From Escherichia phage SP27: a stretch of DNA of 64,000 bases. Positions within the stretch are counted from its first letter, which is position 1; the number at the start of each line of letters is the position of its first letter. The notes under the pieces are model-generated. The model saw nothing but the letters and a program-made list of their open reading frames with translations. It was not told the DNA's origin and ran no database searches. Of this stretch, positions 1 through 64,000 are shown one piece after another. The stretch lies in sequence record LC494302.1; one strand, 5' to 3'. The translations under genes were made by a program, and so were the position numbers.

Positions 1-29
1 AGTATATTAAACTCAGTGATACTATTGAA

Positions 30-728
30 ATGAAAGAAGAAGATTGTGTAGAACTTTTCATTTTTGAATTCGATGCCGGAAATGGTAATTCATTACTAGT
101 AAGTAATATTGAAGAACATTTAATGTATCATGAAATTGAAGATGTAGATTTTGAAAGTATTAAAAATGTTGTTCATATGGTTGGTGGTAGTATTACTGAT
201 GATTCAGATATCGGTCATAATATTTCACTGTGCTTAATTTCTCATCCAAAAACTCGTGGTTTTAAAGTTCCACAAGATGAAACTTACGTGTCTGAAACTG
301 CTGATGAAGGAATTTATCCTTGGAATGATTATGTAGAATACTATGGTCATTTCTGTTCTGATACAAAAGAACTGAAAAAAGGCGAACAATATTTTGATAT
401 GTTCCGTGCTGCACAGCGTTTAGTACTGAATAATACTGAACTATTTCCTGATCGCGGCGAAGAAAATATGATTGATATTATCTTCAAGAACTACGATTAT
501 GTACAGAACATTCCTGATAATGTACATTTGGAATATGTTCACGGTTCTTCAAACAAATTCTATAATATTGAATTGAATGCTCCAGTGTGTGAAGTAATTA
601 TTGAGTACGGTGCTATTGGTAAAACCAGTACTACAGATGGTGAAGAATTCGAAACTATTGAAGAAGCACGTAAGTTCTTCGAGAAGAAAGTAATTTCTAA
701 AATTAAAAGTGGTTATAGCCCAAAATGA
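30..728 (+). CDS. hypothetical protein (232 aa), acidic
   Basis: Long ORF in the dominant + orientation, tightly coupled to the next ORF (ATGA overlap at 725). No motif recognised. Confidence 0.45.
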   Translation: MKEEDCVELFIFEFDAGNGNSLLVSNIEEHLMYHEIEDVDFESIKNVVHMVGGSITDDSDIGHNISLCLISHPKTRGFKVPQDETYVSETADEGIYPWNDYVEYYGHFCSDTKELKKGEQYFDMFRAAQRLVLNNTELFPDRGEENMIDIIFKNYDYVQNIPDNVHLEYVHGSSNKFYNIELNAPVCEVIIEYGAIGKTSTTDGEEFETIEEARKFFEKKVISKIKSGYSPK

Positions 729-973
729 GAAAAAATATCATGAAAAATATATTCATTACATTAACAATATTTGTATCCATTATTCTCTGTGGTTGTGCTC
801 CTAAAGTTGATGAGATGGATGCTGAAATCATCCGTCAAGGTTTAACAAAACTAAATCACCAAGGAACACTATACGCATGTCATACTATGCGTCATGGGCA
901 AGATCTTAATCTCATGTGCAGGAAGATTGTGAATCGCAAACGTCTTAATACTGTTCCGAAGGATGCACAATGA
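725..973 (+). CDS. putative small lipoprotein
   Basis: N-terminal hydrophobic segment followed by lipobox-like LCGC (ILCGCAPK); translationally coupled to neighbours. Confidence 0.45.
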   Translation: MRKNIMKNIFITLTIFVSIILCGCAPKVDEMDAEIIRQGLTKLNHQGTLYACHTMRHGQDLNLMCRKIVNRKRLNTVPKDAQ

Positions 974-1140
974 AAGAAGTAATTGACTACAAATGTAAAA
1001 ATTGTGGCAAAGATAAGGGTAAGCATTCAGTACAAGGAATGGCTTGCCCGAATCCAGGTCGTGGTAATTTCAGAGGGTTCAGTACTGAAAAGTCTTACGA
1101 ACCGGATCATACCAAACCTGTAATGGGTTATAAATTATGA
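970..1140 (+). CDS. small Cys-containing ORF (56 aa), possible zinc-ribbon peptide
   Basis: ATG at 970 overlaps the upstream stop; contains CxxC (KCKNCG) plus a distal Cys/His; below the ORF-track length cutoff, found by eye. Confidence 0.25.
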   Translation: MKEVIDYKCKNCGKDKGKHSVQGMACPNPGRGNFRGFSTEKSYEPDHTKPVMGYKL

Positions 1141-1496
1141 GTGATTATGTAGCATTTCTTCATCGCTTTGGAGAAGCTAAAGAAAAACATATTATCCGTA
1201 TGCCATTATATGGTGAAAAAGACTGGTACAAAAGTACTATCAGTGTAGGTGCATTTCGTGACCGTGAAGCTGGATTCTTTCTGGGTAAGAAACATGAACG
1301 AGAGGTACTTTGCTCACTGTGGCGTTTGGATGAATGGGATAGTGAGAACGTAAGAACTGCTGAATCAATGCTGGCTATTGTTGGTATTGCGAACTATCAG
1401 CACCCATATGACCTATTACCTACATTTGAACATGCTTCTTTGTTTGACTTTTACAAAGCAGTAGGGTATGATTATAAAAAGAAACGTTACATTTAA
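1137..1496 (+). CDS. hypothetical protein (119 aa)
   Basis: ORF coupled to the upstream small ORF (ATGA overlap) and followed by a hairpin plus T-run. Confidence 0.45.
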   Translation: MSDYVAFLHRFGEAKEKHIIRMPLYGEKDWYKSTISVGAFRDREAGFFLGKKHEREVLCSLWRLDEWDSENVRTAESMLAIVGIANYQHPYDLLPTFEHASLFDFYKAVGYDYKKKRYI

Positions 1497-1500
1497 TATC

Positions 1501-1528
1501 AGTACTGTCATAGTGGCAGTACTTTTTA
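1501..1528 (+). terminator. rho-independent terminator-like hairpin
   Basis: agtactg-tcatagtgg-cagtact stem-loop followed by TTTTT. Confidence 0.5.
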
Positions 1529-1541
1529 ATTGGAGATTACT

Positions 1542-2156
1542 ATGACTACATCGGAAAAGTACTGGTGGATTTTGGGTCATCCTAAATTCATAAACAAAGA
1601 CATGGTTCCAGCTAGGATTGATATAGAACCTCATGATGTGTGTCCAATGACAAATCGAATTGAAGATTTTAAAGCATTGAATACAAAGACTCAATTTTGG
1701 GTAGAATTTCTTTCACCAATGTATATTGAGCAAGACGACGAATGGGTACAAGCACATGATTATCAATTGGATTGTGGTGGTGATACGTATGAAGAGGCGA
1801 TTGATAAATTATACAAAAATGTGCTAAACACATGTGGTGATTACACCCAACAAGAAGCAGATAACACATTTAATAAGATCCATGCATTCAAATCTACTCA
1901 ATCAATTTTTAATCCTACTAAAACTGTTTGGGAGGAACGACACAGTTGGAGTTCATGTGTAATCGATGAAGAAACCAAAGAAAAAATCATCGATGATATA
2001 AAAAATTTAAAAAATACGATAGAAGCCTTGCGTGAATTCATAATGTCTTGTACAATAGAACAAAAGAAAGAGGCAAAGATACATTTGGAGAGTGAAGAAT
2101 GTAAACTTTGGGTTCTAGAGAAATCTATTGAAAAGGGTATAGACTTAGACTTATGA
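1542..2156 (+). CDS. hypothetical protein (about 204 aa)
   Basis: ORF track gives 1530 (TTG); ATG at 1542 sits 6 nt after a GGAG Shine-Dalgarno, so 1542 is preferred. Confidence 0.5.
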   Translation: MTTSEKYWWILGHPKFINKDMVPARIDIEPHDVCPMTNRIEDFKALNTKTQFWVEFLSPMYIEQDDEWVQAHDYQLDCGGDTYEEAIDKLYKNVLNTCGDYTQQEADNTFNKIHAFKSTQSIFNPTKTVWEERHSWSSCVIDEETKEKIIDDIKNLKNTIEALREFIMSCTIEQKKEAKIHLESEECKLWVLEKSIEKGIDLDL

Positions 2157-2521
2157 ATAGTAAATTGGAGAAACTAATAGAAGAATTACGCCAGATGCCA
2201 CCTATTGAACAAGTAGGAAATTACAAACGGTATCGTGTTATTGCTCGTGCACTTGATAAAAAAGGTAGAGTACTGGCAACTCGCACAAATTCTTATACAC
2301 AGACTCACCCAGTACAGAAGGGTTTCGCCATTCGTGCTGGGCGACCGCAAGGTGAGTTTCTTCATGCTGAAATTTCATGTTTACTGGCTGCTCGTGCTGA
2401 TGTTCATACTTTACTGATTGCACGGATAAGTAAAGATGGAATTCCTGTTCCGGCTAAACCATGTGAAATTTGCTCATTAGCAATAAAAGAATATGGGGTG
2501 AAAGAGATTATCCACACATGA
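2153..2521 (+). CDS. CDA-fold zinc deaminase (cytidine/dCMP deaminase family)
   Basis: HAE motif (FLHAEISCLLAA) followed by PCxxC (AKPCEICSLA), the zinc-binding signature of the cytidine deaminase fold; at 122 aa it is smaller than T4 Cd. Confidence 0.55.
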   Translation: MNSKLEKLIEELRQMPPIEQVGNYKRYRVIARALDKKGRVLATRTNSYTQTHPVQKGFAIRAGRPQGEFLHAEISCLLAARADVHTLLIARISKDGIPVPAKPCEICSLAIKEYGVKEIIHT

Positions 2522-2749
2522 AAATTGAAAGATATGCTAAGCATACTGTTGGGTGTGTAAATGATATATTCTATTATTATATTTTTGCACCTGAACTACG
2601 TTTTCAAATCACAACATTCAATGATGGCAGATTTAAAGATACAAACTTCCTCATAACCGACTTAGCAAAGTATGCGAATACAGAACATTTTAATCATTTA
2701 GTATTTGTGTACTGTATACCAAACCCAAATAAAAAGTAGGAGATTAAAA

Positions 2750-3109
2750 ATGGCTAAAACAATTTCTTTAAAAAATGAAAATGTAGGACAACGCAAAGAT
2801 GGTTTCTTTGGTTTTTCTTGGACAACATTATTCTTTGGACCGTTCCCTGCATTGTTTCGTGGTGACTTTATTACGTTCATCGGTGCATTTGTAATTTACT
2901 TCATCCTCAACGCAGTGTCATTTTGGATTGTGGGTACAATTGCAATGGTTGTATGGGCATTTCTTTATAATAAGTACTACACAGTGAATCTCATCAAGAA
3001 TGGGTATAAATTCAATGGCACACATGAAGAAAATGCTGAAGCTGCAATGGCTTTGCAAATTGATTTGAATAAAAACAACACAGTTGATAAAAATAAAGAT
3101 CCTGAATAA
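2750..3109 (+). CDS. small membrane protein
   Basis: ATG at 2750 preceded by AGGAG; two long hydrophobic stretches (FFGPFPALF..., FVIYFILNAVSFWIVGTIAMVVWAFL). Confidence 0.45.
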   Translation: MAKTISLKNENVGQRKDGFFGFSWTTLFFGPFPALFRGDFITFIGAFVIYFILNAVSFWIVGTIAMVVWAFLYNKYYTVNLIKNGYKFNGTHEENAEAAMALQIDLNKNNTVDKNKDPE

Positions 3110-3328
3110 ATGGAAAAATACGATATAATTTACGATTATTATGGTAAGGCTTATATGAAGTGTGGGCGTTATGTTGAACTCTCTAATAGAGAATCAATAG
3201 ATCCCCACACTCTTATAACAATTCATAATTCGTACTATAAAAAAGTTACAATAGCTAATTTTGCAACATACGTAAATAATCCTTTATTTCCTTACATTAT
3301 TCAGTACTACTGTAGAGTTATCAAATAA
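3110..3328 (+). CDS. hypothetical protein (72 aa)
   Basis: ORF immediately following the upstream stop; no motif recognised. Confidence 0.35.
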   Translation: MEKYDIIYDYYGKAYMKCGRYVELSNRESIDPHTLITIHNSYYKKVTIANFATYVNNPLFPYIIQYYCRVIK

Positions 3329-3339
3329 GGTAAAAAGAA

Positions 3340-3750
3340 ATGTTAGCTGATGAATTTATGTCACTAAGTATCAAGATATTTGATATACTAGGTGATGAAA
3401 CAGATTTCAATCTAAGCGACAAAGATATCCCATTGGAAGATGGTGGATACTTTTTTGCGATTGGAACTACGTATAATCTAGATCTTTCAAAGCCTATCAG
3501 TGATGATAGTGATTATAATGCAACAACATATTTTGATTTCCAGCTTGATGGACATAAAGAGCGTTTACTAACGTACAGACGTAAAGGTAGTTTCAATAGA
3601 ACCGAGATTACAATAATGGATTTTGAAAAACGCATTGAACTAGCTAAGAAACATCCATTCATCAGTACTCATACATTTAATAGACTAATCGATCTATTAG
3701 ATAATTATCCATATACAATCCGAGGGTCGTTACGTTTAAATGCAGAATGA
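3340..3750 (+). CDS. hypothetical protein (136 aa)
   Basis: ORF with an upstream A/G-rich stretch; no motif recognised. Confidence 0.45.
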   Translation: MLADEFMSLSIKIFDILGDETDFNLSDKDIPLEDGGYFFAIGTTYNLDLSKPISDDSDYNATTYFDFQLDGHKERLLTYRRKGSFNRTEITIMDFEKRIELAKKHPFISTHTFNRLIDLLDNYPYTIRGSLRLNAE

Positions 3751-3925
3751 AATCTTCAAAAAAGAATACGATGGTGAAAGTCTCTATGATATTCAAAGAG
3801 ACGTACATGAAGCCTTCGATTCAAGATTTAACCCATTAGCTGAACAAATCCCACAAGATGAGTTTGGTTTTCAGGAAGGGACGTTCACAGTGACTATTAC
3901 ATGGAGTCCAGATGAGACTAGCTAA
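3740..3925 (+). CDS. hypothetical small protein (61 aa)
   Basis: ORF overlapping the upstream stop by 11 nt in the gene-dense + strand. Confidence 0.3.
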   Translation: MQNEIFKKEYDGESLYDIQRDVHEAFDSRFNPLAEQIPQDEFGFQEGTFTVTITWSPDETS

Positions 3926-4027
3926 ACTTGTCATAGGTTGTAGTGCAATTGCTGCATATATGATTTTTTCAGCCCCAACCAATGTATTACTGTTAATTTG
4001 GGCAGTTGTCATATTAGCAGTACTTTA
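3912..4027 (+). CDS. small hydrophobic peptide (38 aa, MRLAKLVIGCSAIAAYMIFSAPTNVLLLIWAVVILAVL)
   Basis: ATG at 3912 with GGAG 5 nt upstream; almost entirely hydrophobic; stop abuts a terminator hairpin. Found by eye. Confidence 0.25.
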
Positions 4028-4051
4028 AAGCACCCTAGTGGTGCTTTTTCT
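4027..4051 (+). terminator. rho-independent terminator
   Basis: agcacc-ctagt-ggtgct hairpin followed by TTTTT. Confidence 0.5.
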
Positions 4052-4187
4052 ATTTGTGCAAATAAAAACCAATGTGACTTTTCCTTGATATAGGTCAAGA
4101 GAAATAACCTGTTCTGACGCTATAATGTTGTCTGGTGATATTAAATATCTTCACCCCCAGATGATTTCAAAATACAAGGAATGTACA

Positions 4188-5993
4188 ATGCAATTAGATA
4201 AATTATATACTGACGTAACGAATTTCCTCAATCAGAGCAATACTGATCTTACCAACGAAAATGCGAACAAAGATGCGAAATGCGTCAATACACACAGGGA
4301 TTTACTTGCAGGTATCCTATCTAAGCATTATTCACAAGATGTTATTCCAAATGAGCTAATGCAGTGGCATAATGATGGTTATGGTCATATTCATGATTTA
4401 GACTACTATATCAGCCCATTAACCAACTGTTGCTTAGTTAACTACCCAGATATGCTAAAAAATGGATTTACCATTGGTTGTGCCAAAATTGAAGAACCAA
4501 AGAGTTTTAGTGTAGCATGTACAGTACTGACACAGATTGTACAAGCAGTAGCTAGTTCCCAATACGGCGGTCAATCGTTGGCTCACATTGATGTCGGTTT
4601 AGAACCTTACGTTCAAAAGTCATGGGATAAGCTGTTAGAAAAACAAAAGAAATATAATCTAAGTGATGAGTTCATTGAAGAAGAATTACGAAAAGAAGTA
4701 TACGATGGATGTCAAACATTACTTTACCAGACTAATTCAATGATTAGCACTAATGGACAAGCTGCATTCATTTCTCTTAGTTTAGGGCTTAATACTTCTA
4801 AATTTGGTAAATTAATCACTGAACAGTACTTAAAAGTTCATGAGAATGGTTTAGGTAAAGATAAGATTACTCCAGTGTTTCCTAAAGTAATTTTCTTTTT
4901 ACAAGATGGTATAAACATGAATACCAATGATAGTAATTATGACCTTAAACAGTTAGCTATGCGTTGTGCATCAAAACGAATCTACCCAGACTTTGTTTCA
5001 GTTCCATTAAATCACAAAGTGACGGGAAGTAGTAGTACTGCTGTAACACCGATGGGCTGTCGTTCATTCTTAGGAAAATGGGAAGATTCAAATGGAAATG
5101 AACAATATAACGGTCGTTTCAATTTAGGCGTAGTTTCTATCAATTTACCTCTAATTGCTCTTGAGAGTGCTTCTGATGGAGAGTTTTTTGATAAGATAGA
5201 CGAGCACATGAATATTGCATATCGTGCTCAGATGAACCGTGTGGAGCGTTTAAAAGGCACTAAAGCGAAGCAGAATCCAATTTTGTTCATGGAAGGTGCA
5301 TTAGCACGTTTAGGTGCAGAAGAAACCATTGACAAGCTATTTTACAATGGTTATGCTAGTATTAGTATTGGTTATGTTGGTCTTGTTGAATGTTCAGAAA
5401 TCCTCACTGGTTCTATCAGTAAGGAGTTTTGTATGTCAGTACTGAATTATATGAAAGTAAAATGTGATGAGTTCAAAAAAGAAAGTAATATTGCTTTTAG
5501 TCTATATGGAACTCCAGCAGAGTCGCTTTGTTATAAATTTGCACGTTGCATTGAAGCAAAATATCCTTCAGTACTAAAACGTGATTACATCACAAATTCC
5601 TTCCATCAACCAGTATGGGTAGAAAGTTCTCCATTTGATAAATGGAGTTATGAAGAAGGGTTTGCTTACCTAAGTAACGGTGGAAACATCAGTTATGTTG
5701 AATCTCCAAACTTAGCAAACAACATTCAAGCACTTGAAACATTAGTTAACTATGCGTACACTAAGATACCATATTTTGGTATTAACCAACCAGTTGACCA
5801 TTGTTATGAATGTGGCTTCCAGGGTGAGTTCAGTGTCGATAAACATGGTTTCCACTGTCCTGTATGTGATAATCGTAATGAGAAGACAATCTCAGTGATT
5901 CGTCGTGTTTCTGGGTACTTGGGTAATCCTTCTTCGCGTGGCTTCAATAAAGGCAAGCAACAAGAGTGTTGCGAGCGTATTCAGCACAAATAA
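4188..5993 (+). CDS. nrdD: anaerobic ribonucleoside-triphosphate reductase (class III RNR, NrdD)
   Basis: Close similarity to T4 NrdD as recalled along the whole length (NENANKD, HDLDY, TNCCLV, SQYGG, PMGCRSF); C-terminal CxxC...CxxC zinc ribbon and glycyl-radical motif RRVSGYLGNP. Start placed at ATG 4188 (AAGGA 8 nt upstream) to match the T4 N-terminus; ORF track extends to 4125. No intron interruption. Confidence 0.9.
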   Translation: MQLDKLYTDVTNFLNQSNTDLTNENANKDAKCVNTHRDLLAGILSKHYSQDVIPNELMQWHNDGYGHIHDLDYYISPLTNCCLVNYPDMLKNGFTIGCAKIEEPKSFSVACTVLTQIVQAVASSQYGGQSLAHIDVGLEPYVQKSWDKLLEKQKKYNLSDEFIEEELRKEVYDGCQTLLYQTNSMISTNGQAAFISLSLGLNTSKFGKLITEQYLKVHENGLGKDKITPVFPKVIFFLQDGINMNTNDSNYDLKQLAMRCASKRIYPDFVSVPLNHKVTGSSSTAVTPMGCRSFLGKWEDSNGNEQYNGRFNLGVVSINLPLIALESASDGEFFDKIDEHMNIAYRAQMNRVERLKGTKAKQNPILFMEGALARLGAEETIDKLFYNGYASISIGYVGLVECSEILTGSISKEFCMSVLNYMKVKCDEFKKESNIAFSLYGTPAESLCYKFARCIEAKYPSVLKRDYITNSFHQPVWVESSPFDKWSYEEGFAYLSNGGNISYVESPNLANNIQALETLVNYAYTKIPYFGINQPVDHCYECGFQGEFSVDKHGFHCPVCDNRNEKTISVIRRVSGYLGNPSSRGFNKGKQQECCERIQHK

Positions 5994-6001
5994 GGTAAAT
6001 T

Positions 6002-6334
6002 ATGGATTTAAAGCCAATTGTGGTTAACAAATACAAAGAACCGTATGATGTGTATATTGGACGTGGGTCTAAATGGGGAAACCCATTTACCCATATTAAA
6101 GATAAACAAACCAAAGCCGAGTTCATTGTTAGTACAAGAGAAGAATCAATTGAAAAATTCAGAGAATACATTATTGAACGTATTTCTTGTGGAGAAGTTA
6201 AGATTGATGAATTACTTGAACTCGCAGGGAAACGCCTTGGTTGTTTCTGTAAACCAAAATCATGTCACGGCGATGTTCTTGTCGAAATAGTGAGTGCAAT
6301 ATTAGATGAATTACCAGACGATAATCAAGGATGA
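6002..6334 (+). CDS. conserved hypothetical protein with GRGSKWGNPF motif (DUF4326-like, family assignment from memory)
   Basis: 110-aa ORF between nrdD and nrdG; YIGRGSKWGNPF and CxCxPxxCHGD-like segments; the 3' end overlaps the nrdG start in another frame. Confidence 0.45.
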   Translation: MDLKPIVVNKYKEPYDVYIGRGSKWGNPFTHIKDKQTKAEFIVSTREESIEKFREYIIERISCGEVKIDELLELAGKRLGCFCKPKSCHGDVLVEIVSAILDELPDDNQG

Positions 6335-6776
6335 TTTAGTAAATGGAGAGGGCGTTCGCTGCTCTTTATTTGTTAGTGGGTGTTCGCACGGATGTGATGG
6401 TTGCTTCAATGAAGAAGCATGGGATTACAGAAGTGGTCAATTGTTCAGTACTGAAACAGTTGAGATTATACTACAGGAACTAAAAAAACCATATGTTAGT
6501 GGTTTGTCACTTCTAGGCGGCGATCCATTAATGAAAAAGAATATAGATGAAGTTTTAAATCTATGCAAAGTAGTTAAAGAAACTTATCCTAGTAAAACTA
6601 TTTGGTGCTGGAGTGGGTATACTTTAGATGAGATTATGAAAAATCATGCTAAAGATATACTTCAGTACTTAGATGTATTAGTTGATGGTAAGTTTATTGA
6701 GTCCGAAAAGAATTTAAAATTACCTTTCCGTGGTTCAAATAATCAAAGAATACTATATAAAAATAAAGATTTTTAG
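6306..6776 (+). CDS. nrdG: anaerobic RNR activating protein (radical SAM, NrdG)
   Basis: N-terminus MNYQTIIKDDLVNGEGVRCSLFVSGCSHGCDGCFN matches T4 NrdG as recalled and carries the CxxxCxxC radical-SAM cluster motif; 156 aa as in T4. Confidence 0.85.
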   Translation: MNYQTIIKDDLVNGEGVRCSLFVSGCSHGCDGCFNEEAWDYRSGQLFSTETVEIILQELKKPYVSGLSLLGGDPLMKKNIDEVLNLCKVVKETYPSKTIWCWSGYTLDEIMKNHAKDILQYLDVLVDGKFIESEKNLKLPFRGSNNQRILYKNKDF

Positions 6777-6779
6777 CAT

Positions 6780-6806
6780 AAGCACCCGTTGGGTGCTTTT
6801 TTATTA
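6780..6806 (+). terminator. rho-independent terminator
   Basis: agcaccc-gtt-gggtgct hairpin followed by TTTTTTATT. Confidence 0.55.
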
Positions 6807-6810
6807 TGTA

Positions 6811-6818
6811 TATAAATA
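6811..6818 (+). promoter_or_regulatory. T4-type late promoter motif TATAAATA
   Basis: Exact TATAAATA about 35 nt upstream of the first fibre-like gene, directly after a terminator. Confidence 0.45.
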
Positions 6819-6852
6819 CATTAACTAATATCTAATTTATAAGGGATATATA

Positions 6853-9549
6853 ATGTCAAAGAAAATATATGGTGGCTTAGATGTCACACATAATGTGACA
6901 GTTAATGGTAAAAGAACAATTCAAGGAATAAATGAACAAGTTTTTGATTCCAACGGTAACTTGGAATTAGATACTTATTCCAGAGATGAAGTACTAGATA
7001 TAGTAAGTATGATGCCAATCTCCCATTATGGTTCACAAAACTATCTACCTGCGGGTGTTTCTGGGGATTTCAATGGTGCATCAGAAAACCAGTCACAACG
7101 TAGAAATAAAATTTTATTAGAAAACGATGGTACACTAGTACTTTTACGTAGTGGGACAAACGGTAGTGTTGAGGGATTATTTTATTCATATTTGGCTAAC
7201 GCATTATCAGTTGATGACATGAGCCGTACAATTAACACTAGTCGTCAATACAAGCCTGGGTTTTTTGGTTCAAATAGAGTTGCGATTGGTTTATACAATA
7301 CTGATCCAAATATTTTACTCGGTAGATATATTGATACTTCTAACAGTACTAATGGTTTGTTCATATCAATTACCAATGGTACATTAGATGATAAATTGCA
7401 TACTGGTTTTTTCGTTAACCAAGCAGATATATCACCTGAAGGTGGTATTGAATATGCTATGATGGCAGAAGATGGTTCTATATATGTTTTTAACGTACTT
7501 AATGAAAATAACCAACTACAATTAGTTGTTGTTAAAGTTGTTTATAATATAAGCAATGGTACTTATACTGCAACTCGAATTACTGGATGGACTACTAAAA
7601 CATTTTATAACACGACATATTCTGCACAAAATAATATGGTTATTACTAATCAGGTAACATCAACAAATATTGCTGATAAACCTTATGCTTATGTCCCACA
7701 AAATCTACGCGGTATTGGGATTTACATGACATCAATTGATTTATATGTTGCACAGCAGCCAGGAACGCAGAATTTCCGCTTTAGAATGAACGGGGACGCT
7801 TGGTTTACAATGGCAACATATAATACACGTCCACAGCATAGTTACAGTTTTGTGTTCAATATGAGTACTAAACAATGTACATTAGATGCGGGTAATGATA
7901 TTGGTTCATACCAAGCACCATTAGTTATAACGGATACAGGTTCAGCATTAGTTCCTACTGGTAACGTTTTAAATAACGATCCATTGTATAACCATGCAAA
8001 TGCAAGGAACATTTACAGTTCTTATTTTTATTTAAATTCAGGTGAAGCATTTTGTACTGCATGTCCAAACTTAGCAGAACCATTACTTATGCAAAAAGCT
8101 AAGTTTCCTATTCAAATAGTTTATAGTATGCTGAATGTCCGTGCTGTACTTTCTACTGACTTCAAAGGTGGCATAGTTCGCCCGTCTTTTGGTTCAGCGG
8201 TTGGTTCATTTATTAATGGTGTAGAATTACTACCAGATAACAGTACTAAACAATATTCACGTGCATCAGGTAGTGGTGGATTTAGACCATCATATGCAGT
8301 TCATAAAAGTACTCCTAATTTTACATTTAAATCATTATCTTTAGGAACAATACAAGGTTATGAACCTACAGTTGAACGTGCTAATGTTGATGATAATGCA
8401 AATAATAGAATTTTTATTAGTAGTATTTCTGGGTCAACTGTCACAACCAATGGTGGTATTTTTATGGTTGGGCAACGTTATTCACAATCATTATCCTATG
8501 ATAAAAACTTAAATGGCACAGGAATTATAAGCGTTACACAATCAGTACTGGACAATTTTAGAAATACTGAATATGCCAAAGTTCTAAGTGATTGGAATTT
8601 ATCAGCACAAGCATACCGTGATATGACACTATTTGTTCCACAACAAACAGACATTCCAGCTTTTGTTATGTTGAGTACAATTACTAATGATTATAGAAAC
8701 TATATTAGAATTGCTGAAGTTAATGTCAATACTAGAGTTGGTAATATTACATCTATTACATTTAAGCGTTTAGTACTTGAGAATACGTATGGTGATAACT
8801 TTACACCAACTGGGAATGGTTCGATTGCATCTTCTTCTGTTGGTTTGACAATATATGATGGTGGTTCATTCTACTTCATTGGTGGTTCTGACCCATTATC
8901 ACATCCAACAATAGGTAATACTGCAACTCATCAATTTAGAGCATATGTAACTAAATCAACTGCACAATTTACAAGTTTTATAATTACTGGATCTCATGCC
9001 AGTTATGAACAAGGAAGTCAACCAGCAGCATTACCTGGTATTGGTTTTGGAATTTTTGAACCAATGGATTACTCAAATAAAATGACATTCAAAAAATATG
9101 GAACAACGATTGCAGACTATAATAACTGGACTGCACAAGGTAGCCCAATTAACGTAGTATCCCAGGACGTTGCTCAAGGGTTTATTGTATATTTTACAGA
9201 GGAAACACCAGTTATTCTTTCAGGTAAGTCATTTTCACTACCAGTTTCAAATATTGATTTGAGAACTATTAAGTCTAATCCAGCAAATACAACATTTTAT
9301 GTATATGTTAAATTGGAACAAGGATTGGCAAACTATTACATAACTACTGATGTTATTTCTGAAACAGGAACAACTGCATATAATATTTTTTGGATAGGTA
9401 CAATTCAAACTAATGCAATTCAAATCGAAACAATTAATATACAAAAACGTTCCCGTTTAGATATATTTGGTGCTTCACTTGAATCAGCAGGTTCATCGTT
9501 CCCAGTTAGCTACGGTCTACCATCACAAACAGGAACCATAAACTGGTAA
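6853..9549 (+). CDS. tail fibre-like structural protein A (898 aa)
   Basis: Large Ser/Thr/Asn/Gly-rich ORF behind a late-promoter motif; shares N-terminal, penultimate and C-terminal modules with the two downstream ORFs. Confidence 0.5.
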   Translation: MSKKIYGGLDVTHNVTVNGKRTIQGINEQVFDSNGNLELDTYSRDEVLDIVSMMPISHYGSQNYLPAGVSGDFNGASENQSQRRNKILLENDGTLVLLRSGTNGSVEGLFYSYLANALSVDDMSRTINTSRQYKPGFFGSNRVAIGLYNTDPNILLGRYIDTSNSTNGLFISITNGTLDDKLHTGFFVNQADISPEGGIEYAMMAEDGSIYVFNVLNENNQLQLVVVKVVYNISNGTYTATRITGWTTKTFYNTTYSAQNNMVITNQVTSTNIADKPYAYVPQNLRGIGIYMTSIDLYVAQQPGTQNFRFRMNGDAWFTMATYNTRPQHSYSFVFNMSTKQCTLDAGNDIGSYQAPLVITDTGSALVPTGNVLNNDPLYNHANARNIYSSYFYLNSGEAFCTACPNLAEPLLMQKAKFPIQIVYSMLNVRAVLSTDFKGGIVRPSFGSAVGSFINGVELLPDNSTKQYSRASGSGGFRPSYAVHKSTPNFTFKSLSLGTIQGYEPTVERANVDDNANNRIFISSISGSTVTTNGGIFMVGQRYSQSLSYDKNLNGTGIISVTQSVLDNFRNTEYAKVLSDWNLSAQAYRDMTLFVPQQTDIPAFVMLSTITNDYRNYIRIAEVNVNTRVGNITSITFKRLVLENTYGDNFTPTGNGSIASSSVGLTIYDGGSFYFIGGSDPLSHPTIGNTATHQFRAYVTKSTAQFTSFIITGSHASYEQGSQPAALPGIGFGIFEPMDYSNKMTFKKYGTTIADYNNWTAQGSPINVVSQDVAQGFIVYFTEETPVILSGKSFSLPVSNIDLRTIKSNPANTTFYVYVKLEQGLANYYITTDVISETGTTAYNIFWIGTIQTNAIQIETINIQKRSRLDIFGASLESAGSSFPVSYGLPSQTGTINW

Positions 9550-9560
9550 AGGATTACATA

Positions 9561-10148
9561 ATGGCATATAAAATAAGAGCAGACCTTAAGGCAATGCAAC
9601 AAGTAACAGTTCAGGGTAAAAGTACTGGTCTTGGTGTATTAGGTAATAATATGACTTATTACCCAACAAATTCAAATGGGGAATGTACATTCCCCTCTAT
9701 TACCAAAGATGAAGTTAACTTTATTGTCAATGGATTACCACTTACACAATACGGAGAATTGTATGATGACGCTAGTCTAAATATTACTTCATCAGGCTAT
9801 AGTCTTACATTTAACAGACAGATACCATCATTTATTGGTGGTTATCTTTATAAATTTCCAGCAGTTTCTATTTTTGCTTCAACTGTTTCATCTGGAACAC
9901 AAACACAATACGTATATGCAACGTTAGTTCTCGGTGAACCAATTTATAAAATATCACCAACACAAATACAAGAATCTGAAATTATAATGTTTATTGGAAC
10001 ACTGACCGTTGGTACAAGTGGTATTACAAATATAAACATTAATAAAGTATCCAGATTTAGTACATATAGACCTAGTGTTACACAAAAAGGTTCTTCATTC
10101 CCAGTCAGTACTGGAAAACCATCAGAAACTGGTACAATTGGTTGGTAA
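9561..10148 (+). CDS. short fibre-like protein B (195 aa) sharing the C-terminal module
   Basis: AAAGGA RBS; C-terminus KVSRFSTYRPSVTQKGSSFPVSTGKPSETGTIGW is homologous to the C-termini of the flanking large proteins. Confidence 0.45.
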   Translation: MAYKIRADLKAMQQVTVQGKSTGLGVLGNNMTYYPTNSNGECTFPSITKDEVNFIVNGLPLTQYGELYDDASLNITSSGYSLTFNRQIPSFIGGYLYKFPAVSIFASTVSSGTQTQYVYATLVLGEPIYKISPTQIQESEIIMFIGTLTVGTSGITNININKVSRFSTYRPSVTQKGSSFPVSTGKPSETGTIGW

Positions 10149-10164
10149 ATTAAGGAAAAGAAAG

Positions 10165-12894
10165 ATGTCATCAAAACGAATTATAGGAAGTGCCGAGATC
10201 CTTGGGAACTTGGCAATTGGACAAAGGTACGCTATGCGTACTTTTAATGGAACCTCACCGAATGCCAATACTGGAATTGTTCAATATCCAATATATAAGC
10301 GTTCAGAAGTTCAAAGTATTTTAGATATGTTGCCTATATCACGTGTAGGAGAAATGGATTACTTACCATTAAACGTAAGTGGATCGTATGAAGGTGCTAC
10401 ACCTATGTCAAGTGACCAAGTAGTTCAGCCAACAATTATTGAAGATGATGGAACCGCCGTTGTTCTGCGTAGCGGAACCAATGGTAGTACTAAAGGTTTT
10501 TATTATTCATTTATACGAGATCTCCGAAATATAACTATGATTTCACAAGAAAGTGTTATTTCAACCAATTCAATGTATAAACCTTCAATTATGAGTAGTA
10601 CTGAAAATATTAAGTATTTTATTGGCTCTAATGGTTATGAGATGCTTGGATGTTTAAGTACTGAAGATAATTATATTTTTACTATAACCAATGGCACATT
10701 TAACGAAATATCACATATTCATGCTAAAGTTCCAAGTACTTCTTTTGGTAATGATATGCCAATATATACACATATTGTTGGGACAAAGGTTTATATTTGG
10801 TGTAAAGATAAAAGTGTTTCTAATTTAGGATTAGCACTTTCAATTTATACAGTAGAGCTAAGTGATGTGAAAGCAAGCTCAATGGCATCATTAACAAAAG
10901 TTACTGGGTTATCAGGTCAAACTGTTCGAAACACAAGTTATTCTGCATCTAATAACATAAGAGTGTTCGATAAATTATATAGTGTTGGTACTAGCTCGGA
11001 TTCATTATTCGAAGTTACATCACCAGTATCACGTGTAGAATTTTCAGACTATACAGACTTTAACATTCAAGCCAACGTTAGTCCTGATTTATCAAAAATA
11101 CGTGTAACTTTATATCCAACACATCGAATGGTTACACCTTTGTATATTTCAACAGTTTATGGTACTGGAATAAGTTTTGTTTATAATATAAACTCAAAAT
11201 CTATGTCACTAGATGGTAGTGCTCGTGCACCTGCAACTGTTTCATATAATAATGGATTTCAAGTTTCTAACCCATTTGAAATTAATATGGTCAACTTCAC
11301 AGGGACAACTGCTGCTGGTGTATTAGGAAACGCAGGTGGTTTATGTCAAACTAAAGATGGTTTGGTATTTGCATCTAAATTTAGATGGAGTTCAACTGAA
11401 TTTTATGGTCTACAACGATATAAGGTTAGTGGGACACCGTTTGATTCATGGGTTGCCAGTACTAGAACCGCAAGTAACGTTATAAATGCAAACGTTTTAC
11501 CAGTTTTTGGTAGTGCTGTTGGTGCAAACCTTTTAGGTGTACGTTTCATCGATAATAGAAAAATATTATTAGCATGTTCTGGTACGTATGATGATGTAAC
11601 ATATAATTATAATAATACTGTTTTTTCTGAAATAGGTTCACAACCAACATATCAATATAACTCAGTTCAAAATAATACTACATTAAATGGTTTTGCACCA
11701 CAATCTAATCGTAAACAAATAGGCGATGATTTTACATACACTGCTATGATTTCTCTTGTTGATACCGATGGTAGTGTTAGATGCTATGGAACATCATTCA
11801 TTGAAGGTGTATATAAAACAAGTGGTGGATTATTAAATCCAGATACTTTAGAATTTGATGAAACATATACAATAGAACCAACGGTATTAGAATCATTAAA
11901 ACAAGATATTTTTGCTAATATAGGAAACTCTGGCATTGTTGGTACACTATCTGGACAAATTGTATTATATTATGTACCTGATAATACTTTTTCTAAATCC
12001 ATCGCAGTAGTTTCAGCATATAATCTTAACAATAACCAAGGTTATGCAATCTATGCCGAAGTTGATGTTGTATTATCTGGAACTAACATAACTTCAGCTA
12101 CATTGGTGAGTACTAGATATGAGACACTTAGTTCTGTTACAGGAATTATTACTGAAGCATATATGAAACGTTGTACTGGTCTAACAGTTGCAAAATATTC
12201 AGGATTTGGTTACATTGGTGTTGATGCTGTTCATCAATTTTCACAACCAGGTAATGCACAATTTAAGATGATGATAGCTAAAACAGTAGATGGTGTCATA
12301 ACATCAAATCGTTTTTTATCATCTAGTTACATCCAACTTGGTGCAGCATATCAACATGGTGTTATTCCTGGTGTTGGTTTTGGATATTACAATTTTCAAG
12401 ATTCTGACTATCAAACCAAATCTGTATTCAGCGTTTTTGGTACAACATCTGCTGAAATGGATGGTTTAATTAGCGGAAATGGTAGCGTTAAAGAAAAGAT
12501 TGTGGTAGTATCACAAGACGTTGCACAAGGATTCTCAGTGTACTTTACACGTGAAGTTCCGGTGTTTTTAGGTGGAATTTTCGACAGACTACCTATACAA
12601 AGTGTTGATTTAAGTACTGTAAAAAGTAACCCAGCTAATACTACGTTCTATTTGTATATACAAATGAACAGGAATACTAAGAAAGCGTCATATGTTATTA
12701 GTACTGAAACAATTGATGAATCTTTAACTAGCACTTACATTGGTAAGATAGTTACTGGAACTTCAGGAATAACTTCAATTGATACAGAAAAAGTAACTCG
12801 TTTTTTGACATATCGTCCAAGTACAACGAAACGTGGTTCAGCGATACCTGCCAGTACTGGTGTACCATCAGGTCCAGGTACACGTTGGAAATAA
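10165..12894 (+). CDS. tail fibre-like structural protein C (about 909 aa)
   Basis: Start placed at ATG 10165 (AAGGAAAAG RBS; ORF track gives 10075, overlapping the upstream gene). Shares the VVSQDVAQGF...KSNPANTTFY module and C-terminal module with protein A. Confidence 0.5.
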   Translation: MSSKRIIGSAEILGNLAIGQRYAMRTFNGTSPNANTGIVQYPIYKRSEVQSILDMLPISRVGEMDYLPLNVSGSYEGATPMSSDQVVQPTIIEDDGTAVVLRSGTNGSTKGFYYSFIRDLRNITMISQESVISTNSMYKPSIMSSTENIKYFIGSNGYEMLGCLSTEDNYIFTITNGTFNEISHIHAKVPSTSFGNDMPIYTHIVGTKVYIWCKDKSVSNLGLALSIYTVELSDVKASSMASLTKVTGLSGQTVRNTSYSASNNIRVFDKLYSVGTSSDSLFEVTSPVSRVEFSDYTDFNIQANVSPDLSKIRVTLYPTHRMVTPLYISTVYGTGISFVYNINSKSMSLDGSARAPATVSYNNGFQVSNPFEINMVNFTGTTAAGVLGNAGGLCQTKDGLVFASKFRWSSTEFYGLQRYKVSGTPFDSWVASTRTASNVINANVLPVFGSAVGANLLGVRFIDNRKILLACSGTYDDVTYNYNNTVFSEIGSQPTYQYNSVQNNTTLNGFAPQSNRKQIGDDFTYTAMISLVDTDGSVRCYGTSFIEGVYKTSGGLLNPDTLEFDETYTIEPTVLESLKQDIFANIGNSGIVGTLSGQIVLYYVPDNTFSKSIAVVSAYNLNNNQGYAIYAEVDVVLSGTNITSATLVSTRYETLSSVTGIITEAYMKRCTGLTVAKYSGFGYIGVDAVHQFSQPGNAQFKMMIAKTVDGVITSNRFLSSSYIQLGAAYQHGVIPGVGFGYYNFQDSDYQTKSVFSVFGTTSAEMDGLISGNGSVKEKIVVVSQDVAQGFSVYFTREVPVFLGGIFDRLPIQSVDLSTVKSNPANTTFYLYIQMNRNTKKASYVISTETIDESLTSTYIGKIVTGTSGITSIDTEKVTRFLTYRPSTTKRGSAIPASTGVPSGPGTRWK

Positions 12895-12898
12895 ATTT

Positions 12899-12929
12899 AA
12901 AGCTCGTCTATTGACGGGCTTTTCTTTTA
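12899..12929 (+). terminator. terminator-like hairpin overlapping a promoter
   Basis: aagctcgtc-tatt-gacgggctt stem (one G-U pair) followed by TTCTTTTAT. Confidence 0.4.
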
Positions 12930-12939
12930 TGTGTATAAT
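12911..12939 (+). promoter_or_regulatory. sigma70-like promoter (TTGACG-17-TATAAT)
   Basis: -35 TTGACG and -10 TATAAT with 17-nt spacer, about 20 nt upstream of a GGAGG RBS and ATG 12962. Confidence 0.4.
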
Positions 12940-12961
12940 TGAATAAAAATAGGAGGAAATT

Positions 12962-13528
12962 ATGGTCAAAACTTTATTACCACCACCAAAACGTCACAAA
13001 ATCAAAGAAATGAAAGAACAACGTACATTAAAGATGTACAACAATTTAGTTAAGTTACTGTGTAAAAGTCCATCGCTCAAAGCAGAGTTTAAAACTGATG
13101 ATGACCGTAAAGCACTAATTGAGATGAAATATATGCTCAGTAAAATGTCCTTTTACAAATTTGTAAAAGAATACGCATCTGACCCATTTAGTCCTCGTTG
13201 GAGAGCCAAACCAAGAGAGTATTTTTACGGTGGTTCATATACAGATCGCATTCAAGACACAGTGATGGGAGTTGAATTTGAAATCGATTATGAGCCGAAT
13301 GGTGAGGAAATCTTGCAGATTGAGAAACGTTTACCAAGTGAAGAAGAAATTTATGTTTATGCAAGAAAACTTTCAAATTACAGTTCAAGAATTACTCTAG
13401 GCAATTTAGATTCATTAATTATTTTCTATACACGTGTTGGTGTAGATAAGATGGTAACTAAACTCAATGAACTTTCATTACAACAAAAACAGATTAATGC
13501 ATACAAAGACATTACTGATTTATACTAA
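12962..13528 (+). CDS. hypothetical protein, tandem paralog 1 of 3 (188 aa)
   Basis: Strong RBS; shares the motif [D/N]D.[D/N]R[K/R].[L/I]I[E/D].KY.LSK and a W....F.G..Y segment with the next two ORFs. Confidence 0.5.
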   Translation: MVKTLLPPPKRHKIKEMKEQRTLKMYNNLVKLLCKSPSLKAEFKTDDDRKALIEMKYMLSKMSFYKFVKEYASDPFSPRWRAKPREYFYGGSYTDRIQDTVMGVEFEIDYEPNGEEILQIEKRLPSEEEIYVYARKLSNYSSRITLGNLDSLIIFYTRVGVDKMVTKLNELSLQQKQINAYKDITDLY

Positions 13529-13534
13529 TGAGGA

Positions 13535-14056
13535 ATGGATATGTTTTTTGGATCAGTTGGAAAACAAAACAGTACTTTAATTTGGCATGAAATTATCTTC
13601 AAAATTATATCTAAAAGCTACTCACTAAAGGATATTATCACCACAGATAATGATAGACGTATCCTGTTAGATGCAAAATATAAATTGAGCAAACACCCTT
13701 TACTTTCTTTAATCATTGATTACGTTAATGATTATGAATCTAGTCGTTGGAAGTGGGAAGACGGCGGTTTATTTCGTGGAAAAACATTCTACGGTGCGGA
13801 ACGATATGTTTTCAGTGATGCATCAAATGGCGTTAAGTTTGTTATTAGAAACTTTAACTCCAAAGAAAATGATTATCTTGAAAGTGGAGTGAAAGTATAT
13901 ATCGATAATAATAGCAATGTCCTAACATATGACGAATCACTAATTATGTTACAAATAATGCGTGGTGTTGAAGGTGTAAGAAACAACCTTACTAAATTGA
14001 AAATCCAGCAAAATGATATACATAATAGACAGAAAATTAAGGGTTTATATAAATGA
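13535..14056 (+). CDS. hypothetical protein, tandem paralog 2 of 3 (173 aa)
   Basis: TDNDRRILLDAKYKLSK motif shared with paralogs 1 and 3; start may be 13541 (better RBS spacing). Confidence 0.5.
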   Translation: MDMFFGSVGKQNSTLIWHEIIFKIISKSYSLKDIITTDNDRRILLDAKYKLSKHPLLSLIIDYVNDYESSRWKWEDGGLFRGKTFYGAERYVFSDASNGVKFVIRNFNSKENDYLESGVKVYIDNNSNVLTYDESLIMLQIMRGVEGVRNNLTKLKIQQNDIHNRQKIKGLYK

Positions 14057-14562
14057 TTTCATTTTTCAAAAAGAAACAAAAAGTTGATGAAACAGGATTA
14101 GAATCGTTTCTATGGACTCTTATCATCAAAAAAAGTCCATTGATAAAAGAATATGCTATCAATGATGCTAATAGAAAAACTATCATTGAATACAAATACG
14201 AATTATCAAAATGTGATCCAATCGTTTATCACTTTGCGAAGTACTGTTCAAAAAATTTATCGGATATCACAATAGACCATGAGTCAGTTCCAATGAGCTT
14301 TCCTTATGGTGATTGGGTAGATACTTTTGATATTTTTGATGGGTCCAATGGATTCAGTTTCTTTTACTCGTCAAATAAAGCAAATGTTCGTATTAAAACA
14401 GAGATAGGTTGGGCACAGCATAGCTCAAATAAAGAAGATTATAATTTACTAGCTGACGTATACCGAAGTGTGAAGAATTCAAAGGATATTGATGAAAGAA
14501 TTAAAAAGCAAAATCGTATTTCTTTATCACTTGAAACATACAAGTCAAAGTATGGTGGTTAA
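14053..14562 (+). CDS. hypothetical protein, tandem paralog 3 of 3 (169 aa)
   Basis: NDANRKTIIEYKYELSK motif shared with paralogs 1 and 2; ATGA coupling with the upstream gene. Confidence 0.5.
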   Translation: MISFFKKKQKVDETGLESFLWTLIIKKSPLIKEYAINDANRKTIIEYKYELSKCDPIVYHFAKYCSKNLSDITIDHESVPMSFPYGDWVDTFDIFDGSNGFSFFYSSNKANVRIKTEIGWAQHSSNKEDYNLLADVYRSVKNSKDIDERIKKQNRISLSLETYKSKYGG

Positions 14563-14564
14563 CG

Positions 14565-14966
14565 ATGACTACAGTTGATGATATCTACAGCACTATACGC
14601 AATATGAGTACAGATAGAAAAGTATTTGGTGATAAAGAAAAATCTAAGTGTTATGGTATTGATTCTTTTGATATAATTTCTTATGAGTACAACACGAGTG
14701 GAAATAGTTCACTGAATATCGTCTGCCCTCGTGACCCAGAAAATAATTTTATGTATGTTGAAATTAATAATGATGGAATATTTTTTACAAAAGTTTTTAA
14801 AGGTGGAATTAATTACGAACCAATTGAATGTATGAATGAAGAAACTTTCTTTCAAGAAGATACAATTATCAATTTAGGTTTTAGTTTTGATGATTATAAA
14901 ACATTAGAACATGACTTTAATCGTTATTATAACGGTTTCTTAAAGGAGTTAACAATTTATCTATGA
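14565..14966 (+). CDS. hypothetical protein (133 aa)
   Basis: ORF coupled between the paralog trio and the nucleotidyltransferase gene. Confidence 0.45.
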   Translation: MTTVDDIYSTIRNMSTDRKVFGDKEKSKCYGIDSFDIISYEYNTSGNSSLNIVCPRDPENNFMYVEINNDGIFFTKVFKGGINYEPIECMNEETFFQEDTIINLGFSFDDYKTLEHDFNRYYNGFLKELTIYL

Positions 14967-16195
14967 ATAACCAATATGTTGAACAAACAATAGTGAAACA
15001 CTTGGCTGGGTCACAAGCCTACGGAACCAGTACACCTGAAAGTGATACTGATTATCGTGGTATTTTTCTTGCTAATAAAGAATTTATTCTTACGCCATTC
15101 TATAAGGTCAAAGAAGTAGCTGATAAAAATGAAGAAGATACTAAATTCTATGAGTTAAATCAGTATTTAAAATTATACACTGAAGCCAACCCTAATATAT
15201 TGGAATCACTATGGGTCGAACCAGAACACATTGTAGAAAGTACTGAGATTTATGACTATCTTCGTTCATTTAACCAAAAACTTCTTAGTTCTAAGATTGC
15301 ATTTTCATATACTGGATATGCATATAATCAGATTAAGCGTATGACAAATCACCACGGTTGGATGGATAAAGAGCGTATTGCTGAAAAACGTTTAAATGAG
15401 ATTTTAGAAGAACACCCAGTCGATGAGGTTCTTGCGTGGATGTATGATTCATTTCCACAATATCTTGTTGAACGTTTAGATACATCGAACTTACATCCAT
15501 TTAATGCTAAAAAGATTGATTTTGAAAAATATATGCGTGATACGTCATTGCAGTTAGTTTCGAAAAATCCATTAAAGCAATATCATTTTGTAAAATTAGT
15601 GCATAACTACACTACTGACAAAATTCTAGATCGTGATTTCAATTTATTGAATTTTAATAATGGCTATGAACTAATTCATTACGGAGAAAACATTTTTGCG
15701 ATTATTAAAAATCCGAATGAAAGCACTATCAACGGTGATGGATCATTGCGTTATTTTTCTAAAGAGCGTAGTACTGAAGAGTTGAAAACTAAACCAGAAC
15801 TAATTGTCAAATTTAACGAAAAAGAATATCAGGAAAATAGTGAGAATAGGAAAAGTTATCATAAATGGAAAGAAAATCGTAATGCCAAACGTGCTATTTT
15901 AGAATCACAACACGGATACGATTGTAAACATGCTATGCACACAATCCGACTTTTGAATAGTGCAGAAGAAGCATTACAAAGTGGAATTATTCAAGTTAAA
16001 CGACCAGATGCACAAATGTTGATGGATATTCGTAATGGTAAATGGAAGTATGAAGAAGTATTAGAATATTTCGATGATAAAGTACAATACATTCGTGATG
16101 TTCTATATAAGAAATCAGTACTTCCTAAAAAACCAAACATCAAGTTAGCATCAAAAATTATCATTGATATTAGAGAAATGCAATGGTATAAGTAA
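14963..16195 (+). CDS. predicted nucleotidyltransferase (Pol-beta superfamily, GS-x9-DxD type)
   Basis: N-terminal HLAGSQAYGTSTPESDTDYRGIF matches the G[S/G]...YG...SDxD..G signature of minimal/predicted nucleotidyltransferases; 410 aa. Confidence 0.6.
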   Translation: MNNQYVEQTIVKHLAGSQAYGTSTPESDTDYRGIFLANKEFILTPFYKVKEVADKNEEDTKFYELNQYLKLYTEANPNILESLWVEPEHIVESTEIYDYLRSFNQKLLSSKIAFSYTGYAYNQIKRMTNHHGWMDKERIAEKRLNEILEEHPVDEVLAWMYDSFPQYLVERLDTSNLHPFNAKKIDFEKYMRDTSLQLVSKNPLKQYHFVKLVHNYTTDKILDRDFNLLNFNNGYELIHYGENIFAIIKNPNESTINGDGSLRYFSKERSTEELKTKPELIVKFNEKEYQENSENRKSYHKWKENRNAKRAILESQHGYDCKHAMHTIRLLNSAEEALQSGIIQVKRPDAQMLMDIRNGKWKYEEVLEYFDDKVQYIRDVLYKKSVLPKKPNIKLASKIIIDIREMQWYK

Positions 16196-16272
16196 CATAT
16201 ACAAGTGTAATGGTACTAAAAATGCCATTACACTCAATAAATACTCAATATAAATTAACACAAGGATTAAGT

Positions 16273-16401
16273 ATGGCACAACAAATTTTCACAGATATCC
16301 ACACTACCGGAGTTATTAAATTTCAAAATAATTTTTCAGGTGCAACTGGTGTAGACATTAAAAATGATGGTTTTAACATTGTCAGTACTCGGATCTATTG
16401 A
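16273..16401 (+). CDS. small ORF (42 aa), possibly the 5' part of a frameshifted gene
   Basis: ATG 16273 with AAGGA 6 nt upstream; ends inside the start of the next ORF, which is in the +1 frame. Confidence 0.25.
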   Translation: MAQQIFTDIHTTGVIKFQNNFSGATGVDIKNDGFNIVSTRIY

Positions 16402-16900
16402 TGGTGAAGATAGTTCTCTTAGTGATTCTGTGATTGCATCATTCGGAACTAATAAAAACAGTTCTTTTATTATATCTGGATGGACTGGAATGACTGATTC
16501 TGAAAATAATGTTAAGATAAAAGCTAAATCTACTAACGAGAATCATGAAACAGAATGGGTAACATTATATGATAGTGCAAGTAATAAGTTATATAATGTA
16601 CTAAGTTCTAATAACATTTTAATTAATCCACTGTCGGGTAATGCTGTTTTTAATATTAATTTATCTGATAGAAATACTACTATTTCGATTGGTGCGGCTC
16701 CTACTGAAGTTTATTCAATTACCATCCTATTAACACAACAAACAGGTTCAAACCTAGTTAATTGGGGTTCTAATGTTAAATGGTCATATAACAGACCAGT
16801 TGTTCTTTCTTATGAAATTGGCGAAAAAGATATTATTTCATTAGAAACATATGATAAAGGAGTTACATGGTACGGTGCATTAATTAGAGCAGGAGTATGA
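16364..16900 (+). CDS. hypothetical Ser/Thr/Asn-rich protein (178 aa)
   Basis: ORF lacking a clear RBS at its ATG and overlapping the upstream small ORF by 38 nt; composition resembles virion fibre/decoration proteins. Confidence 0.4.
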   Translation: MMVLTLSVLGSIDGEDSSLSDSVIASFGTNKNSSFIISGWTGMTDSENNVKIKAKSTNENHETEWVTLYDSASNKLYNVLSSNNILINPLSGNAVFNINLSDRNTTISIGAAPTEVYSITILLTQQTGSNLVNWGSNVKWSYNRPVVLSYEIGEKDIISLETYDKGVTWYGALIRAGV

Positions 16901-16901
16901 T

Positions 16902-19691
16902 ATGTTAAACAATAATATTGATAATATTGTACAACTTCTTTATGGGCATCACAAATTTATTGAAAGAAATACTGGTGATACAATAGACCCAACAGTACAA
17001 CATTATGTGGTGAATAATCAGGGTGTTTTGGCGAACAACCGTCATTTTATTAACTATTCTGCAATGGAAGGTCAACCAAACGGTGACGGGACAACAGAAG
17101 GTCAAAGTCTATTAATTTTAGGATACATTTATGCGTATCTGGCAACAAATGATCCAATGTTTTTAGATAAAGCCAAATGGTACTGGGATGCATATCATCA
17201 GTACTTTTATGCTGGGCGTGAATTACCAGACCCACCAACCCCACTGCAATGTAACTGGATAGTTAATGCCAAAGAACCGATTTTGGCTAACTGGCCTTTA
17301 GCTGATGATGGATGGCCTACACATGGTGGTTTCAAGGGTGTAGAATTTACATTTACAAATGGACAATGTAAAATACCACATGGTGCACCTTATTATGGTC
17401 AGTTCTTGGATAAAGTAACATTTGCATTCAAAGGTGCTTTAGCATGGAACCAAATAAATGCGTCAGTAAAAGCATTATTACCAGATGGTAGTGTTGATTG
17501 GGATACACCAGGTGAACAATATGATGTTGACTGGATTATCGATTTCATGGGTAGAAAAATCGACTGGGATGGTAATATTTTAGCAGAAGGTTTTGACGAA
17601 TCTGAAAAAGGAACTGTTCAATTAAAGAATACAACAATTAATGGTGTATATAAATTAAATTTTGCAAATCGTCAACCAGTAGAATATGGTGGTGTGATAA
17701 TTCAACGAAATGAAATGCAACACAACCGCCCTCTTCATGTTCCAATTGATTTGGAATTTGCTGATAACGCATCAGATGCAGAATTATGGTTTAGTGATGC
17801 TTCTTATTTGTTATATAAAATAACAAAAGAAAGAAAACATTATTTGGGTTGGAAATGTTCACTACTAACGTGTTATGCTTATGGTGATATTGACTCCAGA
17901 GATAAATTTTTCAGACAAAGTACAATTGTAACCACACCATTCACTGATGGTATTTCCTATGAATATTTTTATCCAAGTGATGCTATTGCTAAGTTTGGTA
18001 GAAATTCTCTAGGATATATTACTATCAGGCAAGACCAAAGTGCACAAAGTACTATGGAACAACAAGCTATTTGGTTCAGGGTCAATGCTGATTCTAAATT
18101 ACTTGTAGACTATGGTGGTGTATGTGATGATGGTAAGCCGTTATCATTTAAACCAGTACTGGAATTGTCAAAAACAAAAAATGACCATGATGTTGTTCGT
18201 TATCGTTGTGGCTTACCGGAAAGTAAAGACCAAAATATCACACATTCATTAACACCTTTAAGTGCATTTGTTAGAGAAAAGAAAGCAGATGGTTCCCCTT
18301 ATATAATTGCTGATAGTAGAATTGTTGTTCCTTATGGTGCAGCTACGTCCGAAATGATATATAGTACTGATATATTAGTTACACGCCGCGATACCATTAA
18401 TCAGTTAGTTTGTGGTGAAGATGATGGTGCTGTTATTGGATTTTGGCTATTAGCAACAAATAAGTCTGAAGTTAAATCTTTTACCTATCGTTCATATGAA
18501 GATGATTACAATATAAGAATTGTAGATGATAATGGTTGGAGATGGTGGTGGATGATTCCTGCAACACACGGGGAATGGACTACAATCACACTAAGTTCCG
18601 ATACATTACGTTTATCTGGGTATCAGCCAAATCATCCAAGTTCTGACCCAAGACCAGATGCACCAGTTTATAGTGAACTAGAAGATATTACTATTTTACC
18701 TGATACAACCCCAGTAGATGGTGTTGCTGCAATAATTGATTGGTATTGTATTAATGACATTCCAGAATTATACACGGATGCTGACGGTGATGACTATACT
18801 ATGACATTTTCAATAACAATTGCAGGTGAATCACCATATACTGCACAGTTAGGGGATTGTGTAATCAAGGATTATTTGTTAAACTCATTGCATTACACAC
18901 CAGGAACAATACCATTTTCTAACATCACTGACCCGTATGCGAACCAGTATTCAGGATGGCGTGGTTTACCGTATCCAGGTTATCAATATCCTGTGATATA
19001 TTGTTTTAAAGACCAGCCGGTAGATAACACACGCTTAGGAAACATGTTAAGCTTTATGAAAGATTCCCAAACATGGTTTACTCAACAATTCGGTACTGTT
19101 GGTCCGTGTGCACAAGCATATGTTTGGAACCGCTGGGATAACTTAAAATATGGTGAACCAGATACATTTACTATGCTACATTGGGGTGATCAAGCATGGA
19201 GTGGGTATGAACCACGTGCGTTCTTTGGGGCTGCCAGAGCATGGCAAGAACTCGCAGAGAGAGGAATTGAACCACCAGCAGATCTTGTTGAATTTTGTGA
19301 GAATTGGATTCACTTTTTAATTCAATTTCAAAAAGATAATGATGGTCGTTCACCAACAATCTTCAATAAAGATGGCACAGTTGAAGGTCCAGATTGGGAC
19401 TTTACAGGTCATATGTGTGGGTTGTGGTTAGCTGGGGCTTGTGCTGCTGGATTGGCTGGATGTAAAATAGAAGGTCTAACAACACTCGCTGATAACTTAG
19501 TTCTCGAACTTCAAAAGAATTATGTTATTGTAAATCCAGGTTCACCAATGAATGGTTCATGGAGTCCAGCAGTTAGAGAAGGTACTGATAATGGTATGTT
19601 TTTTGGTTTCTGGGCAGGTGAGATTATGCGTGGATTGGGATTATACTCAATGTACCGCTTAAACACACCAAATCGTTTCCGTGATTTATAA
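16902..19691 (+). CDS. large hypothetical protein (929 aa)
   Basis: Long uninterrupted ORF, Trp/Tyr/Gly-rich (WRWWWM, CGLWLAGACAAGLAGC); no catalytic motif recognised. Confidence 0.55.
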   Translation: MLNNNIDNIVQLLYGHHKFIERNTGDTIDPTVQHYVVNNQGVLANNRHFINYSAMEGQPNGDGTTEGQSLLILGYIYAYLATNDPMFLDKAKWYWDAYHQYFYAGRELPDPPTPLQCNWIVNAKEPILANWPLADDGWPTHGGFKGVEFTFTNGQCKIPHGAPYYGQFLDKVTFAFKGALAWNQINASVKALLPDGSVDWDTPGEQYDVDWIIDFMGRKIDWDGNILAEGFDESEKGTVQLKNTTINGVYKLNFANRQPVEYGGVIIQRNEMQHNRPLHVPIDLEFADNASDAELWFSDASYLLYKITKERKHYLGWKCSLLTCYAYGDIDSRDKFFRQSTIVTTPFTDGISYEYFYPSDAIAKFGRNSLGYITIRQDQSAQSTMEQQAIWFRVNADSKLLVDYGGVCDDGKPLSFKPVLELSKTKNDHDVVRYRCGLPESKDQNITHSLTPLSAFVREKKADGSPYIIADSRIVVPYGAATSEMIYSTDILVTRRDTINQLVCGEDDGAVIGFWLLATNKSEVKSFTYRSYEDDYNIRIVDDNGWRWWWMIPATHGEWTTITLSSDTLRLSGYQPNHPSSDPRPDAPVYSELEDITILPDTTPVDGVAAIIDWYCINDIPELYTDADGDDYTMTFSITIAGESPYTAQLGDCVIKDYLLNSLHYTPGTIPFSNITDPYANQYSGWRGLPYPGYQYPVIYCFKDQPVDNTRLGNMLSFMKDSQTWFTQQFGTVGPCAQAYVWNRWDNLKYGEPDTFTMLHWGDQAWSGYEPRAFFGAARAWQELAERGIEPPADLVEFCENWIHFLIQFQKDNDGRSPTIFNKDGTVEGPDWDFTGHMCGLWLAGACAAGLAGCKIEGLTTLADNLVLELQKNYVIVNPGSPMNGSWSPAVREGTDNGMFFGFWAGEIMRGLGLYSMYRLNTPNRFRDL

Positions 19692-19692
19692 C

Positions 19693-19721
19693 TTGACATA
19701 GAAAAAGTAATTATGTATAAT
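19693..19721 (+). promoter_or_regulatory. sigma70-like promoter (TTGACA-17-TATAAT)
   Basis: Perfect -35 and -10 hexamers with a 17-nt spacer immediately after the upstream stop codon. Confidence 0.5.
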
Positions 19722-19722
19722 C

Positions 19723-19753
19723 AGAGAACTTCATATGGAGTTCTCTTTTTTTA
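19723..19753 (+). terminator. hairpin plus T7 tract immediately downstream of the promoter -10
   Basis: agagaact-tcatatgg-agttctct followed by TTTTTTT; either the terminator of the upstream gene or a leader attenuator. Confidence 0.5.
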
Positions 19754-19765
19754 TAAGGTGATAAA

Positions 19766-20185
19766 ATGTTAAATGAACGTATTAAAAATGCACTACATGT
19801 ATTGAACCAAGAAGTAAATTCTATTGATAAAAGTACTGACCGTTATAAAGTAATGCATGAAATCAAACAAGAATTGGAATCTATTAATAAGGGAGAATGG
19901 TGGTATCTTCAGCCCGAATATCAAACTCGTGAATTAAACGATGTTGAAAAAGAAATTGTCAAATTCATCACTACTCGTTACTGTGATACATCAGAGAATG
20001 AGGTATCAGCGAACTTCAATCTTACTAAATTGGAAGTCGAAGAAAAATTCAATTTTGATTGGCTTGATTGGATTGAAATGGTCATGGAACTAGAAGAAAA
20101 ATTCAATGTTGAAGTTGATGAAAAGTTCGAGAATAATGAAACGAAGCTGTATGAACTAGTAGAACATATTCAAAAAATGTTGTAA
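19766..20185 (+). CDS. hypothetical acidic protein (139 aa)
   Basis: ORF downstream of the promoter/hairpin; Glu-rich with coiled-coil-like composition. Confidence 0.45.
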   Translation: MLNERIKNALHVLNQEVNSIDKSTDRYKVMHEIKQELESINKGEWWYLQPEYQTRELNDVEKEIVKFITTRYCDTSENEVSANFNLTKLEVEEKFNFDWLDWIEMVMELEEKFNVEVDEKFENNETKLYELVEHIQKML

Positions 20186-20238
20186 AACTATACAATTGTA
20201 TACTCTAAATAATATCATCAACTATAGGAGATATTATT

Positions 20239-20613
20239 ATGAGTATGTTAGAAATAATTGTTTCAAAAATTCTTATTCCATTTTGGAAACCAATTTCTTT
20301 TGTATTATTAATTGGCGGTTCAGCTTATGCTGGTTGGGAAGCTAATACTTATTACAGTGGATATCAACAAAGCATAGAGCAACAAATAGCTAAAAAAGTT
20401 GATACCGCCTTGGATAAAATGCAACAAGAAAATGCAAAAAATTACCTTGAAACTAAAAAAATCATGGAAGATAATGCTAAAGTTATTGAAACAAAGGTTC
20501 CTTTTATTGTAGAACGTGAAGTTTATAAGAATGTATGTTTAGATGAAGATGGTGTAAAAGTACTGAATGAACTAAAACAAAATTCTCAAGCAGCGAGGAA
20601 TAAATTCAAATGA
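20239..20613 (+). CDS. putative i-spanin (Rz-like inner-membrane spanin)
   Basis: Single N-terminal transmembrane segment (ILIPFWKPISFVLLIGGSAYAGW) then a charged helical periplasmic region; immediately upstream of a lipoprotein ORF. Confidence 0.5.
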   Translation: MSMLEIIVSKILIPFWKPISFVLLIGGSAYAGWEANTYYSGYQQSIEQQIAKKVDTALDKMQQENAKNYLETKKIMEDNAKVIETKVPFIVEREVYKNVCLDEDGVKVLNELKQNSQAARNKFK

Positions 20614-20918
20614 AAAAATTATTAGTTCCGTTTATTTCTTTTTTAATTATAAGTGGGTGTGCCGAACAAGTAAAACTACAATCCCCTGCACCAATTAAAC
20701 AAGAAATTCTGTTAGAAAGATGTGATGATGATACACCTCTACCACAAAAAATTATGATTGACAAAAATGGTTTTAAAGGTTATGATGGTGCAGAAATTCT
20801 TAAAGTACTTACTCGTTGGGATGCAGTCTACAATGAATGTGCTTTAAAACATGACGCATTGATTAAAACTATTCGTGATTTACAAGGTAAAGATATTAAA
20901 ATCAATATCAAGGAATAA
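20610..20918 (+). CDS. putative o-spanin (Rz1-like outer-membrane lipoprotein)
   Basis: Signal peptide with lipobox IISGC, Pro-containing mature region; ATGA-coupled to the i-spanin candidate; separated (non-embedded) as in T4 pseT.3/pseT.2. Confidence 0.5.
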   Translation: MKKLLVPFISFLIISGCAEQVKLQSPAPIKQEILLERCDDDTPLPQKIMIDKNGFKGYDGAEILKVLTRWDAVYNECALKHDALIKTIRDLQGKDIKINIKE

Positions 20919-20919
20919 A

Positions 20920-21531
20920 ATGAACAAATATCATGTTTACTATACGACAAAATTATCACTTCTTGAAGAATTAAATCAACGAAGTACTAAGATGAAACGC
21001 TACACTTTAAATGGTATTACTTTTCGATATTTCCCACAAAAAGTTCTTACTTTTGTTAAGAATCCAAAATGCGTGGCATGTGGGATTGAAGCTACTGAAG
21101 TACGCATTGAACGTTCATTATGTTCTGATCCAGTATATGGTAAACCACATTTAAATGTATATGCTGTATGTGGTCTTTATGAAGTTTTAATGACAGTTGA
21201 CCATAATCATCTGGCATCTAAGGGTGGACCTGATTTAGAGTCAAACTTTAATACTATGTGCTCCAGATGTAATCAACTACGTTCGAATAAAACTGAAACA
21301 GTTGATGAGTTTCTTGAAAAAGTTAAAGGTCGTAATCTTCTCCAAGAACATATGAATAATTTCTTTAATGTACAAAAAAAGAAAAATAACATTGACAAGT
21401 CGAAACTACTAGAAGAACGTAGGTTACGTCAAGAATTATGGGAAACCGATCATCTATGGCATGTTCGAGAGTTTGGTCGTCATATGAAAGCTTTGAAAAA
21501 AGAACAGAAGAAATTGAATAAACATGATTGA
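20920..21531 (+). CDS. HNH endonuclease (free-standing homing endonuclease-like)
   Basis: HNH signature: CxxC, DHNHLASKGG, NFNTMCSRCNQLRSNK; start placed at ATG 20920 with AAGGAA RBS (ORF track gives 20875). Confidence 0.7.
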   Translation: MNKYHVYYTTKLSLLEELNQRSTKMKRYTLNGITFRYFPQKVLTFVKNPKCVACGIEATEVRIERSLCSDPVYGKPHLNVYAVCGLYEVLMTVDHNHLASKGGPDLESNFNTMCSRCNQLRSNKTETVDEFLEKVKGRNLLQEHMNNFFNVQKKKNNIDKSKLLEERRLRQELWETDHLWHVREFGRHMKALKKEQKKLNKHD

Positions 21532-21543
21532 TATGATATTATA

Positions 21544-21573
21544 AGGACTTGAGTATTCAAGTCCTTTTTTTTG
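21544..21573 (+). terminator. rho-independent terminator
   Basis: aggacttga-gtat-tcaagtcct hairpin followed by TTTTTTTT. Confidence 0.6.
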
Positions 21574-21583
21574 GAGAAAATAA

Positions 21584-21940
21584 ATGAAATCTAAAATCTT
21601 TTTACCACAATTAATGTGGCATCTAGCAGAGTTAGATGAAAATGATGAATTTACTGACTATGGTGCATGGGATGACAGTACTGAAACTTTTAAACCAGAT
21701 GTAAAATATAAAATCATCTACAATGAAAGCAAAGGGCACAGAAGGTGGACTGAAGAATTTGATCTCGTATTTCTTGACATGAGCACAAATAAGTTTTATC
21801 ATTGTACTTATGAACGAGGTTTAACAGAAGATAGACCAGTACAACCATTCAGTAATGAAACTGATGGTGTTAAGTGCAATGAAGTTTCTGTAACCAGAGA
21901 AGAAATTATCACTTATCGAACTTTGTGGAAATATTTGTAA
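21584..21940 (+). CDS. hypothetical protein (118 aa)
   Basis: ORF after a terminator with a GGAG-containing leader. Confidence 0.45.
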   Translation: MKSKIFLPQLMWHLAELDENDEFTDYGAWDDSTETFKPDVKYKIIYNESKGHRRWTEEFDLVFLDMSTNKFYHCTYERGLTEDRPVQPFSNETDGVKCNEVSVTREEIITYRTLWKYL

Positions 21941-21941
21941 A

Positions 21942-22340
21942 ATGCTTAAAGAATTAGATTTTTCAAACTTAGAAATTATCAGTGCTGTAAAAAACATTTC
22001 CGATATGGGAGATGAGAAAGCAGTTCTTGTTACTATTACTTTTGTAAAAGAAAAAGATAGCTATAGCCATTTAACTGGTATTGAAGAACTAATTCATAAA
22101 ACCAATCTTGAGAATGATGGTAAACTCATCAAGCTTCAGGCTTCATATACGCAAAAAACGTCAAATTTTATAGACCTAAATAATGTAGTCAAGGTGGTAT
22201 ACAATCATCCTGAACACACATATAGGAACACGACAAGAAATGAAAATGTTGCTAACGATTCGAATATTATCGAAGATGTTGAATTCATAAACACAATTTT
22301 TGATCGTTGTTCTAAGGATTTAAAAAAAGTATACATGTAA
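21942..22340 (+). CDS. hypothetical protein (132 aa)
   Basis: ORF tightly coupled to the upstream gene. Confidence 0.45.
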   Translation: MLKELDFSNLEIISAVKNISDMGDEKAVLVTITFVKEKDSYSHLTGIEELIHKTNLENDGKLIKLQASYTQKTSNFIDLNNVVKVVYNHPEHTYRNTTRNENVANDSNIIEDVEFINTIFDRCSKDLKKVYM

Positions 22341-22892
22341 TGGGACATTATATGTTCCAATGATATAATGTATATAGAAAATGACAACGGACATTGAAAA
22401 ATGGACACTGAGAACCTACTTCTCTTGAAAATGTAAAGGATAGATGAGCTTTACCGTTGTAGCGAACAGCAGAAGAAACCTGTTAGAGTACTGGCATTCA
22501 AACAAACACGATGTAAGACCACGAATCACGGCGACACGGCTGTATAAAGAACTCCGATAAGCATACAGAGAGTTCCTAGATAGATGTATAAGGTTCGCAC
22601 CTTACCAGATTTGCTAAGGGAGTTCAAGGATAGCGGACGCAATTTTTACAAGAAAGTTGCGTCCAAAATTTGAGAACAAGTACTACTTTGATCGAATAGA
22701 GTTAGTACTGAGTGCTGTTGATGAAAAGACCAGCGACCGTTGCATATGACTGCGATAGAGAGAAACCGAGCAACCCGCTTTCGCTCTCTAAATTTTGGTA
22801 CAAGAAAGATCCGTCCAAAATTTGAGAAATTCGCAATTCGATAATATCCGATGCCATCATCGTCAAGAGAGACTTAATTGTCTCTTTTTTAT
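22341..22892 (+). ncRNA. candidate structured non-coding RNA region (family unknown)
   Basis: About 550 nt with no credible ORF, visibly GC-richer than flanks, several hairpins (ggacgcaa...ttgcgtcc; aaattttgg...ccaaaattt) whose loops share UACAAGAAAG, ending in a terminator. Strand inferred from the terminator. Confidence 0.3.
22866..22892 (+). terminator. rho-independent terminator
   Basis: agagac-ttaatt-gtctct hairpin followed by TTTTTTATT. Confidence 0.55.
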
Positions 22893-23030
22893 TACCTTCA
22901 TTCCCCTGTGGGGGGATGTAATAGTCCTCAACAAATCCCGTCAAGTTTTTAAAGTACATTATCATTTTCAGAAGGAACTAGTTTACGAAGTAAACGCAGT
23001 GACTTCTTGAGTTACGAGAGAACGAAGTGA

Positions 23031-23459
23031 ATGAGTAACACAACGAAAATATCCGATAAATCCGAATTAACACAAATGTTATTCAAAGAATATTTTGAGT
23101 TTCAGATAAAAGACGAACATCAATTACCACAGCAATATTTGAAAAGAATTAAAGATCCGTCAGTAATTACTAAAGAAACTAATTTTTATAATAGTATTTT
23201 GGATTTCGTTAAATCAGTTCATACAACAAGACCTATTGTAGTTTTGTTTTTTGATAAATCTATTCCTTTAGTAGTTCCTGAAAATGTATTTTTTATTTCA
23301 GAAACTGATTTAAATAATCAAAGTACTGTAAGTAGATTAAGAAATTGCTTACTTGTAGTATGTGATTCTTCTTTGTATAATAACAGAATACTATGGGATA
23401 GAAGTAAACGCAATGCAGTTTCTGAAATGAATCCTGAAATTACCTTTATTATTAACTAA
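23031..23459 (+). CDS. hypothetical protein (142 aa)
   Basis: ORF starting after the non-coding stretch; no motif recognised. Confidence 0.45.
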   Translation: MSNTTKISDKSELTQMLFKEYFEFQIKDEHQLPQQYLKRIKDPSVITKETNFYNSILDFVKSVHTTRPIVVLFFDKSIPLVVPENVFFISETDLNNQSTVSRLRNCLLVVCDSSLYNNRILWDRSKRNAVSEMNPEITFIIN

Positions 23460-23491
23460 ATAATAAGAGAATAACTCTAAGGAGAGATATT

Positions 23492-23932
23492 ATGGAAGAT
23501 ATTAATGATTTACGACACGTAATGGACTTTATCGGAAGTACTGAAGAAGATAATTCGTATGATGAAGTACTATTAACTTTTATTGAAAATAGTTTGTTTT
23601 TAAGTTCTGCTGCACATAACTGGCACTTACAATGTCATTTTTATACAAAGCATTTACAATTAGATGAACTATATAAAGAATTACCAGAATATGTGGACGC
23701 ATTTGTTGAAGGTATCATGAATAATCGTGGTGCTTTACAAGTTGGAACTGGTAATAGTTATCGTTTTACACCAATTGAAGATTGTGTACCAATTCTTGAA
23801 GAATATGTTGAGCAATGTAGAGCAATTCATGATATGCTTGAAGAATCAGGTGATTACGGCAGTGTAAACACATTAGAAGATATTATGAGTTTTGTTGAAG
23901 GAACACTTTACAAACTTAAAGTTTTACAATAA
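23492..23932 (+). CDS. hypothetical His-rich helical protein (146 aa)
   Basis: GGAG RBS; several conserved-looking His (HNWHLQCH) suggest a helical-bundle metal-binding fold; speculative. Confidence 0.45.
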   Translation: MEDINDLRHVMDFIGSTEEDNSYDEVLLTFIENSLFLSSAAHNWHLQCHFYTKHLQLDELYKELPEYVDAFVEGIMNNRGALQVGTGNSYRFTPIEDCVPILEEYVEQCRAIHDMLEESGDYGSVNTLEDIMSFVEGTLYKLKVLQ

Positions 23933-23939
23933 AATATAT

Positions 23940-23969
23940 GGAGAGTCATTGTGACTCTCCTTTTCTTTT
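23940..23969 (+). terminator. rho-independent terminator
   Basis: ggagagtca-ttg-tgactctcc hairpin followed by TTTTCTTTT. Confidence 0.55.
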
Positions 23970-23980
23970 GGAGAAATAAA

Positions 23981-24598
23981 ATGAAATCTCATGATTTAGC
24001 AAAATTACTACTATCTCAACCAAATCTAGAAATTTATCATTATGATGCAGAGAGTGACTTGCATTATCAGAATTTTGATAATAAATTAATGGTCACCCCA
24101 TCTGGCATTTTCACAACGGTAAAACCCACATCAGTTTCTGAAAATGTACTTACACCATACGAAACCCCGCTCTTGGGTCATGTACAAATTTTCTTTAAGG
24201 ATGGTACTATTACTCCAAAATTGGAGGGTTCATCTATTCAAACTGTTCTTAACTTAGAATCTGGGTTGATATTTAACATTCCTTATGAAAAGCCAATTGT
24301 TTTATTAGGTAAAAATCAATCAGCACCATCAGGGAATCAAAATGCTGTTTGGTATACACCCGATGATATTGATTTCATTTCAGTACTGACAGAATATGAT
24401 CCTAATACTTGGCATGAAACATGGGAAAATATGTCATATGATGAAGCAATTGAATGTGGTAAAAATTTAGCCAAAATGTTATTTCCACAAAAAGAAGAAC
24501 TTTCACAAGAACAAATTGATTCATTTTCTAAAGATTTTCCTGATTCTGAATTCAATGTAAAAGTATCACCTTCTATGATTGATAAAATTGAAAAATAA
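23981..24598 (+). CDS. hypothetical protein, paralog family X member 1
   Basis: ATG 23981 after GGAG; N-terminus MKSHDLAKLLLSQPNLEIYHYD is homologous to the ORF at 25334. Confidence 0.5.
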   Translation: MKSHDLAKLLLSQPNLEIYHYDAESDLHYQNFDNKLMVTPSGIFTTVKPTSVSENVLTPYETPLLGHVQIFFKDGTITPKLEGSSIQTVLNLESGLIFNIPYEKPIVLLGKNQSAPSGNQNAVWYTPDDIDFISVLTEYDPNTWHETWENMSYDEAIECGKNLAKMLFPQKEELSQEQIDSFSKDFPDSEFNVKVSPSMIDKIEK

Positions 24599-24610
24599 AA
24601 GAGGTTGAAC

Positions 24611-24964
24611 ATGAGTGATTACCGCGTAACATCTGGACTAATGGCCCGTCTTATTGAAGCAGTTCCTGAAGATGATTATGAAGCTATTTCAGATCGTCTT
24701 TTTGACGCAGATTCTAAACTCCATATTACATATGATGGTGCATTGATTTACAGTACTGATATTGATATGTCTAGTTATGAATTTGAGATTTCTTTTGGTA
24801 ACAAACTAACTACTGAAGAATTCGCTCAAAAATGTGAGCGTGAAGGGTTGTGTATTGATATTAGTTCAGTTCAGCCATATACATCACTGTGGTATGATGG
24901 TGCTGATAGTCCAATGTCTACTACATCTTTACAGGATTTTCTAAATGCAAATCAAAAAGATTAA
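24611..24964 (+). CDS. hypothetical protein (117 aa)
   Basis: ATG 24611 preceded by AGAGG; ORF track gives a TTG at 24605. Confidence 0.45.
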   Translation: MSDYRVTSGLMARLIEAVPEDDYEAISDRLFDADSKLHITYDGALIYSTDIDMSSYEFEISFGNKLTTEEFAQKCEREGLCIDISSVQPYTSLWYDGADSPMSTTSLQDFLNANQKD

Positions 24965-25337
24965 ATTCCACCAGCATTGTTCTATACATGAATGTGATGA
25001 TTGTGGTATACAAATGAGTGACATTTATACAGTTTCCTGTAAAGGTTTCAAATTCACTCACGGTGAACCTGCTTATTGTTATGGTACAGAAGAAGGTGAT
25101 ATCGAAGTAGTACTGAAAGAATTGTTCCAATACTTGCAAAGTGTAGGTCATGATGTTACAATACCCACATATTATGAAGATGATTATGATGCACATGTAG
25201 AAGAAAATACATATTATAATCAATTCGTTTATGGTAATGGTTTTATCACATACCTACATGAGAATGGTATTGAGGTAAAAACTAAGTACACCAGTGATGA
25301 TTATGATGATGATAATTCTATGGAGATTGAAGATTGA
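24945..25337 (+). CDS. hypothetical protein with Cys/His cluster (130 aa)
   Basis: HQHCSIHECDDCG N-terminal cluster; acidic C-terminus. Confidence 0.4.
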   Translation: MQIKKIKFHQHCSIHECDDCGIQMSDIYTVSCKGFKFTHGEPAYCYGTEEGDIEVVLKELFQYLQSVGHDVTIPTYYEDDYDAHVEENTYYNQFVYGNGFITYLHENGIEVKTKYTSDDYDDDNSMEIED

Positions 25338-25918
25338 AAGCAAAAGACTTAGCAGCACTGTTGTTGCAGAATCCTGAAATGGAAGTGTATCATGAGCACA
25401 TGCACATTGATGACATGTGTGACGCTTACTATTCACCAGAAAATGTGTCTGGTATTGAAATTACCCCTAGTGGAGTATTCATCAGTACTGAACGTATTGA
25501 TTATAATTCCCAGCAAGAAATCAAAACTCCACATAATAAACCTCGCATTGGTACAATTGACCTAGTATTTCATCAGGACCGTTTGGTGGAATATGATGAA
25601 GACGATGGTACTACCCGAACTGATGTTGAGAATGTTGTTTTTCGTTTTTATAATGCATACGAAGACCCAACTACTGGAGAAGATTTCTTCCGTGAGCTAT
25701 TAGAGGATGGAGAAGTTTATGGTCAGGATGGTACGGTTTTTGTACTGGACCCTAACTATGAGCCAGATCACAATACATGGCAATTCTATACACCAGAAGA
25801 TGTAATGGAAGTTAAAGTACTTATCGATATTGACGATAAATGGAATCCTATGTATACTTCAATGACATATGAAGAAGCCAAAGAATACTTCGTTTCTAAA
25901 CTAAACATTACAAAATAA
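25334..25918 (+). CDS. hypothetical protein, paralog family X member 2
   Basis: N-terminus MKAKDLAALLLQNPEMEVYHEH is homologous to the ORF at 23981; shared TW and YEEA segments near the C-terminus. Confidence 0.5.
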   Translation: MKAKDLAALLLQNPEMEVYHEHMHIDDMCDAYYSPENVSGIEITPSGVFISTERIDYNSQQEIKTPHNKPRIGTIDLVFHQDRLVEYDEDDGTTRTDVENVVFRFYNAYEDPTTGEDFFRELLEDGEVYGQDGTVFVLDPNYEPDHNTWQFYTPEDVMEVKVLIDIDDKWNPMYTSMTYEEAKEYFVSKLNITK

Positions 25919-25935
25919 TAAGGATTCACAAATTT

Positions 25936-26217
25936 ATGAAAATTGTTGCAAGTGCATGGATGAAACTACCAGATGGTACAACTGCTTTTGAAGAATATGG
26001 CTTTGTTGAAAGTGTCGATGAATTAAAGCGTTTCAAGTGTGAAAATGATGATGATGTTTTTGATATTGTATTTGTATATCATCATATTCCTAATGATACT
26101 GATTATGAACATTATTATTATCATCCTGATTTGTTGGAAACACTTGTATGCGACAACTATCATGAAATTGATGAAAATACAGCTTTACTAATGTTGAGTA
26201 CCGTATCTCCGGTATAA
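25936..26217 (+). CDS. hypothetical acidic protein (93 aa)
   Basis: ORF with upstream AAGGA-like RBS. Confidence 0.4.
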   Translation: MKIVASAWMKLPDGTTAFEEYGFVESVDELKRFKCENDDDVFDIVFVYHHIPNDTDYEHYYYHPDLLETLVCDNYHEIDENTALLMLSTVSPV

Positions 26218-26225
26218 GGAGTAAT

Positions 26226-34762: not shown

Positions 34763-34773
34763 CGGAGAATATA

Positions 34774-35250
34774 ATGATTCATGAACACCGAGGTAATCTG
34801 TTTGAATTATTCAGTACTGTAACAGATGATAAAACAGCAATACATATAATTGCTCATGGTTGTAACGCACAGGGTAAAATGGGTTCAGGTTTTGCAAAAG
34901 AGCTAAGAAATCGTTACCCAATGGCATATGATGATTATAAAGCATATGAAAAGGAAATGGGATTTCTTAGAATTGGACAAATTGCATATTCAGCAATTAA
35001 CGATAATTTGATTATTGCAAACTGTATTACCCAAAAAATGTACGGTAATGACGGTGCTAAATATGTCAGTTATGATGCAATCGACGATGTGTTCAAACAT
35101 CTAAATTATTTTTGTAAAGTTGATCGAGATGTTCATGTACACTTCCCGAAAATTGGAGCCGATTTGGGCGGCGGTAACTGGAACGTTATCAAAGAAATCA
35201 TTGATCACCGACTGGTCAATGCAGAAAAACACTTATACATTCTAAAATAA
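34774..35250 (+). CDS. macrodomain protein of the TARG1/OARD1/DarG type (ADP-ribose hydrolase family)
   Basis: GNLF...HIIAHGCNAQGKMGSGFAKELRNRYP and FPKIGADLGGGNWNVIKEII parallel the GDLF...AHC.S.D..MGAGIA and PRIGCGLDRLQW segments of TARG1-type macrodomains as recalled. Confidence 0.65.
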   Translation: MIHEHRGNLFELFSTVTDDKTAIHIIAHGCNAQGKMGSGFAKELRNRYPMAYDDYKAYEKEMGFLRIGQIAYSAINDNLIIANCITQKMYGNDGAKYVSYDAIDDVFKHLNYFCKVDRDVHVHFPKIGADLGGGNWNVIKEIIDHRLVNAEKHLYILK

Positions 35251-35269
35251 ACAAAAGGACTTGACAAAA

Positions 35270-35578
35270 ATGACTATGACCGTTAAACTACTAAACATCA
35301 ATAACATTGGCCCAGTACTAGCAGTTCTTCAAACCGATTCTGCTGAAGCTGTTGTAGTTAACTACCCAGCACAACTAGGGACTGACGAAAATGGTGAAAT
35401 CATTCTTCGTGATTATCTAGAGTTTGTTAGTATGGAGAAAAATGTTATTTTTTATAAATCCAACATTATTAGTGTTAGTGATGCAAACCCTGCATTAGTT
35501 GATGCTTATGTTGATGCTATTAAAGCAATCGAAAACACTCCAAAAGTTTTCGTTCCTGAGAATAAAATCATTCTATAA
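35270..35578 (+). CDS. hypothetical protein (about 102 aa)
   Basis: ATG 35270; ORF track gives a TTG at 35261. Confidence 0.4.
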   Translation: MTMTVKLLNINNIGPVLAVLQTDSAEAVVVNYPAQLGTDENGEIILRDYLEFVSMEKNVIFYKSNIISVSDANPALVDAYVDAIKAIENTPKVFVPENKIIL

Positions 35579-35590
35579 TAGAGGTATATA

Positions 35591-35968
35591 ATGGCTGCTA
35601 ATGACGTTAAAGTAAAAACTATCCAAGCTATCGTAGTACTGAAAGATTCTACACCATCCCCTAAAGAATTAGTAATGGCTGGGATGACTATGTTACATCA
35701 ATACAACCCTGAATCACCTAACTATGTTCAAGAATACGAAGCTAAGAAGTTTAAAGAACATTGGCAGTCATGGATTAAAGATAATGAAATGGAGCAGGTA
35801 GTTTATGCTGCTGATGACATTTTCGAACTGGAACAAATTGAATATCTAGCTGGTCAGCAATCAGTACCATTGAGCATTTTCGGTAATGGTGAAGAAGTTC
35901 TGGTATTGGGACCATTCACTGCTGATGATATCATTCACTTACTGAGTAATTGTAAGAAAATTGAATAA
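35591..35968 (+). CDS. hypothetical protein (125 aa)
   Basis: ORF with GAGG RBS. Confidence 0.45.
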   Translation: MAANDVKVKTIQAIVVLKDSTPSPKELVMAGMTMLHQYNPESPNYVQEYEAKKFKEHWQSWIKDNEMEQVVYAADDIFELEQIEYLAGQQSVPLSIFGNGEEVLVLGPFTADDIIHLLSNCKKIE

Positions 35969-36179
35969 AAATTCGAAACTATCAGGTTACCGTAACAACA
36001 CGTTGAAGTACAATGATATTAAGTACTGGGTTGATCCTTACTTAAATAAATCATTGTTAATGTACAGAGATAAATCACGAGATCTATATGGAATATATGT
36101 TACTCAGTTAATATATATAATAGATTCCGAACATTTTACTCCATTGGTATACCTGTACTGCTTGTATAATTCAAAATAA
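35961..36179 (+). CDS. hypothetical small protein (72 aa)
   Basis: ORF with weak signals; may be spurious. Confidence 0.25.
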   Translation: MNKNSKLSGYRNNTLKYNDIKYWVDPYLNKSLLMYRDKSRDLYGIYVTQLIYIIDSEHFTPLVYLYCLYNSK

Positions 36180-36184
36180 CTATT

Positions 36185-36230
36185 AGCACCTCTAAATAAT
36201 GTATATAAACATTAATGAGGTGCTTTTTTA
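36185..36230 (+). terminator. large-loop hairpin plus T-run
   Basis: agcacctc ... gaggtgct stem with a 24-nt AT-rich loop containing TATATAAAC, followed by TTTTTT. Confidence 0.35.
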
Positions 36231-37021
36231 TGTCTTACGATTATATGGGTGGAAACCCTGATGCTCCTAACTTTGACCATCGTGAAAAACTGAAAGATGT
36301 TATCACTCAAATGTTGGGTGCTGGGGCCGTTGAGGTAGAAATTACTGATGGTCAATTAGAAATTGCAATTGATAATGCGGTATCGAATTACAGAGCGTGG
36401 AGTTCTGCTTCTAAAGAAGAAGCATTTTTAAATATGAAATTTTATGATTCACAATCTGTATATATGCTACCAACTGAAGTTGAAATTGTTAAAAAGATTT
36501 ATCGTTATGGTAATGGTTACTTAAGTTCTGGTAGTGGGAACTCAGTAGATCCGTTTTCTCTAGCATTCACCAACACTTACTTATTGACTTCAGCACGAAA
36601 TGCAGGTGGATATGATCTAACTACATATGATTTTAGTTTTCAGTTCCAAGAACTGGTAGGTCGTATGTTTGGTCGTGATATTATATTTCAATTTAACCCA
36701 ATGACCAAAAAATTAATTATAGATCGTGATATTCGCGGTACTGAAGAAGTACTATTACACGTATATCATAATATTCCTGAACCATTGTTGTTTCAAAGAC
36801 AGCAAAGTTATCCTTGGCTACGTGATTGGGCATTGTCTGAAGCCATGATTATGTTGGGTCGTAACCGTGCCAAATTTGCTTCTCTTCCAGGTCCACAGGG
36901 AACGTTTTCTATGGATGGTGATACATTACGTAATGAAGGATTACAACTTCAGGAACAGCTTAAAGAGCGTTTGAAACGTTATCAAGATGGTGCTGAACCA
37001 CTAGGTATGATTATTGGATAA
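36230..37021 (+). CDS. hypothetical protein (263 aa), possibly virion/assembly-related
   Basis: ATG 36230 directly after the hairpin T-run (ORF track start 36215 lies inside the hairpin). Confidence 0.5.
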   Translation: MSYDYMGGNPDAPNFDHREKLKDVITQMLGAGAVEVEITDGQLEIAIDNAVSNYRAWSSASKEEAFLNMKFYDSQSVYMLPTEVEIVKKIYRYGNGYLSSGSGNSVDPFSLAFTNTYLLTSARNAGGYDLTTYDFSFQFQELVGRMFGRDIIFQFNPMTKKLIIDRDIRGTEEVLLHVYHNIPEPLLFQRQQSYPWLRDWALSEAMIMLGRNRAKFASLPGPQGTFSMDGDTLRNEGLQLQEQLKERLKRYQDGAEPLGMIIG

Positions 37022-37029
37022 ATTAAAAA

Positions 37030-37053
37030 AGACTCCTATATGGAGTCTTTTTC
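37030..37053 (+). terminator. rho-independent terminator
   Basis: agactcc-tatat-ggagtct hairpin followed by TTTTT. Confidence 0.5.
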
Positions 37054-37097
37054 ACATTATGTGATATAATGATAATATTAATCTTAAGGAACCTAAC

Positions 37098-37367
37098 ATG
37101 AATAACAACATAGATGCAATGTATAACAAATATAGTTGTGGTGCACCTACATTAGATTATGAGTCAACAGAAAAATTCTGGAAATTTTTAAAAGAATCAA
37201 TCGTTGATGTTTTCGGTAGAGAACGAATAAACGCGTGGGCGAGTATATGTCGTGATGATAATGGAGAAACATTCTACATCACTTATGTTACTATATATTA
37301 TGGGAGCGAGTTTATAGTTCAATTACTTGAATGTTTAGTAGGAAAGGATTTAGTGGTACTTATATAA
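37098..37367 (+). CDS. hypothetical protein (89 aa)
   Basis: ORF with AAGGAA RBS. Confidence 0.4.
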   Translation: MNNNIDAMYNKYSCGAPTLDYESTEKFWKFLKESIVDVFGRERINAWASICRDDNGETFYITYVTIYYGSEFIVQLLECLVGKDLVVLI

Positions 37368-37385
37368 TATACATGGAGAAGTATT

Positions 37386-38012
37386 ATGGAAAGACAAATA
37401 ATTGCAATTAACGGTACTATTGGAAGTGGTAAAGATACTTTTGGAGAAACTTTTATTAATAATGGTTACACCAGAATGTCATTTGCAACTAATCTTAAAG
37501 ATTCTGTTGCTGCTATTTTTGGATGGGATCGTGAAATGCTTGAAGGTTCAACTAAGGAAAGTCGTAAGATTCGTGAAGAACCGGACCAGTACTGGTGTGA
37601 TAAGTTAGGTCGTAATGATGTATCCCCTCGATGGGTATTGCAGAATTATGGTACTAATATTTTGCGTAAGTATTTTCATAATGATATTTGGGTATTCAGT
37701 TTAGAAAAATCAATGCAAGACATAGATGGAAATATCATCATCACTGATTGCCGTTTTCCAAATGAATTAAAAATGATTAGATCGAATAATGGGACTATTA
37801 TTGAAGTTCAACGTGTTCTACCACATTGGTATGGTTTGGCGGCCTCTTATAATAAAGGGGATATTAATATTAAACCAGTTGAACTAGAATCAGTACACGA
37901 ATCTGAGTGGGCTTGGATTGGCATAAACAATCCTGATATAATTGTACAGAATAACAGTACTATTGATGATTTACATAAAAAAGCAATGGACATTATTTAT
38001 TCTAATACATAA
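37386..38012 (+). CDS. deoxynucleoside monophosphate kinase (T4 gp1-like)
   Basis: P-loop IAINGTIGSGKDTFGE resembles the T4 dNMP kinase N-terminus (LSGVKRSGKDTTADF) as recalled. Confidence 0.6.
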   Translation: MERQIIAINGTIGSGKDTFGETFINNGYTRMSFATNLKDSVAAIFGWDREMLEGSTKESRKIREEPDQYWCDKLGRNDVSPRWVLQNYGTNILRKYFHNDIWVFSLEKSMQDIDGNIIITDCRFPNELKMIRSNNGTIIEVQRVLPHWYGLAASYNKGDINIKPVELESVHESEWAWIGINNPDIIVQNNSTIDDLHKKAMDIIYSNT

Positions 38013-38106
38013 ATTATAAACAATAAGGACTGGACAATTAAATCCTTCAATAAATAAGACTATACGAATATATTTCGAATAACCAATTATTTTTGGAGGA
38101 TTTAAT

Positions 38107-40770
38107 ATGGCAGGAGATCTACTCTCACCTGGCGTTTCCATTTCAGTAACTGATGAAAGTATGAGTACCGCTGCTGCTCCTGGCACTGTACCACTATTTG
38201 TAATCGCTACTGCTGAAGACAAACTTGTCCCAGGAAGCAGTGCAATTGCTGCGGGAACTACTAAAGCAAACGCTGGAAAACTACAGCTTCTAACATCACA
38301 AAAAAGCTCACTTGATACCTATGGTACACCAATTTTTCAAATGAATAACGGTTCTGTTGTTCAAGGTGATGAACTAAACGAATATGGCCTACATGCAGTA
38401 TATTCTTATCTAGGCATTACTAACCGTGCATATGTAATTCGTGCTGATATCGATCTAGCACAACTAGCACCAAGTGCTGAAGCACCAACTGGCCCAGTAT
38501 CCAATGGTACTTTGTGGTTTGATACCGCACAATCACAAGTAGAAGCGTATGTAGCGAAGAAAGATAGTCCAAGCAGTTTTTATGATTGGCAACTTAAGCC
38601 AGTAACTATTGTAAGTGCTGAAGAAGTTGAAGATGTAAGTCTAGTAGGTTTAAATGTTGATGATTTAGTTCTACGTTACAAACCAAGCAATGGTCAGATG
38701 CTAATGTATAAACGTTCTGCTTCTGGGCTAGTGCAAATGGAAACTTATCTATCACCAATTAACAAAGTTCCAGTTGGCTCAACTGTAGAAAAAGGTAACA
38801 TTTGGATTCGTGATGGTTACACCCAAAATGGTTCAAACTATTTTGGTACTCGTTTTGTTATTAAACGTTATGCATCCCTAACTCAAGTTTGGAATATTGT
38901 ACCAGCATATACTGGTAATTCATTCCAAGAAATTGAAGCGAAAAGTGGTGTACTAAACAATAGTTATATCGCATCTCGTTTTGATGAAGATAGTAAGAGT
39001 TTCTCTTTCTATATTCAAAGTGCAAAACTAACAACAATTAGTGCTCCTGCTTTGCCACTTGGTGAAACTATTATTGAACAAGCAGGTGCTGATAGTTATA
39101 TGACTTTTGTTTATTTGAATAAATCAGTTAAAGTACTAGCAGTTCCACAAGGCGGTGTTATTAATACCCAAACTATCATCAATAATCTAAATGCAAATGT
39201 TGAAATTATTAACGATGGTTTTAAATTTAAACGTGAAACTAATGGTGGTTTAGTTGTTTCCAATACAAAAGGTTACAGTTTCAAAATCACACAAAGTGGT
39301 GATGATATTTTTGCTGAATCTGAACTACAAAAACTAACAGTAGATAGTAACAACTACTCTCTAATTAACGTGAATAACTTCCGTGTTAGTTATTCAGTAC
39401 CACGTAGTGTAGCAAAAGAAGGAACTCTCTGGTATGATTTCGGGAACTCCGATAATCTAACTGTAACTATGTATGTTGCTGATGTTGCTAATGATGAATG
39501 GGATCTAGTACAAGAAGAAAACAAATATGTACAAGTTGATGAACCAGCGGCTGACCGTTTAATTTGGGTTTGTCCTTTATCCCAAGGCATTGATGGTTAT
39601 GATTTCTATCGTAACGTTGATGGTGAATGGGTTAAACTTGACAGTACTGATCAAAGTACACTAAATGGTATGATTTTCCAAGACTTTAATTTCCCAAGCC
39701 AAGTTCCTGCTGCGGCATTGTATCAAAATGGTATGCTTGCAGTTGACCTAGGTAACACTGAAGGTGTTGTTAAGAAAATGGTTAATGGTCAATGGGAAGT
39801 TGTTAGTGGTGTAAGTCTTGATGGTGCTGGCCTATTTGGTCGTGCTGCACAACGTCAACTAGTAGTTGAAGCACTAGCTGCTGTTATTATTGGTAATGAT
39901 GACATTCGTTCTGAATTTATTGATTTTAACCTAATTTGTGTACCTGGTTACGTTGAAACACTTGATGAATGTGTAACTTTAAACACTGATCGTAAAGAAA
40001 CTGCATTTATTGTTACTGACGTTCCAGCACGTTTGAATCCAACTGGAAACGGTAGTGCTGTACAACAATGGGCTACTAATGCTAACAATGCACCAAGCAA
40101 CGGTTCAGTTGGTCGTACAACTGCTTATGATTATGCTGCTCAGTATATGGGTTGGTGTCTAAGTACTAACGTTGATGGTGAAGAAGTTGCAGTTCCTGGT
40201 AGTACTATTGCAATGCGTACATATGCATACAGTGATAGTGTTAGTTATGTATGGTATCCACCTGCTGGTACAACTCGTGGTGTTGTAACAAACGCTGCAA
40301 GTACTGGTTTTATCAACAGCGAAGGTGAATATCAACCAGTAGTATACAACCAAGGTCAACGTGACGTTATGTATACTAACAACATTAACCCAATTGCAAT
40401 GCGTCCTAACCGTGGTTTGCTTGTTTATGGAGATAAAACTCTATCTGCTAATCAAACTTCTGCACTAAGTCGTGTTAACGTTGCTCGTTTAGTTGTTTAT
40501 ATTCGTCGTCAACTAGAAATTATTTCCGAACCATTCCTATTCCGTTTGAATACTCCAAGTACTCGTCAGGAATTTAGTGGTGTAGTTAATAGCTTCTTGG
40601 CTGAAATTGTTCAACAACAGGGTCTTTATAACTTCGCAGTGGTTTGTGATGAAAGTAACAACACCGCAGAGCGTATTGACCGTAATGAACTTTGGATGGA
40701 TATTGCAATTCAACCAACTAAGAGTATTAACTTCATTTACGTACCAATCCGTATCGAGAAAACTCAATAA
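38107..40770 (+). CDS. tail sheath protein (T4 gp18-like, 887 aa)
   Basis: N-terminal LLSPGVSI and C-terminal NPIAMRPNRGLLVYGDKTLS...LSRVNVARLVVYIRRQLE...RNELWMDIAIQPTKSINFIYV parallel T4 gp18 termini as recalled; codon usage shifts to the high-expression style. Confidence 0.85.
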   Translation: MAGDLLSPGVSISVTDESMSTAAAPGTVPLFVIATAEDKLVPGSSAIAAGTTKANAGKLQLLTSQKSSLDTYGTPIFQMNNGSVVQGDELNEYGLHAVYSYLGITNRAYVIRADIDLAQLAPSAEAPTGPVSNGTLWFDTAQSQVEAYVAKKDSPSSFYDWQLKPVTIVSAEEVEDVSLVGLNVDDLVLRYKPSNGQMLMYKRSASGLVQMETYLSPINKVPVGSTVEKGNIWIRDGYTQNGSNYFGTRFVIKRYASLTQVWNIVPAYTGNSFQEIEAKSGVLNNSYIASRFDEDSKSFSFYIQSAKLTTISAPALPLGETIIEQAGADSYMTFVYLNKSVKVLAVPQGGVINTQTIINNLNANVEIINDGFKFKRETNGGLVVSNTKGYSFKITQSGDDIFAESELQKLTVDSNNYSLINVNNFRVSYSVPRSVAKEGTLWYDFGNSDNLTVTMYVADVANDEWDLVQEENKYVQVDEPAADRLIWVCPLSQGIDGYDFYRNVDGEWVKLDSTDQSTLNGMIFQDFNFPSQVPAAALYQNGMLAVDLGNTEGVVKKMVNGQWEVVSGVSLDGAGLFGRAAQRQLVVEALAAVIIGNDDIRSEFIDFNLICVPGYVETLDECVTLNTDRKETAFIVTDVPARLNPTGNGSAVQQWATNANNAPSNGSVGRTTAYDYAAQYMGWCLSTNVDGEEVAVPGSTIAMRTYAYSDSVSYVWYPPAGTTRGVVTNAASTGFINSEGEYQPVVYNQGQRDVMYTNNINPIAMRPNRGLLVYGDKTLSANQTSALSRVNVARLVVYIRRQLEIISEPFLFRLNTPSTRQEFSGVVNSFLAEIVQQQGLYNFAVVCDESNNTAERIDRNELWMDIAIQPTKSINFIYVPIRIEKTQ

Positions 40771-40776
40771 AACACT

Positions 40777-40803
40777 AAGGGAACCTTTTGGTTCCCTTTT
40801 TTA
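40777..40803 (+). terminator. rho-independent terminator
   Basis: aagggaacc-tttt-ggttccctt hairpin followed by TTTTTATT. Confidence 0.55.
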
Positions 40804-40849
40804 TTGATTAAAATTAAATACCTTTATATTGATGTTATAAAGGAACATT

Positions 40850-40975
40850 ATGGATATGGAAGAAATACTAAAAAAAACAATACAAGATGTCAGTAAAATA
40901 GTTTTAACTCAGTTGGAATCAGTACACATACTAAATATATTTTTAAAAAATTTGGAAGATTGTCGGTATAATTGA
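40850..40975 (+). CDS. small ORF (41 aa)
   Basis: ATG 40850 with AAAGGA 5 nt upstream; found by eye. Confidence 0.2.
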   Translation: MDMEEILKKTIQDVSKIVLTQLESVHILNIFLKNLEDCRYN

Positions 40976-41165
40976 AAAATACGAAGTATACACAAATGGA
41001 AAATGGTCTATATCAGTAAACTATATTGACCACACTAAACGAAAAAGATACTTATATTGTGTTAATATTAATTGGTTCCCTGTTGATGACACTTTAGTTA
41101 ATTAAAAATATACTTCCAGATAGATAAATAATATAAAGATGTCATTCCATAATAGGAGAATATAA

Positions 41166-41852
41166 ATGGCTACAATGCTTGATCGATATGGCGTACCGCT
41201 CGCTGGCGGTGGTCGTATCTCTATGAAACAACCAAAAGCAAAATACAAATTTCGTGTTATTTTCTTTGGTTTTGGTACTAATGATGATGGTAATATGATT
41301 ACACTAGACACCAATACAGTTGGGGCAGTATCTGTATCACATGAAAATGTTACTGTTCATAGTTACAACAGTTCTGCACACTATAAAGGTAAGTACACTT
41401 GGGATACAATTGATGTTGCTTTCCGTGACTCAGTAGGTAATGCTTCTGCTAAAGCACTATACAACCAAATGCGTAAAGAATTCAACTACTACAGTCAAGA
41501 ATCTCGCATGACAGATTCACAATTTAAATTTGAAATGTGGATTCAAGAGCTTGATGGTTCTAATAGTGAAAATACAACAAACTTGTTTGAAGGAACATTG
41601 AGTACTTGGGTATGTCAAGGTTGCTTTATTGAATCCAGCAACTTTGGTGATTGGGATTATTCCTCAAGTGAAGCACAAGTTATTTCAATGACTGTTCAAC
41701 CAGATGGTTGTGCTAAATTGGGTCCAAATGGCGAAGCGTTCGGTGATGAAGTTAGTGGCTTCGGTAATCCATCAACTGCTACCTCTATTTCTGGTGCACA
41801 AACTAATATTAGTAGTACTACTCTACCAGATAGTAACTTCTACGAAAATTAA
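41166..41852 (+). CDS. tail tube-like protein, paralog 1
   Basis: Directly downstream of the sheath gene; KAKYKFRVIFF and YTWDTIDVAFRDSVGNASAKALYNQM loosely parallel T4 gp19 segments; paralogous to the next ORF. Confidence 0.45.
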   Translation: MATMLDRYGVPLAGGGRISMKQPKAKYKFRVIFFGFGTNDDGNMITLDTNTVGAVSVSHENVTVHSYNSSAHYKGKYTWDTIDVAFRDSVGNASAKALYNQMRKEFNYYSQESRMTDSQFKFEMWIQELDGSNSENTTNLFEGTLSTWVCQGCFIESSNFGDWDYSSSEAQVISMTVQPDGCAKLGPNGEAFGDEVSGFGNPSTATSISGAQTNISSTTLPDSNFYEN

Positions 41853-41873
41853 TTTTATTTAAACTTAATATAT

Positions 41874-41902
41874 AGCCTCGAATCTATTCGGGGCTTTTTT
41901 TA
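41874..41902 (+). terminator. rho-independent terminator
   Basis: agcctcgaatc-tattcggggct hairpin followed by TTTTTTT. Confidence 0.45.
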
Positions 41903-41946
41903 TGCTAAATAAAGTATAATGCCTTATAAAATAAAAAGAGGTTGCT

Positions 41947-42723
41947 ATGGCAAATAACATGATTAATAAATATGGCGTTCCTTTACCATCGGGGCGTAAT
42001 CGTTCAATGCTACAACCGAAAGCAAAATACAAGTTTCGTGTTATTGTGTATAATTTCGGTACTGATATAGATGAACGTGATCACATCGCATTAGATGTTG
42101 ATAAAATTGATAGACCTACTGTAACATTTAGTACTCATAAACTATATCAATTTACTACTAATACTTCCTATATAGGTAGTCATGATTGGGAACCAATTAC
42201 AATATCTATCCGTGATTCAGTTGGTAATGCATCAGCAAAAGCATTATCACGACAATTACAAAAACAACTTGACTTTCAACGTAGAATAACTTCCAGAAAT
42301 GACCAAGATTATGGTTCTTATAAATTTGGTTTGGTTATACAGATGTTGAGTGGACGTAACTCAGATGATACACTAGGAAATCTAGGAAGAGATACTCTAG
42401 TAGATGCTGCAACTGCTGCAACAAATAATTCTGGCTTAGTAAATGCAGTAGATCAATTTATTGGTGGTTCTTCATATAACAGTGCTGGTGTTATGGAATA
42501 CTTTGTTTTAACCGGATGTGTTATTCAAAACATATCATACGATTCATTAGATTATAGCTCAAGTTCTCCAGTTGAAATGGTAGTTACTATCAAACCAGAT
42601 AATTGTATACAATTTGATAATATTGAAGAAATGTATAGTACCAGAATTAATTCACTTTTACCTGAAAATGTCAATCAAGGTTTAGATATCATTGATCGTG
42701 TTTTTGGTAGTGTAGGATTTTAA
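41947..42723 (+). CDS. tail tube-like protein, paralog 2
   Basis: N-terminus NKYGVPLPSGRNRSMLQPKAKYKFRVIVYNFG is homologous to the ORF at 41166; shared WEPITISIRDSVGNASAKAL segment. Confidence 0.45.
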   Translation: MANNMINKYGVPLPSGRNRSMLQPKAKYKFRVIVYNFGTDIDERDHIALDVDKIDRPTVTFSTHKLYQFTTNTSYIGSHDWEPITISIRDSVGNASAKALSRQLQKQLDFQRRITSRNDQDYGSYKFGLVIQMLSGRNSDDTLGNLGRDTLVDAATAATNNSGLVNAVDQFIGGSSYNSAGVMEYFVLTGCVIQNISYDSLDYSSSSPVEMVVTIKPDNCIQFDNIEEMYSTRINSLLPENVNQGLDIIDRVFGSVGF

Positions 42724-42734
42724 GGAGATAATGA

Positions 42735-44842
<2,108 letters not shown>

Positions 44843-44869
44843 CTTAAACGACCTTATGGAGTTATTAAA

Positions 44870-45406
44870 ATGAATAGATTACAACAAATCCTAACTGAAA
44901 AGAAACCAGTTTATGAATACCGAGTTAAGTTTGCAGTTGAACCAACACCTGAGCAACTTAGTAAAGTAACACAGCGACTAATGGATCGCTATGATGCGTT
45001 TGAAATTGGAGCACTAAAGAAAACAATTTTTATGGAAAAACCATTAGATTTCTATGAATTAGATTGTGGTGAAATTTGGATGTTTGACTTTAAATGTCAT
45101 CGTGGCGTTCAATCAAATGTACTAATGTATGAAATTGGCAATTTACTAAGCATGACAGAAGCATTGATTCGTGTTCGTAGTAAAGATGAACCTCGTCAAA
45201 TTGAAATGACTGATTTGGAAGATGATATCGATTTTGATGATGTTGATGAACCAGTTATTGGAGTGGATTTTGGTAAACCAGAAGACAGTTATGACTTAGC
45301 TGGACAACAACGTGCAAACACTGCCGTTGATGATGCAATTGAAGCATCGAAAAAAGACAATAAATACTCTCAATATATGAGTGCTGGTTTTGGTAAAAAG
45401 GATTAA
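44870..45406 (+). CDS. hypothetical protein (178 aa)
   Basis: ORF with GGAG RBS. Confidence 0.45.
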   Translation: MNRLQQILTEKKPVYEYRVKFAVEPTPEQLSKVTQRLMDRYDAFEIGALKKTIFMEKPLDFYELDCGEIWMFDFKCHRGVQSNVLMYEIGNLLSMTEALIRVRSKDEPRQIEMTDLEDDIDFDDVDEPVIGVDFGKPEDSYDLAGQQRANTAVDDAIEASKKDNKYSQYMSAGFGKKD

Positions 45407-45409
45407 CAC

Positions 45410-45952
45410 ATGAGTATACTTAATGAAATGTTAGATTATGAAGACAATGAGTTAAATGAAGCTCGTCCTTATAGTCGTTCACAAAGTGCAGTTGATAGTG
45501 CAAAAGGAAAAGTAAAAGGCTTTTTTGGTAGTGGACAGATTGAACAAGGTGCACAAGAAGTTGGTGCTGAAGCCAACCGCTTATGGGCAGAGTTTAAACG
45601 TTATGTTGGACGTAAATATGGTAAAGCTCAACCATCAGTACCTTACGCTGATGTGGCACAGTTTTTTAAAGGTAACAATCTTGATATTAAACATTTAGGG
45701 AACAATCCTCGTCGTTCTTTTACACCAAAAGATGTAGGTACTGCTCTATTAAATGCTGCTCGTGATATAATGAATGACTACCGTGACCAACAAGGTGGCG
45801 AAGAAAGTTCAGAATCACAACCATCACAATCGACCTCAACTGAGCAACCAGCACAACAAGAACAACCAAAAGCACAAGGTTCCAGTATCCCTGATGCTCT
45901 ACAAAAATTAAGTCCAGAGCAACGCGACCAACTGTTACGTATGCTTTCTTAA
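45410..45952 (+). CDS. hypothetical protein (180 aa) with Gln/Ser-rich acidic tail
   Basis: ORF with a low-complexity C-terminus. Confidence 0.45.
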   Translation: MSILNEMLDYEDNELNEARPYSRSQSAVDSAKGKVKGFFGSGQIEQGAQEVGAEANRLWAEFKRYVGRKYGKAQPSVPYADVAQFFKGNNLDIKHLGNNPRRSFTPKDVGTALLNAARDIMNDYRDQQGGEESSESQPSQSTSTEQPAQQEQPKAQGSSIPDALQKLSPEQRDQLLRMLS

Positions 45953-45965
45953 GGAGAATCAACAC

Positions 45966-47483
45966 ATGGATAATTTTTTCAGTACTGAAACTACCACAGT
46001 TCCTAATGGATATGTATATACGTCACATACTGGTGCAAAATATGTATTTCTTGAAGGATTCTGGTTCAATGACAATAATATGTTAATGGTAGACCCTAGA
46101 AAATACCCATCCATGTACGCAAGTGCTCGACAACAGATTGTCGAGCACAATCTAGCTTCAAATGAATATAAGATTGGTAACAAATATATTGTTGAAGGTA
46201 AAGAGTGTACATTTATTGGTGAAAACCGTTTCAATTCAAAAGATGGAATTCTATTAACTGAAAGTGAATTCATCACTGAATTAATGGCAGATGATCATCG
46301 AGTATATAATGTTTCTAAAGAAACACTACAAAAAGAATGGAATGCATTAAAATTTTACATTCTTCCACCATATGCTGATGATATATCAATTCCAGCAGGT
46401 ATGGAAGTAAGTGGTTTTAAATTTGTGCCAAAGAATCACCGTTTTGTTGATATGAAATCAGGACGAGCAGTTGATCCAGCAATGACCCGTAAACTATCAG
46501 ATGAAGGTATGCGTATTGCTCGTCAGTTAGCTTCTAAAAATAAACTAATTCCAATCAAATCAACCTTAGTTCAAGGCAATACACGTTGTGAGTGGAATGG
46601 TAAAGAATTTTGTGATAATGATGGTAATGTAGTAATTCCAGAACAAAATGCACATGCAATTATTAATGCATATCAGCAATTTGTTAAGAATAACCCAAGT
46701 GATTTTCCTACATTAACGGGTGAACAAGAACATAGTGAGCAACGTTTTGGTTCAGGTGAAAAGCCACATAAAGCTTCACACCCTGCTAAACAGCCAGTAT
46801 TTGCAACTAAAGAATCAATTAATGAAGCAGATGAAGAAATTGAAGAATTTGAAAGCATTACTGTTCCTGACGGTTATAGAATGACTTCTTCTAAAGGAAA
46901 AACATACGCTAAGAAAAATAACTTGTGGTATGATATCGAAAGTAAAAAGCAACTTAACACAAGTGCTTCTAAAAGTGTTGAACGAGCAGCACAGCGTGAT
47001 ATTTTCCGTCATAACAATTCCGGTGCTATGAAAATCGGTACAAAAGTTAAATCCAAACAAGGCAAAGAATATTCGTATGTTGGTGGTGACAGATTCATTA
47101 GTGCTGATGGTAAGTTTATACCAAAAGCAACTGCTGCTAAATTACTTGCCAAATATGAACAAGATAAAGAAGTTAAAAGTGATGAAACACCTGAAGTAGA
47201 CTCTGGTACTGAGCAAATTCAATCAAAAGAAGAACCTAAGAAAGAACCAGAATCTGAACAAAAACCAGACGAAGTTTCTGAACCAGAAACTAAATCTGAA
47301 ACAATTGCTGGTGATGATGTACAATCATTAGCTTCTAAAATTAAAGAGTCACCTTATGCTAAAAAAATCACAGTACTACTAACTCGTGGTGATGAGGTTT
47401 CTCTACTTGCTGCTGACATTTTACTTTCAGGTAAAAAGGATGAAACAGTGCAAATTTTAAAATCATTAAATAATAATGATTGA
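45966..47483 (+). CDS. hypothetical protein (505 aa) with an internal domain duplication
   Basis: Two copies of a module beginning VP[N/D]GY..TS..G..Y and containing IG.K...G.E...G..RF.S.DG; Lys/Glu-rich linker. Confidence 0.5.
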   Translation: MDNFFSTETTTVPNGYVYTSHTGAKYVFLEGFWFNDNNMLMVDPRKYPSMYASARQQIVEHNLASNEYKIGNKYIVEGKECTFIGENRFNSKDGILLTESEFITELMADDHRVYNVSKETLQKEWNALKFYILPPYADDISIPAGMEVSGFKFVPKNHRFVDMKSGRAVDPAMTRKLSDEGMRIARQLASKNKLIPIKSTLVQGNTRCEWNGKEFCDNDGNVVIPEQNAHAIINAYQQFVKNNPSDFPTLTGEQEHSEQRFGSGEKPHKASHPAKQPVFATKESINEADEEIEEFESITVPDGYRMTSSKGKTYAKKNNLWYDIESKKQLNTSASKSVERAAQRDIFRHNNSGAMKIGTKVKSKQGKEYSYVGGDRFISADGKFIPKATAAKLLAKYEQDKEVKSDETPEVDSGTEQIQSKEEPKKEPESEQKPDEVSEPETKSETIAGDDVQSLASKIKESPYAKKITVLLTRGDEVSLLAADILLSGKKDETVQILKSLNNND

Positions 47484-47505
47484 TAACTAAAAGGATTTAT
47501 TTAAA

Positions 47506-48486
47506 ATGGCTAAAAAAATTAATGAAGCACAAGTTAAAATCGATATCGCAGGTTTAGAATCTGATGATTTGGAAACTCTATCACGTATGTTAGCTCTTGC
47601 TGGTCAAGCTGAACGTCAAGACCCAGTAGTTGCCGCTCCAGTACCATCTATGGGGTCTATGACTCCATCTCTTCCACCTATTGCTCCACTAGATCTCGAT
47701 TCTATTGGTGCTGAAGAAGAAATTGGTGGAATTGAAACTTCAGTTGAAGACCCACTAGCAGCGGCAGTTGATGATCTTTCCGCTGATGTTGGTGATTTTG
47801 GTGCTGACACAGATGAAGTTAGTATGGATGCTGAATTTTCAGAACCAGGTGTAGAAGGTGAAGAAGATTTTTCTCTTGACCTTAGTGGTCAACCTCAACT
47901 AGAATCAGTTGAAGAAGACGATGAGGAAGAAGAAGAAATTATTGAAGAAGAATTCGATTTTAGTCGTATGCTATCTCTTGCTGGTATTAACGAAGAAGAA
48001 GACGAAGATTTTTCAGTAGAGGGTAATCCTGCTACCGATAAAGAAATGAAAGATACCCAATTTCTACCAGATCTAAGTATCTCTGAAGATGAAGAACCAT
48101 CTAACAGTACTGATTATGGTCCATATGATACAGAAGCTGATGCCGTTCGTGATGGTCAACTAAAGACTAATGGTGTTGAAGGTGACCATTTTGTTGTAAT
48201 TGCAAAAGGCAATCAATTTTATTGGAGACGTGTTGTAGATGAAGATCTTGACAATCGTCCAGAACCTGAGTATTATGATAATGAAGGGAACGAAAATCGT
48301 GTTCATAAATTTGAACCAAAATTCCCAGGCACTGCATTAGGAGATAACCCACTAAATGTTAATGAAAGTGAAGAAGATGATTCACCTGAAGGTAACATTG
48401 ACTTGGAAGATGATTCTGATGAAGAAGTAGAAGATATTTTTGAAAGTCTCCAAGAAAAATACAAGAAATTTTTAGGAGACAAATAA
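47506..48486 (+). CDS. highly acidic protein (326 aa)
   Basis: Asp/Glu runs (EEDDEEEEEIIEEEFDF) and a duplicated LSRMLALAG / FSRMLSLAG motif. Confidence 0.5.
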   Translation: MAKKINEAQVKIDIAGLESDDLETLSRMLALAGQAERQDPVVAAPVPSMGSMTPSLPPIAPLDLDSIGAEEEIGGIETSVEDPLAAAVDDLSADVGDFGADTDEVSMDAEFSEPGVEGEEDFSLDLSGQPQLESVEEDDEEEEEIIEEEFDFSRMLSLAGINEEEDEDFSVEGNPATDKEMKDTQFLPDLSISEDEEPSNSTDYGPYDTEADAVRDGQLKTNGVEGDHFVVIAKGNQFYWRRVVDEDLDNRPEPEYYDNEGNENRVHKFEPKFPGTALGDNPLNVNESEEDDSPEGNIDLEDDSDEEVEDIFESLQEKYKKFLGDK

Positions 48487-48487
48487 T

Positions 48488-48883
48488 ATGCAATATAATT
48501 ATCGTGAACTAGTTGAAGCGTTAGACGAAATTACCGGAAGAGATGAAGACGAAAGTTTTTCAGTTGAAGTTGAATCCGATGTTGTAGCAGTTGATGTTCT
48601 TAAGGATATTACCAAATGTCTTATTGATATTGTTGATAAGATTAAATCTGGTGAAGACCAAAAAGAAATTGTAGATAAACTACAAAAAGCCTGTGACATT
48701 TTGTCTGACATTCGATATAATGATGAAAGTACTGAAGTTGCTGATGAAGAAGTGTTGGAAGCCATTGCAGGTTGTTTTGGAACTGAAGGTATGGGACCAA
48801 CAATTGACAAAGAAGGCGTACAACACTATAATGAGCCTGGTGCACCATCATATGCTGCACGTCAAGGTTTTGTTGGAGACTAA
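48488..48883 (+). CDS. hypothetical acidic protein (131 aa)
   Basis: ATGA-coupled to the upstream gene. Confidence 0.45.
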   Translation: MQYNYRELVEALDEITGRDEDESFSVEVESDVVAVDVLKDITKCLIDIVDKIKSGEDQKEIVDKLQKACDILSDIRYNDESTEVADEEVLEAIAGCFGTEGMGPTIDKEGVQHYNEPGAPSYAARQGFVGD

Positions 48884-48886
48884 TAT

Positions 48887-49267
48887 ATGTTTCCAGAACC
48901 ATCACATAACAGTACTGAATATCAAAATAATGTACTTTCCAAAGTTAGGGAAGTACATGAATCAGATTCAGAAATAACAGACCGTATGCTTCTGATGTCA
49001 ATTTTTGAAAATTTCAGAACTGGCGGTGGTTTACGTCTTAGCAAGTTTGGGTATGGAATTTGTAAAGAAAATAATCTTTATGAATTTACAAAAATCCCCT
49101 TGCAAAGAGAATTTAAAAGTTCTATAATGTTTACATCACTTGACAGAATATGTACTTCACCTTATTATGTTGAAGGTCAGTACATATATCTGACAGATGC
49201 AATGATAATAACTGAATTAACATTGTGTTGTGACGATTTTAAACAGTTATTTTCTATTCATATGTAA
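48887..49267 (+). CDS. hypothetical protein (126 aa)
   Basis: ORF ending just before the tandem-promoter region. Confidence 0.4.
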   Translation: MFPEPSHNSTEYQNNVLSKVREVHESDSEITDRMLLMSIFENFRTGGGLRLSKFGYGICKENNLYEFTKIPLQREFKSSIMFTSLDRICTSPYYVEGQYIYLTDAMIITELTLCCDDFKQLFSIHM

Positions 49268-49291
49268 GAAAAAATGAATTAAAAATAAATG

Positions 49292-49319
49292 TTGACAAGA
49301 TAGAATGATGTGATACAAT
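49292..49319 (+). promoter_or_regulatory. sigma70-like promoter P1 (TTGACA-16-TACAAT)
   Basis: A-rich upstream tract, TTGACA at 49292 and TACAAT at 49314. Confidence 0.45.
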
Positions 49320-49386
49320 AAGCATCAGACATAAAGTTTTCAAGCGACACAAGATGTGAGTTTGAAAAAAAAAAGAAAAAAAGTGA

Positions 49387-49414
49387 TTGACAAGTTGAAA
49401 CGATGTGATATAAT
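49387..49414 (+). promoter_or_regulatory. sigma70-like promoter P2 (TTGACA-16-TATAAT with A-tract UP element)
   Basis: Consensus -35 and -10 hexamers inside repeat copy 1. Confidence 0.5.
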
Positions 49415-49480
49415 GTTCACATCAAGACAGCAAAGAGATTTACCTTTTAAACACACGGAAAAAAAAAAGAAAAAAAGTGA

Positions 49481-49508
49481 TTGACAAGTTGAAACGATGT
49501 GATATAAT
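49481..49508 (+). promoter_or_regulatory. sigma70-like promoter P3 (TTGACA-16-TATAAT with A-tract UP element)
   Basis: Identical to P2, inside repeat copy 2. Confidence 0.5.
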
Positions 49509-49572
49509 GTTCACATCAAGACAGCAAAGAGATTTACCTTTTAAACACACGGATGATTCATGAAGTAACAAA

Positions 49573-49636
49573 GGAACTGATAAGTTAAATTATTTTAACA
49601 CAGTTCCTTTACTTTTGCCCACGGATTGGCTATAAT
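49573..49636 (+). promoter_or_regulatory. leader hairpin with T-rich tail, then a weaker promoter (TTTACT-17-TATAAT)
   Basis: ggaactg ... cagttcc stem followed by TTTACTTTT; TATAAT at 49631, about 40 nt upstream of the AAA+ gene start. Confidence 0.3.
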
Positions 49637-49677
49637 AGAAACTTAAACGATTTTATCCAACAAAAGGAAATATATAC

Positions 49678-51003
49678 ATGACTACTCAAAACGATATCCT
49701 GAACGTTAAACTGACTCCAAAGAAAGCTAAAGAAGCAATGGCACTAGCTGACATGATTCAAGATAGCCTGATGATTTGGGGTAGCCCAGGTATCGGTAAG
49801 TCTGCAATCGCTCGTCAATACGCTGATGAAAATTACCCACTGCGTAAAGATAACGTAGCTAAAATCGAGTTCATGAAACAACAAATCGAAGCTGACCCTG
49901 AAAATGCTGATCAGCTACGCCGTGAACTGGCTGCATTTGAAGCAAAACTAATCGACCAAGATACTAACTTTATCGATTTCCGTTTGTCTCAAATCGAACC
50001 AAGTGACCTTCGCGGTATTCCAGTACCAGAGAAGCTTTTCCGTAAAACTGACGGTTCTCTTCTGAAAGAATCTGAGCTTGCCGAAGCAAAAGATTATGTA
50101 GCTGAAACTGCGGTAGTATGGGCTGCACCTAAAGTTCTGAAATTGTCCGAAGATTGGAAAGGTGTTATTCTGTTTGACGAAATTAACTCTGCAATGCCTA
50201 TTGTTCAGGCAGCGTCTTATCAGCTAATCCTCGACCGTTGTGTTGGTGAGATGAAGCTACCTAAGACTGCACTGATTCTTGCAGCAGGTAACCGTGAAAC
50301 TGATGGCGGTGTAACTTTCTCTCTTGCTACACCACTGCGTGACCGTATGACTCACATTGAGATGATTCCTTATCATCAAGATTGGATTAACGATTATGCG
50401 ATTGCAAAACGTTTGAACCCAGCAACTGTTGCGTTCATCAACAACACTGGTTCTAAGTACTTTAACACACTTAGTCCACAAGATCCTTCTCACAGTGGTG
50501 GTACTTCTCCACGTTCATGGGAAGCAGTAGCACGCTACGAAGATCTCAAGAAAACTAAGACAATTGATAAAGAAGTGTTCCGTGCAATGATTGCTGGTCG
50601 TGTTGGTGAAGGTGTTGCAACTGAATACATTGAGTACGTTGAGAACGTTGCTAAACTACCAGATACTATGTCTATTCTGTCTGGTGAAATCAAAGAAATC
50701 GACGCAACGCTGGATATTTCTGCGAACTACTTTATCACTCTGAACTTGGTTTATAAAATTATCGACCTGTTCAATGAGAAGCAAGAACAACGTCTACCAG
50801 TGGAAGAATGGGGTAAACTGTGTAACAACTTCATCACCTTCCTAGACCATAACTTCTCTGCAACTCAAGCAGAACTGGCAGTACTGGCAATTCGTACCAT
50901 CACGCTTCATAAGGTTGCGATTTCCATTAAAGATGTACCAGCGTTTAAAGATTTCATCGCTAAGTACTCTGAACTTGTACGTAAAGCACGCTCTCTTGGC
51001 TAA
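49678..51003 (+). CDS. MoxR-type AAA+ ATPase (AAA_5-like; CbbQ/NorQ/CobS-related)
   Basis: Walker A GSPGIGKSAIA, Walker B VILFDEINSA, MoxR-like sensor region AAGNRETDGG...LRDRM; codon usage (CTG, CGT, ATC) is distinctly higher-GC than surrounding genes. Confidence 0.75.
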   Translation: MTTQNDILNVKLTPKKAKEAMALADMIQDSLMIWGSPGIGKSAIARQYADENYPLRKDNVAKIEFMKQQIEADPENADQLRRELAAFEAKLIDQDTNFIDFRLSQIEPSDLRGIPVPEKLFRKTDGSLLKESELAEAKDYVAETAVVWAAPKVLKLSEDWKGVILFDEINSAMPIVQAASYQLILDRCVGEMKLPKTALILAAGNRETDGGVTFSLATPLRDRMTHIEMIPYHQDWINDYAIAKRLNPATVAFINNTGSKYFNTLSPQDPSHSGGTSPRSWEAVARYEDLKKTKTIDKEVFRAMIAGRVGEGVATEYIEYVENVAKLPDTMSILSGEIKEIDATLDISANYFITLNLVYKIIDLFNEKQEQRLPVEEWGKLCNNFITFLDHNFSATQAELAVLAIRTITLHKVAISIKDVPAFKDFIAKYSELVRKARSLG

Positions 51004-51024
51004 TTAACAAAGAGTTGTTGACAA

Positions 51025-51057
51025 GAAGGATGCCTAATGGTATCCTTCTTTTATCTT
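51025..51057 (+). terminator. rho-independent terminator
   Basis: gaaggatgcc-taat-ggtatccttc hairpin followed by TTTTATCTT. Confidence 0.5.
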
Positions 51058-51077
51058 AACTAAACGAGGAAATATAC

Positions 51078-52502
51078 ATGTCAGATAACAAATCTACTTC
51101 CAGATTCAATGAAGTATCTCCGGCACTCCAGAAAGAATGTCAAGATCGTCTGGTTCTGGCTCGTACATCTTTGATGTTAACTGCACCATTCTTTGGTGTA
51201 CTCGCTTCACGTTTACGTCCAGTTCCTAATAATACATGGTGTCGTACTCTAGCAGTTGATGGTAAACATCTATTCTACAACGTAGAATTTGTAATGGGTA
51301 TTCAAGACCCATCTAAAAAGAAAGAATATGAAGAAGCTATTCGTGAAAAGCATCCTGAAGTTACAGACGAACAATTAAAAGAAATGACTGAAGGTTTGAC
51401 TGATGAAAACCTTATTGCTGTAATTTGTCATGAAATTCTACACTGTGCTTACGATCACTTCCTTCGTCGTGGTATGCGTGATCCACAACGTTATAACCGT
51501 GCAGCGGATTATGCCATTAACCAAATCATCGTTCGTGAGAAAATTGGAAAAATCCAAAGTTCATGGTTGTATGATAAAAAATATGAAGGTATGACCGCAG
51601 AAGAGATTTACATTCTTCTTGAAGAAGAAGAACAAAAAGAAGATGGTGAAGGTGAAGGTCAACCACAAAGTGGCGGCGGTGAAGGTGAAGGTAAAAATCG
51701 CGGTACTTTTGGTGATATTAAAGATGGTAAGGGTAAACCAAAAGGTACTACCATTGACCAGCATGACGTTCCACAAGAAGGTCAAGAAGGTGGTTCAAGT
51801 GAACAGCAAAAACGTGATTATATGGATGATTTCAAAACAGCAATGATGAATGCTGCACGTGCAGGTGGTACACCAGCAGAAATCGCTCGTATGATTAACA
51901 ACTTTAAAGAACCAAAGATTGACTGGCGTTCAAAACTTCAACGTACACTTCGTAGTTGGTTGAAGTCTGATGCAACGTATCAAAGTCCTTCTCGTCGTTC
52001 ATGGGGTGCTGGTTTTGGTTCTAATGGTTCATTCTATGGTAATCCAATTTACCCAGGGATGAAACCAGATGATGATATTGATATTGCGATTGCACTAGAT
52101 GCTTCTGGGTCTATTTCTGAAGATATGCTTCGTGATTTCATTAGTGAAGTTCTTGGCATCACTAAACAATTCAAACAGTTTAAGATTCGTATCATGACTT
52201 TTGATACTGAAGTTTATACTGTAAAGGATTACAAAACTGGCGAAGAACGTAAGATTCTGGAATATCCAGTAAAAGGTGGTGGTGGTACTGACTTTGAAGC
52301 AGTATGGGTTCATATGAAGAACGACAACTACAAGCCTAAACAGCTTGTAATGTTTACTGATGGTGAACCGTGGCAGTCATGGGGTGATCCAAACTACTGT
52401 AAAACACTGTTCGTGATTCACAGTAACCCAAATAAAGTTGCACCATTTGGTGAGACTGTACACTACGAATATGAAGCTGATAAAAAGCGTCAACGTAGTT
52501 AA
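51078..52502 (+). CDS. vWA-domain protein with N-terminal HExxH putative metallopeptidase domain (MoxR partner)
   Basis: HEILH (VICHEILHCAYDH) in the N-terminal half; Gly/Glu low-complexity linker; C-terminal vWA MIDAS motif DASGS (IALDASGSISEDM) followed by alternating hydrophobic strands. Confidence 0.7.
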   Translation: MSDNKSTSRFNEVSPALQKECQDRLVLARTSLMLTAPFFGVLASRLRPVPNNTWCRTLAVDGKHLFYNVEFVMGIQDPSKKKEYEEAIREKHPEVTDEQLKEMTEGLTDENLIAVICHEILHCAYDHFLRRGMRDPQRYNRAADYAINQIIVREKIGKIQSSWLYDKKYEGMTAEEIYILLEEEEQKEDGEGEGQPQSGGGEGEGKNRGTFGDIKDGKGKPKGTTIDQHDVPQEGQEGGSSEQQKRDYMDDFKTAMMNAARAGGTPAEIARMINNFKEPKIDWRSKLQRTLRSWLKSDATYQSPSRRSWGAGFGSNGSFYGNPIYPGMKPDDDIDIAIALDASGSISEDMLRDFISEVLGITKQFKQFKIRIMTFDTEVYTVKDYKTGEERKILEYPVKGGGGTDFEAVWVHMKNDNYKPKQLVMFTDGEPWQSWGDPNYCKTLFVIHSNPNKVAPFGETVHYEYEADKKRQRS

Positions 52503-52513
52503 GTACTAAATAA

Positions 52514-52543
52514 AGAGAACGGAATTTTCCGTTCTCTTCTTTT
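52514..52543 (+). terminator. rho-independent terminator
   Basis: agagaacgg-aatttt-ccgttctct hairpin followed by TCTTTT. Confidence 0.55.
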
Positions 52544-52596
52544 ATAAGTGGGACAACTTATAAAAATATGATATAATAGTTAATGTACCAATATAC

Positions 52597-52857
52597 ATGG
52601 AGAGTATTAAAATGGAACAAGAAAATAATCAAATTCAACTAACCCTTCTAGACCTAATCAATGCTGCAAAAATCATGGAAGCTGCTGTTGCACGAAACAC
52701 CTTTAAAGTTGAAGAACTTGTTGAGGTTGCTCCAGTTGTATCTAAATTTGTTTCTTTTGCAAATGTAGCTCTTGAAGATATTAAAGCACAAGAAGATGCA
52801 GCTAAAGAAGAAGCTGAATCACAAGATAGTGAAACTCAAGAAGATAAAGGAGAATAA
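52597..52857 (+). CDS. hypothetical acidic protein (86 aa)
   Basis: ORF with GGAG RBS. Confidence 0.4.
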   Translation: MESIKMEQENNQIQLTLLDLINAAKIMEAAVARNTFKVEELVEVAPVVSKFVSFANVALEDIKAQEDAAKEEAESQDSETQEDKGE

Positions 52858-52859
52858 TT

Positions 52860-53516
52860 ATGGCAGCTATTCGTCATGTTGGTGTAATGCGTAATACAGG
52901 TTCTCGTGTTTTTGTTGTTTGGCGTTCACTACCAGATGATCCTGAACACTGCCTTATCGTTTATCGTGATTCACTACCAGAAGCATATGTTCACGCAGTA
53001 ACTGATATTGTTATGGGTCATGGTCAATCTAATATTGATTTGTGGGAAGTAATGCATAAAATTGGTTATCTCGATGGACGCAAAATGCTAGATGTTCTAC
53101 ACAACATGCAGCATCTACGTCGCGTTCGTACTTGTGACATTGATATGCACACTGGTGGTAATAATAAAATTTCTCTTGATGTTCTAAACAAAGCATTAGA
53201 TGAAAATCAAGCGAAAGTACAAGAAGATGGTAAAGTAAAAGACTTTAACCCATTCAATCCACAAGAAGCGGACACTAAAGTAGAAGAAGCTACTATTGTA
53301 GAACAACTTCTCACTGATGCACAAAAATATGAAAAACTGGCTAAAGAACATTATGAACGTGCATACAATTTAGAGCCAAGCTTGCGTCCGCAAACACAAG
53401 TTGTTGAACAACCGAAAGATAGTAAAACAATTTATCTAGAAATTCCAGAAGGTATTTCACAGACTAAAGCTATTGAGAAAGTAAAACAACTATTTGCAGA
53501 ACGTAAAGCAAAATAA
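52860..53516 (+). CDS. hypothetical protein (218 aa)
   Basis: ORF coupled to the upstream gene; no motif recognised. Confidence 0.45.
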   Translation: MAAIRHVGVMRNTGSRVFVVWRSLPDDPEHCLIVYRDSLPEAYVHAVTDIVMGHGQSNIDLWEVMHKIGYLDGRKMLDVLHNMQHLRRVRTCDIDMHTGGNNKISLDVLNKALDENQAKVQEDGKVKDFNPFNPQEADTKVEEATIVEQLLTDAQKYEKLAKEHYERAYNLEPSLRPQTQVVEQPKDSKTIYLEIPEGISQTKAIEKVKQLFAERKAK

Positions 53517-53519
53517 AAT

Positions 53520-54113
53520 ATGAAAAAGAATGAATTAGATGAAGCAATTAAAGGTTTATCTAATGTATGTTTTAGTGGCGGGGCAGCAGGTGCTGACCGC
53601 CTTTTTTCTATCTATGCAAAAAATAATGGATTTGAAGTTATTAATTTTTCATTCAAAGGTCATGAGCATAGTGTAGATGAAAGTACTATATTAGAAATAC
53701 CATCCAATATTCTATCTGATATTTCTATATTAAATCAACTAAACATTGCATGTTACTCGTTGCAGCGAAAAGTACCAAAACCTGGTTCTTATGTTTACAA
53801 CTTACTTGCAAGGAATAGTTATCAGATACTTAATACAGAAAGAATATATTGTATTGCAAATATCACATCACCAACTAAGGTAAGTGGTGGTACTGCATGG
53901 GCAGTACAGATGTATATGGATTCAGTTGAAAATCCTGAAATTTATTGTTATGATATGAATTCACGTTCAGTATTTTATTTCGATACAGTACTGAAAGAGT
54001 TCACACAAACATTCGTCGTTCCAGCACCACATGGTAACTGGACTGGTATTGGTTCACGCAATGCCACCGAAAAACATATGGAACATTTTATTACATTTTT
54101 CAAGGAAGAATAA
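53520..54113 (+). CDS. hypothetical Rossmann-like protein with GGAAGAD motif (SLOG/DprA/YpsA-like; speculative)
   Basis: VCFSGGAAGADRLF near the N-terminus resembles the GGxxGxD loop of SLOG-superfamily folds; lies where T4 carries frd but has no DHFR motifs. Confidence 0.45.
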   Translation: MKKNELDEAIKGLSNVCFSGGAAGADRLFSIYAKNNGFEVINFSFKGHEHSVDESTILEIPSNILSDISILNQLNIACYSLQRKVPKPGSYVYNLLARNSYQILNTERIYCIANITSPTKVSGGTAWAVQMYMDSVENPEIYCYDMNSRSVFYFDTVLKEFTQTFVVPAPHGNWTGIGSRNATEKHMEHFITFFKEE

Positions 54114-55042
54114 TGAAACAACTACAAGAACTATATCAAAAAATTCTAGATGAAGGCGTAGAAAGCGTTGACCGTACTGGTGTTGGAACAATCAAACTTA
54201 TCGGTCAACAAATGCGTTTTGACCTTAAAGATGGTTTCCCAGCAGTGACGACAAAACGTCTAGCTTGGAAAGCAATGACTTCAGAATTACTATGGTTTAT
54301 TGAAGGTTCCCATGATGAGCGTCGCCTTTGTGAAATTTTGCATGGAACTCGTGATACAGAAAAGAAAACTATTTGGACAGATAATTACCTAAATCAAGGC
54401 GTTGCTCTTGGTTATACTGATGGTGAGTTAGGTCCAGTGTATGGTAAGCAATGGCGTGAATGGGAAGATTATAAATTTAGTTCCAGTACTGAAGAAATTC
54501 AAGAATTAAAAGATAAAGGATACAAAGTTATCGATTATACTGGTTCACATGGTGTTGTTATGAAACGTACAACTGACCAATTACAAGAACTAATCAAAGG
54601 TATAAAGTCCGATCCATATGGCCGTCGCCACATTCTAAGTGCATGGAACGTTGGTGAGCTTGATGATATGACGTTACCACCTTGTCATAGCTTTGTGCAA
54701 TTTTGTGTAGTGCAAGGAAAACTAAGCTGTATTCTGCATCAACGCTCCGCTGATCTATTTTTAGGAGTTCCATTTAATATCAGTAGTTACTCACTACTAA
54801 CTCATATGATTGCACAAATTACTGGTTTAGATGTTGGTGAATTTATTTGGAATGGTGGTGATTGTCACATTTATAAAAACCACGTTGAACAAGTAAAAGA
54901 GCAACTACAGCGAAAACCTCGTGAATTACCTGAATTGTGGCTTGATCCTACAATTACTAATATTGAAGATTTCACTATGGATTCTTTTAAATTAGTGAAT
55001 TACAACCCAATGCCAACAATTAAAGCACCTATGGCTGTATAA
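54113..55042 (+). CDS. thyA: thymidylate synthase (ThyA)
   Basis: Catalytic LPPCH, QRSADLFLGVPFNISSYSLLTHMIAQ, GDCHIYKNH and C-terminal ...PMAV all match ThyA; no intron interruption. Confidence 0.9.
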   Translation: MKQLQELYQKILDEGVESVDRTGVGTIKLIGQQMRFDLKDGFPAVTTKRLAWKAMTSELLWFIEGSHDERRLCEILHGTRDTEKKTIWTDNYLNQGVALGYTDGELGPVYGKQWREWEDYKFSSSTEEIQELKDKGYKVIDYTGSHGVVMKRTTDQLQELIKGIKSDPYGRRHILSAWNVGELDDMTLPPCHSFVQFCVVQGKLSCILHQRSADLFLGVPFNISSYSLLTHMIAQITGLDVGEFIWNGGDCHIYKNHVEQVKEQLQRKPRELPELWLDPTITNIEDFTMDSFKLVNYNPMPTIKAPMAV

Positions 55043-55049
55043 ACGAAAA

Positions 55050-64000: not shown

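Follow-up and report, generated by a model that had tools for sequence, protein, structure and literature searches.

Three adjacent paralogous genes of Escherichia phage SP27 encode virion-protein homologues with conserved ends of predicted shoulder-like fold: a candidate host-recognition complex

The DNA analysed here, referred to below as the window, is a 64,000-nucleotide stretch from Escherichia phage SP27 (LC494302.1), an Asteriusvirus jumbo coliphage of the PBECO4/121Q/phAPEC6 type. Three consecutive genes, designated A, B and C, lie in it beside nrdDG and away from the main structural region, with the nucleotide-metabolism genes nrdD, nrdG and a nucleotidyltransferase as neighbours. The intergenic gaps A-B and B-C are 11 and 16 nt, and a local tblastn search found no additional paralogue elsewhere in the 64-kb window. 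The features of the cassette are the following:

6780..6798, + strand: terminator-like hairpin (8 pairs, 5 GC) followed by the T-run TTTTATTATG, ending the upstream nrdD-nrdG unit
6811..6818, + strand: TATAAATA, a match to the consensus of T4-type late promoters, placed 35 nt before the start codon of A
6853-9549, + strand: gene A, 898 aa, position-1 paralogue (121Q gp499, phAPEC6 gp323c)
6853..7032, + strand: A residues 1-60, conserved N-terminal segment common to B and C, with short strands and a helix at 44-51
7033..9132, + strand: A residues 61-760, predicted beta-propeller body of about twelve 4-stranded blades, the variable head
9133..9468, + strand: A residues 761-872, conserved beta-sandwich module, predicted shoulder-like from the homologous module of the B model
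9469..9546, + strand: A residues 873-898, conserved tail rich in Gly/Ser/Pro (...AGSSFPVSYGLPSQTGTINW), with no structure in the monomer model
9561-10148, + strand: gene B, 195 aa, position-2 paralogue without the propeller (121Q gp500)
10165-12894, + strand: gene C, 909 aa, position-3 paralogue (121Q gp501)
12487..12891, + strand: C residues 775-909, putative shoulder-like module and conserved tail (...RGSAIPASTGVPSGPGTRWK), assigned by sequence homology
12899..12922, + strand: terminator-like hairpin (10 pairs, 5 GC) with T-run, closing the cassette

The mechanically called reading frame of C starts within B, with a GTG at 10075. In place of this 939-aa frame we take the ATG at 10165, which is served by the ribosome-binding site AAGGAAAAG and from which homology to A and B begins at residue 1-2 of the product. 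The annotated start of 121Q gp501 lies later than this ATG, and in the phAPEC6 record both B and C are unannotated. Similarity to A, B and C is kept in 34 Asteriusvirus-like records.

The TATAAATA motif at 6811 is the sole exact copy within the 64 kb, against 10.2 +/- 3.2 expected, and its core ATAAATA occurs 9 times in the window, against 35.8 +/- 6.2 expected; another copy of this core, at 16237, lies upstream of an annotated tail-fibre gene pair. The paper describing phage CBB reported the ATAAATA sequence ahead of structural genes and, in related phages, a gp55-like sigma factor. Judged by its sequence, the motif at 6811 would be the late promoter of the cassette. In Salmonella phage Munch, terminators are annotated at the equivalent spots both upstream and downstream of the cassette.

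A preliminary description of this DNA had pointed to three consecutive related genes here; the reading frames were confirmed, and local tblastn established the homology. A and C align with 27.5% identity over 945 columns (E 6e-61), and are therefore full-length paralogues that share more than a tail. Residues 77-195 of B match the C terminus of C (43%, E 3e-22) and that of A (36%, E 5e-15), and its residues 1-65 match the N terminus of A (35%, E 2e-5), so that B is the counterpart of the first ~65 and last ~120 residues of its neighbours. At the sequence level, the resemblance among the three proteins is far above chance. The common C-terminal module of the preliminary description is thus real, with a size of ~120 aa plus a ~25-aa tail in place of the ~50 aa proposed; the related N termini seen there in the two large proteins extend to B as well, and the view of the middle gene as a stand-alone copy of the module holds, and covers both conserved ends. 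What had appeared to be an unusually conserved C terminus is better seen as conservation at both termini, on either side of a variable inserted head.

Profile searches placed A and C in phrog_3573 (E 6.6e-274 and 4.7e-267) and B in phrog_26864 (E 4.4e-115), families of jumbo-phage proteins of unknown function to which all three match over their full length. Members of PHROG families 3573, 26864 and 7449 include GAP32_143-145, CBB_147-149, fHe-Yen9-04 g137-139 ('minor tail protein'), Goslar gp026 and gp028, RAY gp18-20 and a 1727-aa protein of SPN3US; they are true sequence homologues with the same triad layout, virion-associated where tested, and the databases and papers searched assign them no fold, function or assembly model. 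The module family numbers at least 537 cluster representatives at 50% identity. Pfam-A and NCBIfam gave no match to A, B or C at E<=1, Peptidase_S74 included, the Pfam profiles of TssK and of lactococcal receptor-binding proteins (RBPs) among those left unmatched; a PDB sequence search with single sequences and profiles returned no significant match.

Structures were predicted for monomers of A and B. The AF2 model of A (pLDDT 86.5, pTM 0.80) shows a compact all-beta propeller body without a shaft, whose structural neighbours are globular propellers throughout; from this model, the body probably consists of two propellers. Together with the composition of the proteins, in which no coiled-coil-like segment was found, this disagrees with the earlier label 'fibre-like'. 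The predicted body has the propeller fold of sialidase and glycoside-hydrolase enzymes. The sialidase signature motifs are absent, A and C holding neither Asp-boxes nor a RIP motif, and a Pfam match is also lacking. In the B model, the core of which has a pLDDT of ~90, the module is a beta-sandwich of two ~4-stranded sheets with an associated helix, matching the shoulder of RBPs and TssK in structure comparison. The N-terminal segment is of low confidence in both monomer models and is thus probably ordered in the assembly only, while the A tail (873-898) has a pLDDT below 50.

In most of the jumbo-phage lineages examined, genes carrying the module occur in adjacent threes. All 14 of the IMG/VR metagenomic loci hold exactly three, or two times three, adjacent module genes, in the patterns L-S-L, L-L-L, S-L-L, S-L-M and L-S-S, and triads are also present in Munch, GAP32, fHe-Yen9-04, CBB, RAY and Miami. 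An EL-like phage has a triad if a divergent third member is included, Aeromonas phage D3 has just two detectable module genes, and Goslar gp027 has the N terminus alone in common, with no detectable module. The Goslar homologues stop right after the sandwich, lacking the tail, and in larger chimallivirus members the module is internal. The tail signature is specific to gene position, which together with NJ trees indicates that the triplication is older than these genera. GAP32_144, a full-length protein, scores highest against the B profile at each of the two ends, and by this sequence measure B is a headless orthologue of that middle paralogue. Loss of the head has occurred independently at other triad positions too: other lineages have the short chain in first position, or two short chains out of three.

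Among A orthologues, mean identity is highest in the tail (75%), with 67% in the module, 60% in the N-terminal segment and 45% in the body, which is a mosaic divergence hotspot. All three genes are under purifying selection, with dN/dS of 0.04-0.06 (A 0.041 vs 121Q; C 0.046). The possibility that B is a decaying pseudogene was rejected: its 195-aa length is kept across clusters down to 46% identity and also in Munch, stand-alone representatives are many, and its dN/dS is low, although calculated from just 6 differences.

The preliminary description had named failure to detect any of these proteins in virions as grounds against a structural role. Orthologues have in fact been found in virions by mass spectrometry (MS) in phAPEC6, GAP32 and Goslar. 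In phAPEC6 virions, gp323c (A) was found with 4 unique peptides and 5.6% coverage, in a search set from which the unannotated B and C were absent. In GAP32 virions, the position-2 and position-3 orthologues GAP32_144 and GAP32_145 were found. In Goslar, the products of the adjacent genes gp026, gp027 and gp028 were present at 12.8, 13.8 and 14.3 estimated copies, about equimolar, with estimates ranging from 8.5 to 22 and the high estimates at 20-22; gp028, the stand-alone homologue, reached 61% sequence coverage and was equimolar with its long paralogue.

With moderate confidence, we read A, B and C as parts of a late virion host-recognition complex, probably at the peripheral baseplate or the tail, with docking and oligomerisation through the conserved ends and host recognition by the propellers. 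The cassette would be late-transcribed and its paralogous products would enter one assembly. Each chain would contribute a ~60-aa N-terminal segment, a ~110-aa C-terminal beta-sandwich and the ~25-aa Gly/Ser/Pro tail, ends that together may resemble the shoulder with which lactococcal-phage RBPs and TssK trimerise and dock on the baseplate. The ~700-aa propeller body between the ends of A and C would be a variable head, presumably, by analogy, binding or cleaving surface carbohydrate, and B would consist of the docking parts alone. That the module is a common attachment or assembly element, as had been suggested, is supported by its predicted fold, that of a baseplate-docking shoulder, and by its conservation, which exceeds that of the body.

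The rule that module genes come in threes points to a hetero-oligomeric receptor-binding complex. The three chains would most likely co-assemble, and the arrangement that we favour, tentatively and as something less than probable, is an obligate 1:1:1 heterotrimer in which each chain would form one third of a pseudo-threefold shoulder, split round the inserted head, and the number of heads would be tuned from three to one by deletion of the insert in any chain. Each complex would then carry two heads in SP27, three in phages of the GAP32 type and a single one in Goslar. Since the N-terminal segment has low confidence in both models, we infer the 'split shoulder' rather than observe it, and the equimolar ~13 copies in Goslar, consistent with a heterotrimer, also fit six homotrimers of each protein.

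Known systems offer partial parallels. As reviewed for phages p2 and 1358, the RBP shoulder is formed by two 4-stranded sheets and a helix, and the cavity of its trimer accepts an extension of Dit, the Dit arm; TssK and TssG interact likewise, by way of TssG loops. The predicted fold of the A/B/C module resembles the shoulder of p2 ORF18 and of the 1358 RBP as well as SPP1 gp22, a shoulder-like protein standing alone, with no sequence similarity to them. In the p2 and 1358 RBPs, however, the shoulder is N-terminal and contiguous, with a neck and then a jelly-roll head after it, whereas in A the sandwich is C-terminal (~761-872 of 898) and the propeller head lies between it and the ~60-aa N-terminal segment. 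Moreover, these RBPs are homotrimers of siphophages, while A, B and C are three distinct paralogous chains of jumbo myophages. TssK (and IglD) has a shoulder, a helical neck and a C-terminal head and is also a homotrimer, but belongs to a secretion system (T6SS), not a virion.

Like A, B and C, phiKZ gp131-gp135 are adjacent jumbo-phage paralogues with common terminal segments. They form a hetero-oligomeric base on the peripheral baseplate (gp131x3 + gp133 + gp134 + gp135) and carry a beta-propeller with a presumed role in host binding; in the gp131 family, however, the common part lies at the N terminus and has a six-helix bundle, and the seven-bladed propeller lies at the C terminus. With module and full-length profiles (hmmsearch --max) and BLASTP, 15 phiKZ proteins (gp126-135, 139, 145, 146, 157 and 165) all gave E >0.1, and the ~88 of 280 kb of the phiKZ genome covered held no homologue of the family. 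The module profile matched phiKZ gp49, a baseplate ring protein, at a non-significant E of 0.48, kept merely as a lead. The phiKZ proteins gp26 and gp27 were also considered; gp27, which frames the outer baseplate, likewise has 898 aa, but BLASTP found no similarity for the pair, which makes the equal length a coincidence. The Goslar DUF7941 filament family was likewise set aside, as A, B and C have no Pfam match and the list of DUF7941 proteins does not include gp026-028.

The alternative that survives best, although we regard it as unlikely, is that A, B and C form separate homotrimers, or monomers, docking at three sites on the tail or baseplate, with a B homotrimer acting as a headless structural adaptor or plug. 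The known shoulder proteins (p2 and 1358 RBPs, TssK) are homotrimeric, SPP1 gp22 is a precedent for B, the Goslar range would allow 18 copies of each protein, that is, six homotrimers, and the position-specific conserved tails could specify three docking sites. This reading accounts less well for the retention of exactly three module chains in most lineages examined, with the head lost at any position, and gives no reason for equimolar headless stubs under purifying selection.

It is considerably less likely that B is non-structural, an assembly chaperone mimicking the ends of A and C to template their folding or trimerisation. Fibre chaperones are usually encoded in this arrangement, by a small gene flanked by two large tail-protein genes, and B itself, unannotated in phAPEC6, has been outside any Asteriusvirus proteome search; however, its full-length orthologue GAP32_144 and the stand-alone Goslar gp028 are both virion components, and in other lineages the short chain stands at position 1 or two of three are short.

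We give very little credence to the view that A, B and C are tail fibres with a conserved C terminus serving as a cleaved intramolecular chaperone or as a common receptor-binding tip on different shafts. Chaperone domains of the Peptidase_S74 type typically show up as a conserved C-terminal block shared by paralogous tail proteins, the monomer models give no structure to the last ~25 residues, and the 5.6% coverage of A is too low to reveal its C terminus. Against cleavage stand the failure to match Pfam, Peptidase_S74 included, and the Goslar homologues, which have no tail beyond the sandwich; the model lacks a fibrous shaft, and B has none for a chaperone to fold. Receptor-binding tips are normally the most variable part, whereas the module is the most conserved, and its fold fits docking domains rather than chaperones or tips. 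Equally improbable are non-structural propeller enzymes or lectins of the infected cell or lysate that co-purify with virions: the nucleotide-metabolism setting and the evident contaminants on the phAPEC6 virion list (thymidylate synthase, RecA, ssDNA-binding protein) would suit them, but the family was found in three independent virion proteomes of distant phages, a late-promoter-like motif precedes A, the module has a docking-domain fold, and chimallivirus clusters adjoin baseplate-spike and tail-fibre genes.

Many proteins of jumbo-phage tails lack an assignment, and no resolved structure covers the peripheral baseplate of Goslar or phAPEC6. Three 'hypothetical' genes and their family now gain a proposed architecture of conserved docking ends and swappable propeller heads, in which the small middle gene is explained as a headless subunit, not a remnant, and the shoulder fold of p2 RBP and TssK would reach jumbo myophages in a new topology. 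If true, the proposed complex would represent a widespread and so far undescribed host-recognition design in the Rak2-like group and the Chimalliviridae, and would be a candidate for the unassigned peripheral-baseplate density of Goslar and the tail decorations of phAPEC6. If it is correct, the propeller bodies would be likely host-range determinants for the engineering of therapeutic coliphages.

Three adjacent paralogous genes, A, B and C, lie directly after nrdD and nrdG in the window, in the following setting:

6780-6798, plus strand: terminator-like hairpin, upstream boundary of the cassette
6811-6818, plus strand: TATAAATA, 35 nt before the start of A, the sole exact copy in the 64-kb window
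6853-9549, plus strand: gene A, 898 aa (121Q gp499, phAPEC6 gp323c)
9561-10148, plus strand: gene B, 195 aa (121Q gp500)
10165 (start ATG), plus strand: gene C, 909 aa (121Q gp501)
12899-12922, plus strand: terminator-like hairpin, downstream boundary of the cassette
12911-12939, plus strand: strong sigma70-like promoter match directly downstream of the cassette (TTGACG-17-TATAAT, 11/12)
12962-14562, plus strand: three consecutive small paralogous genes after this promoter match (188, 173 and 169 aa)

Over this 6-kb region, Asteriusvirus jumbo coliphages such as vB_EcoM_E9.1, PBECO4 and phAPEC6 show 99.4-99.8% identity to the window, and 121Q shows 94%; all matching records label A, B and C "hypothetical proteins". 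The genes are as outlined in the preliminary description. The start of C was placed at ATG 10165 due to the ribosome-binding site there and the similarity to A and B from residue 1-2; a 939-aa mechanical ORF beginning at a GTG within B was rejected in its favor. The ATG that lines up with A and B lies 23 codons upstream of the start annotated for C in 121Q. In phAPEC6 (MK817115) the B and C ORFs are intact (5709-6293 and 6313-9039), yet they are unannotated, with a spurious 37-aa ORF (gp322c) placed within C; both products were therefore undetectable in its published structural proteome.

The C-terminal region proposed to be common to the three proteins was confirmed by pairwise alignments, which showed that the relationship had been understated. 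The alignment of A with C spans both proteins from end to end (27.5% identity, E 6e-61). B residues 77-195 match the C-terminus of C at 43% (E 3e-22) and that of A at 36% (E 5e-15), and B residues 1-65 match the N-terminus of A (35%, E 2e-5). Judged by these alignments, A and C are full-length paralogues and B consists of both conserved ends with a short linker between them. No further copy of A, B or C sequence occurs within the 64-kb window.

Pfam, NCBIfam and PDB sequence searches with A, B and C gave no match, and PHROGs assigns them to families 3573, 26864 and 7449, all of unknown function. AlphaFold2, run on an alignment of 41 sequences, modelled A with confidence (pLDDT 86.5, pTM 0.80): residues ~60-760 form an all-beta propeller body, or head, of about twelve four-stranded blades, residues 762-872 form a separate beta-sandwich (the module), and residues 1-60 (the N segment) and 873-898 (the tail) are of low confidence. 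The fold-comparison list contains, with values as given there, the cyanophage A-1(L) tail fibre (8.1), the phage 1358 receptor-binding protein (7.7), SPP1 gp22 (7.5), TssK (6.8/5.8/5.2), HFTV1 gp42 (6.5/6.4) and a phi812 baseplate protein (6.0). At the level of predicted fold, the module groups with the shoulder, the baseplate-docking domain of p2/1358 receptor-binding proteins and TssK, although it has no sequence membership and fails the topological definition of an N-terminal shoulder followed by neck and head. phiKZ gp49 (PDB 9xqs chain M), a 138-aa protein of the phiKZ baseplate, where it builds the inner hexagonal ring, aligned non-significantly with module profile positions 78-159 (E 0.48) across the sandwich core, with an ES..MFIG motif common to both.

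The order nrdD-nrdG followed by three paralogues is kept in four sequenced relatives:

GAP32: 143/144/145, 902/912/916 aa
CBB: 147/148/149, 902/916/916 aa, listed as mutual homologues by the CBB authors
Yersinia fHe-Yen9-04: g137-139, "minor tail protein", 928/895/946 aa
Salmonella Munch: 169/170/171, 897/195/921 aa

A whole-library profile search found the module in 537 cluster representatives (316 at E<=1e-10), most of which belong to two size classes, ~170-250 and ~900-1000 aa; others measure 1100-2500 aa. In a profile scan of 14 IMG/VR loci, the module genes always lay side by side on one strand, exactly three or six per locus; the triads were long-short-long, long-long-long, short-long-long or short-long-medium, and the sets of six were two successive long-short-short triads. 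More distant phages mostly follow this rule: RAY (gp18/19/20) and Miami (gp056/057/058) have three each, an EL-like phage reaches three only when a divergent member is included, and Aeromonas D3, with two, is an exception. In these chimalliviruses the clusters adjoin baseplate-spike and tail-fibre genes. The double triads belong to a related lineage (IMG/VR contigs L020, L021, L022 and L024, ~6.8-16.2 kb), in which all six chains have in common an apparently helical N-terminus of ~100 aa (BLASTP E 1e-4 to 1e-15), recalling phiKZ fibres, which have a six-helix bundle at their base. The EL-like (L029, 5082-5825) and D3 (L027, 5109-5861) clusters encode an extra ~250-aa protein whose homology is with the first ~250 aa of long module proteins (E 1e-6 to 3e-9) and not with the C-terminal module, a second sort of "end-only" paralogue.

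Each position has its own C-terminal tail: ...LD.FGASLE.AGSSFPVSYGLPS..G.INW at position 1, ...YRPS.TQ.GS.FPVS.G.P...G.I.W at position 2 and ...FLTYR.STTKRGSAIP.STGVPSG.GTRW at position 3. Together with neighbour-joining trees, these tails show that the triplication is older than the split of these genera. The B profile finds its best match at both ends in GAP32_144 (N-terminus 1.8e-19, C-terminus 5e-46), identifying B as the position-2 paralogue with its propeller lost. In other lineages the short chain is at position 1; the head was thus lost independently at different positions. Rak2-like lineages retain the N segment, module and tail in every case.

Mean identity between A orthologues is lowest in the body, at 45%, and reaches 60% in the N-terminus, 67% in the module and 75% in the tail. 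dN/dS against 121Q is 0.041 for A, 0.046 for C and 0.059 for B, the last resting on 6 differences only. At the nucleotide level the flanks, B and the modules are 98-99% identical to 121Q; the figure falls to 85-93% over the A body (6853-9200 versus 12001-14350 in the 121Q locus, L001) and dips to 92-97% inside the C body. dS is 0.59 for the A body versus 0.04-0.10 for the neighbouring genes, B and the greater part of C (98-99% identity). This suggests that Asteriusvirus lineages have exchanged the head of A by recombination, the breakpoints lying close to the conserved ends. Host-recognition proteins are expected to show such a pattern, a conserved anchor bearing a divergent, exchangeable head. 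RaK2, for which the CBB paper's comparison (supplementary S5) lists no triad homologue, has its branched tail-fibre/depolymerase cluster ORF526-534 at the corresponding place in that table, flanked by PhoH and the nrd genes, suggesting that this phage group uses the region as a "slot" for host recognition.

The cassette is bounded by hairpins, at positions equivalent to which terminators are annotated in Munch, and its internal gaps are 11 and 16 nt. The single TATAAATA compares with 10.2 +/- 3.2 expected in the window, and its core ATAAATA is four-fold depleted (9 observed versus 35.8 +/- 6.2 expected), with one copy (16237-16243) ahead of the annotated tail-fibre pair at 16364-19691. This T4-type late-promoter motif seems avoided genome-wide save at a few intergenic sites, such as those before the cassette and the tail-fibre pair. 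In CBB and GAP32 the motif is found ahead of structural genes, and these phages encode a gp55-like sigma factor. Hairpins, short gaps, motif placement and motif use in CBB and GAP32 together make late co-transcription of A, B and C likely. The three small genes downstream belong to two PHROG families without known function, phrog_18641 and phrog_7868, and are related to one another (pairwise E 4e-15 to 1e-3); Munch likewise has three small genes downstream of its triad, while GAP32 has a similarly sized annotated gene followed by a tRNA-His guanylyltransferase gene.

GAP32_144 and GAP32_145 were detected by mass spectrometry, according to the CBB paper's comparison table, and the A protein of phAPEC6 is in its published structural proteome (4 unique peptides, 5.6% coverage). 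Adjacent genes of the chimallivirus Goslar encode gp026 (867 aa, module at the C-terminus), gp027 (161 aa, only the N-terminal ~66 aa in common) and gp028 (169 aa, a stand-alone module matching phrog_26864). Quantitative mass spectrometry gave low/mid/high virion copies of 8.5/12.8/20.1, 9.2/13.8/21.6 and 9.5/14.3/22.4, respectively, making them nearly equimolar.

The best-supported reading is that A, B and C form a late-expressed virion complex for host recognition, in which the propellers would serve as variable heads and the conserved ends, as a shoulder-like element, would provide docking and oligomerisation. The near-universal triad, the retention of headless chains under purifying selection and the equimolarity in Goslar favor co-assembly, most simply as a 1:1:1 heterotrimer, trimerisation itself being presumed. 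Three separate homotrimers, one each of A, B and C, are a serious rival, as 18 copies (six homotrimers) also lie inside the Goslar estimates. The earlier proposals of a cleaved chaperone or a common receptor-binding tip find no support in Pfam, the module fold or its conservation; the proteomic coverage is too low to reveal any C-terminal processing. In the favored co-assembled complex, the N-terminal helix and C-terminal sandwich would constitute one split domain, the docking partner and ligand are presumptive, and the probable location is the peripheral baseplate or tail/collar decorations as seen in phAPEC6.

The cassette is functionally similar to phiKZ gp131-135, hetero-oligomeric propeller-bearing fibres, but has no sequence relationship to them; the equal length of phiKZ gp27 and A (898 aa) is a coincidence. 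The literature searched contained no description of the module fold, the triad rule or a headless paralogue.

Follow-up and report, generated by a model that had tools for sequence, protein, structure and literature searches.

The window considered here, a 64,000-nucleotide stretch of Escherichia phage SP27 (LC494302.1), is from a 121Q/PBECO4-like Asteriusvirus. It carries a nucleotidyltransferase (NTase) gene with the following surroundings:

12899-12922, plus strand: terminator hairpin followed by a U-run (dG -17 kcal/mol, z -6.25)
12911-12939, plus strand: sigma-70-like promoter match TTGACG-17-TATAAT, an inferred promoter that overlaps the terminator hairpin
12962..14562, plus strand: three tandem paralogous ORFs of 188, 173 and 169 aa, co-directional with the NTase
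14565..14966, plus strand: ORF of 133 aa (phrog_22376), its stop overlapping the NTase start by 4 nt (ATGA)
14963..16195, plus strand: long-form RlaP-family nucleotidyltransferase ORF, ATG start, 410 aa, corresponding to 121Q gp506
16204..16234, plus strand: stable 12-bp hairpin with no U-run, 9 nt past the NTase stop (dG -15.1 kcal/mol, z -4.83)
32321..33433, plus strand: CCA-adding tRNA nucleotidyltransferase (Pfam PolyA_pol and PolyA_pol_RNAbd, record annotation)

The NTase appears to be expressed as the final member of a co-directional unit of five genes, which begins after the terminator and sigma-70-like promoter at ~12.9 kb. A preliminary description of this DNA had delimited the reading frame exactly as we find it, and had placed it behind a tandem triplet of paralogous small genes. 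The triplet exists, but the NTase does not follow it directly, as a fourth, unrelated ORF (14565..14966) lies between them. Two members of the triplet (12962..13528 and 13535..14056) are clear paralogues, 30% identical across 175 aa (E=1e-14), and both belong to phrog_18641; the third (14053..14562) is a distant paralogue, recognised by a BLASTP E-value of ~1e-3 and by PHROG cross-hits (phrog_7868/phrog_18641). This family carries no domain annotation and is confined to Asteriusvirus-type phages. The intervening phrog_22376 ORF and the NTase are likely to be translationally coupled, and the hairpin at 16204..16234 may represent the 3' boundary of the unit or a processing signal. Tail-fibre genes follow directly downstream, so that the neighbours of the NTase are lineage-specific ORFs and tail-fibre genes, with no RNA-repair gene adjacent to it. 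Neither tRNA genes nor Rfam families were found within the 64-kb window, and repeats in the 12.7-16.5 kb region are at chance level only.

The NTase belongs to a known family, RlaP, of which it is an unremarkable member that has already been catalogued. A profile search, proposed as a check in the preliminary description, matched Pfam RlaP (PF10127) with 60.3 bits (E=3e-16), well above the gathering cut-off of 23, the match covering only positions 23-144 of the 249 in the model, which correspond to the NTase core. PHROG 388 (“nucleotidyltransferase”) matches residues 3-409 with E=2.5e-77, the best homologues reach E=2e-264, and PF10127 is already annotated on every homologue among the matches listed, except for one truncated protein of 287 aa. 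The equivalent gene product in 121Q, gp506, is likewise recorded as a nucleotidyltransferase. The signature is far beyond chance. An NCBIfam scan and a PADLOC scan returned no match. Searches of PDB sequences with the whole protein, with a 74-sequence profile and with each terminal domain alone produced nothing meaningful, only chance matches to keratin and LeuRS with E above 0.6.

The protein can be divided as follows, positions again being those of the window:

15008..15067, plus strand: core motifs G16-S17 (hG[GS]) and D28-x-D30 (GSQAYG...SDTDYRGIF), from alignments and AF2 model
15137..15139, plus strand: D59, third catalytic carboxylate (EEDTKFYEL), invariant in alignments A1, A2 and A3, T4 NrdC.11 included
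15374..15562, plus strand: helical insertion (aa ~138-200), found by alignment in the jumbo-phage clade only
15575..15817, plus strand: beta-rich insert subdomain (aa ~205-285), typical of the long form
15818..16192, plus strand: C-terminal helical domain (aa 286-410)

Three alignments were used, with 19 sequences including T4 NrdC.11 (A1), 74 sequences (A2) and 10 sequences (A3). G16, S17, D30 and D59 are invariant in A2, where D28 is kept in at least 90% of the sequences, and all five residues are invariant in A1 and invariant or nearly so in A3. The two-metal catalytic set (G16-S17, D28, D30, D59) is complete in the N-terminal domain. The signature had been read correctly at the outset (GSQAYG, aa 16-21, nt 15008-15025; SDTDYRGIF, aa 27-35, nt 15041-15067), and the assignment to the Pol-beta superfamily holds on account of the RlaP profile match and the invariant paired acidic residues. 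Absence of these residues from alignments, or homology to a well-characterised housekeeping enzyme, had been named as reasons to abandon that assignment; the residues are invariant, and homology of that kind was not encountered. What does need correction is the label “minimal”, as this is a multi-domain protein of 410 aa.

Structure prediction, also suggested in the preliminary description, gave a confident AF2 model (pLDDT 92.0, pTM 0.81) with an NTase domain and a C-terminal helical domain, and the top fold matches, with the whole model as query, are Pol-beta NTases. The GS and DxD motifs are placed on beta1/helix and beta2, and D59 opens the strand 60-64. Two nested inserts, about 150 aa in all, separate the NTase core from the C-terminal domain. 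One is the jumbo-clade insertion, modelled with high pLDDT as helices 154-209 and missing from phage and bacterial homologues of ~350 aa. The other is the beta-rich insert (strands 210-215, 235-241, 244-249 and 280-284), which the ~350-aa long forms possess and family members of 233-281 aa lack. The latter proteins match both the N- and the C-terminal module of the profile, and in one of them PF10127 covers positions 23-227 of 249. On these grounds we place the NTase in a divergent “long-form” subfamily within RlaP.

The C-terminal domain contains a motif that is invariant throughout the subfamily, GYD[T/C]KHAMH..R, in SP27 R306-N307..R310..E314..GYD320-C-K322-HAM-H326..R329 (nt 15911-15952), to which R347-P-D349-A can be added. 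Nine of its invariant residues are basic or acidic (R306, R310, E314, D320, K322, H326, R329, R347 and D349). Inteins insert between GYD and TKHAMH in this motif, which marks it as functionally critical. A reading of this domain as a HEPN RNase was discarded, as the alignments show no conserved Rx4-6H motif; the sole R-x6-H spacing, R310..H317, involves a non-conserved histidine.

RNA-repair cassettes, mentioned in the preliminary description as a possible context, do occur beside relatives of the NTase. The counts that follow are of raw loci, uncorrected for shared ancestry. Of 80 bacterial loci, 25 have a canonical RlaP beside the long-form gene, and seven lie in RtcB gene strings. Strings of RtcB, canonical RlaP and long RlaP occur in Bacteroidota, Fulvivirga (locus L130) being an example. 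Such tandems suggest that the long form and canonical RlaP have non-redundant, perhaps different, activities. The cyanobacterial long forms have neighbours unrelated to RNA repair (glyoxalase, GNAT, PIN7). Of the 80 phage loci, 11 have a same-strand gene for a CCA-adding enzyme 9 nt to 2.9 kb upstream (11 of 41 if only non-jumbo loci whose upstream sequence extends for 5 kb or more are counted); in one case it ends 9 nt upstream (L034) and in another it overlaps the RlaP-like gene (L007). This pairing is spread over 11 phage lineages other than that of SP27. In the jumbo clade, Thg1 is found 1.8-3.1 kb upstream of the RlaP-like gene in 8 of 14 loci. Altogether, 24 of the 80 phage loci have a CCA enzyme, PNKP, Metallophos, Thg1 or Rnl1 within 10 kb. 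An RNA ligase is near the gene in just one of the 80, in a search whose seeds included neither Rnl2 nor RtcB, so that ligases may be undercounted.

In the SP27 lineage itself, where both tRNA genes and a gene for a CCA enzyme are present, the components are dispersed. The CCA enzyme gene is 16 kb downstream of the NTase and non-adjacent; by analogy with the other phages, its product is likely to be a functional partner. The genes for Rnl1 and PNKP are, in 121Q, ~36-38 kb upstream of the NTase equivalent and so beyond the window, and both, verified by Pfam, are present in 35 of 35 related records. The survey of 121Q genes covered the genome except ~289-348 kb, a possible place for a second RNA ligase or RlaP.

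The explanation that we favour, and consider probable, is that this long-form RlaP NTase performs template-independent repair of tRNA ends as a counter-defence. It draws on work on RlaPs from the RtcB-RlaP-RtcA operons of P. fluorescens and P. aeruginosa (Carruthers, Fatma & Huang, bioRxiv 2025; PMC12776372), in which PfRlaP and PaRlaP added one or two NMPs to RNA 3'-OH ends with a preference for Mn2+, favoured a mimic of cleaved tRNA, and did not act on DNA or protein. By extension, the cleft between the NTase and C-terminal domains of the SP27 enzyme would hold an NTP, probably together with Mn2+, and the enzyme would add one or two nucleotides, untemplated, to the 3'-OH of damaged RNA, most likely tRNA. 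This extension is weakened by the fact that the characterised enzymes are short canonical RlaPs, with which the SP27 protein aligns over the NTase core only, and also by the bacterial tandems, by the lack of an adjacent RNA-repair gene at the SP27 locus and by the unrelated neighbours of the cyanobacterial long forms. An RNA or tRNA 3' end had been the first-named candidate substrate in the preliminary description, and the activity of the characterised RlaPs speaks for that choice. Gene context and gene content suggest that the NTase may form part of a tRNA-repair and counter-defence kit with the CCA enzyme, Rnl1, PNKP and phage tRNAs. Nucleotides lost to host ribotoxins or nucleases would be put back by the NTase, and the restored end could then be resealed by Rnl1/PNKP, if in the anticodon loop, or finished by the CCA enzyme, if at the acceptor end.

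A more specific proposal can be made for the subfamily as a whole, namely that the long forms (SP27 NTase, T4 NrdC.11 and bacterial counterparts) constitute a distinct RlaP paralogue, “RlaP2”, which is a dedicated repair module for the end of the tRNA acceptor stem. The beta-rich insert would then confer tRNA recognition; the partners would be canonical RlaP and RtcB in bacteria, and the CCA enzyme and Thg1 in phages; and the enzyme would be directed against host nucleases by which tRNA ends are trimmed, instead of being a generic extender of RNA ends. We put this forward tentatively, being inclined to doubt it in this full form.

The chemistry may also be as in our favoured explanation with the acceptor end, not the anticodon loop, as the target, so that an RNA ligase would not be needed. 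Before the CCA enzyme acts, the NTase would restore the discriminator or the terminal nucleotides, with Thg1 as a parallel on the 5' end. The recurrent same-strand neighbours in phages, the CCA enzyme in 11 loci and Thg1 in eight of the jumbo clade, point in this direction, as does the near-absence of RNA ligases from the phage loci, and a product with a 3'-OH directly suits a CCA enzyme, whereas it is incompatible with RtcB (PMC12776372). However, bacterial long forms occur in RtcB strings, the CCA gene of SP27 is 16 kb away, and the ligase count is subject to the choice of seeds noted above. We regard a restriction to the acceptor end as unlikely.

The other substrates raised in the preliminary description, proteins and small molecules including signals, fared poorly, with weak fold-level support and no PADLOC match. 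An enzyme that AMPylates proteins in the manner of MNT antitoxins or DrrA, so inactivating a host toxin or another protein, is very improbable: besides the negative PADLOC result, the PDB searches revealed no sequence similarity to solved MNT, DrrA or HEPN chains, Pfam and PHROG analysis of the neighbours identified no HEPN gene beside the NTase, and the characterised RlaPs left E. coli proteins unlabelled (PMC12776372). The combination of an NTase with a helical bundle, which might recall such enzymes, is generic to KNTase-like proteins. We see equally slim prospects for an anti-defence synthase of signals or oligonucleotides, either a HalB-like maker of oligodeoxyadenylate that silences a Hailong-type effector or a CD-NTase-like enzyme. 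HalB does match the model in Foldseek (E=0.026, TM ~0.2-0.3, 15% identity), a marginal similarity that is explained by the common Pol-beta core; CD-NTase folds match with a probability of 0.04 or less, the PDB searches indicated no sequence-level relationship, and gene neighbourhoods indicate tRNA enzymes and not defence effectors, with no effector-like neighbour at the SP27 locus. Least credible of all is a small-molecule NTase (KNTase/ANT(4')/LinB-like) or a helper of virion assembly, as the fold matches to KNTase, ANT and LinB have a TM of only ~0.2-0.3 at 10-13% identity, and the tail-fibre genes immediately downstream, which recall T4 Rnl1, an RNA enzyme with a second function in attaching tail fibres (a double role reflected in the product name of 121Q gp438), are matched neither by a conserved tail-gene link across other lineages nor by a virion-protein flag on the 121Q protein.

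Among the counter-defences of phages, RNA repair is a classic, exemplified by the response of T4 to PrrC with Rnl1 and PNKP; the component of it that is least understood is RlaP. The SP27 gene is nothing categorically new: it is annotated in databases and belongs to a family already known from jumbo phages, whose bacterial members have recently been characterised. The value of the present analysis is modest and lies in the picture of the subfamily, with its RlaP/RtcB tandems in bacteria, its pairing with CCA enzymes and Thg1 in phages, and its C-terminal intein hotspot. From this picture comes a concrete hypothesis for the unexplained nrdC.11 gene of T4 and for the share of the long forms in tRNA repair.

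Among known systems, the bacterial RlaPs are of the same Pfam family as the SP27 NTase and have the same set of GS, DxD and third aspartate. The crystal structure of PfRlaP has an N-terminal NTase and a C-terminal helical domain that form a substrate cleft (PMC12776372), and the SP27 protein, judged from its model, may have this two-domain plan in common with it. They differ in length (~250 aa in canonical RlaP, 410 aa in SP27), the SP27 protein having the additional beta-rich and helical inserts and a divergent C-terminal domain, and the two can be aligned only within the NTase core, along ~75 residues (E=9e-6). Other Pol-beta enzymes are more remote. Class II CCA enzymes (PF01743) resemble the predicted role of the NTase in template-independent addition to RNA 3' ends, but PF01743, the PolyA_pol head domain, has no Pfam match in the SP27 NTase, and the CCA enzyme is a separate gene. 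HalB, MNT antitoxins and kanamycin/lincosamide NTases have the Pol-beta core in common with it, and KNTase-type enzymes also have a helical-bundle (HEPN-like) second domain.

In jumbo phages, RlaP has been reported as the most prevalent repair NTase, one that tracks RNA ligases (PMC7824862), and T4 NrdC.11 has been assigned to the RlaP family (SSN cluster 5; PMC12776372). T4 NrdC.11 (336 aa) is a distant homologue of the SP27 NTase, with 22% identity in A1; it has the N-terminal catalytic residues as well as E314, D320, K322, H326 and R329 of the C-terminal domain, but it is a shorter protein without the jumbo-clade insert. Its gene lies between mobD and NrdC.10 and has neither a tRNA enzyme nor another RNA-repair gene as a neighbour. 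T4 and the SP27 lineage are alike in being large lytic coliphages with Rnl1 and PNKP, in which the homologue is an accessory gene, and nrdC.11 can be deleted from T4 in the laboratory, a dispensability that fits a conditional counter-defence gene.

The ORF at 14963..16195 (+ strand, ATG start, 410 aa) carries both motifs quoted in the preliminary description, GSQAYG (aa 16-21) and SDTDYRGIF (aa 27-35), and its membership of the RlaP family (PF10127) is secure. The Pfam match (60.3 bits, cut-off 23) is confined to the NTase core, spanning model positions 23-144 of 249, and PHROG 388 'nucleotidyltransferase' matches over the full length (E=2.5e-77); NCBIfam and PADLOC scans of the protein gave no matches. 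In a 74-sequence alignment, G16, S17, D30 and D59 are invariant and D28 is kept in at least 90%. The T4 homologue, found by tblastn, is NrdC.11, itself PF10127-positive, and when it is included in an alignment G16, S17, D28, D30 and D59 are all invariant, as are the C-terminal residues E314, D320, K322, H326, R329, E336 and D349. The family is large, a profile search giving 10,414 clusters (50% identity) with E <=1e-3, 1,838 of which reach E <=1e-30. Escherichia phages BAU.Micro_ELP-22, UB and JP4 match the region at 99.5% identity, and the figure is 97.7% for 121Q (genus Asteriusvirus, genomes ~350 kb), where the gene is gp506; RefSeq and several other records already label it 'nucleotidyltransferase'.

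An AlphaFold2 model built from 74 sequences is confident (pLDDT 92.0, pTM 0.81) and divides the protein as follows:

aa ~1-110, Pol-beta NTase domain
aa 112-150, long helix
aa 154-209, helical segment
aa 210-284, beta-rich subdomain
aa 286-409, helical C-terminal domain

Only aa 1-136 and ~286-410 are matched by family members of 233-281 aa, and homologues of ~350 aa possess the beta subdomain and lack aa ~138-200. By these alignment spans the protein is an RlaP core interrupted by two nested insertions, of which the second is found only in the jumbo-phage clade. In several homologues of 680-760 aa, the invariant C-terminal motif GYD[T/C]KHAMH is split precisely between D320 and T/C321 (window aa 320/321, nt ~15920-15925) by a further ~330 aa. 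With its initial Cys, its final ..GN and, in one homologue, a LAGLIDADG domain, this insert is an intein, and its position identifies the motif as critical for function; no intein is present in the window protein. The homologues listed for the insert are P0121, P0132, P0124, P0094, P0123, P0142 and P0145.

The NTase gene closes a compact run of five co-directional ORFs. The tandem triplet of small paralogues noted in the preliminary description is real (three ORFs at 12962..14562), but an unrelated fourth ORF between it and the NTase gene (14565..14966, 133 aa) had been missed; its stop codon shares ATGA with the NTase start codon. The first two triplet ORFs are 30% identical over 175 aa (E=1e-14), and the third is a distant member, backed by PHROG cross-hits. 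This paralogue family is very narrow (5 clusters, Asteriusvirus-type phages only) and has no Pfam domain. By pattern-based assignment, the five ORFs are preceded by a terminator hairpin at 12899-12922, a strong one (dG -17 kcal/mol, z -6.25), and by a sigma-70-like promoter match (11/12). The NTase stop codon is followed, 9 nt on, by a perfect 12 bp hairpin (16204-16234; dG -15.1 kcal/mol, z -4.83); it has no U-run, spans the start annotated for a 63-aa ORF (16210), and might serve in RNA processing or stability or act as a weak terminator. Tail-fibre genes follow and, downstream of these, a free-standing HNH endonuclease gene (20875-21531) among lysis and structural genes.

The genes nrdD and nrdG (4125-6776), for anaerobic ribonucleotide reductase, lie 8-10 kb upstream of the NTase gene; in T4, nrdC.11 is likewise located in the nrd region. 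On L014 (3351-9308), a different jumbo-phage contig of ~330 kb, just two ORFs, one with a weak ART-PolyVal match, separate nrdD/nrdG from the RlaP homologue, which is followed by a small Gly_radical ORF. Window 6853-12894 holds two very large ORFs (898 and 939 aa) and one of 195 aa, all without Pfam matches, the 939-aa ORF matching phrog_3573. The 898-, 195- and 939-aa ORFs are syntenic with ORFs of 901, 197 and 918 aa on L016, a related jumbo-phage contig (39% identity between the 195- and 197-aa proteins), where a three-gene array distantly related to the window's small-ORF triplet (L016 6374-7997) lies between Thg1 and the RlaP gene.

No RNA-repair gene adjoins the NTase gene at the window locus. 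In 121Q, T4-type Rnl1 (gp438) and PNKP (gp443), both Pfam-verified, lie ~36-38 kb upstream of gp506, and this segment is found in 35/35 related records. Across the ~289 kb of 121Q that were inspected there is no second gene of RlaP type, and no Thg1; tRNA genes occur elsewhere in the genome, none within the window. A cluster at 32321-35250 is headed by a CCA-adding enzyme:

32321..33433, CCA-adding tRNA nucleotidyltransferase (PolyA_pol and its RNA-binding domain)
33542..33943, NUDIX hydrolase
33941..34189, thioredoxin-domain ORF
34774..35250, 158-aa ORF annotated 'phosphatase'

The 158-aa ORF matches a Macro domain only below threshold (E=0.009, 16.4 bits vs cut-off 22). Just beyond the window (121Q 220175-221475; 20175-21475 of locus L019), genes for a Sir2-like protein and a Nudix hydrolase stand side by side, possibly an NAD+-related counter-defence pair.

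Relatives in other phages were surveyed at the best 80 IMG/VR loci of 508 confirmed relatives (raw counts, kinship ignored; seed set without Rnl2 and RtcB). In 11 loci the same strand carries a CCA-adding enzyme 9 nt to 2.9 kb upstream, or 11/41 when the count is limited to non-jumbo loci with 5 kb or more of sequence upstream; random placement in a ~150-kb genome would give ~2%. A Mydovirus has its CCA enzyme at a distance of 2 kb upstream. Thg1 is found 1.8-3.1 kb upstream in 8/14 jumbo-clade loci, and PNKP, Metallophos or Rnl1 close by in a few further loci. Single loci show gene orders such as Metallophos, AAA_33 kinase, CCA enzyme and RlaP, where stop and start codons overlap; PNKP and, some way further on, CCA enzyme and RlaP; and Thg1, a paralogue array, then RlaP.

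Among the best 80 of 277 bacterial genomic relatives (again raw counts, kinship ignored), a long form of ~333-353 aa directly adjoins a canonical full-length RlaP (~254 aa, 254 bits, model positions 1-248 of 249) in 25:

L129-L131, L135, L136, L140-L142, L144, L149-L151, L154-L158, L160, L162, L164, L167, L170, L173, L176, L179, same strand, long-form/canonical RlaP tandems (L130, for example, at 3774-7026)

RtcB belongs to the gene string in 7/80 loci and precedes the RlaP pair in 6 of the 25 tandems, as in Fulvivirga kasyanovii (RtcB, RlaP, long RlaP; gaps 2 and 11 nt). The window protein can be aligned over its full length with the long form of this species (28% identity over 400 columns, E=2e-40), but with its canonical RlaP only over ~75 NTase-core residues (E=9e-6). 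Cyanobacterial members have unrelated neighbours. The tandems suggest that long form and canonical RlaP are two non-redundant paralogues in a single repair operon.

Two RlaPs from Pseudomonas, whose genes lie between rtcB and rtcA, labelled only RNA when offered E. coli RNA, DNA and protein (Carruthers, Fatma and Huang, bioRxiv, December 2025; PMC12776372). They extend RNA 3'-OH ends by one or two NMPs, with any NTP or dATP as donor, prefer Mn2+ and the 5' half of a cleaved-tRNA mimic, and partly restore aminoacylation of a tRNA lacking one anticodon-loop nucleotide. The crystal structure shows a cleft between the NTase and C-terminal helical domains and three strictly conserved aspartates; T4 NrdC.11 is assigned to the family in the same study. 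By extrapolation from these canonical enzymes, backed by gene context in relatives, the window enzyme would belong to the phage's tRNA-repair and counter-defence repertoire. The long form may work with ligases at anticodon-loop breaks, or with the CCA enzyme at acceptor ends; two observations allow either, namely that it is kept beside canonical RlaP in bacteria and that it follows the CCA enzyme or Thg1, not ligases, in phages. A protein AMPylase, signal synthase or small-molecule NTase is unlikely, the common Pol-beta core being the sole basis for such readings.

RlaP has been described as the most prevalent repair NTase in jumbo phages and as co-distributing with RNA ligases (Iyer et al. 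2021, PMC7824862). T4 nrdC.11 sits within a fragment deletable in the laboratory (PMC9825161), which fits a conditional accessory role. The remaining interest lies in the long-form subfamily picture and the substrate preference of the long form; for the rest, the gene is annotated, the family curated in Pfam, its jumbo-phage occurrence published and its chemistry characterised in 2025. A specialist would find no surprise here.

Follow-up and report, generated by a model that had tools for sequence, protein, structure and literature searches.

The interval 22341-22892 on the + strand of Escherichia phage SP27 (sequence record LC494302.1) is an autonomous non-coding RNA gene of ∼515 nt, with its own promoter and its own intrinsic terminator; its expression has no experimental evidence. 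Positions refer to the window, which is the whole 64-kb stretch of DNA that was analysed and which belongs to an Asteriusvirus (PBECO4/121Q/G17-like) jumbo phage. The upstream gene stops at 22340, the next gene starts at 23031, and the longest + strand open reading frame (ORF) between them is 38 aa. The GC content over 22300-22900 was 0.37-0.42, compared with 0.25-0.33 in the flanks, and the minimum free energy (MFE) fold reached -130.8 kcal/mol (z-score -3.3), with none of 100 shuffled sequences folding equally well. A family HMM gave a single match in the window, at 22371-22891 (E = 1e-105). The original prediction, made without database searches, had described an ORF-free, GC-rich region with two hairpins and a terminator, and all of these elements were confirmed. 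Its proposal of a stable structured RNA ending in that terminator also held, supported by covariation in 71 homologues and by a conserved promoter and terminator. It had missed the promoter, the larger fold around the hairpins and the conservation of ∼60 nt past the terminator.

The promoter was predicted at 22341-22369 (+ strand), with a -35-like TGGGAC (22341-22346), an extended -10 TG (22361-22362) and TATAAT (22364-22369); a consensus promoter scan reported GGGACA-16-TATAAT with the TG. From this promoter the transcription start is predicted at ∼22376, an end that has not been mapped. The TG-n-TATAAT element was near-invariant across the phage copies of the RNA, and the copies in bacterial islands retained TGAAAC...TATAAT or TATACT. 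We infer from sequence alone that the promoter is of a sigma-70-like extended -10 type (TG-n-TATAAT with TGRRAY ∼17-18 nt upstream), the activity of which is untested. It is of the same class as the divergent RpoD-like 'TGAAACG' promoter reported in CBB and GAP32 (PMC5259590). In PBECO4, TGRRAY-N14-TGNTATAAT was found 16 times, on the coding strand in every case, and four of the 16 drive RNA copies.

The intrinsic terminator is located at 22865-22890 (+ strand), with the stem 22865-22873/22880-22888, the loop UUAAUU and a U-run to 22890, and the mature transcript is thus predicted, from promoter and terminator, to span ∼22376-22890. A simple terminator scanner overlooked this hairpin, probably because the T-run is taken up into the extended stem, which is our reading of the scanner rule. 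The hairpin and its T6-7 run were kept in 21 of 29 homologues, with four of the six counted stem pairs showing compensatory changes. Promoter and terminator were conserved with the RNA in both phage and island contexts, except that the terminator was absent from the C- and D-type paralogues; the C-type copies carry a terminator-like hairpin directly after the promoter. The + strand was assigned from conserved G·U pairs in both of the alignments described below. No transcriptome was found for any Rak2-like phage, and the existence of the transcript remains a prediction.

The secondary structure was built on MAFFT alignments of 71 non-redundant copies, defined as clusters at 95% identity, with a mean core identity of 0.69. 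Alignment A1 (29 sequences) was the source of the structure, and alignment A2 (42 sequences not used to derive it) served as an independent test. Thirteen helices, three pseudoknots among them, showed very strong covariation. In A1, 96.8% of the cells paired, against 35-45% when the partners were slid; 53 of the 67 pairs had changed on both sides, and the 377 cells changed on both sides compared with 32-53 in the slid controls and were matched by none of 500 shuffles. The corresponding values in A2 were 95.4% against 33-45%, compensatory changes in 51 of 60 pairs, and 549 compensatory cells against 60-89, again unmatched in 500 shuffles. The RNA consists of two domains, a 5' domain (∼22416-22620) and a compact 3' domain (∼22680-22842). 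Three small hairpins mentioned below (P1, UAAGG/CCUUA and the 3' hairpin) stand outside the formal covariation count, as would any further tertiary pairs.

Three hairpins (Pf, Pg and Pb), one long-range helix (Pd) and a small pseudoknot (PK3), all on the + strand, form the 5' domain. Upstream of it, the MFE and centroid folds placed P1, a small 5' hairpin of variable sequence (22392-22403, CAUU-GAAA-AAUG); by eye, the same site in other copies held a hairpin of different sequence, in a part where the alignment is poor. Pf (22424-22438; stem 22424-22426/22436-22438, extendable with a bulge) presents the conserved loop GAAAAUGUA, and its three pairs all changed on both sides, with 92% of cells pairing in A1 and 97% in A2. 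Pg (22448-22463; 22448-22450/22461-22463) follows the invariant GAUGAG and paired in 100% of cells in both alignments, with the pair types UA/CG/AU and AU/UA/CG. Pd (22466-22543; 22466-22470/22539-22543) encloses the conserved AGAAGAAACCYGUUAG, a variable arm that occurs in a long or a short form, and CACGGCRAYRCGGC; it paired in 97% (A1) and 100% (A2) of cells, and three to four of its five pairs were compensatory. Pb (22549-22575; 22549-22554/22570-22575) was compensatory at six of six pairs, with up to five pair types per position, for example GC10/CG8/AU7/UA3/UG1. PK3 (22534-22587) crosses Pd and Pb and pairs ACA (22534-22536) with UGU (22585-22587); AUG/CAU, ACA/UGU and AUA/UAU covaried and 98-99% of cells paired, and PK3 is the weakest of the three pseudoknots because it is short, at 3 bp. 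The centroid fold added a hairpin UAAGG/CCUUA (22589-22593/22600-22604), for which UAAGG/CCUUA, UGAG/CUCA and UAGG/CCUA variants were seen by eye across copies in a part with alignment register shifts. On its 3' side lies the near-invariant single-stranded segment GCUAAGGGAG (22611-22620), and AAGGGA was invariant throughout A2.

In the 3' domain, also on the + strand, the helix Pc encloses Pi and Pe, PK1 joins the loop of Pa to the strand just 3' of Pc, and PK2 joins the loop of Pi to the invariant CGACCGUUGC. Pa (22680-22708; 22680-22690/22698-22708) is a hairpin of 11-12 bp with compensatory changes at 11 of 11 pairs in A1 and at all 10 of those counted in A2. Its loop AUCGAAU (22691-22697) forms the 7-bp PK1 (22691-22842) with AUUCGAU (22836-22842), where 99.5% of cells paired, seven of seven pairs covaried in A2, and each paralogue kept its own matched pair. 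The hairpin Ph (22713-22735; 22713-22717/22731-22735) paired in 88-92% of cells, with two to three of four pairs compensatory. PK2 (22739-22774) is a 5-bp pseudoknot of GUUGC (22739-22743), which is part of the near-invariant CGACCGUUGC, with GCAAC (22770-22774) in the Pi loop. It paired in 100% of cells in 29 + 43 sequences and varied as GUCAU/AUGAC in paralogue D and GUUGU/ACAAC in others, the last pair being CG30/UA10/AU3.

Pc (22751-22835; 22751-22755/22831-22835), the 3' strand of which runs directly into that of PK1, paired in 98-100% of cells, with four to five of five pairs compensatory. The Pi hairpin (22758-22782), GAGAG/CUUUC around the conserved 15-nt loop AAACCGAGCAACCCG, paired in 100% of cells through the variants GAGAG/CUUUC, GGGAG/CUUCC, GGAAG/CUUCC and ACUGG/CCAGU, and a conserved G·U pair in it (GU in 24 of 29) marks the + strand. 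Pe (22785-22827; 22785-22788/22824-22827) was compensatory at four of four pairs. Downstream, the MFE fold contained a small 3' hairpin CGAUG-CCAU-CAUCG (22849-22862) within the conserved CCAUCAKCGUCA; its sequence was conserved, and alternative registers were possible in other copies. The pairing of ACCCGUUAG with CUAAGGGAG is a possible fourth pseudoknot, the strands of which are near-invariant and hence allow no covariation test. Long-range pairings of GAGC with GCUC (22446/22783) and of GUUGC with GCGAU were dropped, as they conflict with far better supported helices. A K-turn (CUGA...GAUGA flanking Pf) was rejected for the SP27 copy, given that this and other A-type copies have CUAC or CUAA in place of CUGA, and a sarcin-ricin-like AGUACGA was rejected because it is not conserved.

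The two hairpins of the original prediction (arms 22635-22646/22653-22664 and 22790-22798/22815-22823) are peripheral copies of one module within this much larger conserved fold. They share a 30-nt direct repeat (22647-22676 and 22799-22828, 28 of 30 positions identical) that begins TACAAGAAAG and ends GTCCAAAATTTGAGAA, and a BLAST search of the region against the whole window returned this internal repeat as the sole significant non-self match (E = 1.4e-7). Copy 1 (22632-22676, + strand; inverted repeat I7, direct repeat D1) is made up of GGACGCAA/UUGCGUCC around UUUUUACAAGAAAG, followed by AAAAUUUGAGAA, and copy 2 (22790-22828, + strand; inverted repeat I12, direct repeat D1) is carried at the tip of Pe. 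The module, of ∼40 nt, is optional and can occupy either of two sites: among 29 copies of the RNA, 13 had it at the first site only, 10 at the Pe site only and four at both, as does the SP27 paralogue. The motif UACAAGAAAG...GUCCAAAAUUUGAG was conserved in sequence whichever partner strand pairs with it. The earlier suggestion that the repeated loop motif is a binding site is plausible; it can be held only as a possibility, as there are no binding data, with the motif conserved and at least one module present in 27 of the 29 copies.

The RNA did not correspond to any known family. ARAGORN found no tRNA or tmRNA gene across the window, and an Rfam covariance-model scan of the window gave no gathering-level matches. 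At E ≤ 10, nothing was found inside the transcript 22376-22890 on the + strand, and two chance-level matches overlapped its edges, namely P9 at 22885-22950 (18 bits against a gathering threshold of 43) and the snoRNA Afu_199 on the minus strand. Scans of 11 phage loci and eight bacterial loci gave no consistent Rfam matches. We take Rfam 15 to include group I/II introns, RNase P, 6S, hammerhead, ROOL and GOLLD, as well as OLE, HEARO, pRNA and STAXI. Literature searches on the topic and with signature sequences of the RNA returned no description of it, and the family is absent from Rfam 15. The original prediction had further compared the position of the element with the tRNA and stable-RNA cluster of T4. 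This analogy found no support: the window has no tRNA, tmRNA or Rfam family, the neighbours of the RNA locus are protein genes, and the RNA is one of four dispersed paralogues. The Rfam and tRNA searches that it had proposed as checks were both without a match in the element.

Covariation cannot separate an intermolecular from an intramolecular PK1. One rival explanation is a self-assembling 'ornate' RNA. ROOL, GOLLD and OLE form homo-oligomeric complexes (PMC12286853); by this rival the SP27 RNA would do likewise, with PK1 or the module making contact between molecules and the several gene copies providing the stoichiometric amounts that assembly requires. The likeness lies in orphan-function non-coding RNAs of ∼500-800 nt, with covariation-supported helices and pseudoknots, encoded by free-standing genes on phages or prophage-like elements. 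The SP27 RNA meets the attributes of size (∼450-520 nt, above the ∼400 nt of the class) with many covarying helices and pseudoknots, and of a free-standing gene on phages and prophage-like islands; the matched PK1 pair of each paralogue is compatible with homomeric pairing and not diagnostic of it. Against this, neither in sequence nor in structure did the Rfam scans link the RNA to ROOL, GOLLD or OLE, with no homology detectable and nothing at E ≤ 10, and tRNA adjacency was not met, as the window contains no tRNA. Those RNAs occur in Firmicutes or in rumen and lake organisms, whereas this RNA occurs in Enterobacterales and their jumbo phages, without tRNA neighbours and as 4-5 old paralogues per phage genome. 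PK1 can equally be explained as an intramolecular loop-to-strand pseudoknot stacked on Pc, and we consider this rival unlikely. PK1 also recalls the phi29 pRNA, which is phage-encoded, independently transcribed and structured, with a covarying loop-loop pairing; PK1 likewise covaries, as a pairing of loop to strand, and might in principle form between molecules. The pRNA, however, is 120-174 nt, single-copy and confined to phi29-like phages, whereas the SP27 RNA has no Rfam match and has copies on islands without packaging genes.

A second rival is a ribozyme: catalysis would take place in the pseudoknotted core, with its invariant unpaired nucleotides, and would either process the RNA itself or act on an RNA of the host or the phage. 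In its favour, the pseudoknots are bordered by near-invariant unpaired or junction segments, although identity elsewhere is only 54-69%; these segments include GAAAAYGUAGA, AGAUGAG, GAAACCCGU, CACGGCAAUGCGGC, GAUAGACAUAU, UAAGGGAG, CGACCGUUG and GAAACNGNNCAACCCGC. The presence of the module at either of two sites is also like the peripheral elements of large ribozymes, which can occupy alternative sites. Against it, no known ribozyme model (group I/II introns, RNase P, hammerhead and others) matched at E ≤ 10, and neither a cleavage site nor a substrate can be inferred. The likeness of GAUGAG...CGA to a hammerhead core is superficial: the hammerhead consensus has U4 and A14, the equivalents of these key positions are not conserved in the alignment, and with no Rfam match the candidate (GAUGAG-hairpin-CGA) was rejected. 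A ribozyme is accordingly doubtful.

A degraded coding remnant, the finding that would have overturned the original prediction, or a small-protein gene can be all but ruled out. Such a reading could point to the hypothetical proteins in GenBank and to two ORFs, one of 87 aa on the minus strand and one of 38 aa on the plus strand. Every other copy, including the closest orthologues and those of Turkey5 and A4, interrupts the 87-aa ORF (22702-22965) with stops or frameshifts, and the 38-codon ORF, which starts in GAUGAG, has 7 codons in the alignment of paralogue B. No ORF was conserved on either strand among the homologues. The GenBank records annotate one to six hypothetical proteins under the match, at positions and on strands that are inconsistent between records. 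The substitutions were compensatory in helices and without codon periodicity.

Every Rak2-like genus had homologues of the RNA, and so, unexpectedly, did chromosomes of Enterobacterales, in integrase-flanked islands. The Rak2-like jumbo phages carry 4-5 old paralogues at conserved positions, and each island carries one copy. The four paralogues of PBECO4 are diverged and share one strand, and they lie at 38, 94, 195 and 305 kb of a 350-kb genome; no further paralogue was present within the SP27 window. Among 95 bacterial and metagenomic loci, 56 were jumbo-phage-like, 19 were of the island type and 20 were unclear. In BF, Hallingskeid, Munch and PBECO4 alike, copy B occupies the EndoVII/baseplate-hub locus, and an RNA copy adjoins a sigma-factor gene in RaK2 and PBECO4; these placements, common to different phages, suggest that the duplications are old. 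The genes around the RNA vary between copies, with copy B antisense to its neighbours, and in the islands the order is int, the RNA and then, on the opposite strand, cI, followed by cro. A protein comparison of PBECO4 with 10 bacterial chromosomal or MAG island loci identified one DUF4326 homologue in common, and no other protein common to them was detectable. A 286-aa island protein had no match in Pfam, PHROG or PADLOC.

These neighbourhoods bear on a further rival, in which the element is a cis-regulatory leader or attenuator of the gene at 23031-23459, or a boundary cassette between transcription units. The element does lie upstream of a + strand gene with a terminator at its end, and the C-type copies have the terminator-like hairpin directly after the promoter. 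However, the downstream genes are unrelated across paralogues and genera, those that copy B faces are on the opposite strand, and a convergent cI gene comes next after the island copies. A large fold kept without a conserved downstream gene is unlike a leader, and this explanation is practically eliminated.

Conservation did not end at the terminator. A further ∼60 nt, the block at 22893-22945 (+ strand), travels with the RNA gene and contains a pyrimidine-run/G-run hairpin (22899-22918), CAAATCCCGTCAAG (22932-22945), and repeated ATC-N-CGTCA motifs with a G-run. The pattern [CT]4-8-N2-5-G5-7 was present in 67 of the 71 family members, the motifs in PBECO4 were found solely beside the four RNA copies, and the bacterial island copies retained them. 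An RNA that ends at the terminator does not explain this block, which may hint at read-through, a second transcript or a role at the DNA level.

In a replication-origin rival, the transcript would prime or open the DNA as do ColE1 RNA II or the R-loops of T4 ori(uvsY)/ori(34), the origin itself would lie at the DNA level in the block past the terminator, and the island copies would allow an infecting jumbo phage to replicate the island. The SP27 RNA resembles those transcripts in being promoter-driven, non-coding and a few hundred nt long, and the T4 origins are likewise multi-copy per genome and share a promoter class with replication genes. Support comes from the four dispersed copies at conserved positions in a 350-kb genome, from the enrichment of the promoter class upstream of DNA-synthesis genes in CBB (PMC5259590), from the 16 coding-strand members of that class in PBECO4, four of them at RNA copies, and from the conserved block with its ATC-N-CGTCA repeats and G-run, which is specific to RNA copies and kept in islands. 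However, the ColE1 and T4 transcripts act through R-loops on adjacent DNA without a conserved pseudoknotted tertiary core, and a primer or R-loop transcript has no need of three covarying pseudoknots and invariant junction nucleotides, whereas selection at the RNA level acts strongly on the SP27 fold. In the transcribed DNA the GC content is raised (0.37-0.42 versus ∼0.30 in the flanks), unlike in an AT-rich unwinding element, the island RNA lies between int and cI, away from replication genes, and the cumulative GC skew of PBECO4 does not obviously inflect where the copies lie. The positions that face the invariant G-run vary between C and U, which also resembles G·U pairing at the RNA level. 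An origin is thus very improbable.

We lean towards an autonomous large non-coding RNA gene, the product of which acts in trans as a folded RNA, as the best explanation; its mechanistic part is an inference by exclusion, and no data identify a partner or an activity. The RNA would act through its three-dimensional structure rather than by coding for a protein, by antisense pairing or as a leader in cis. A phage-specific protein partner would not be needed, because no protein other than the DUF4326 homologue was detectable in common between PBECO4 and the islands compared, and the RNA would therefore most likely engage a component common to enterobacterial cells. It may serve as an RNP scaffold or as a decoy for that component, with an RNA-only machine (a ribozyme or self-assembling particle) as the alternative; the multiple paralogues may supply dosage, and the movable module may be a docking or binding arm. 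A bolder reading, which is possible, is a new class of RNA machine (a large ribozyme or self-assembling particle) that would work with no phage-encoded protein and would have been traded repeatedly between virulent giant phages and the small integrative islands of their hosts. In its boldest version, the island copies, if this were true, would be weapons or parasitic devices against jumbo phages, or the reverse, and an island, by carrying the RNA module of the phage together with its promoter type and the block past the terminator, would interfere with, or be amplified by, an infecting Rak2-like phage.

Large, intricate bacterial and phage RNAs are rare, and those with a known function (ribosome, RNase P, tmRNA and group I/II introns) are fundamental; ROOL, GOLLD and OLE are large RNAs that are still unexplained. 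The occurrence of the SP27 RNA in both phages and islands points to a phage-host or phage-island conflict, or to a basic step of giant phages. Jumbo phages distantly related to the Rak2-like group are known to express abundant long non-coding RNAs, as shown by PA5oct, in which the putative lncRNAs ncRNA001-004 are ORF-free transcribed regions of 236-619 nt, two of which account for 1-5% of phage reads (PMC7318152). Their structure is unreported, and an nhmmer search of PA5oct 7000-24000, which covers ncRNA001 and ncRNA002 only, gave chance matches with the family profile (E > 2). The SP27 RNA is tractable now, through the cultured E. coli phages PBECO4, 121Q, G17 and phAPEC6 and a few E. coli and Citrobacter chromosomes, and its covariation support is unusually clean. 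In dozens of GenBank records, the spurious 'hypothetical proteins' can be replaced by a non-coding RNA feature, and a covariance model for Rfam is possible.

The element at window 22341–22892 was shown to be an autonomous RNA gene on the + strand, and its overall identification as such is very likely to be correct. The original prediction of a stable RNA rested on an interval without a credible ORF, enriched in GC, carrying two hairpins and ending in a terminator, and each of these observations held. The longest + strand ORF spanned 38 aa between an upstream stop at 22340 and the next start at 23031, while the GC content was 0.37–0.42 compared with 0.25–0.33 in the flanks. The two hairpins correspond to inverted repeats at 22635–22646/22653–22664 and 22790–22798/22815–22823, and the terminator (22865–22890) has a 9-bp stem, the loop UUAAUU and a U-run. 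This terminator was absent from the list of a simple scanner, probably because the extended stem consumes the T-run, according to our reading of the scanner rule. The predicted full transcript (~515 nt, ~22376–22890) folded better than 100 of 100 dinucleotide shuffles (z = -3.3).

The region was 99.7–99.9% identical to the Asteriusvirus jumbo phages of Escherichia and Salmonella, for example PBECO4, 121Q, G17 and phAPEC6. The non-coding core was better conserved than the coding flanks, as the identity to Turkey5 was 82% over 901 nt including the flanks and 89% over the 561-nt core, the corresponding values for A4 being 77% and 81%. Outside the genus, the alignment was limited to the core, with 67–73% identity in GAP32, CBB, fHe-Yen9-04, BF, the Erwinia phages and Munch/7t3, and in RaK2 and K64-1 a fragment of the core alone aligned. 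Four to five matching places were found in every such jumbo-phage genome; the window itself gave a single match to the family profile, and significant matches in a phage collection of 50,697 records were confined to the Rak2-like jumbo phages. The whole PBECO4 genome contained four paralogues of the RNA, all on the same strand: copy A (37,887–38,576), which is the window copy; copy B (~304,851–305,471), flanked by a small gene and the endonuclease VII gene and antisense to its neighbours; copy C (~93,624–94,225); and copy D (~194,960–195,557), which adjoins a sigma-factor gene. These paralogues are mutually just 69–73% identical. The copy-B locus is shared by BF, Hallingskeid and Munch, and an RNA copy of RaK2 also adjoins a sigma-factor gene; given these shared loci, the duplications appear to predate the genera.

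The predicted promoter (22341–22369, + strand) was the same in all copies, consisting of a TGGGAC, TGAGAC or TGAAAC upstream element, ~14 nt and TG-n-TATAAT; the bacterial copies retain it, some with the variant TATACT. It matches the 'divergent RpoD-like' class reported for CBB and GAP32, in which TGAAACG replaces the -35 and of which 11 of the 18 CBB examples lie upstream of CBB_258-329, a region rich in DNA-synthesis genes (PMC5259590). The pattern TGRRAY-N14-TGNTATAAT occurred 16 times in PBECO4 (NC_027364), without exception on the main coding strand, and four of the occurrences are predicted to drive the RNA copies. Judged from sequence, it appears to represent the TGAAACG class in Asteriusvirus. 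In most copies, the 3' end is a hairpin with T6-7 after it, and from promoter to terminator, near-invariant segments, including GAAAAYGUAGA, AGAUGAG, GAAACCCGUUAG, CACGGCAAUGCGGC, GAUAGACAUAUAAGG, GCUAAGGGAG, CGACCGUUGC and GAGAGAAACNGAGCAACCCGCUUUCG, are interspersed with variable helices. The transcript ends are predictions that have not been mapped, and there are no expression data. A different arrangement was observed in the C-type paralogues, where a hairpin and T-run, e.g., GGTGACAGCAGAATATGTTGTCACCTTTTTTT, directly follow the TATAAT box and the 3' terminator is missing (retrieved loci L003:43713-44196, which is PBECO4 copy C, L105, L096, L078, L258, L269 and L270). This hairpin could be a 5' attenuator.

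Helices were derived from an alignment of 29 sequences (A1) by scanning every column pair, and 13 helices comprising 67 pairs were assembled; all alignments were MAFFT-based and not structure-based. The helices were Pf (22424–26/22436–38), Pg (22448–50/22461–63), Pd (22466–70/22539–43), Pb (22549–54/22570–75), Pa (22680–90/22698–708), Ph (22713–17/22731–35), Pc (22751–55/22831–35), Pi (22758–62/22778–82), Pe (22785–88/22824–27) and the terminator helix (22868–73/22880–85), together with the pseudoknots PK1 (22691–97/22836–42), PK2 (22739–43/22770–74) and PK3 (22534–36/22585–87). Standard pairs were observed in 96.8% of the A1 cells, compared with 35–45% in a slid control where the 3' partner was shifted by 1–3 columns. 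Both sides had changed in 53 of the 67 pairs, giving 377 such cells against 32–53 when slid, and none of 500 shuffles attained the observed values. As the structure had been chosen on A1, the count was repeated on an independent alignment (A2) of the window and 42 sequences that had no part in deriving the structure. Here, 95.4% of cells were paired (33–45% slid), 51 of 60 pairs were compensatory with 549 double-change cells (60–89 slid), and again no shuffle out of 500 attained these values. Selection on the fold has been strong in more than 70 diverged copies, and the RNA contains at least two solid pseudoknots. PK1 covaried in all seven of its pairs, while PK2 was 100% paired in both alignments, with the variants GUUGC/GCAAC, GUUGU/ACAAC and GUCAU/AUGAC. 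Several pairs were mostly G·U on the + strand (e.g., GU in 24 and UG in 23 of 29 sequences); read from the other strand they become A·C mismatches, which identifies the functional molecule as the + strand RNA. Three further hairpins, namely P1 (22392–22403), UAAGG/CCUUA (22589–22604) and a 3' hairpin (22849–22862), were supported only by the energy fold and visual inspection and were left outside the formal pair count.

The two hairpins of the original prediction represent two occurrences of a ~40-nt optional module, for which the consensus is ...UACAAKRWAG-WUSCGUCY-AAAAUUYG.... They have in common a 30-nt direct repeat (22647–22676 and 22799–22828, 28/30 identical), which was the sole significant non-self match when the region was compared with the 64-kb window by BLAST (E = 1.4e-7). 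The module is found after GCUAAGGGAG (site 1) or at the tip of helix Pe (site 2), being present at site 1 only in 13 of 29 copies, at site 2 only in 10, at both in four (the A-type copies of the window and one other) and at neither in two. Its motif sequence is constant though the pairing partner varies: at site 1, the partner of UUGCGUCC is an upstream GGACGCAA, AAAUUUUGG pairs with CCAAAAUUU at site 2, and in the GAP32-type copies UACAA pairs with UUGUA. This behaviour fits a docking or binding arm usable from either site, from which we infer that the two sites would be close in three-dimensional space. The repeated binding site proposed originally is thus reasonable but unproven. Separately, (A)TC-N-CGTC[CA]A was observed at window 22655 and 22808 (both modules), 22855 (before the terminator) and 22934 (the post-terminator block); it possibly serves as a recurring site for protein binding, on either the RNA or the DNA.

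Known identities were then considered. A tRNA/tmRNA search of the window excluded both classes. Rfam 15 returned nothing inside the transcript on the + strand at E <= 10, two chance-level matches touching its edges, and 19 homologous loci gave no consistent Rfam matches. A comparison with lncRNAs that RNA-seq had defined in the related phage PA5oct, covering the region of ncRNA001 and ncRNA002, found no homology, and this candidate was rejected. An 87-aa minus-strand ORF (22702–22965) is annotated as a 'hypothetical protein' in several GenBank records, e.g., 121Q gene 516; as Turkey5, A4 and every other homologue have stops within this ORF, the annotations are probably spurious. The G17 and A4 records carry different, shorter ORFs, and annotated ORFs at the locus vary in place and strand among records. 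A + strand ORF from the conserved AUG in GAUGAG was also rejected, having 38 codons in the window and seven in paralogue B. A cis-acting leader was excluded by the downstream genes, which are unrelated among copies and sometimes convergent. The RNA family is new, in that it has no Rfam 15 family and no description was found in the literature searched by topic and signature sequence; it adds to the few large structured RNAs that are still orphans, none of which proved related to it in the tests applied.

Bacterial genomes, one per species, were scanned with the degenerate signature GACCGTTG-N15-25-GAAACNGNNCAACCCGC. Nine of the 10 matches were full-length homologues in chromosomes or MAGs of Enterobacterales (Serratia, Citrobacter, Enterobacter, Silvania and Buttiauxella), and the tenth was a 2.8-kb contig binned as Clostridium. 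In these bacterial loci, the RNA gene closely follows an integrase gene, which encodes a tyrosine integrase in some cases and a large serine recombinase in others. On the other side of the RNA lies a convergent gene for an S24/HTH repressor resembling cI, and after it come a cro-like wHTH gene and other genes of the island. Two of 5,426 complete E. coli genomes carried the RNA. In LR-29-1, the 10.8-kb island (NZ_AP027515.1 3,473,000–3,483,700) is inserted between ffs (SRP RNA) and ybaA, with the RNA in an unannotated 1.4-kb gap, and contains an IS3-disrupted integrase, DUF4326, DUF488 and dual-OB genes and a resolvase. Scanning metagenomes yielded 85 more loci. Among the 95 loci of bacterial or metagenomic origin, 56 looked jumbo-phage-like and 19 island-like, while 20 were too short to call. 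Clustering the total family at 95% identity gave 71 clusters, for which the identity on core columns averaged 0.69. Island and phage copies were interleaved in the clustering, which suggests repeated exchange. The tested islands and PBECO4 had no detectable proteins in common except the DUF4326 protein of LR-29-1, the sole island protein with a PBECO4 homologue (~54,607–54,924). Twelve of the 19 island-type loci (L188:5039-5899, L190, L192, L196, L197 from LR-29-1, L207, L211, L220, L226, L232, L277 and L278) also encode a ~286-aa protein, whose gene mostly follows those of cI and cro; this protein had no match in Pfam, PHROG or PADLOC and no detected PBECO4 homologue. Two tandem copies of rof, a Rho-termination modulator, adjoin the RNA-bearing island of Serratia fonticola (L194:4775-5490), which suggests integration of the island within or beside rof, with a replacement copy supplied by the island.

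We infer that the RNA would act in trans via its folded shape. Since islands and phages have essentially no proteins in common, a dedicated phage protein is probably not needed, and two possibilities would then follow: either the RNA engages a component common to enterobacterial cells, serving as an RNP scaffold or decoy, or it works as RNA alone, be it a ribozyme or a particle that self-assembles as ROOL/GOLLD do (PMC12286853). Every paralogue retains its own matched PK1, which places the pairing in cis or between identical molecules and not between paralogues; intra- and intermolecular PK1 cannot be distinguished from the present data. Several old paralogues would supply dosage. While the function is unknown, we lean slightly towards a trans-acting folded RNA working with host components or alone, and any single mechanism taken by itself is unlikely.

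The terminator is followed by a block (22893–22945) that reads CAUUCCCC-UGU-GGGGGGAUG, then CAAAUCCCGUCAAG, and includes a pyrimidine-run/G-run hairpin (22899–22918) with CAAATCCCGTCAAG (22932–22945) on its 3' side. Its motifs occur in PBECO4 beside the four RNA copies only, and the block is retained by the island copies and present in 67 of 71 family members. The pyrimidine arm shows C↔U variation opposite an invariant G-run, which suggests G·U pairing at the RNA level and hence read-through or a second transcript. The main rival explanation is a replication-origin or priming module resembling ColE1 RNA II or a T4 ori. It is kept open by this conserved block, by the four-fold recurrence of ATC-N-CGTCA in the window copy, by the multiple, dispersed copies and by a promoter of the replication-gene type. 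However, the pseudoknotted, covarying core exceeds the needs of a primer, the transcribed DNA is GC-rich with no AT-rich unwinding element, and the island copies are placed away from replication genes; we consider an origin very unlikely.

Further 3', window 22946–23030 is AT-rich and carries a T4-late-promoter-like TTTTTAAAGTAC, with TATAAAT or TATAAAG in other copies, and a conserved hairpin, GTTTAC-GAA-GTAAAC (~22983–22997), precedes the gene starting at 23031. Other copies also have related sequence 3' of the module, including those without a + strand gene beyond it. Upstream of the element, an apparent spanin pair was observed, comprising an Rz-like ORF (20239–20613) and a lipoprotein with the lipobox LIISGC (20610–20918); the pair overlaps an HNH endonuclease ORF (20875–21531).

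What the first reader, a model, noticed from the sequence alone, without database searches (positions are those of the whole stretch)
34774..35250. Phage-encoded TARG1/DarG-type macrodomain: candidate eraser of ADP-ribosylation
The ORF carries the hallmark segments of the TARG1/OARD1 macrodomain class, the same class as the antitoxin domain of DarG, which removes ADP-ribose from DNA modified by DarT. DarTG is a known anti-phage system that ADP-ribosylates phage DNA. A phage-borne DarG-like macrodomain is therefore a plausible counter-defence enzyme, or a regulator of phage ADP-ribosyltransferase targets. This is inference from motifs only.
Basis: partly seen in the sequence, partly recalled or inferred. 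Interest (0 to 1): 0.6.

Follow-up and report, generated by a model that had tools for sequence, protein, structure and literature searches.

The report
Jumbo-phage ADP-ribose-removing macrodomain enzyme
A giant E. coli phage carries a small macrodomain enzyme that most likely strips ADP-ribose tags off DNA or related molecules, plausibly to undo a bacterial defence; the gene is already annotated and the idea already has a proven precedent, but this glutamine-type subtype has never been tested.

Summary

It is not TARG1- or DarG-type in the active site. TARG1 K84 (DarG K80) is replaced by Gln87, which is invariant in 262/262 relatives. TARG1 D125 is Gly132, and there is no DarG C-terminal domain.

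It belongs to the SCO6735/BT1257 "Gln/Asn" subclass. SCO6735 removes thymidine-linked ADP-ribose from DNA without the Lys. T4 Tk.4 is in the same Gln-type group.

An anti-DarT2 "orphan antitoxin" role is therefore plausible. It has a precedent in PhiKZ AdfM, but it is unproven here.

Gene context points instead to NAD-dependent RNA repair or ADP-ribose metabolite processing:
- a CCA-adding enzyme, a NUDIX hydrolase and a weak 2H hit nearby;
- phage Sir2-NUDIX, Pnk and Rnl genes elsewhere in the genome;
- a bacterial NAMPT-Macro-NrtR operon.

Verdict: observation confirmed, interpretation partly supported. It is a new, untested member of a known kind, of moderate interest.

The parts
34774..35250 (+). 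Coding sequence of the 158-aa stand-alone macrodomain (identical to PBECO4 gp028); stop codon included
34764..34767 (+). GGAG ribosome-binding site, 6 nt upstream of the ATG
   Evidence: Read directly from the sequence
34733..34763 (+). Terminator-like hairpin (10-bp stem, 5 G-C pairs, 4-nt loop) followed by a T-rich tail, ending 11 nt before the ATG. It closes the upstream gene, so the macro gene is expressed either by read-through or from an unrecognised phage promoter
   Evidence: Consensus scan; sequence. Function not tested
34855..34896 (+). Residues 28-41, HGCNAQGKMGSGFA: family signature containing Asn31 (codon 34864-34866, equivalent to SCO6735 Asn27 and AdfM Asn23), Gly29 (position of SCO6735 Val25) and the Gly-rich ADPr/phosphate-binding loop 1
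   Evidence: H28 258/262, G29 256/262, N31 260/262, G39 261/262; equivalences; roles inferred from PMC9411070 and PMC13309987
35020..35076 (+). Residues 83-101, NCITQKMYGNDGAKYVSYD: contains Gln87 (codon 35032-35034) at the position of the catalytic Lys of TARG1/DarG/AdfM and of Gln85 of SCO6735, followed by a clade-specific conserved loop (Y90, G91, D93, G94, K/R96, Y97, Y100)
   Evidence: Q87 262/262, G91 261, Y100 261; alignment to the Lys of AdfM/DarG/TARG1 and the Gln of SCO6735/BT1257; lowest model confidence falls here (mean pLDDT 72 for residues 91-100)
35146..35181 (+). Residues 125-136, PKIGADLGGGNW: Gly-rich diphosphate-binding loop 2. Gly132 occupies the position of TARG1 Asp125
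   Evidence: P125 260/262, G128 259, L131 250, G132 233 (the rest Ala), G134 255, W136 246; equivalence to TARG1 MPRIGCGLDRLQW

Best explanation
The gene encodes a catalytically competent, stand-alone ADP-ribosyl hydrolase with a macrodomain fold. It belongs to the ALC1/TARG1-like class, in the Lys-independent 'Gln/Asn' subclass typified by Streptomyces SCO6735 and Bacteroides BT1257. T4 Tk.4 is in the same Gln-type group. Shown: the fold, the class, the invariant active-site residues and the absence of the TARG1 Lys/Asp dyad. Inferred mechanism, by analogy with SCO6735: ADP-ribose binds in the cleft lined by loop 1 (G34-A41) and loop 2 (P125-W136). Gln87, held in place by Asn31, hydrogen-bonds the ring oxygen of the distal ribose. 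A water positioned by the backbone at residue 29 promotes cleavage of the C1'' linkage, releasing free ADP-ribose. Most likely biological substrate (inferred): ADP-ribosyl-thymidine placed on phage single-stranded DNA by host DarT2-type toxins. The protein would then act as an orphan antitoxin that keeps phage DNA replicable and packageable in DarTG2-carrying E. coli, as PhiKZ AdfM does with a Lys-type macrodomain and T4 AdfN does with a NADAR domain against DarT1. The confidence of 0.4 applies to the full statement including the DNA/DarT2 substrate. My confidence that it is an active ADP-ribose-C1''-cleaving macrodomain of the Gln subclass is about 0.9.
Against: There is no experiment on this protein or on any phage Gln-type member. 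It fails DarG membership: no catalytic Lys, no C-terminal DarT-binding domain, 32.9 against 250 bits. Val25 of SCO6735 is Gly here, and the SCO6735 Lys-bearing mobile loop is replaced by a different conserved loop. The protein is near-neutral (pI 6.7) whereas SCO6735 is strongly basic (pI 10.0). AdfM (5.1) and Mtb DarG (6.9) are not basic either, so this point is weak. Context does not suggest anti-defence. In RaK2/121Q-like jumbo phages the gene is vertically inherited in the fixed block CCA-adding enzyme - NUDIX - glutaredoxin - ... - Macro - neck - dNMP kinase - sheath. In other phages it lies near Pnk and RNA ligase. In Denitromonas it lies in a Prs-NAMPT-Macro-NrtR NAD-salvage operon. None of five cellular loci examined has a DarT neighbour. 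Poa1p, an ADPr-1''-phosphatase, is almost as similar as DarG.
Confidence: 0.4

Rival explanations
1. Small-molecule ADP-ribose derivative processing tied to NAD-dependent RNA repair or NAD salvage. In this reading the macrodomain converts ADP-ribose-1''-phosphate (as Poa1p does) and/or O-acetyl-ADP-ribose into free ADP-ribose. A phage NUDIX hydrolase then degrades the ADP-ribose, or it is recycled. The substrates would come from a KptA-like reaction of the phage Sir2 (RNA 2'-phosphate removal yielding ADPr>P), opened by a 2H phosphoesterase, or from host NAD-consuming defences.
Against: The residue at the key position differs from Poa1p (Ser there, invariant Gln here). No KptA/Tpt1 is annotated in the phage. 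Sir2 lies about 40 kb away, and Iyer et al. note that these repair-type sirtuins are not coupled to an adjacent Macro gene. T4-type Pnk/Rnl repair needs no NAD. The 2H hit is sub-threshold and covers only the C-terminal third of the model. The window NUDIX shows only a generic Nudix box, with no ADPRase signature. The same style of contextual argument predicted small-molecule roles for phage NADARs, which turned out to act on DNA.
Confidence: 0.3
2. RNA de-ADP-ribosylation. In this reading the enzyme removes ADP-ribose from RNA. One target would be 5'-phospho-ADP-ribose caps, which block ligation of broken tRNAs and are made by KptA/Tpt1-type enzymes. Another would be base-linked ADPr installed on mRNA by defence ARTs such as CmdT. 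Either way translation would be restored during infection.
For: Neighbours are translation- or tRNA-related: HPF and CCA-adding enzyme in the window, PTH2 and YqeY in the syntenic locus. Homologues lie near Pnk/Rnl in other phages. CmdTAC shows that mRNA ADP-ribosylation is a real anti-phage mechanism in E. coli (PMC11618068). From my own knowledge (Munnur et al. 2019; Munir, Banerjee and Shuman 2018; not checked here), TARG1 and other macrodomains remove ADPr from phosphorylated RNA ends, and Tpt1 can cap 5'-phosphate RNA with ADPr.
Against: No direct evidence. SCO6735 was inactive on the guanine-linked substrate modelled as non-cognate, and nothing shows that a macrodomain can reverse N6-adenine ADPr. 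The CmdTAC paper reports no phage eraser.
Confidence: 0.1
3. Protein mono-ADP-ribosyl hydrolase. In this reading the enzyme reverses Glu/Asp-linked ADP-ribosylation of phage or host proteins, installed either by a host defence ART or by a phage ART or sirtuin, as a regulatory cycle.
For: SCO6735 and TARG1 also de-MARylate glutamate-linked protein substrates. The phage encodes a Sir2-family protein.
Against: No ART is annotated in the 348-kb genome. The WGR protein has no detectable PARP catalytic domain. Sir2 is not adjacent to the macro gene. T4-type ARTs modify arginine, which macrodomains do not reverse (established knowledge, not tested here). DarG-type relatives act only on DNA.
Confidence: 0.07
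4. Non-catalytic ADP-ribose reader or sponge. In this reading the protein only binds ADP-ribose or ADPr-derived immune signals such as Thoeris gcADPR or His-ADPR. Gln replaces the catalytic Lys here, as it does in the non-catalytic ALC1 macrodomain.
Against: The Gln/Asn pair is exactly the pair required for catalysis in SCO6735. It is invariant together with H28, G29, G91 and Y100 across 262 members, which suggests a precise active site. The closest structural relatives are all enzymes.
Confidence: 0.05

Closest known systems
SCO6735 (Streptomyces coelicolor, PDB 5E3B) and BT1257 (Bacteroides thetaiotaomicron, PDB 2FG1/2AFC): Gln-type ALC1-like macrodomains
   Different: Identity is only 27-29%. 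Gly29 replaces Val/Ile25. 'ITQ' replaces 'IGQ'. A different, strongly conserved post-Gln loop (YGxDGxKYxSYD) replaces the Lys89/Lys94 mobile loop. The protein is near-neutral, not highly basic. It is phage-encoded. Its activity is untested.
T4 Tk.4 (NP_049723) and PHROG 335 'phosphatase': phage Gln-type macrodomains
   Same: PHROG 335 matches at 1.1e-45. T4 Tk.4 aligns with the family profile at hhalign probability 99.5%, E 3.5e-23, and has HGCN, MGSG, YTQ and PRIGAGIGKGNW. Relatives occur in 1,136 of 50,697 cultured phage genomes.
   Different: Identity to T4 Tk.4 is 28%. Tk.4 and the Felixounavirus, Phapecoctavirus and Pseudotevenvirus versions form a sister group in the crude tree and lack the YGxDGxKY loop. 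No member has been characterised.
AdfM (PhiKZ gp104), the chimallivirus anti-DarT2 macrodomain
   Same: It is a phage-encoded stand-alone macrodomain of the same class, homologous at hhalign probability 98%, and it shares the conserved Asn (N23 there, N31 here). It is the functional precedent for the proposed role.
   Different: AdfM is Lys-type (FPTK) and matches DarG macrodomains at 9e-25 but not BT1257 or SCO6735. Identity to the window protein is 21%. AdfM is imported into a phage nucleus, and Asteriusvirus is not a chimallivirus.
DarG (DarG2) antitoxin macrodomain (PDB 5M31, 5M3I, 7OMU)
   Different: Lys80 is replaced by Gln87. There is no C-terminal DarT-binding domain and no adjacent darT. 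The score is 32.9 bits against an equivalog cut-off of 250.
TARG1/OARD1 (human C6orf130)
   Different: Both residues of the catalytic dyad are absent (K84 to Q87, D125 to G132). S35 is replaced by N31.
Poa1p (yeast ADP-ribose-1''-phosphate phosphatase, PDB 6LFQ-6LFU)
   Different: Ser stands at the Gln87 position. Poa1p has a long insertion before the last strand and an 'INSGIAGVPW' loop. It is eukaryotic and linked to tRNA splicing.

Membership tests
Macrodomain superfamily (Pfam PF01661 Macro) | Three-layer alpha/beta macro fold | tested here: met
Macrodomain superfamily (Pfam PF01661 Macro) | Score at or above the Pfam gathering threshold | tested here: not met
   16.4 bits against 22. Many homologues at 40-70% identity do pass it, so this reflects model sensitivity and is not evidence against membership.
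Macrodomain superfamily (Pfam PF01661 Macro) | Gly-rich ADPr/diphosphate-binding loops | tested here: met
   G37-S38-G39 and I127-G128...G132-G133-G134 are conserved in 204-261 of 262 members.
ALC1/TARG1-like macrodomain class | Closest structural and sequence neighbours belong to this class | tested here: met
TARG1/OARD1 | Catalytic Lys84 | tested here: not met
   Gln87 at this position in MAFFT, HMMER and hhalign alignments. Invariant Gln in 262/262.
TARG1/OARD1 | Catalytic Asp125 | tested here: not met
   Gly132 aligns with D125. This column is Gly in 233 and Ala in 28 of 262 members. The nearby Asp130 is not conserved (Gly in 179/262).
DarG (DarG2) antitoxin | Catalytic Lys80 in the TK motif | tested here: not met
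   TQK here against TKK in Taq and Mtb DarG.
DarG (DarG2) antitoxin | C-terminal DarT-binding domain (protein of about 330-350 aa) | tested here: not met
   The protein is 158 aa. DarG HMM matches cover only profile positions 16-139 of 329/338.
DarG (DarG2) antitoxin | Adjacent darT toxin gene; score above the NCBIfam equivalog cut-off | tested here: not met
   Neighbours are small hypothetical genes and a neck gene. Score is 32.9 bits against 250.
SCO6735/BT1257 Gln-type subclass | Gln at the Lys position (SCO6735 Gln85; Q85A inactive) | tested here: met
   Q87 aligns with Gln85. 262/262 conserved. Requirement taken from PMC9411070.
SCO6735/BT1257 Gln-type subclass | Asn that positions the Gln (SCO6735 Asn27; N27S nearly inactive) | tested here: met
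   N31 in HGCN aligns with HVCN/HICN. 260/262 conserved.
SCO6735/BT1257 Gln-type subclass | Val/Ile25, whose backbone positions the catalytic water | tested here: inconclusive
   Gly29 here (256/262). The proposed role is played by the backbone carbonyl, so Gly may serve, but the paper calls Val/Ile a SCO6735-specific feature.
SCO6735/BT1257 Gln-type subclass | Extended basic mobile loop (Lys89, Lys94) and an electropositive DNA groove | tested here: inconclusive
   The loop is present but different (YGNDGAKYVSY). One conserved basic residue, K/R96, occurs in 225/262. pI is 6.7 against 10.0. No model coordinates were available to compute surface charge.
SCO6735/BT1257 Gln-type subclass | Hydrolysis of thymidine-linked ADP-ribose on ssDNA | not testable with these tools
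   Requires a biochemical assay.
AdfM-type phage anti-DarT2 factor | Phage-encoded stand-alone macrodomain with the conserved catalytic-site Asn | tested here: met
   hhalign probability 98% to PhiKZ gp104; N31 aligns with N23.
AdfM-type phage anti-DarT2 factor | DarG2-like (Lys-type) sequence affinity | tested here: not met
   AdfM hits DarG at 9e-25 and not BT1257 or SCO6735. The window protein shows the reverse pattern. Identity is 21%.
AdfM-type phage anti-DarT2 factor | Protects the phage from DarTG2; removes DarT2 marks | not testable with these tools
   Requires genetics and biochemistry.
Poa1p-like ADPr-1''-phosphate phosphatase | Full-length homology to Poa1p | tested here: met
Poa1p-like ADPr-1''-phosphate phosphatase | Poa1p active-site residues / phosphatase activity | tested here: inconclusive
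   HxCN is shared, but Ser replaces Gln87 and loop 2 differs. I found no paper in the library defining Poa1p catalytic residues. Activity is not testable here.
PHROG 335 / T4 Tk.4 group | Significant match to the family profile and shared motifs | tested here: met
   PHROG 335 1.1e-45 over residues 1-157. T4 Tk.4 hhalign 99.5%. Shared HGCN / TQ / IGAG motifs.

The most novel reading that the evidence does not exclude
The Gln-type, Lys-independent macrodomain family that includes this protein and T4 Tk.4 is present in more than 1,100 cultured phage genomes. It could be the general orphan antitoxin that large myoviruses use against DarT2-type thymidine ADP-ribosylation of their DNA. That would explain the unexplained DarTG2 resistance of T4 lacking AdfA and AdfN. 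It would also show that phages recruited the SCO6735-type mechanism independently of the DarG-derived AdfM.
Probability: 0.3. Interest if true: 0.55.

Novelty: new member of a known kind. Interest (0 to 1): 0.35.

Why it matters
If the anti-DarT2 reading is right, a very common and so far ignored phage gene family, usually annotated 'phosphatase' or 'hypothetical', would become a recognisable counter-defence marker. That would be useful for predicting the host range of therapeutic jumbo coliphages such as PBECO4, 121Q and JP4 on DarTG2-carrying E. coli. It would also give a second, mechanistically distinct (Gln rather than Lys) solution for erasing DNA ADP-ribosylation in phages. If the RNA-repair or metabolite reading is right, it would supply the missing last enzyme (ADPr-1''-P to ADPr) of the sirtuin/2H/NUDIX NAD-dependent RNA-repair pathway predicted for jumbo phages. 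Either way the protein is a tractable 158-aa enzyme, and clear point mutants (Q87A, N31A) are available to test. The conceptual advance is modest, because phage macrodomains, their abundance in jumbo phages, the SCO6735 mechanism and a phage anti-DarT2 macrodomain are all already published.

Tried and rejected
- Pfam Macro alone is sub-threshold. I relied on the family profile, PDB sequence searches and structure instead.
- DarG membership was rejected: the score is far below cut-off, only the macro part matches and the catalytic Lys is absent.
- Lys88, next to Gln87, could not be a displaced catalytic Lys. That column is variable, mostly Glu.
- Asp130 in 'GADLGGG' could not be a displaced TARG1 Asp. 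That column is Gly in 179/262.
- I searched for a phage-encoded ADP-ribosyltransferase, NADAR or Tpt1 in the whole PBECO4 annotation and found none, although most genes are 'hypothetical'.
- The WGR-domain protein gp086 shows no PARP catalytic domain by sequence.
- There is no second macrodomain in the genome: 22 diverse macro queries all hit the same single locus.
- Longer family members carry no informative domain fusions.
- A search for DarT next to cellular family members found none in five loci.
- The window contains no tRNA genes.
- The window NUDIX could not be assigned to ADPR pyrophosphatases.
- The structural-proteomics paper on phAPEC6 does not mention the protein, and PBECO4 gp028 is not labelled as a virion protein.
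- The afdb50 fold library was unavailable.
- Model coordinates are not exposed, so I could not compute pocket geometry or electrostatics.
- Literature searches for Tk.4, for phage Gln-type macrodomains, for Asteriusvirus against DarTG and for Poa1p catalytic residues found nothing decisive.
- GC content equals that of the flanks, so there is no sign of recent horizontal acquisition.

Full report
**What is there.** The window is a segment of a PBECO4/121Q-type jumbo coliphage (genus Asteriusvirus). Bases 33000-37000 are 99.8% identical to Escherichia phages JP4, UB, PBECO4 and others. The flagged ORF exists exactly as described: 34774..35250 on the + strand, ATG start, 158 aa. A GGAG ribosome-binding site lies six bases upstream, and a terminator-like hairpin (34733-34756 plus a T-rich tail) closes the preceding gene. 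The protein is 100% identical to PBECO4 gp028 (YP_009150342.1). RefSeq calls it 'macro domain-containing protein', and other records call it 'Appr-1-p processing domain protein', 'Macro domain protein' or 'phosphatase'. The existence of a macrodomain here is therefore not new.

**Fold and class.** Pfam Macro alone is sub-threshold (16.4 against 22 bits), but every other line of evidence is strong:
- PHROG 335 matches at 1.1e-45.
- Direct PDB sequence hits are BT1257 (7.9e-16), SCO6735 (7.9e-12) and yeast Poa1p (8.6e-7).
- With a 50-sequence family profile the hits are BT1257 6e-27, SCO6735 7e-20, Poa1p 3.5e-16, DarG 2e-12 and TARG1 9e-10.
- AlphaFold2 gives a confident model (pLDDT 93.9, pTM 0.90).
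- The DarG profiles of PADLOC (1.4e-10) and NCBIfam (3.9e-8) hit, but only over the macrodomain part and far below the equivalog cut-off (32.9 against 250 bits).

**Active site.** I rebuilt the comparison with verified sequences. The TARG1 sequence I recalled is identical to PDB 2LGR. DarG, SCO6735, BT1257 and Poa1p were read from HMMER alignments. PhiKZ AdfM was translated from the construct printed in PMC13309987. Three independent alignments (hhalign, MAFFT, HMMER) agree on these points:
- The catalytic Lys of TARG1 (K84), DarG (K80) and AdfM ('FPTK') corresponds to Gln87 of the window protein.
- TARG1 Asp125 corresponds to Gly132.
- Asn31 corresponds to SCO6735 Asn27 and AdfM Asn23.

The neighbouring Lys88 and Asp130 are not conserved in the family and cannot substitute. 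Across 262 relatives, Gln87 is present in 262, Asn31 in 260, His28 in 258, Gly29 in 256, and Gly39, Gly91 and Tyr100 in 261 each.

The protein is neither a TARG1-type nor a DarG-type enzyme. It is a member of the Gln-type subclass defined by SCO6735 and BT1257.

**Why the function nevertheless survives.** SCO6735 lacks both TARG1 catalytic residues. It still removes thymidine-linked ADP-ribose from DarT-modified ssDNA more efficiently than DarG or TARG1, and it rescues E. coli from DarT. Q85A abolishes its activity and N27S nearly abolishes it. The proposed mechanism is a backbone-positioned water, with the Gln holding the distal ribose (PMC9411070). The window protein conserves exactly that Gln/Asn pair. 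It differs at the Val25 position, which is Gly29 here. It also differs in the loop after the Gln, where a clade-specific, highly conserved YGxDGx[KR]YxSYD replaces the lysine-bearing mobile loop of SCO6735.

A phage macrodomain acting as an orphan DarT2 antitoxin is now experimentally established. PhiKZ gp104 (AdfM) removes DarT2 marks, rescues DarT2 toxicity and is needed for plating on DarTG2 hosts (PMC13309987). AdfM is a Lys-type, DarG-like protein. It matches DarG at 9e-25, has no hit to BT1257 or SCO6735, and is 21% identical to the window protein. The window protein is therefore a different branch of the class.

Phage NADAR proteins provide a parallel case. They have the same large-myovirus distribution and were predicted from context to act on small molecules. 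They turned out to be DNA de-ADP-ribosylases countering DarTG1 (PMC11825919).

**Family and distribution.** The family is large. An exhaustive profile search finds 1,015 clusters at 50% identity with E of 1e-30 or better, and 10,272 with 1e-10 or better. tblastn finds relatives in 1,136 of 50,697 cultured phage genomes. These include Asteriusvirus, Eneladusvirus, Felixounavirus, Phapecoctavirus, Pseudomonas, Klebsiella and Citrobacter myoviruses of about 90-180 kb, KVP40-like vibriophages, Rheinheimera, Bacillus and Streptomyces phages. The top hit in the viral structure library is 'tk.4' of a T4-like phage.

T4 Tk.4 itself (155 aa, 'A1pp phosphatase motif') belongs to the same Gln-type group: hhalign probability 99.5%, E 3.5e-23, with motifs HGCN, YTQ and PRIGAGIGKGNW. 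I found no paper characterising Tk.4 or any phage Gln-type macrodomain. T4 lacking AdfA and AdfN is reported to remain fully DarTG2-resistant. Tk.4 is a natural candidate for that resistance, but this is my speculation.

Iyer et al. had already reported that 56% of jumbo phages and 41% of myoviruses encode a Macro domain (PMC9503650). A crude NJ tree without bootstrap groups the window protein with BT1257, SCO6735 and cellular orphans. The Tk.4-like phage group is its sister, and DarG, AdfM, TARG1 and Poa1p lie apart. The phage genome has only this one macrodomain, and its GC content matches the flanks.

**Context.** The immediate neighbours are small proteins without detectable domains. The wider block reads: weak 2H-SAK phosphoesterase hit (28867..29277) - LysM/lysozyme - HPF - CCA-adding enzyme - NUDIX - glutaredoxin - three small ORFs - Macro - two ORFs - neck - dNMP kinase - tail sheath. 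This order is conserved in a 45%-identical homologue on a 198-kb contig, which also carries YqeY and PTH2, and in Yersinia phage fHe-Yen9-03, an Eneladusvirus. Within this jumbo lineage the gene is therefore vertically inherited and does not sit in a variable anti-defence islet.

Elsewhere PBECO4 encodes a canonical Sir2 in an operon with a Nudt16-like NUDIX, plus Pnk, an RNA ligase and a WGR-domain protein. No annotated ART, NADAR or Tpt1 is present. Iyer et al. predict that such Sir2-2H-Nudix sets in jumbo phages are KptA-like, NAD-dependent RNA-repair systems that generate ADPr>P. A Poa1p-like macrodomain would complete that pathway.

Contexts in other lineages are mixed:
- One gene away from Pnk and near RNA ligase in a KVP40-like vibriophage.
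- In an early block with Pnk in Felixounavirus.
- Between vs and tk in T4-like phages.
- Beside a Gad2-family (anti-Gabija) gene, cpYpsA and HD_4 in a T5-like contig.
- In Denitromonas, inside a Prs-like - NAMPT - Macro - NrtR NAD-salvage operon.
- Other chromosomal copies are orphans among housekeeping genes, and none of the five loci examined has a DarT neighbour.

**Weighing.** Homology to characterised enzymes and the AdfM and AdfN precedents favour erasure of DNA-linked ADP-ribose. Gene context favours processing of ADPr derivatives connected with RNA repair or NAD metabolism. All these reactions cleave the C1'' linkage of ADP-ribose, so the enzyme may well do several of them in vitro. 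I commit to the anti-DarT2 DNA-ADPr hydrolase as the single most likely biological role (0.4). The rivals are:
- the metabolite/RNA-repair role, close behind (0.3);
- RNA-linked ADPr removal (0.1);
- protein de-MARylation (0.07);
- a non-catalytic reader or sponge (0.05).

I hold with about 0.9 confidence that it is an active Gln-type macrodomain hydrolase.

**Novelty and interest.** The gene is already annotated. Phage macrodomains are known to be abundant, the Gln-type mechanism is published, and a phage anti-DarT2 macrodomain is published. What remains new is modest but real. This protein and the large Tk.4-like group are an uncharacterised, Lys-independent branch, distinct from AdfM, whose substrate is open. 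I rate it a new member of a known kind, with interest 0.35.

Noticed in passing
L002:17941-19241 (PBECO4 record 65840-67140; outside the window): The phage encodes a canonical Sir2-family protein (gp095, PF02146 3.6e-20) in an apparent operon with a Nudt16-like NUDIX hydrolase (gp094, PF22327 1.3e-18). This matches the sirtuin-centred, NAD-dependent RNA-repair neighbourhoods predicted for jumbo phages by Iyer et al. 2022.
   Followed up: partly
window 3-725 (+): The window starts inside the gene for a 323-aa protein with a C-terminal WGR domain (PBECO4 gp086; PF05406 1.1e-10). The 250-aa N-terminal part has no detectable domain, and no PARP catalytic domain was found by sequence.
   Followed up: partly
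window 28867-29277 (+): A 136-aa ORF has a weak, just sub-threshold match to the 2H-SAK phosphoesterase domain (1.4e-5; 25.8 against 27 bits; C-terminal third of the model only). A gene with the same weak hit sits at the start of the corresponding syntenic block in the distant jumbo-phage locus L014.
   Followed up: partly
window 30389-34193 (+): A run of translation- and nucleotide-related auxiliary genes precedes the macro gene: HPF/RaiA ribosome hibernation factor homologue, CCA-adding tRNA nucleotidyltransferase (32321..33433), a 133-aa generic NUDIX hydrolase (33542..33943) and a glutaredoxin (33945..34193). There are no tRNA genes anywhere in the 64-kb window.
   Followed up: partly
window 34733-34763: A terminator-like hairpin (10-bp stem) with a T-rich tail ends only 11 nt before the macro start codon. 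No convincing sigma-70 promoter lies between them, so how the macro gene is transcribed is unclear.
   Followed up: no
L008:4186-7500 (127-kb T5-like metagenomic contig): A 45%-identical homologue lies in a block with cpYpsA (SLOG-type), an HD_4 domain protein and a Gad2-family (anti-Gabija) gene, near a T5 A2-like gene. This looks like an early or anti-defence neighbourhood.
   Followed up: no
L022:1538-5173 (Denitromonas iodatirespirans): A cellular family member (38% identical, with HGCN and TQ motifs) is embedded in an apparent NAD-salvage operon: Prs-like - NAMPT/NadV - Macro - NrtR (NUDIX plus winged-helix regulator).
   Followed up: partly
L020:5923-6390 (-) (phage T4 tk.4): T4 Tk.4 is a Gln-type macrodomain of the same broad group (hhalign 99.5%) and appears never to have been characterised. 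T4 lacking AdfA and AdfN is reported to remain DarTG2-resistant, so Tk.4 is an obvious candidate to test.
   Followed up: partly
L044:825-5510 (Vibrio phage vB_ValM_R10Z) and L016:547-4762 (Felixounavirus AYO145A): In the vibriophage the order is RNA ligase ... polynucleotide kinase - one ORF - macro. In Felixounavirus the macro protein is 261 aa, with a C-terminal extension of about 100 aa of unknown function, and it lies in an early block with a polynucleotide kinase, bounded by annotated terminators.
   Followed up: no
L033 and L034 (same 186-kb Hyphomicrobiales contig, about 150 kb apart): Two copies of the macro gene give identical match statistics on one contig. The L033 copy is preceded by a gene with a dATP/dGTP diphosphohydrolase N-terminal domain; the neighbours of L034 were not scanned. 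This may be a duplicated prophage-like element or an assembly repeat.
   Followed up: no
L038:4018-4422 (Asticcacaulis sp. AC460): This chromosomal copy translates with a disrupted N-terminal half (RGPN and HQE in place of HGCN and TQE). It may be a pseudogene, or the reading frame may shift.
   Followed up: no

Follow-up and report, generated by a model that had tools for sequence, protein, structure and literature searches.

We found that the promoter gap separating the structural-gene block of Escherichia phage SP27 from its AAA+ ATPase/VWA operon carries a 94-nt promoter unit in two perfect head-to-tail copies, one of which is surplus relative to every relative. The explanation that we favor, and that we consider probable, is that this unit (P2) was duplicated recently, that the promoters are of the host sigma-70 type, that they precede a terminator-bearing leader of the ATPase gene, and that a further promoter (P3) serves as a bypass. 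The window, by which we mean the whole 64-kb stretch of DNA that was analyzed, contains the following features at this locus.

49270 to 49363, plus strand: P1 unit, an older diverged copy, with an A/T-rich tract, -35 TTGACA (49292-97), a 16-nt spacer containing TG, and -10 TACAAT (49314-19)
49364 to 49457, plus strand: P2a, the first identical 94-nt unit, with A10-G-A7, -35 TTGACA (49387-92), -10 TATAAT (49409-14), and a predicted start near the A at 49421
49424-30 and 49443-52, plus strand: the P2a boxes AAGACAG and CCTTTTAAAC, respectively
49453 to 49459, plus strand: duplication junction ACACG/GA, with 2-nt GA microhomology; the ACACGGA (ANGGA) motif is recreated here
49458 to 49551, plus strand: P2b, the second identical 94-nt unit, with its -35 at 49481-86, its -10 at 49503-08, and a predicted start near 49515
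49547 to 49553, plus strand: GGA box 1, ACACGGA, upstream of the terminator, with a GGA at the equivalent place in 21/22 leaders from several genera
49570 to 49617, plus strand: predicted intrinsic-terminator hairpin, with arms AAAGGAACTG (49570-79) and CAGTTCCTTT (49601-10) and tail ACTTTTG, from folding and covariation
49608 to 49636, plus strand: P3, a weaker promoter, with TTTACT at 49608, a 17-nt spacer, and TATAAT (49631-36); hexamers 10/12
49617 to 49630, plus strand: small hairpin H2, GCCCA-CGGA-UUGGC, closed by A-U, with a covarying stem and GGA box 2 in its loop
49662 to 49680, plus strand: Shine-Dalgarno region AAAAGGAAA, containing the third GGA, and the ATPase ATG
49678 to 51003, plus strand: AAA+ ATPase gene, from a Pfam AAA match just above the cut-off, annotation, and synteny
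51078 to 52502, plus strand: gene with DUF2201_N metallopeptidase-like and VWA-like domains (E-values 2.7e-34 and 7e-21)

A repeat search delimited the repeat at 49364-49551, as copies 49364-49457 and 49458-49551 that are identical down to the A10 homopolymer. TRF reported it with a score of 380, a period of 94, and 100% matches over 49364-49553; this array of 190 nt equals 2 x 94 plus 2 further nucleotides (GA) held in common at the right edge. Both analyses confirmed the two perfect units of about 94 bp that the first-pass annotation had described. A perfect 94-nt repeat cannot arise by chance. Searching the 64-kb window by blastn-short for further copies of the P1 unit, the P2 unit, or the tail yielded none, the matches being short and weak (E of at least 0.004). 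Separately, we observed a 15/16 match of borderline significance, TATAATGTTTACATCA, within the upstream gene (49123-38).

SP27 is an Asteriusvirus, a jumbo coliphage like 121Q, PBECO4, and phAPEC6. It is about 99.5% identical to phAPEC6 over 24 kb; that alignment is broken only at the repeat and is otherwise colinear, with scattered substitutions only. All 35 Asteriusvirus records matched in two pieces with a span 94 to 95 nt shorter than the query, and all 35 contain P1 and only one P2 unit. An alignment of 10 Asteriusvirus genomes gave the same picture: each relative has P1, a single P2, the hairpin, and P3. The comparison of copy number with related phage genomes, suggested in the first-pass annotation, thus places the three-unit allele in 1 of 36 genomes, with no relative having more than two units. 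Because every relative has P1 and a single P2, the extra unit appears to be an isolate-specific and recent duplication or, less likely, an assembly error; recency had previously been read from the perfect identity of the copies, and the 35 genomes with one unit fewer agree with it. The junction pattern TTTAAAYACACGGAAAAAAA was absent from IMG/VR, and its three matches in metagenomes and three in GTDB bacterial genomes were all unrelated chance sequence. An exact head-to-tail copy joined at only 2 nt (GA) is what replication slippage or illegitimate recombination characteristically leaves behind, as in T4. Taken alone, such a duplication is an ordinary kind of mutation, a small promoter copy-number polymorphism.

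The duplicated units are near-consensus promoters of the sigma-70 type, as had been noted before. P2a and P2b each have a 19-nt A-rich tract, hexamers that match at 12/12 positions, and a 16-nt spacer, against an optimum of 17. Matches of 12/12 occur only four times in the whole window, and two of these are P2a and P2b. P1 has the same spacer length and hexamers at 11/12, and in all three units a TG at -15/-14 makes an extended -10 (TGaTATAAT or TGaTACAAT). The A10-G-A7 tract directly upstream of the -35 is a candidate UP element: it resembles the A-rich proximal subsite of the consensus but has no T-run. In its first 50 nt, the P1 unit shares 72% identity with the P2 unit, and overall the two agree in 62 of 103 aligned columns; P1 and P2 are products of an old duplication. 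P1 is present in 10/10 aligned Asteriusvirus genomes with an invariant -35, and its leader ends in an invariant block, CACAAGATGTGAG. The related third promoter (TTGACA-16-TACAAT) of the first-pass annotation is therefore a feature kept within the genus, and the same is true of its downstream hairpin and fourth, weaker promoter. The latter, P3, has its -35 within the 3' arm and tail of the terminator and its -10 directly after H2. It is essentially invariant in Asteriusvirus, and no -10 was found at its position in the 7t3, BF, CBB, and Kaldavass groups.

Neither of the -35 hexamers varies, nor does the P2 -10, in relatives with P1 and P2 units that elsewhere share just 69 to 87% identity with the window. 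Since the hexamers are invariant while the leaders drift, the two older promoters are under selection. We infer promoter activity and timing from these sequences: host polymerase should be able to use the promoters without phage factors, and they would for that reason probably act early in infection, the timing given in the first-pass annotation. In other genera, the homologous promoter has no TTGACA and falls into classes specific to the phages (GGGACA, or TGAAACG...TGGTATAAT), and because of this the ancestral promoter may have been non-early. The presumed transcribed leader of each unit, given earlier as about 45 nt, is slightly shorter: 43 nt separate the -10 from the end of the unit, and about 37 nt remain when counted from the predicted start at the A at 49421.

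Between the promoters and the ATPase gene, the leader contains, in order, a 5' AAGAsA box, an ANGGA box, the intrinsic terminator, the GGA-loop hairpin, and the Shine-Dalgarno sequence. The terminator stem consists of a 10-bp outer and a 6-bp inner helix (GTTAAA/TTTAAC), with a long loop and an interrupted U-tract (UUUACUUUUG, counted from the 7-bp core). A simple terminator scan did not flag this hairpin at 49570-49617; the annotation of phage G17 lists the same hairpin as a terminator called by ARNOLD. Its stem covaries, with 90.9% of cells paired and pairs 30-66, 31-65, and 32-64 swapping GC for AU or CG for AU. For H2, 81% of cells are paired, pair 79-88 occurs as AU, CG, UA, and UG, and the GGA of the loop is invariant in 22/22 sequences. 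Jointly, 87.8% of cells are paired compared with 78.2% in shuffles, and the covariation score is 0.266 compared with 0.104; none of 500 shuffles attained either the paired fraction or the score, and slid registers were 23 to 55% paired, in tests whose structure was derived from the same sequences and is somewhat favored by them. The H2 region is the only full match in the window to covariance model R1 (80.5 bits). There is no further module of terminator plus H2 in the window, where the model elsewhere matches only plain terminators. Rfam gave no match at the gathering threshold over the whole window, the best score within 49200-49750 being 23 bits against a threshold of 60, and no description of the leader was found in the literature searched.

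The leader is better conserved than its surroundings: over 49552-49677 it is 96 to 98% identical to EcMJ and ph0011, compared with 86 to 94% for flanking coding DNA. It is found across Asteriusvirus, Alcyoneusvirus, Eneladusvirus, Mimasvirus, and uncultured relatives. Upstream of the ATPase in RaK2, Hallingskeid, 7t3, BF, Yen9, CBB, GAP32, Kaldavass, and uncultured relatives, we found a module of extended -10, TTAAGA box, GGA box, terminator, GGA-loop hairpin, and Shine-Dalgarno sequence, and 14 leaders of other genera all share TGnTATAAT. Because a covarying terminator lies between the promoters and the AAA+ gene, the region looks like an attenuator or short leader RNA headed by these promoters rather than a simple drive for the gene. 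The first-pass annotation had suggested that the repeated leader might encode a short RNA or a site for an RNA-binding protein. This is plausible, but chiefly for parts of the leader other than the repeated 43 nt, in which AAGACAG and the junction ACACGGA are the sole elements kept beyond the genus.

At the sequence level, there are three GGA sites, one of them overlapping the Shine-Dalgarno sequence: ACACGGA (49547-53), the H2 loop, and AAAAGGAAA (49662-70). These motifs resemble CsrA sites, a resemblance that we treat as a lead only. T4 RegB-type sites (GGAG) were rejected, as the motif is GGAU or GGAA in 22/22 sequences and never GGAG.

Several other candidates were considered and rejected. 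A 42-amino-acid open reading frame at 49356-49484 has a GTG start without a ribosome-binding site and crosses the A-tract, which is A10, A9, or A8 in close relatives; such differences would shift the frame, and the candidate was therefore discarded. Mini-open reading frames near GGATGATTCATGAAGTAA are not conserved in A4 or the 7t3 group. The CCUUUU at 49537-42 could pair with the AAAAGG of the Shine-Dalgarno sequence, but the flanking pairing is not kept in EcMJ, and this anti-Shine-Dalgarno pairing was left unsupported; the CCUUUU box is absent outside Asteriusvirus and RaK2, and since both boxes are invariant, covariation is uninformative on their pairing. A helix of the 5' AAGAsA box with the U-tract was also set aside, because it pairs differently from genome to genome and would be expected of any A-rich sequence facing a U-rich one.

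Downstream, the RaK2 homologue of the AAA+ ATPase is annotated as N4 gp24-like. The DUF2201_N/VWA gene is probably in the same operon as the ATPase, and a terminator-like site (52513-38) follows it.

In the explanation that we favor, the P2 unit would have been duplicated once more, by replication slippage or illegitimate recombination. Transcripts would start near 49326, 49421, and 49515 and cross the conserved leader into the terminator; since they would run into it, most would end as short RNAs of about 100, 195, and 290 nt. From these upstream promoters, the ATPase gene would be reached by read-through transcripts only, which would carry the GGA-loop hairpin and the GGA-containing ribosome-binding site. 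P3 would start downstream of both hairpins and offer an unregulated route into the ATPase gene. The extra unit would add a third start site, one more 5' box, and one more ANGGA, and its effect on ATPase output would probably be small, in either direction. The efficiency of termination and any role of the GGA motifs we infer in the same manner as promoter activity.

The surplus unit might instead have been selected because higher transcript levels of the leader or the ATPase-VWA operon benefit this isolate on its host. We regard this as unlikely but credible. Two promoters are kept with invariant hexamers across the genus, and in a distant Vibrio relative a promoter-like element ahead of this gene has been duplicated independently, as a perfect 34-nt copy; counting the old Asteriusvirus duplication, the new one in SP27, and that in Vibrio, promoters have multiplied at this locus at least three times. 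A perfect 94-nt repeat would also be expected to be lost quickly from a recombination-proficient phage unless very recent or selected, and T4 provides a precedent in segmental amplifications that raise expression of an anti-defense gene (PMC9391042). Against these points stand the occurrence of three units in only 1 of 36 genomes, with no relative above two, and the conserved terminator between the promoters and the gene. Selection for promoter dosage, which the first-pass annotation had proposed, finds no support for the new copy, which only one genome contains. In synthetic constructs, tandem promoters can lower output instead of adding to it, and an added promoter can cut the total through polymerase collisions (PMC11339919). 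It is quite unlikely, in our estimation, that a short regulatory RNA is the real product, with abundant terminated leaders bearing ANGGA binding or titrating host CsrA or another GGA-recognizing protein and the extra unit raising the dose and giving each long transcript a further ANGGA. Here the promoter-to-terminator layout and the 5' and GGA boxes are kept across genera (GGA box 1 in 21 of 22 leaders), the H2-loop GGA is invariant while its stem covaries, and ACACGGA was recreated at the duplication junction. CsrA recognizes [A/C]UGGA or ANGGA in apical loops (PMC5207318), and StxS from PR' is a functional small RNA terminated just after a constitutive phage promoter (PMC7547250). However, the terminated RNAs would be without the invariant GGA-loop hairpin, because it lies downstream of the terminator. 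They would carry one GGA box each, or two in the longer ones, whereas known CsrA sponges have many more, and there is no Rfam family match. When E. coli CsrA was used as a tblastn query, jumbo phages of Escherichia and Klebsiella yielded no homologue, and host CsrA would therefore have to be the partner.

The possibility that the second copy came from assembly or polishing, and that the true genome has P1 and a single P2, we consider very unlikely. The three-unit allele is unique to one sequence among 36 genomes, its junction was absent from IMG/VR and met nothing but chance resemblances in unrelated sequence when metagenomes and bacterial genomes were scanned, and the copies are identical even in the A10 homopolymer; these points speak for an artifact. 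Yet the microhomology at the junction is of the kind that a real duplication leaves, and the rest of the 24-kb comparison is colinear. Assemblers also tend to merge short perfect tandem repeats, not to multiply them. Finally, tandem promoters beside A/T-rich DNA could prime replication, an interpretation to which we give almost no credence. The resemblance to the primary origin of T7 and to oriF and oriG of T4 is only a general one, in that strong tandem promoters adjoin A-tracts. The GC skew shows no inflection near 49.3 kb and flattens only near 55 kb, at the flip in gene orientation, and the conserved features, covarying RNA hairpins and a ribosome-binding site, fit an mRNA leader.

A recent P2 duplication upstream of a conserved leader, the explanation that we prefer, matters in two ways, of which the second is the broader. 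The two-unit and three-unit alleles form a natural one-step variant for measuring addition or interference between tandem promoters during infection. A leader with two covarying hairpins and an invariant GGA precedes the AAA+ ATPase/VWA operon in every RaK2-like jumbo phage examined; if it is a true attenuator or protein-binding leader, it would offer an entry point to gene regulation in 350-kb phages, whose transcription program is essentially unmapped, and would be informative on the conserved ATPase/VWA operon as well. A more speculative proposal, and in our view a rather doubtful one, is that this is an undescribed cis-regulatory leader of RaK2-like phages through which host CsrA or another GGA reader sets the level of a MoxR-type ATPase/VWA operon, with the terminated RNAs perhaps a small decoy and promoter multiplication tuning the RNA dose.

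Parts of this arrangement have counterparts in known systems. Like the CsrA/RsmA-controlled glgC leader (PMC5207318), the SP27 leader has, at the sequence level, an ANGGA in the apical loop of a short hairpin and another overlapping the Shine-Dalgarno sequence, tens of nucleotides apart. It differs in that one motif precedes a terminator, a layout not known to be described for CsrA, and the GGA loop could serve another protein or RNA contact. The lambdoid PR'-tR' unit gives rise to 6S RNA and, in Stx phages, to the small RNA StxS (PMC7547250). Both systems have a strong promoter followed almost immediately by an intrinsic terminator, downstream genes reached by read-through, and a short RNA by-product. 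The SP27 downstream genes, in contrast, are neither late lysis nor structural genes, and the genus has the bypass promoter P3. By eye, there is no -10-like pause element in the first 25 transcribed nucleotides, and only the promoter-then-terminator layout is common to SP27 and the lambdoid Q-antitermination unit, which is characterized by a Q-type antiterminator, a Q-binding element within the promoter, and a sigma-dependent pause close to the promoter.

Tandem strong sigma-70 early promoters are familiar from coliphages, as in A1, A2, and A3 of T7 and the early promoters of T5. The SP27 promoters are like these, and like those of the RaK2-like phage CBB, in their near-consensus hexamers, upstream A-rich element, spacing of about 100 bp, and common direction. 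They differ in lying amid a structural, late-looking region instead of an early-gene block or a genome end, in having a conserved terminator about 55 to 150 nt after them, and in that one unit is an exact recent copy. For CBB, RpoD-like promoters with UP-like elements were predicted and interpreted as early (PMC5259590). As for these systems, we presume that unmodified host polymerase would use the SP27 promoters. In T4, tandem amplifications form at microhomologies of 2 to 10 bp (PMC9391042). These involve genes of about 1 kb, amplified roughly tenfold under known selection, unlike the 94-bp, noncoding, two-copy segment of SP27. The SP27 repeat is nevertheless exact and head to tail with 2-bp homology at its junction, and the duplicated segment carries a promoter, as in T4 amplification (PMC9391042).

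We confirmed the elements that the first-pass annotation had described at 49292-49636, where it placed a tandemly duplicated consensus early promoter upstream of the AAA+ gene. They are present as described by repeat search, Tandem Repeats Finder, and promoter scan:

49270-49363: P1, an older, diverged promoter unit, TTGACA (49292), 16-nt spacer, TACAAT (49314)
49364-49457 and 49458-49551: P2a and P2b, two copies of a 94-nt promoter unit, each with an A-tract (A10-G-A7) first, then TTGACA (49387 / 49481), a 16-nt spacer with TG-a at its end, TATAAT (49409 / 49503), and 43 nt from the -10 to the unit end
49570-79 and 49601-10: arms of a long hairpin downstream of P2b
49608-49636: P3, a weaker promoter-like site downstream of the array, TTTACT (49608), 17-nt spacer, TATAAT (49631-36)
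49678: start of the AAA+ gene

Both the repeat search and Tandem Repeats Finder (score, 380; 100% matches) found P2a and P2b to be perfect head-to-tail copies, with an array length of 190 nt that reflects 2 extra nt (GA) common to the right edge. Because P1 is 72% identical to P2 in the first 50 nt and matches it in 62/103 aligned columns overall, we take P1 to be an older copy of the P2 unit. Only four sites in the whole 64-kb window match the hexamers at 12/12 positions, and P2a and P2b are two of these. A search of the window for dispersed copies of the unit found none.

Other promoter-like sequences lie nearby. A 12/12 sigma-70 consensus without an A-tract (TTGACA-17-TATAAT, 48804-48832) lies ~490 nt upstream of P1, within the structural gene that spans 48488-48883, and may be either an internal promoter or a chance match. 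The next gene (48887-49267) contains TTGCAA-17-TATAAT within 49100-49138, followed by GTTTACATCA, of which 15/16 nt match the P2 -10 and initial transcribed sequence, TATAATGTTCACATCA, with borderline significance; this may be a remnant promoter unit or a weak internal promoter. At the 3' end of the P1 leader (49347-49359), the inverted repeat CACA-AGA-TGTG, TCACA-AGA-TGTGA in most relatives, is nearly invariant in Asteriusvirus while the remaining P1 leader drifts. The repeat may bind a protein or be left over from a still older unit. GATGTGA recurs just upstream of every -10 (49307, 49353, 49402, 49496).

To which lineage does the extra unit belong? The window is from an Asteriusvirus, a 121Q/PBECO4-like jumbo coliphage of ~350 kb. 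Over a 24-kb stretch around the site, its identity is 99.5% with phAPEC6 and 98.9% with 121Q, and the sole alignment break is the repeat. A 1.4-kb query matched in two pieces in 35/35 Asteriusvirus records of the phage collection, with a span 94-95 nt below that of the query. In a multiple alignment with nine Asteriusvirus sequences (to ~82% identity), every relative has P1, one P2, the hairpin, and P3, and the gap coincides exactly with one 94-nt unit. The junction sequence was absent from IMG/VR and gave only unrelated chance matches in JGI metagenomes and GTDB genomes. Since the relatives all have one unit fewer and the junction is absent elsewhere, the third unit is specific to this isolate. 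Thus, the proposed recent duplication is borne out, the extra unit being absent from all 35 records. The third unit could instead be an assembly error, a less likely reading because assemblers are more prone to collapsing such repeats than to creating them. For a duplication, a perfect copy with 2-nt junction microhomology is the product expected of slippage or illegitimate recombination; T4 tandem amplifications form at 2-10-bp homologies (PMC9391042). The A-tract is A10 in both SP27 copies versus A9 in 121Q and A8 in PBECO4. A 421-nt promoter-array query matched three separate places in each of JNE01 (OR670491.1) and Turkey5 (PQ471516.1) but a single place in each of the remaining Asteriusvirus records listed, so promoter-unit-like sequences may be dispersed in those two genomes.

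With the extra unit, the locus gains a third predicted start site, the AAGACAG and CCTTTTAAAC boxes are each present twice, and the GA microhomology creates a further ACACGGA motif at the junction. Synthetic tandem promoters can attenuate each other, and a third promoter may worsen attenuation (PMC11339919). Promoters at the ATPase locus have multiplied in at least three events: the Asteriusvirus ancestor gained P1/P2, this isolate gained P2a/P2b, and, independently, Vibrio phage 2.275.O came to carry a perfect 34-nt duplicate of a promoter-like element (TTGTGTTATAAC...). In the last (2.275.O._10N.286.54.E11; L021), the homologous ATPase gene is preceded by the direct repeat TTGTGTTATAACAATATGTAAGCAGTTAAGCGCA at 439-472 and 574-607, 135 nt apart; a short inverted repeat, seen by eye, follows each copy, and a hairpin with 23-nt arms lies between them. 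These events hint at a recurrent benefit from promoter multiplication. For the new copy, neutrality is a simpler reading than benefit; selection for promoter dosage, as the first-pass annotation suggested, would be a possible alternative.

The units are about as near the sigma-70 consensus as promoters come, down to the TG of the extended -10 and the A-rich tract upstream. P1 and P2 units in Asteriusvirus genomes are only 69-87% identical to the window, yet the two -35 hexamers and the -10 of P2 do not vary among these genomes. Invariant hexamers in drifting units argue that two working promoters are kept by selection. Thus, the claim of consensus promoters stands, with good support from both sequence and conservation. 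Timing is a separate matter. We found no transcript mapping for Asteriusvirus in the papers searched; in the related phage CBB, predicted RpoD-like promoters with UP-like elements were read as early (PMC5259590). At the homologous position, other genera have a promoter type other than TTGACA: GGGACA-17-TGTGATATAAT ahead of the ATPase gene in the 7t3 group (Salmonella phages) and TGAAACG...TGGTATAAT, the "divergent RpoD-like" class listed for CBB (Table S6), in BF, Yen9, CBB, GAP32, and Kaldavass. The element conserved in all genera is TGnTATAAT. Since the other genera lack TTGACA and TGnTATAAT alone is universal, "early" in Asteriusvirus can be reasonably inferred at most.

Within the window, TTGACA with an A-tract occurs only in P1, P2a, and P2b. 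Upstream of other genes, (T)GGGACA-16/17-TGATATAAT occurs three times (22340-22369, 33440-33469, 52550-52577), and a GGGAAA-TGCTATAAT variant lies at ~28123-28152 (near 28144). The GGGACA sites may form their own phage-specific class of promoters, similar to the TGAAACG one reported for CBB. At 19693-19773 and 30701-30779, near-consensus promoters (TTGACA-17-TATAAT and TTGACA-17-TATACT) are directly followed by a strong terminator hairpin starting at ~+1, an odd promoter-terminator overlap. On the minus strand, 30706-30779 scores as well, so it may be a bidirectional terminator.

More interesting than the duplication is the leader of the ATPase operon, the predicted transcribed stretch between the promoters and the ATPase ATG. 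Gene order is kept throughout the RaK2-like group of jumbo phages: structural protein, 125-amino-acid hypothetical protein, gap, ATPase, DUF2201/VWA protein. The gap is occupied by a common module in all RaK2-like genomes examined apart from the Vibrio phage:

an extended -10 promoter directly after the stop codon of the gene before the gap
a (U/C)(U/A)AAGA(C/G)A box near position +5 of the predicted RNA
a GGA box in 21/22 sequences, usually as A-N-GGA
a hairpin and, after it, a U-rich tract
a small second hairpin whose loop contains GGA
a conserved block before the ribosome-binding site

We tested the hairpins for covariation in a 22-sequence alignment. In the terminator stem, 90.9% of cells are paired, with GC<->AU or CG<->AU swaps at three positions (GGAAC/GUUCC, GGCAC/GUGCC, GACAC/GUGUC, AGCAC/GUGCU). 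In the small hairpin, 81% are paired, one pair occurs as AU, CG, UA, and UG, and the loop GGA is invariant. The observed pairing or covariation score was reached in 0/500 column shuffles, for a structure derived from the same 22 mutually related sequences; in slid registers, pairing falls to 23-55%. RNAalifold independently predicted the terminator stem, and ARNOLD annotates the first hairpin as a terminator in phage G17. This hairpin resembles other SP27 terminators, which the alignment-based covariance model picks up at lower scores; the full two-hairpin model has its sole match at 49545-49642 (80.5 bits). Within Asteriusvirus, the segment that begins at the first GGA box and ends at the ATG is 96-98% identical to EcMJ and ph0011, versus 86-94% for flanking coding DNA. 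Rfam families gave no match. This conserved two-hairpin, GGA-bearing leader appears to be undescribed.

Two genes upstream, the ORF at 47506-48486 encodes an extremely acidic, low-complexity 326-amino-acid protein that contains long E/D runs and matches nothing in Pfam; the homologue in 121Q is annotated as a structural protein.

Other readings of the locus were rejected. The frame of a small protein is broken by A-tract length variation among close relatives, and a replication origin was dismissed because the skew has no inflection at this position. Pairing between CCUUUU and the ribosome-binding site (anti-SD) is not conserved beyond two genera, and GGAG, the RegB-type site, occurs in 0/22 sequences.

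We propose that host polymerase would start at up to three sites (near 49326, 49421, and 49515) and that transcripts would reach the terminator 55-250 nt after their start. Most would end there as short RNAs of ~100, 195, and 290 nt, and a fraction would read through into the ATPase-VWA operon. P3 would start past both hairpins, bypassing them, in Asteriusvirus, Hallingskeid, and, weakly, RaK2. BF, CBB, GAP32, and Kaldavass have no -10 after the hairpins, read-through being the only visible route into the gene, so the terminator would behave as an attenuator there.

Features of these kinds, namely, tandem consensus promoters, microhomology duplication, and a leader terminator, are already known. 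CsrA recognizes apical-loop [A/C]UGGA or ANGGA, one of the sites lying over the Shine-Dalgarno sequence (PMC5207318), and the leader GGA motifs resemble this pattern. No phage CsrA was found in Escherichia or Klebsiella jumbo phages; thus, any CsrA acting would be the host protein. We found no sign of a Q-type system at the leader. The promoter-then-terminator layout is similar to that of lambdoid PR'-tR', whose short RNA can itself be functional (PMC7547250).
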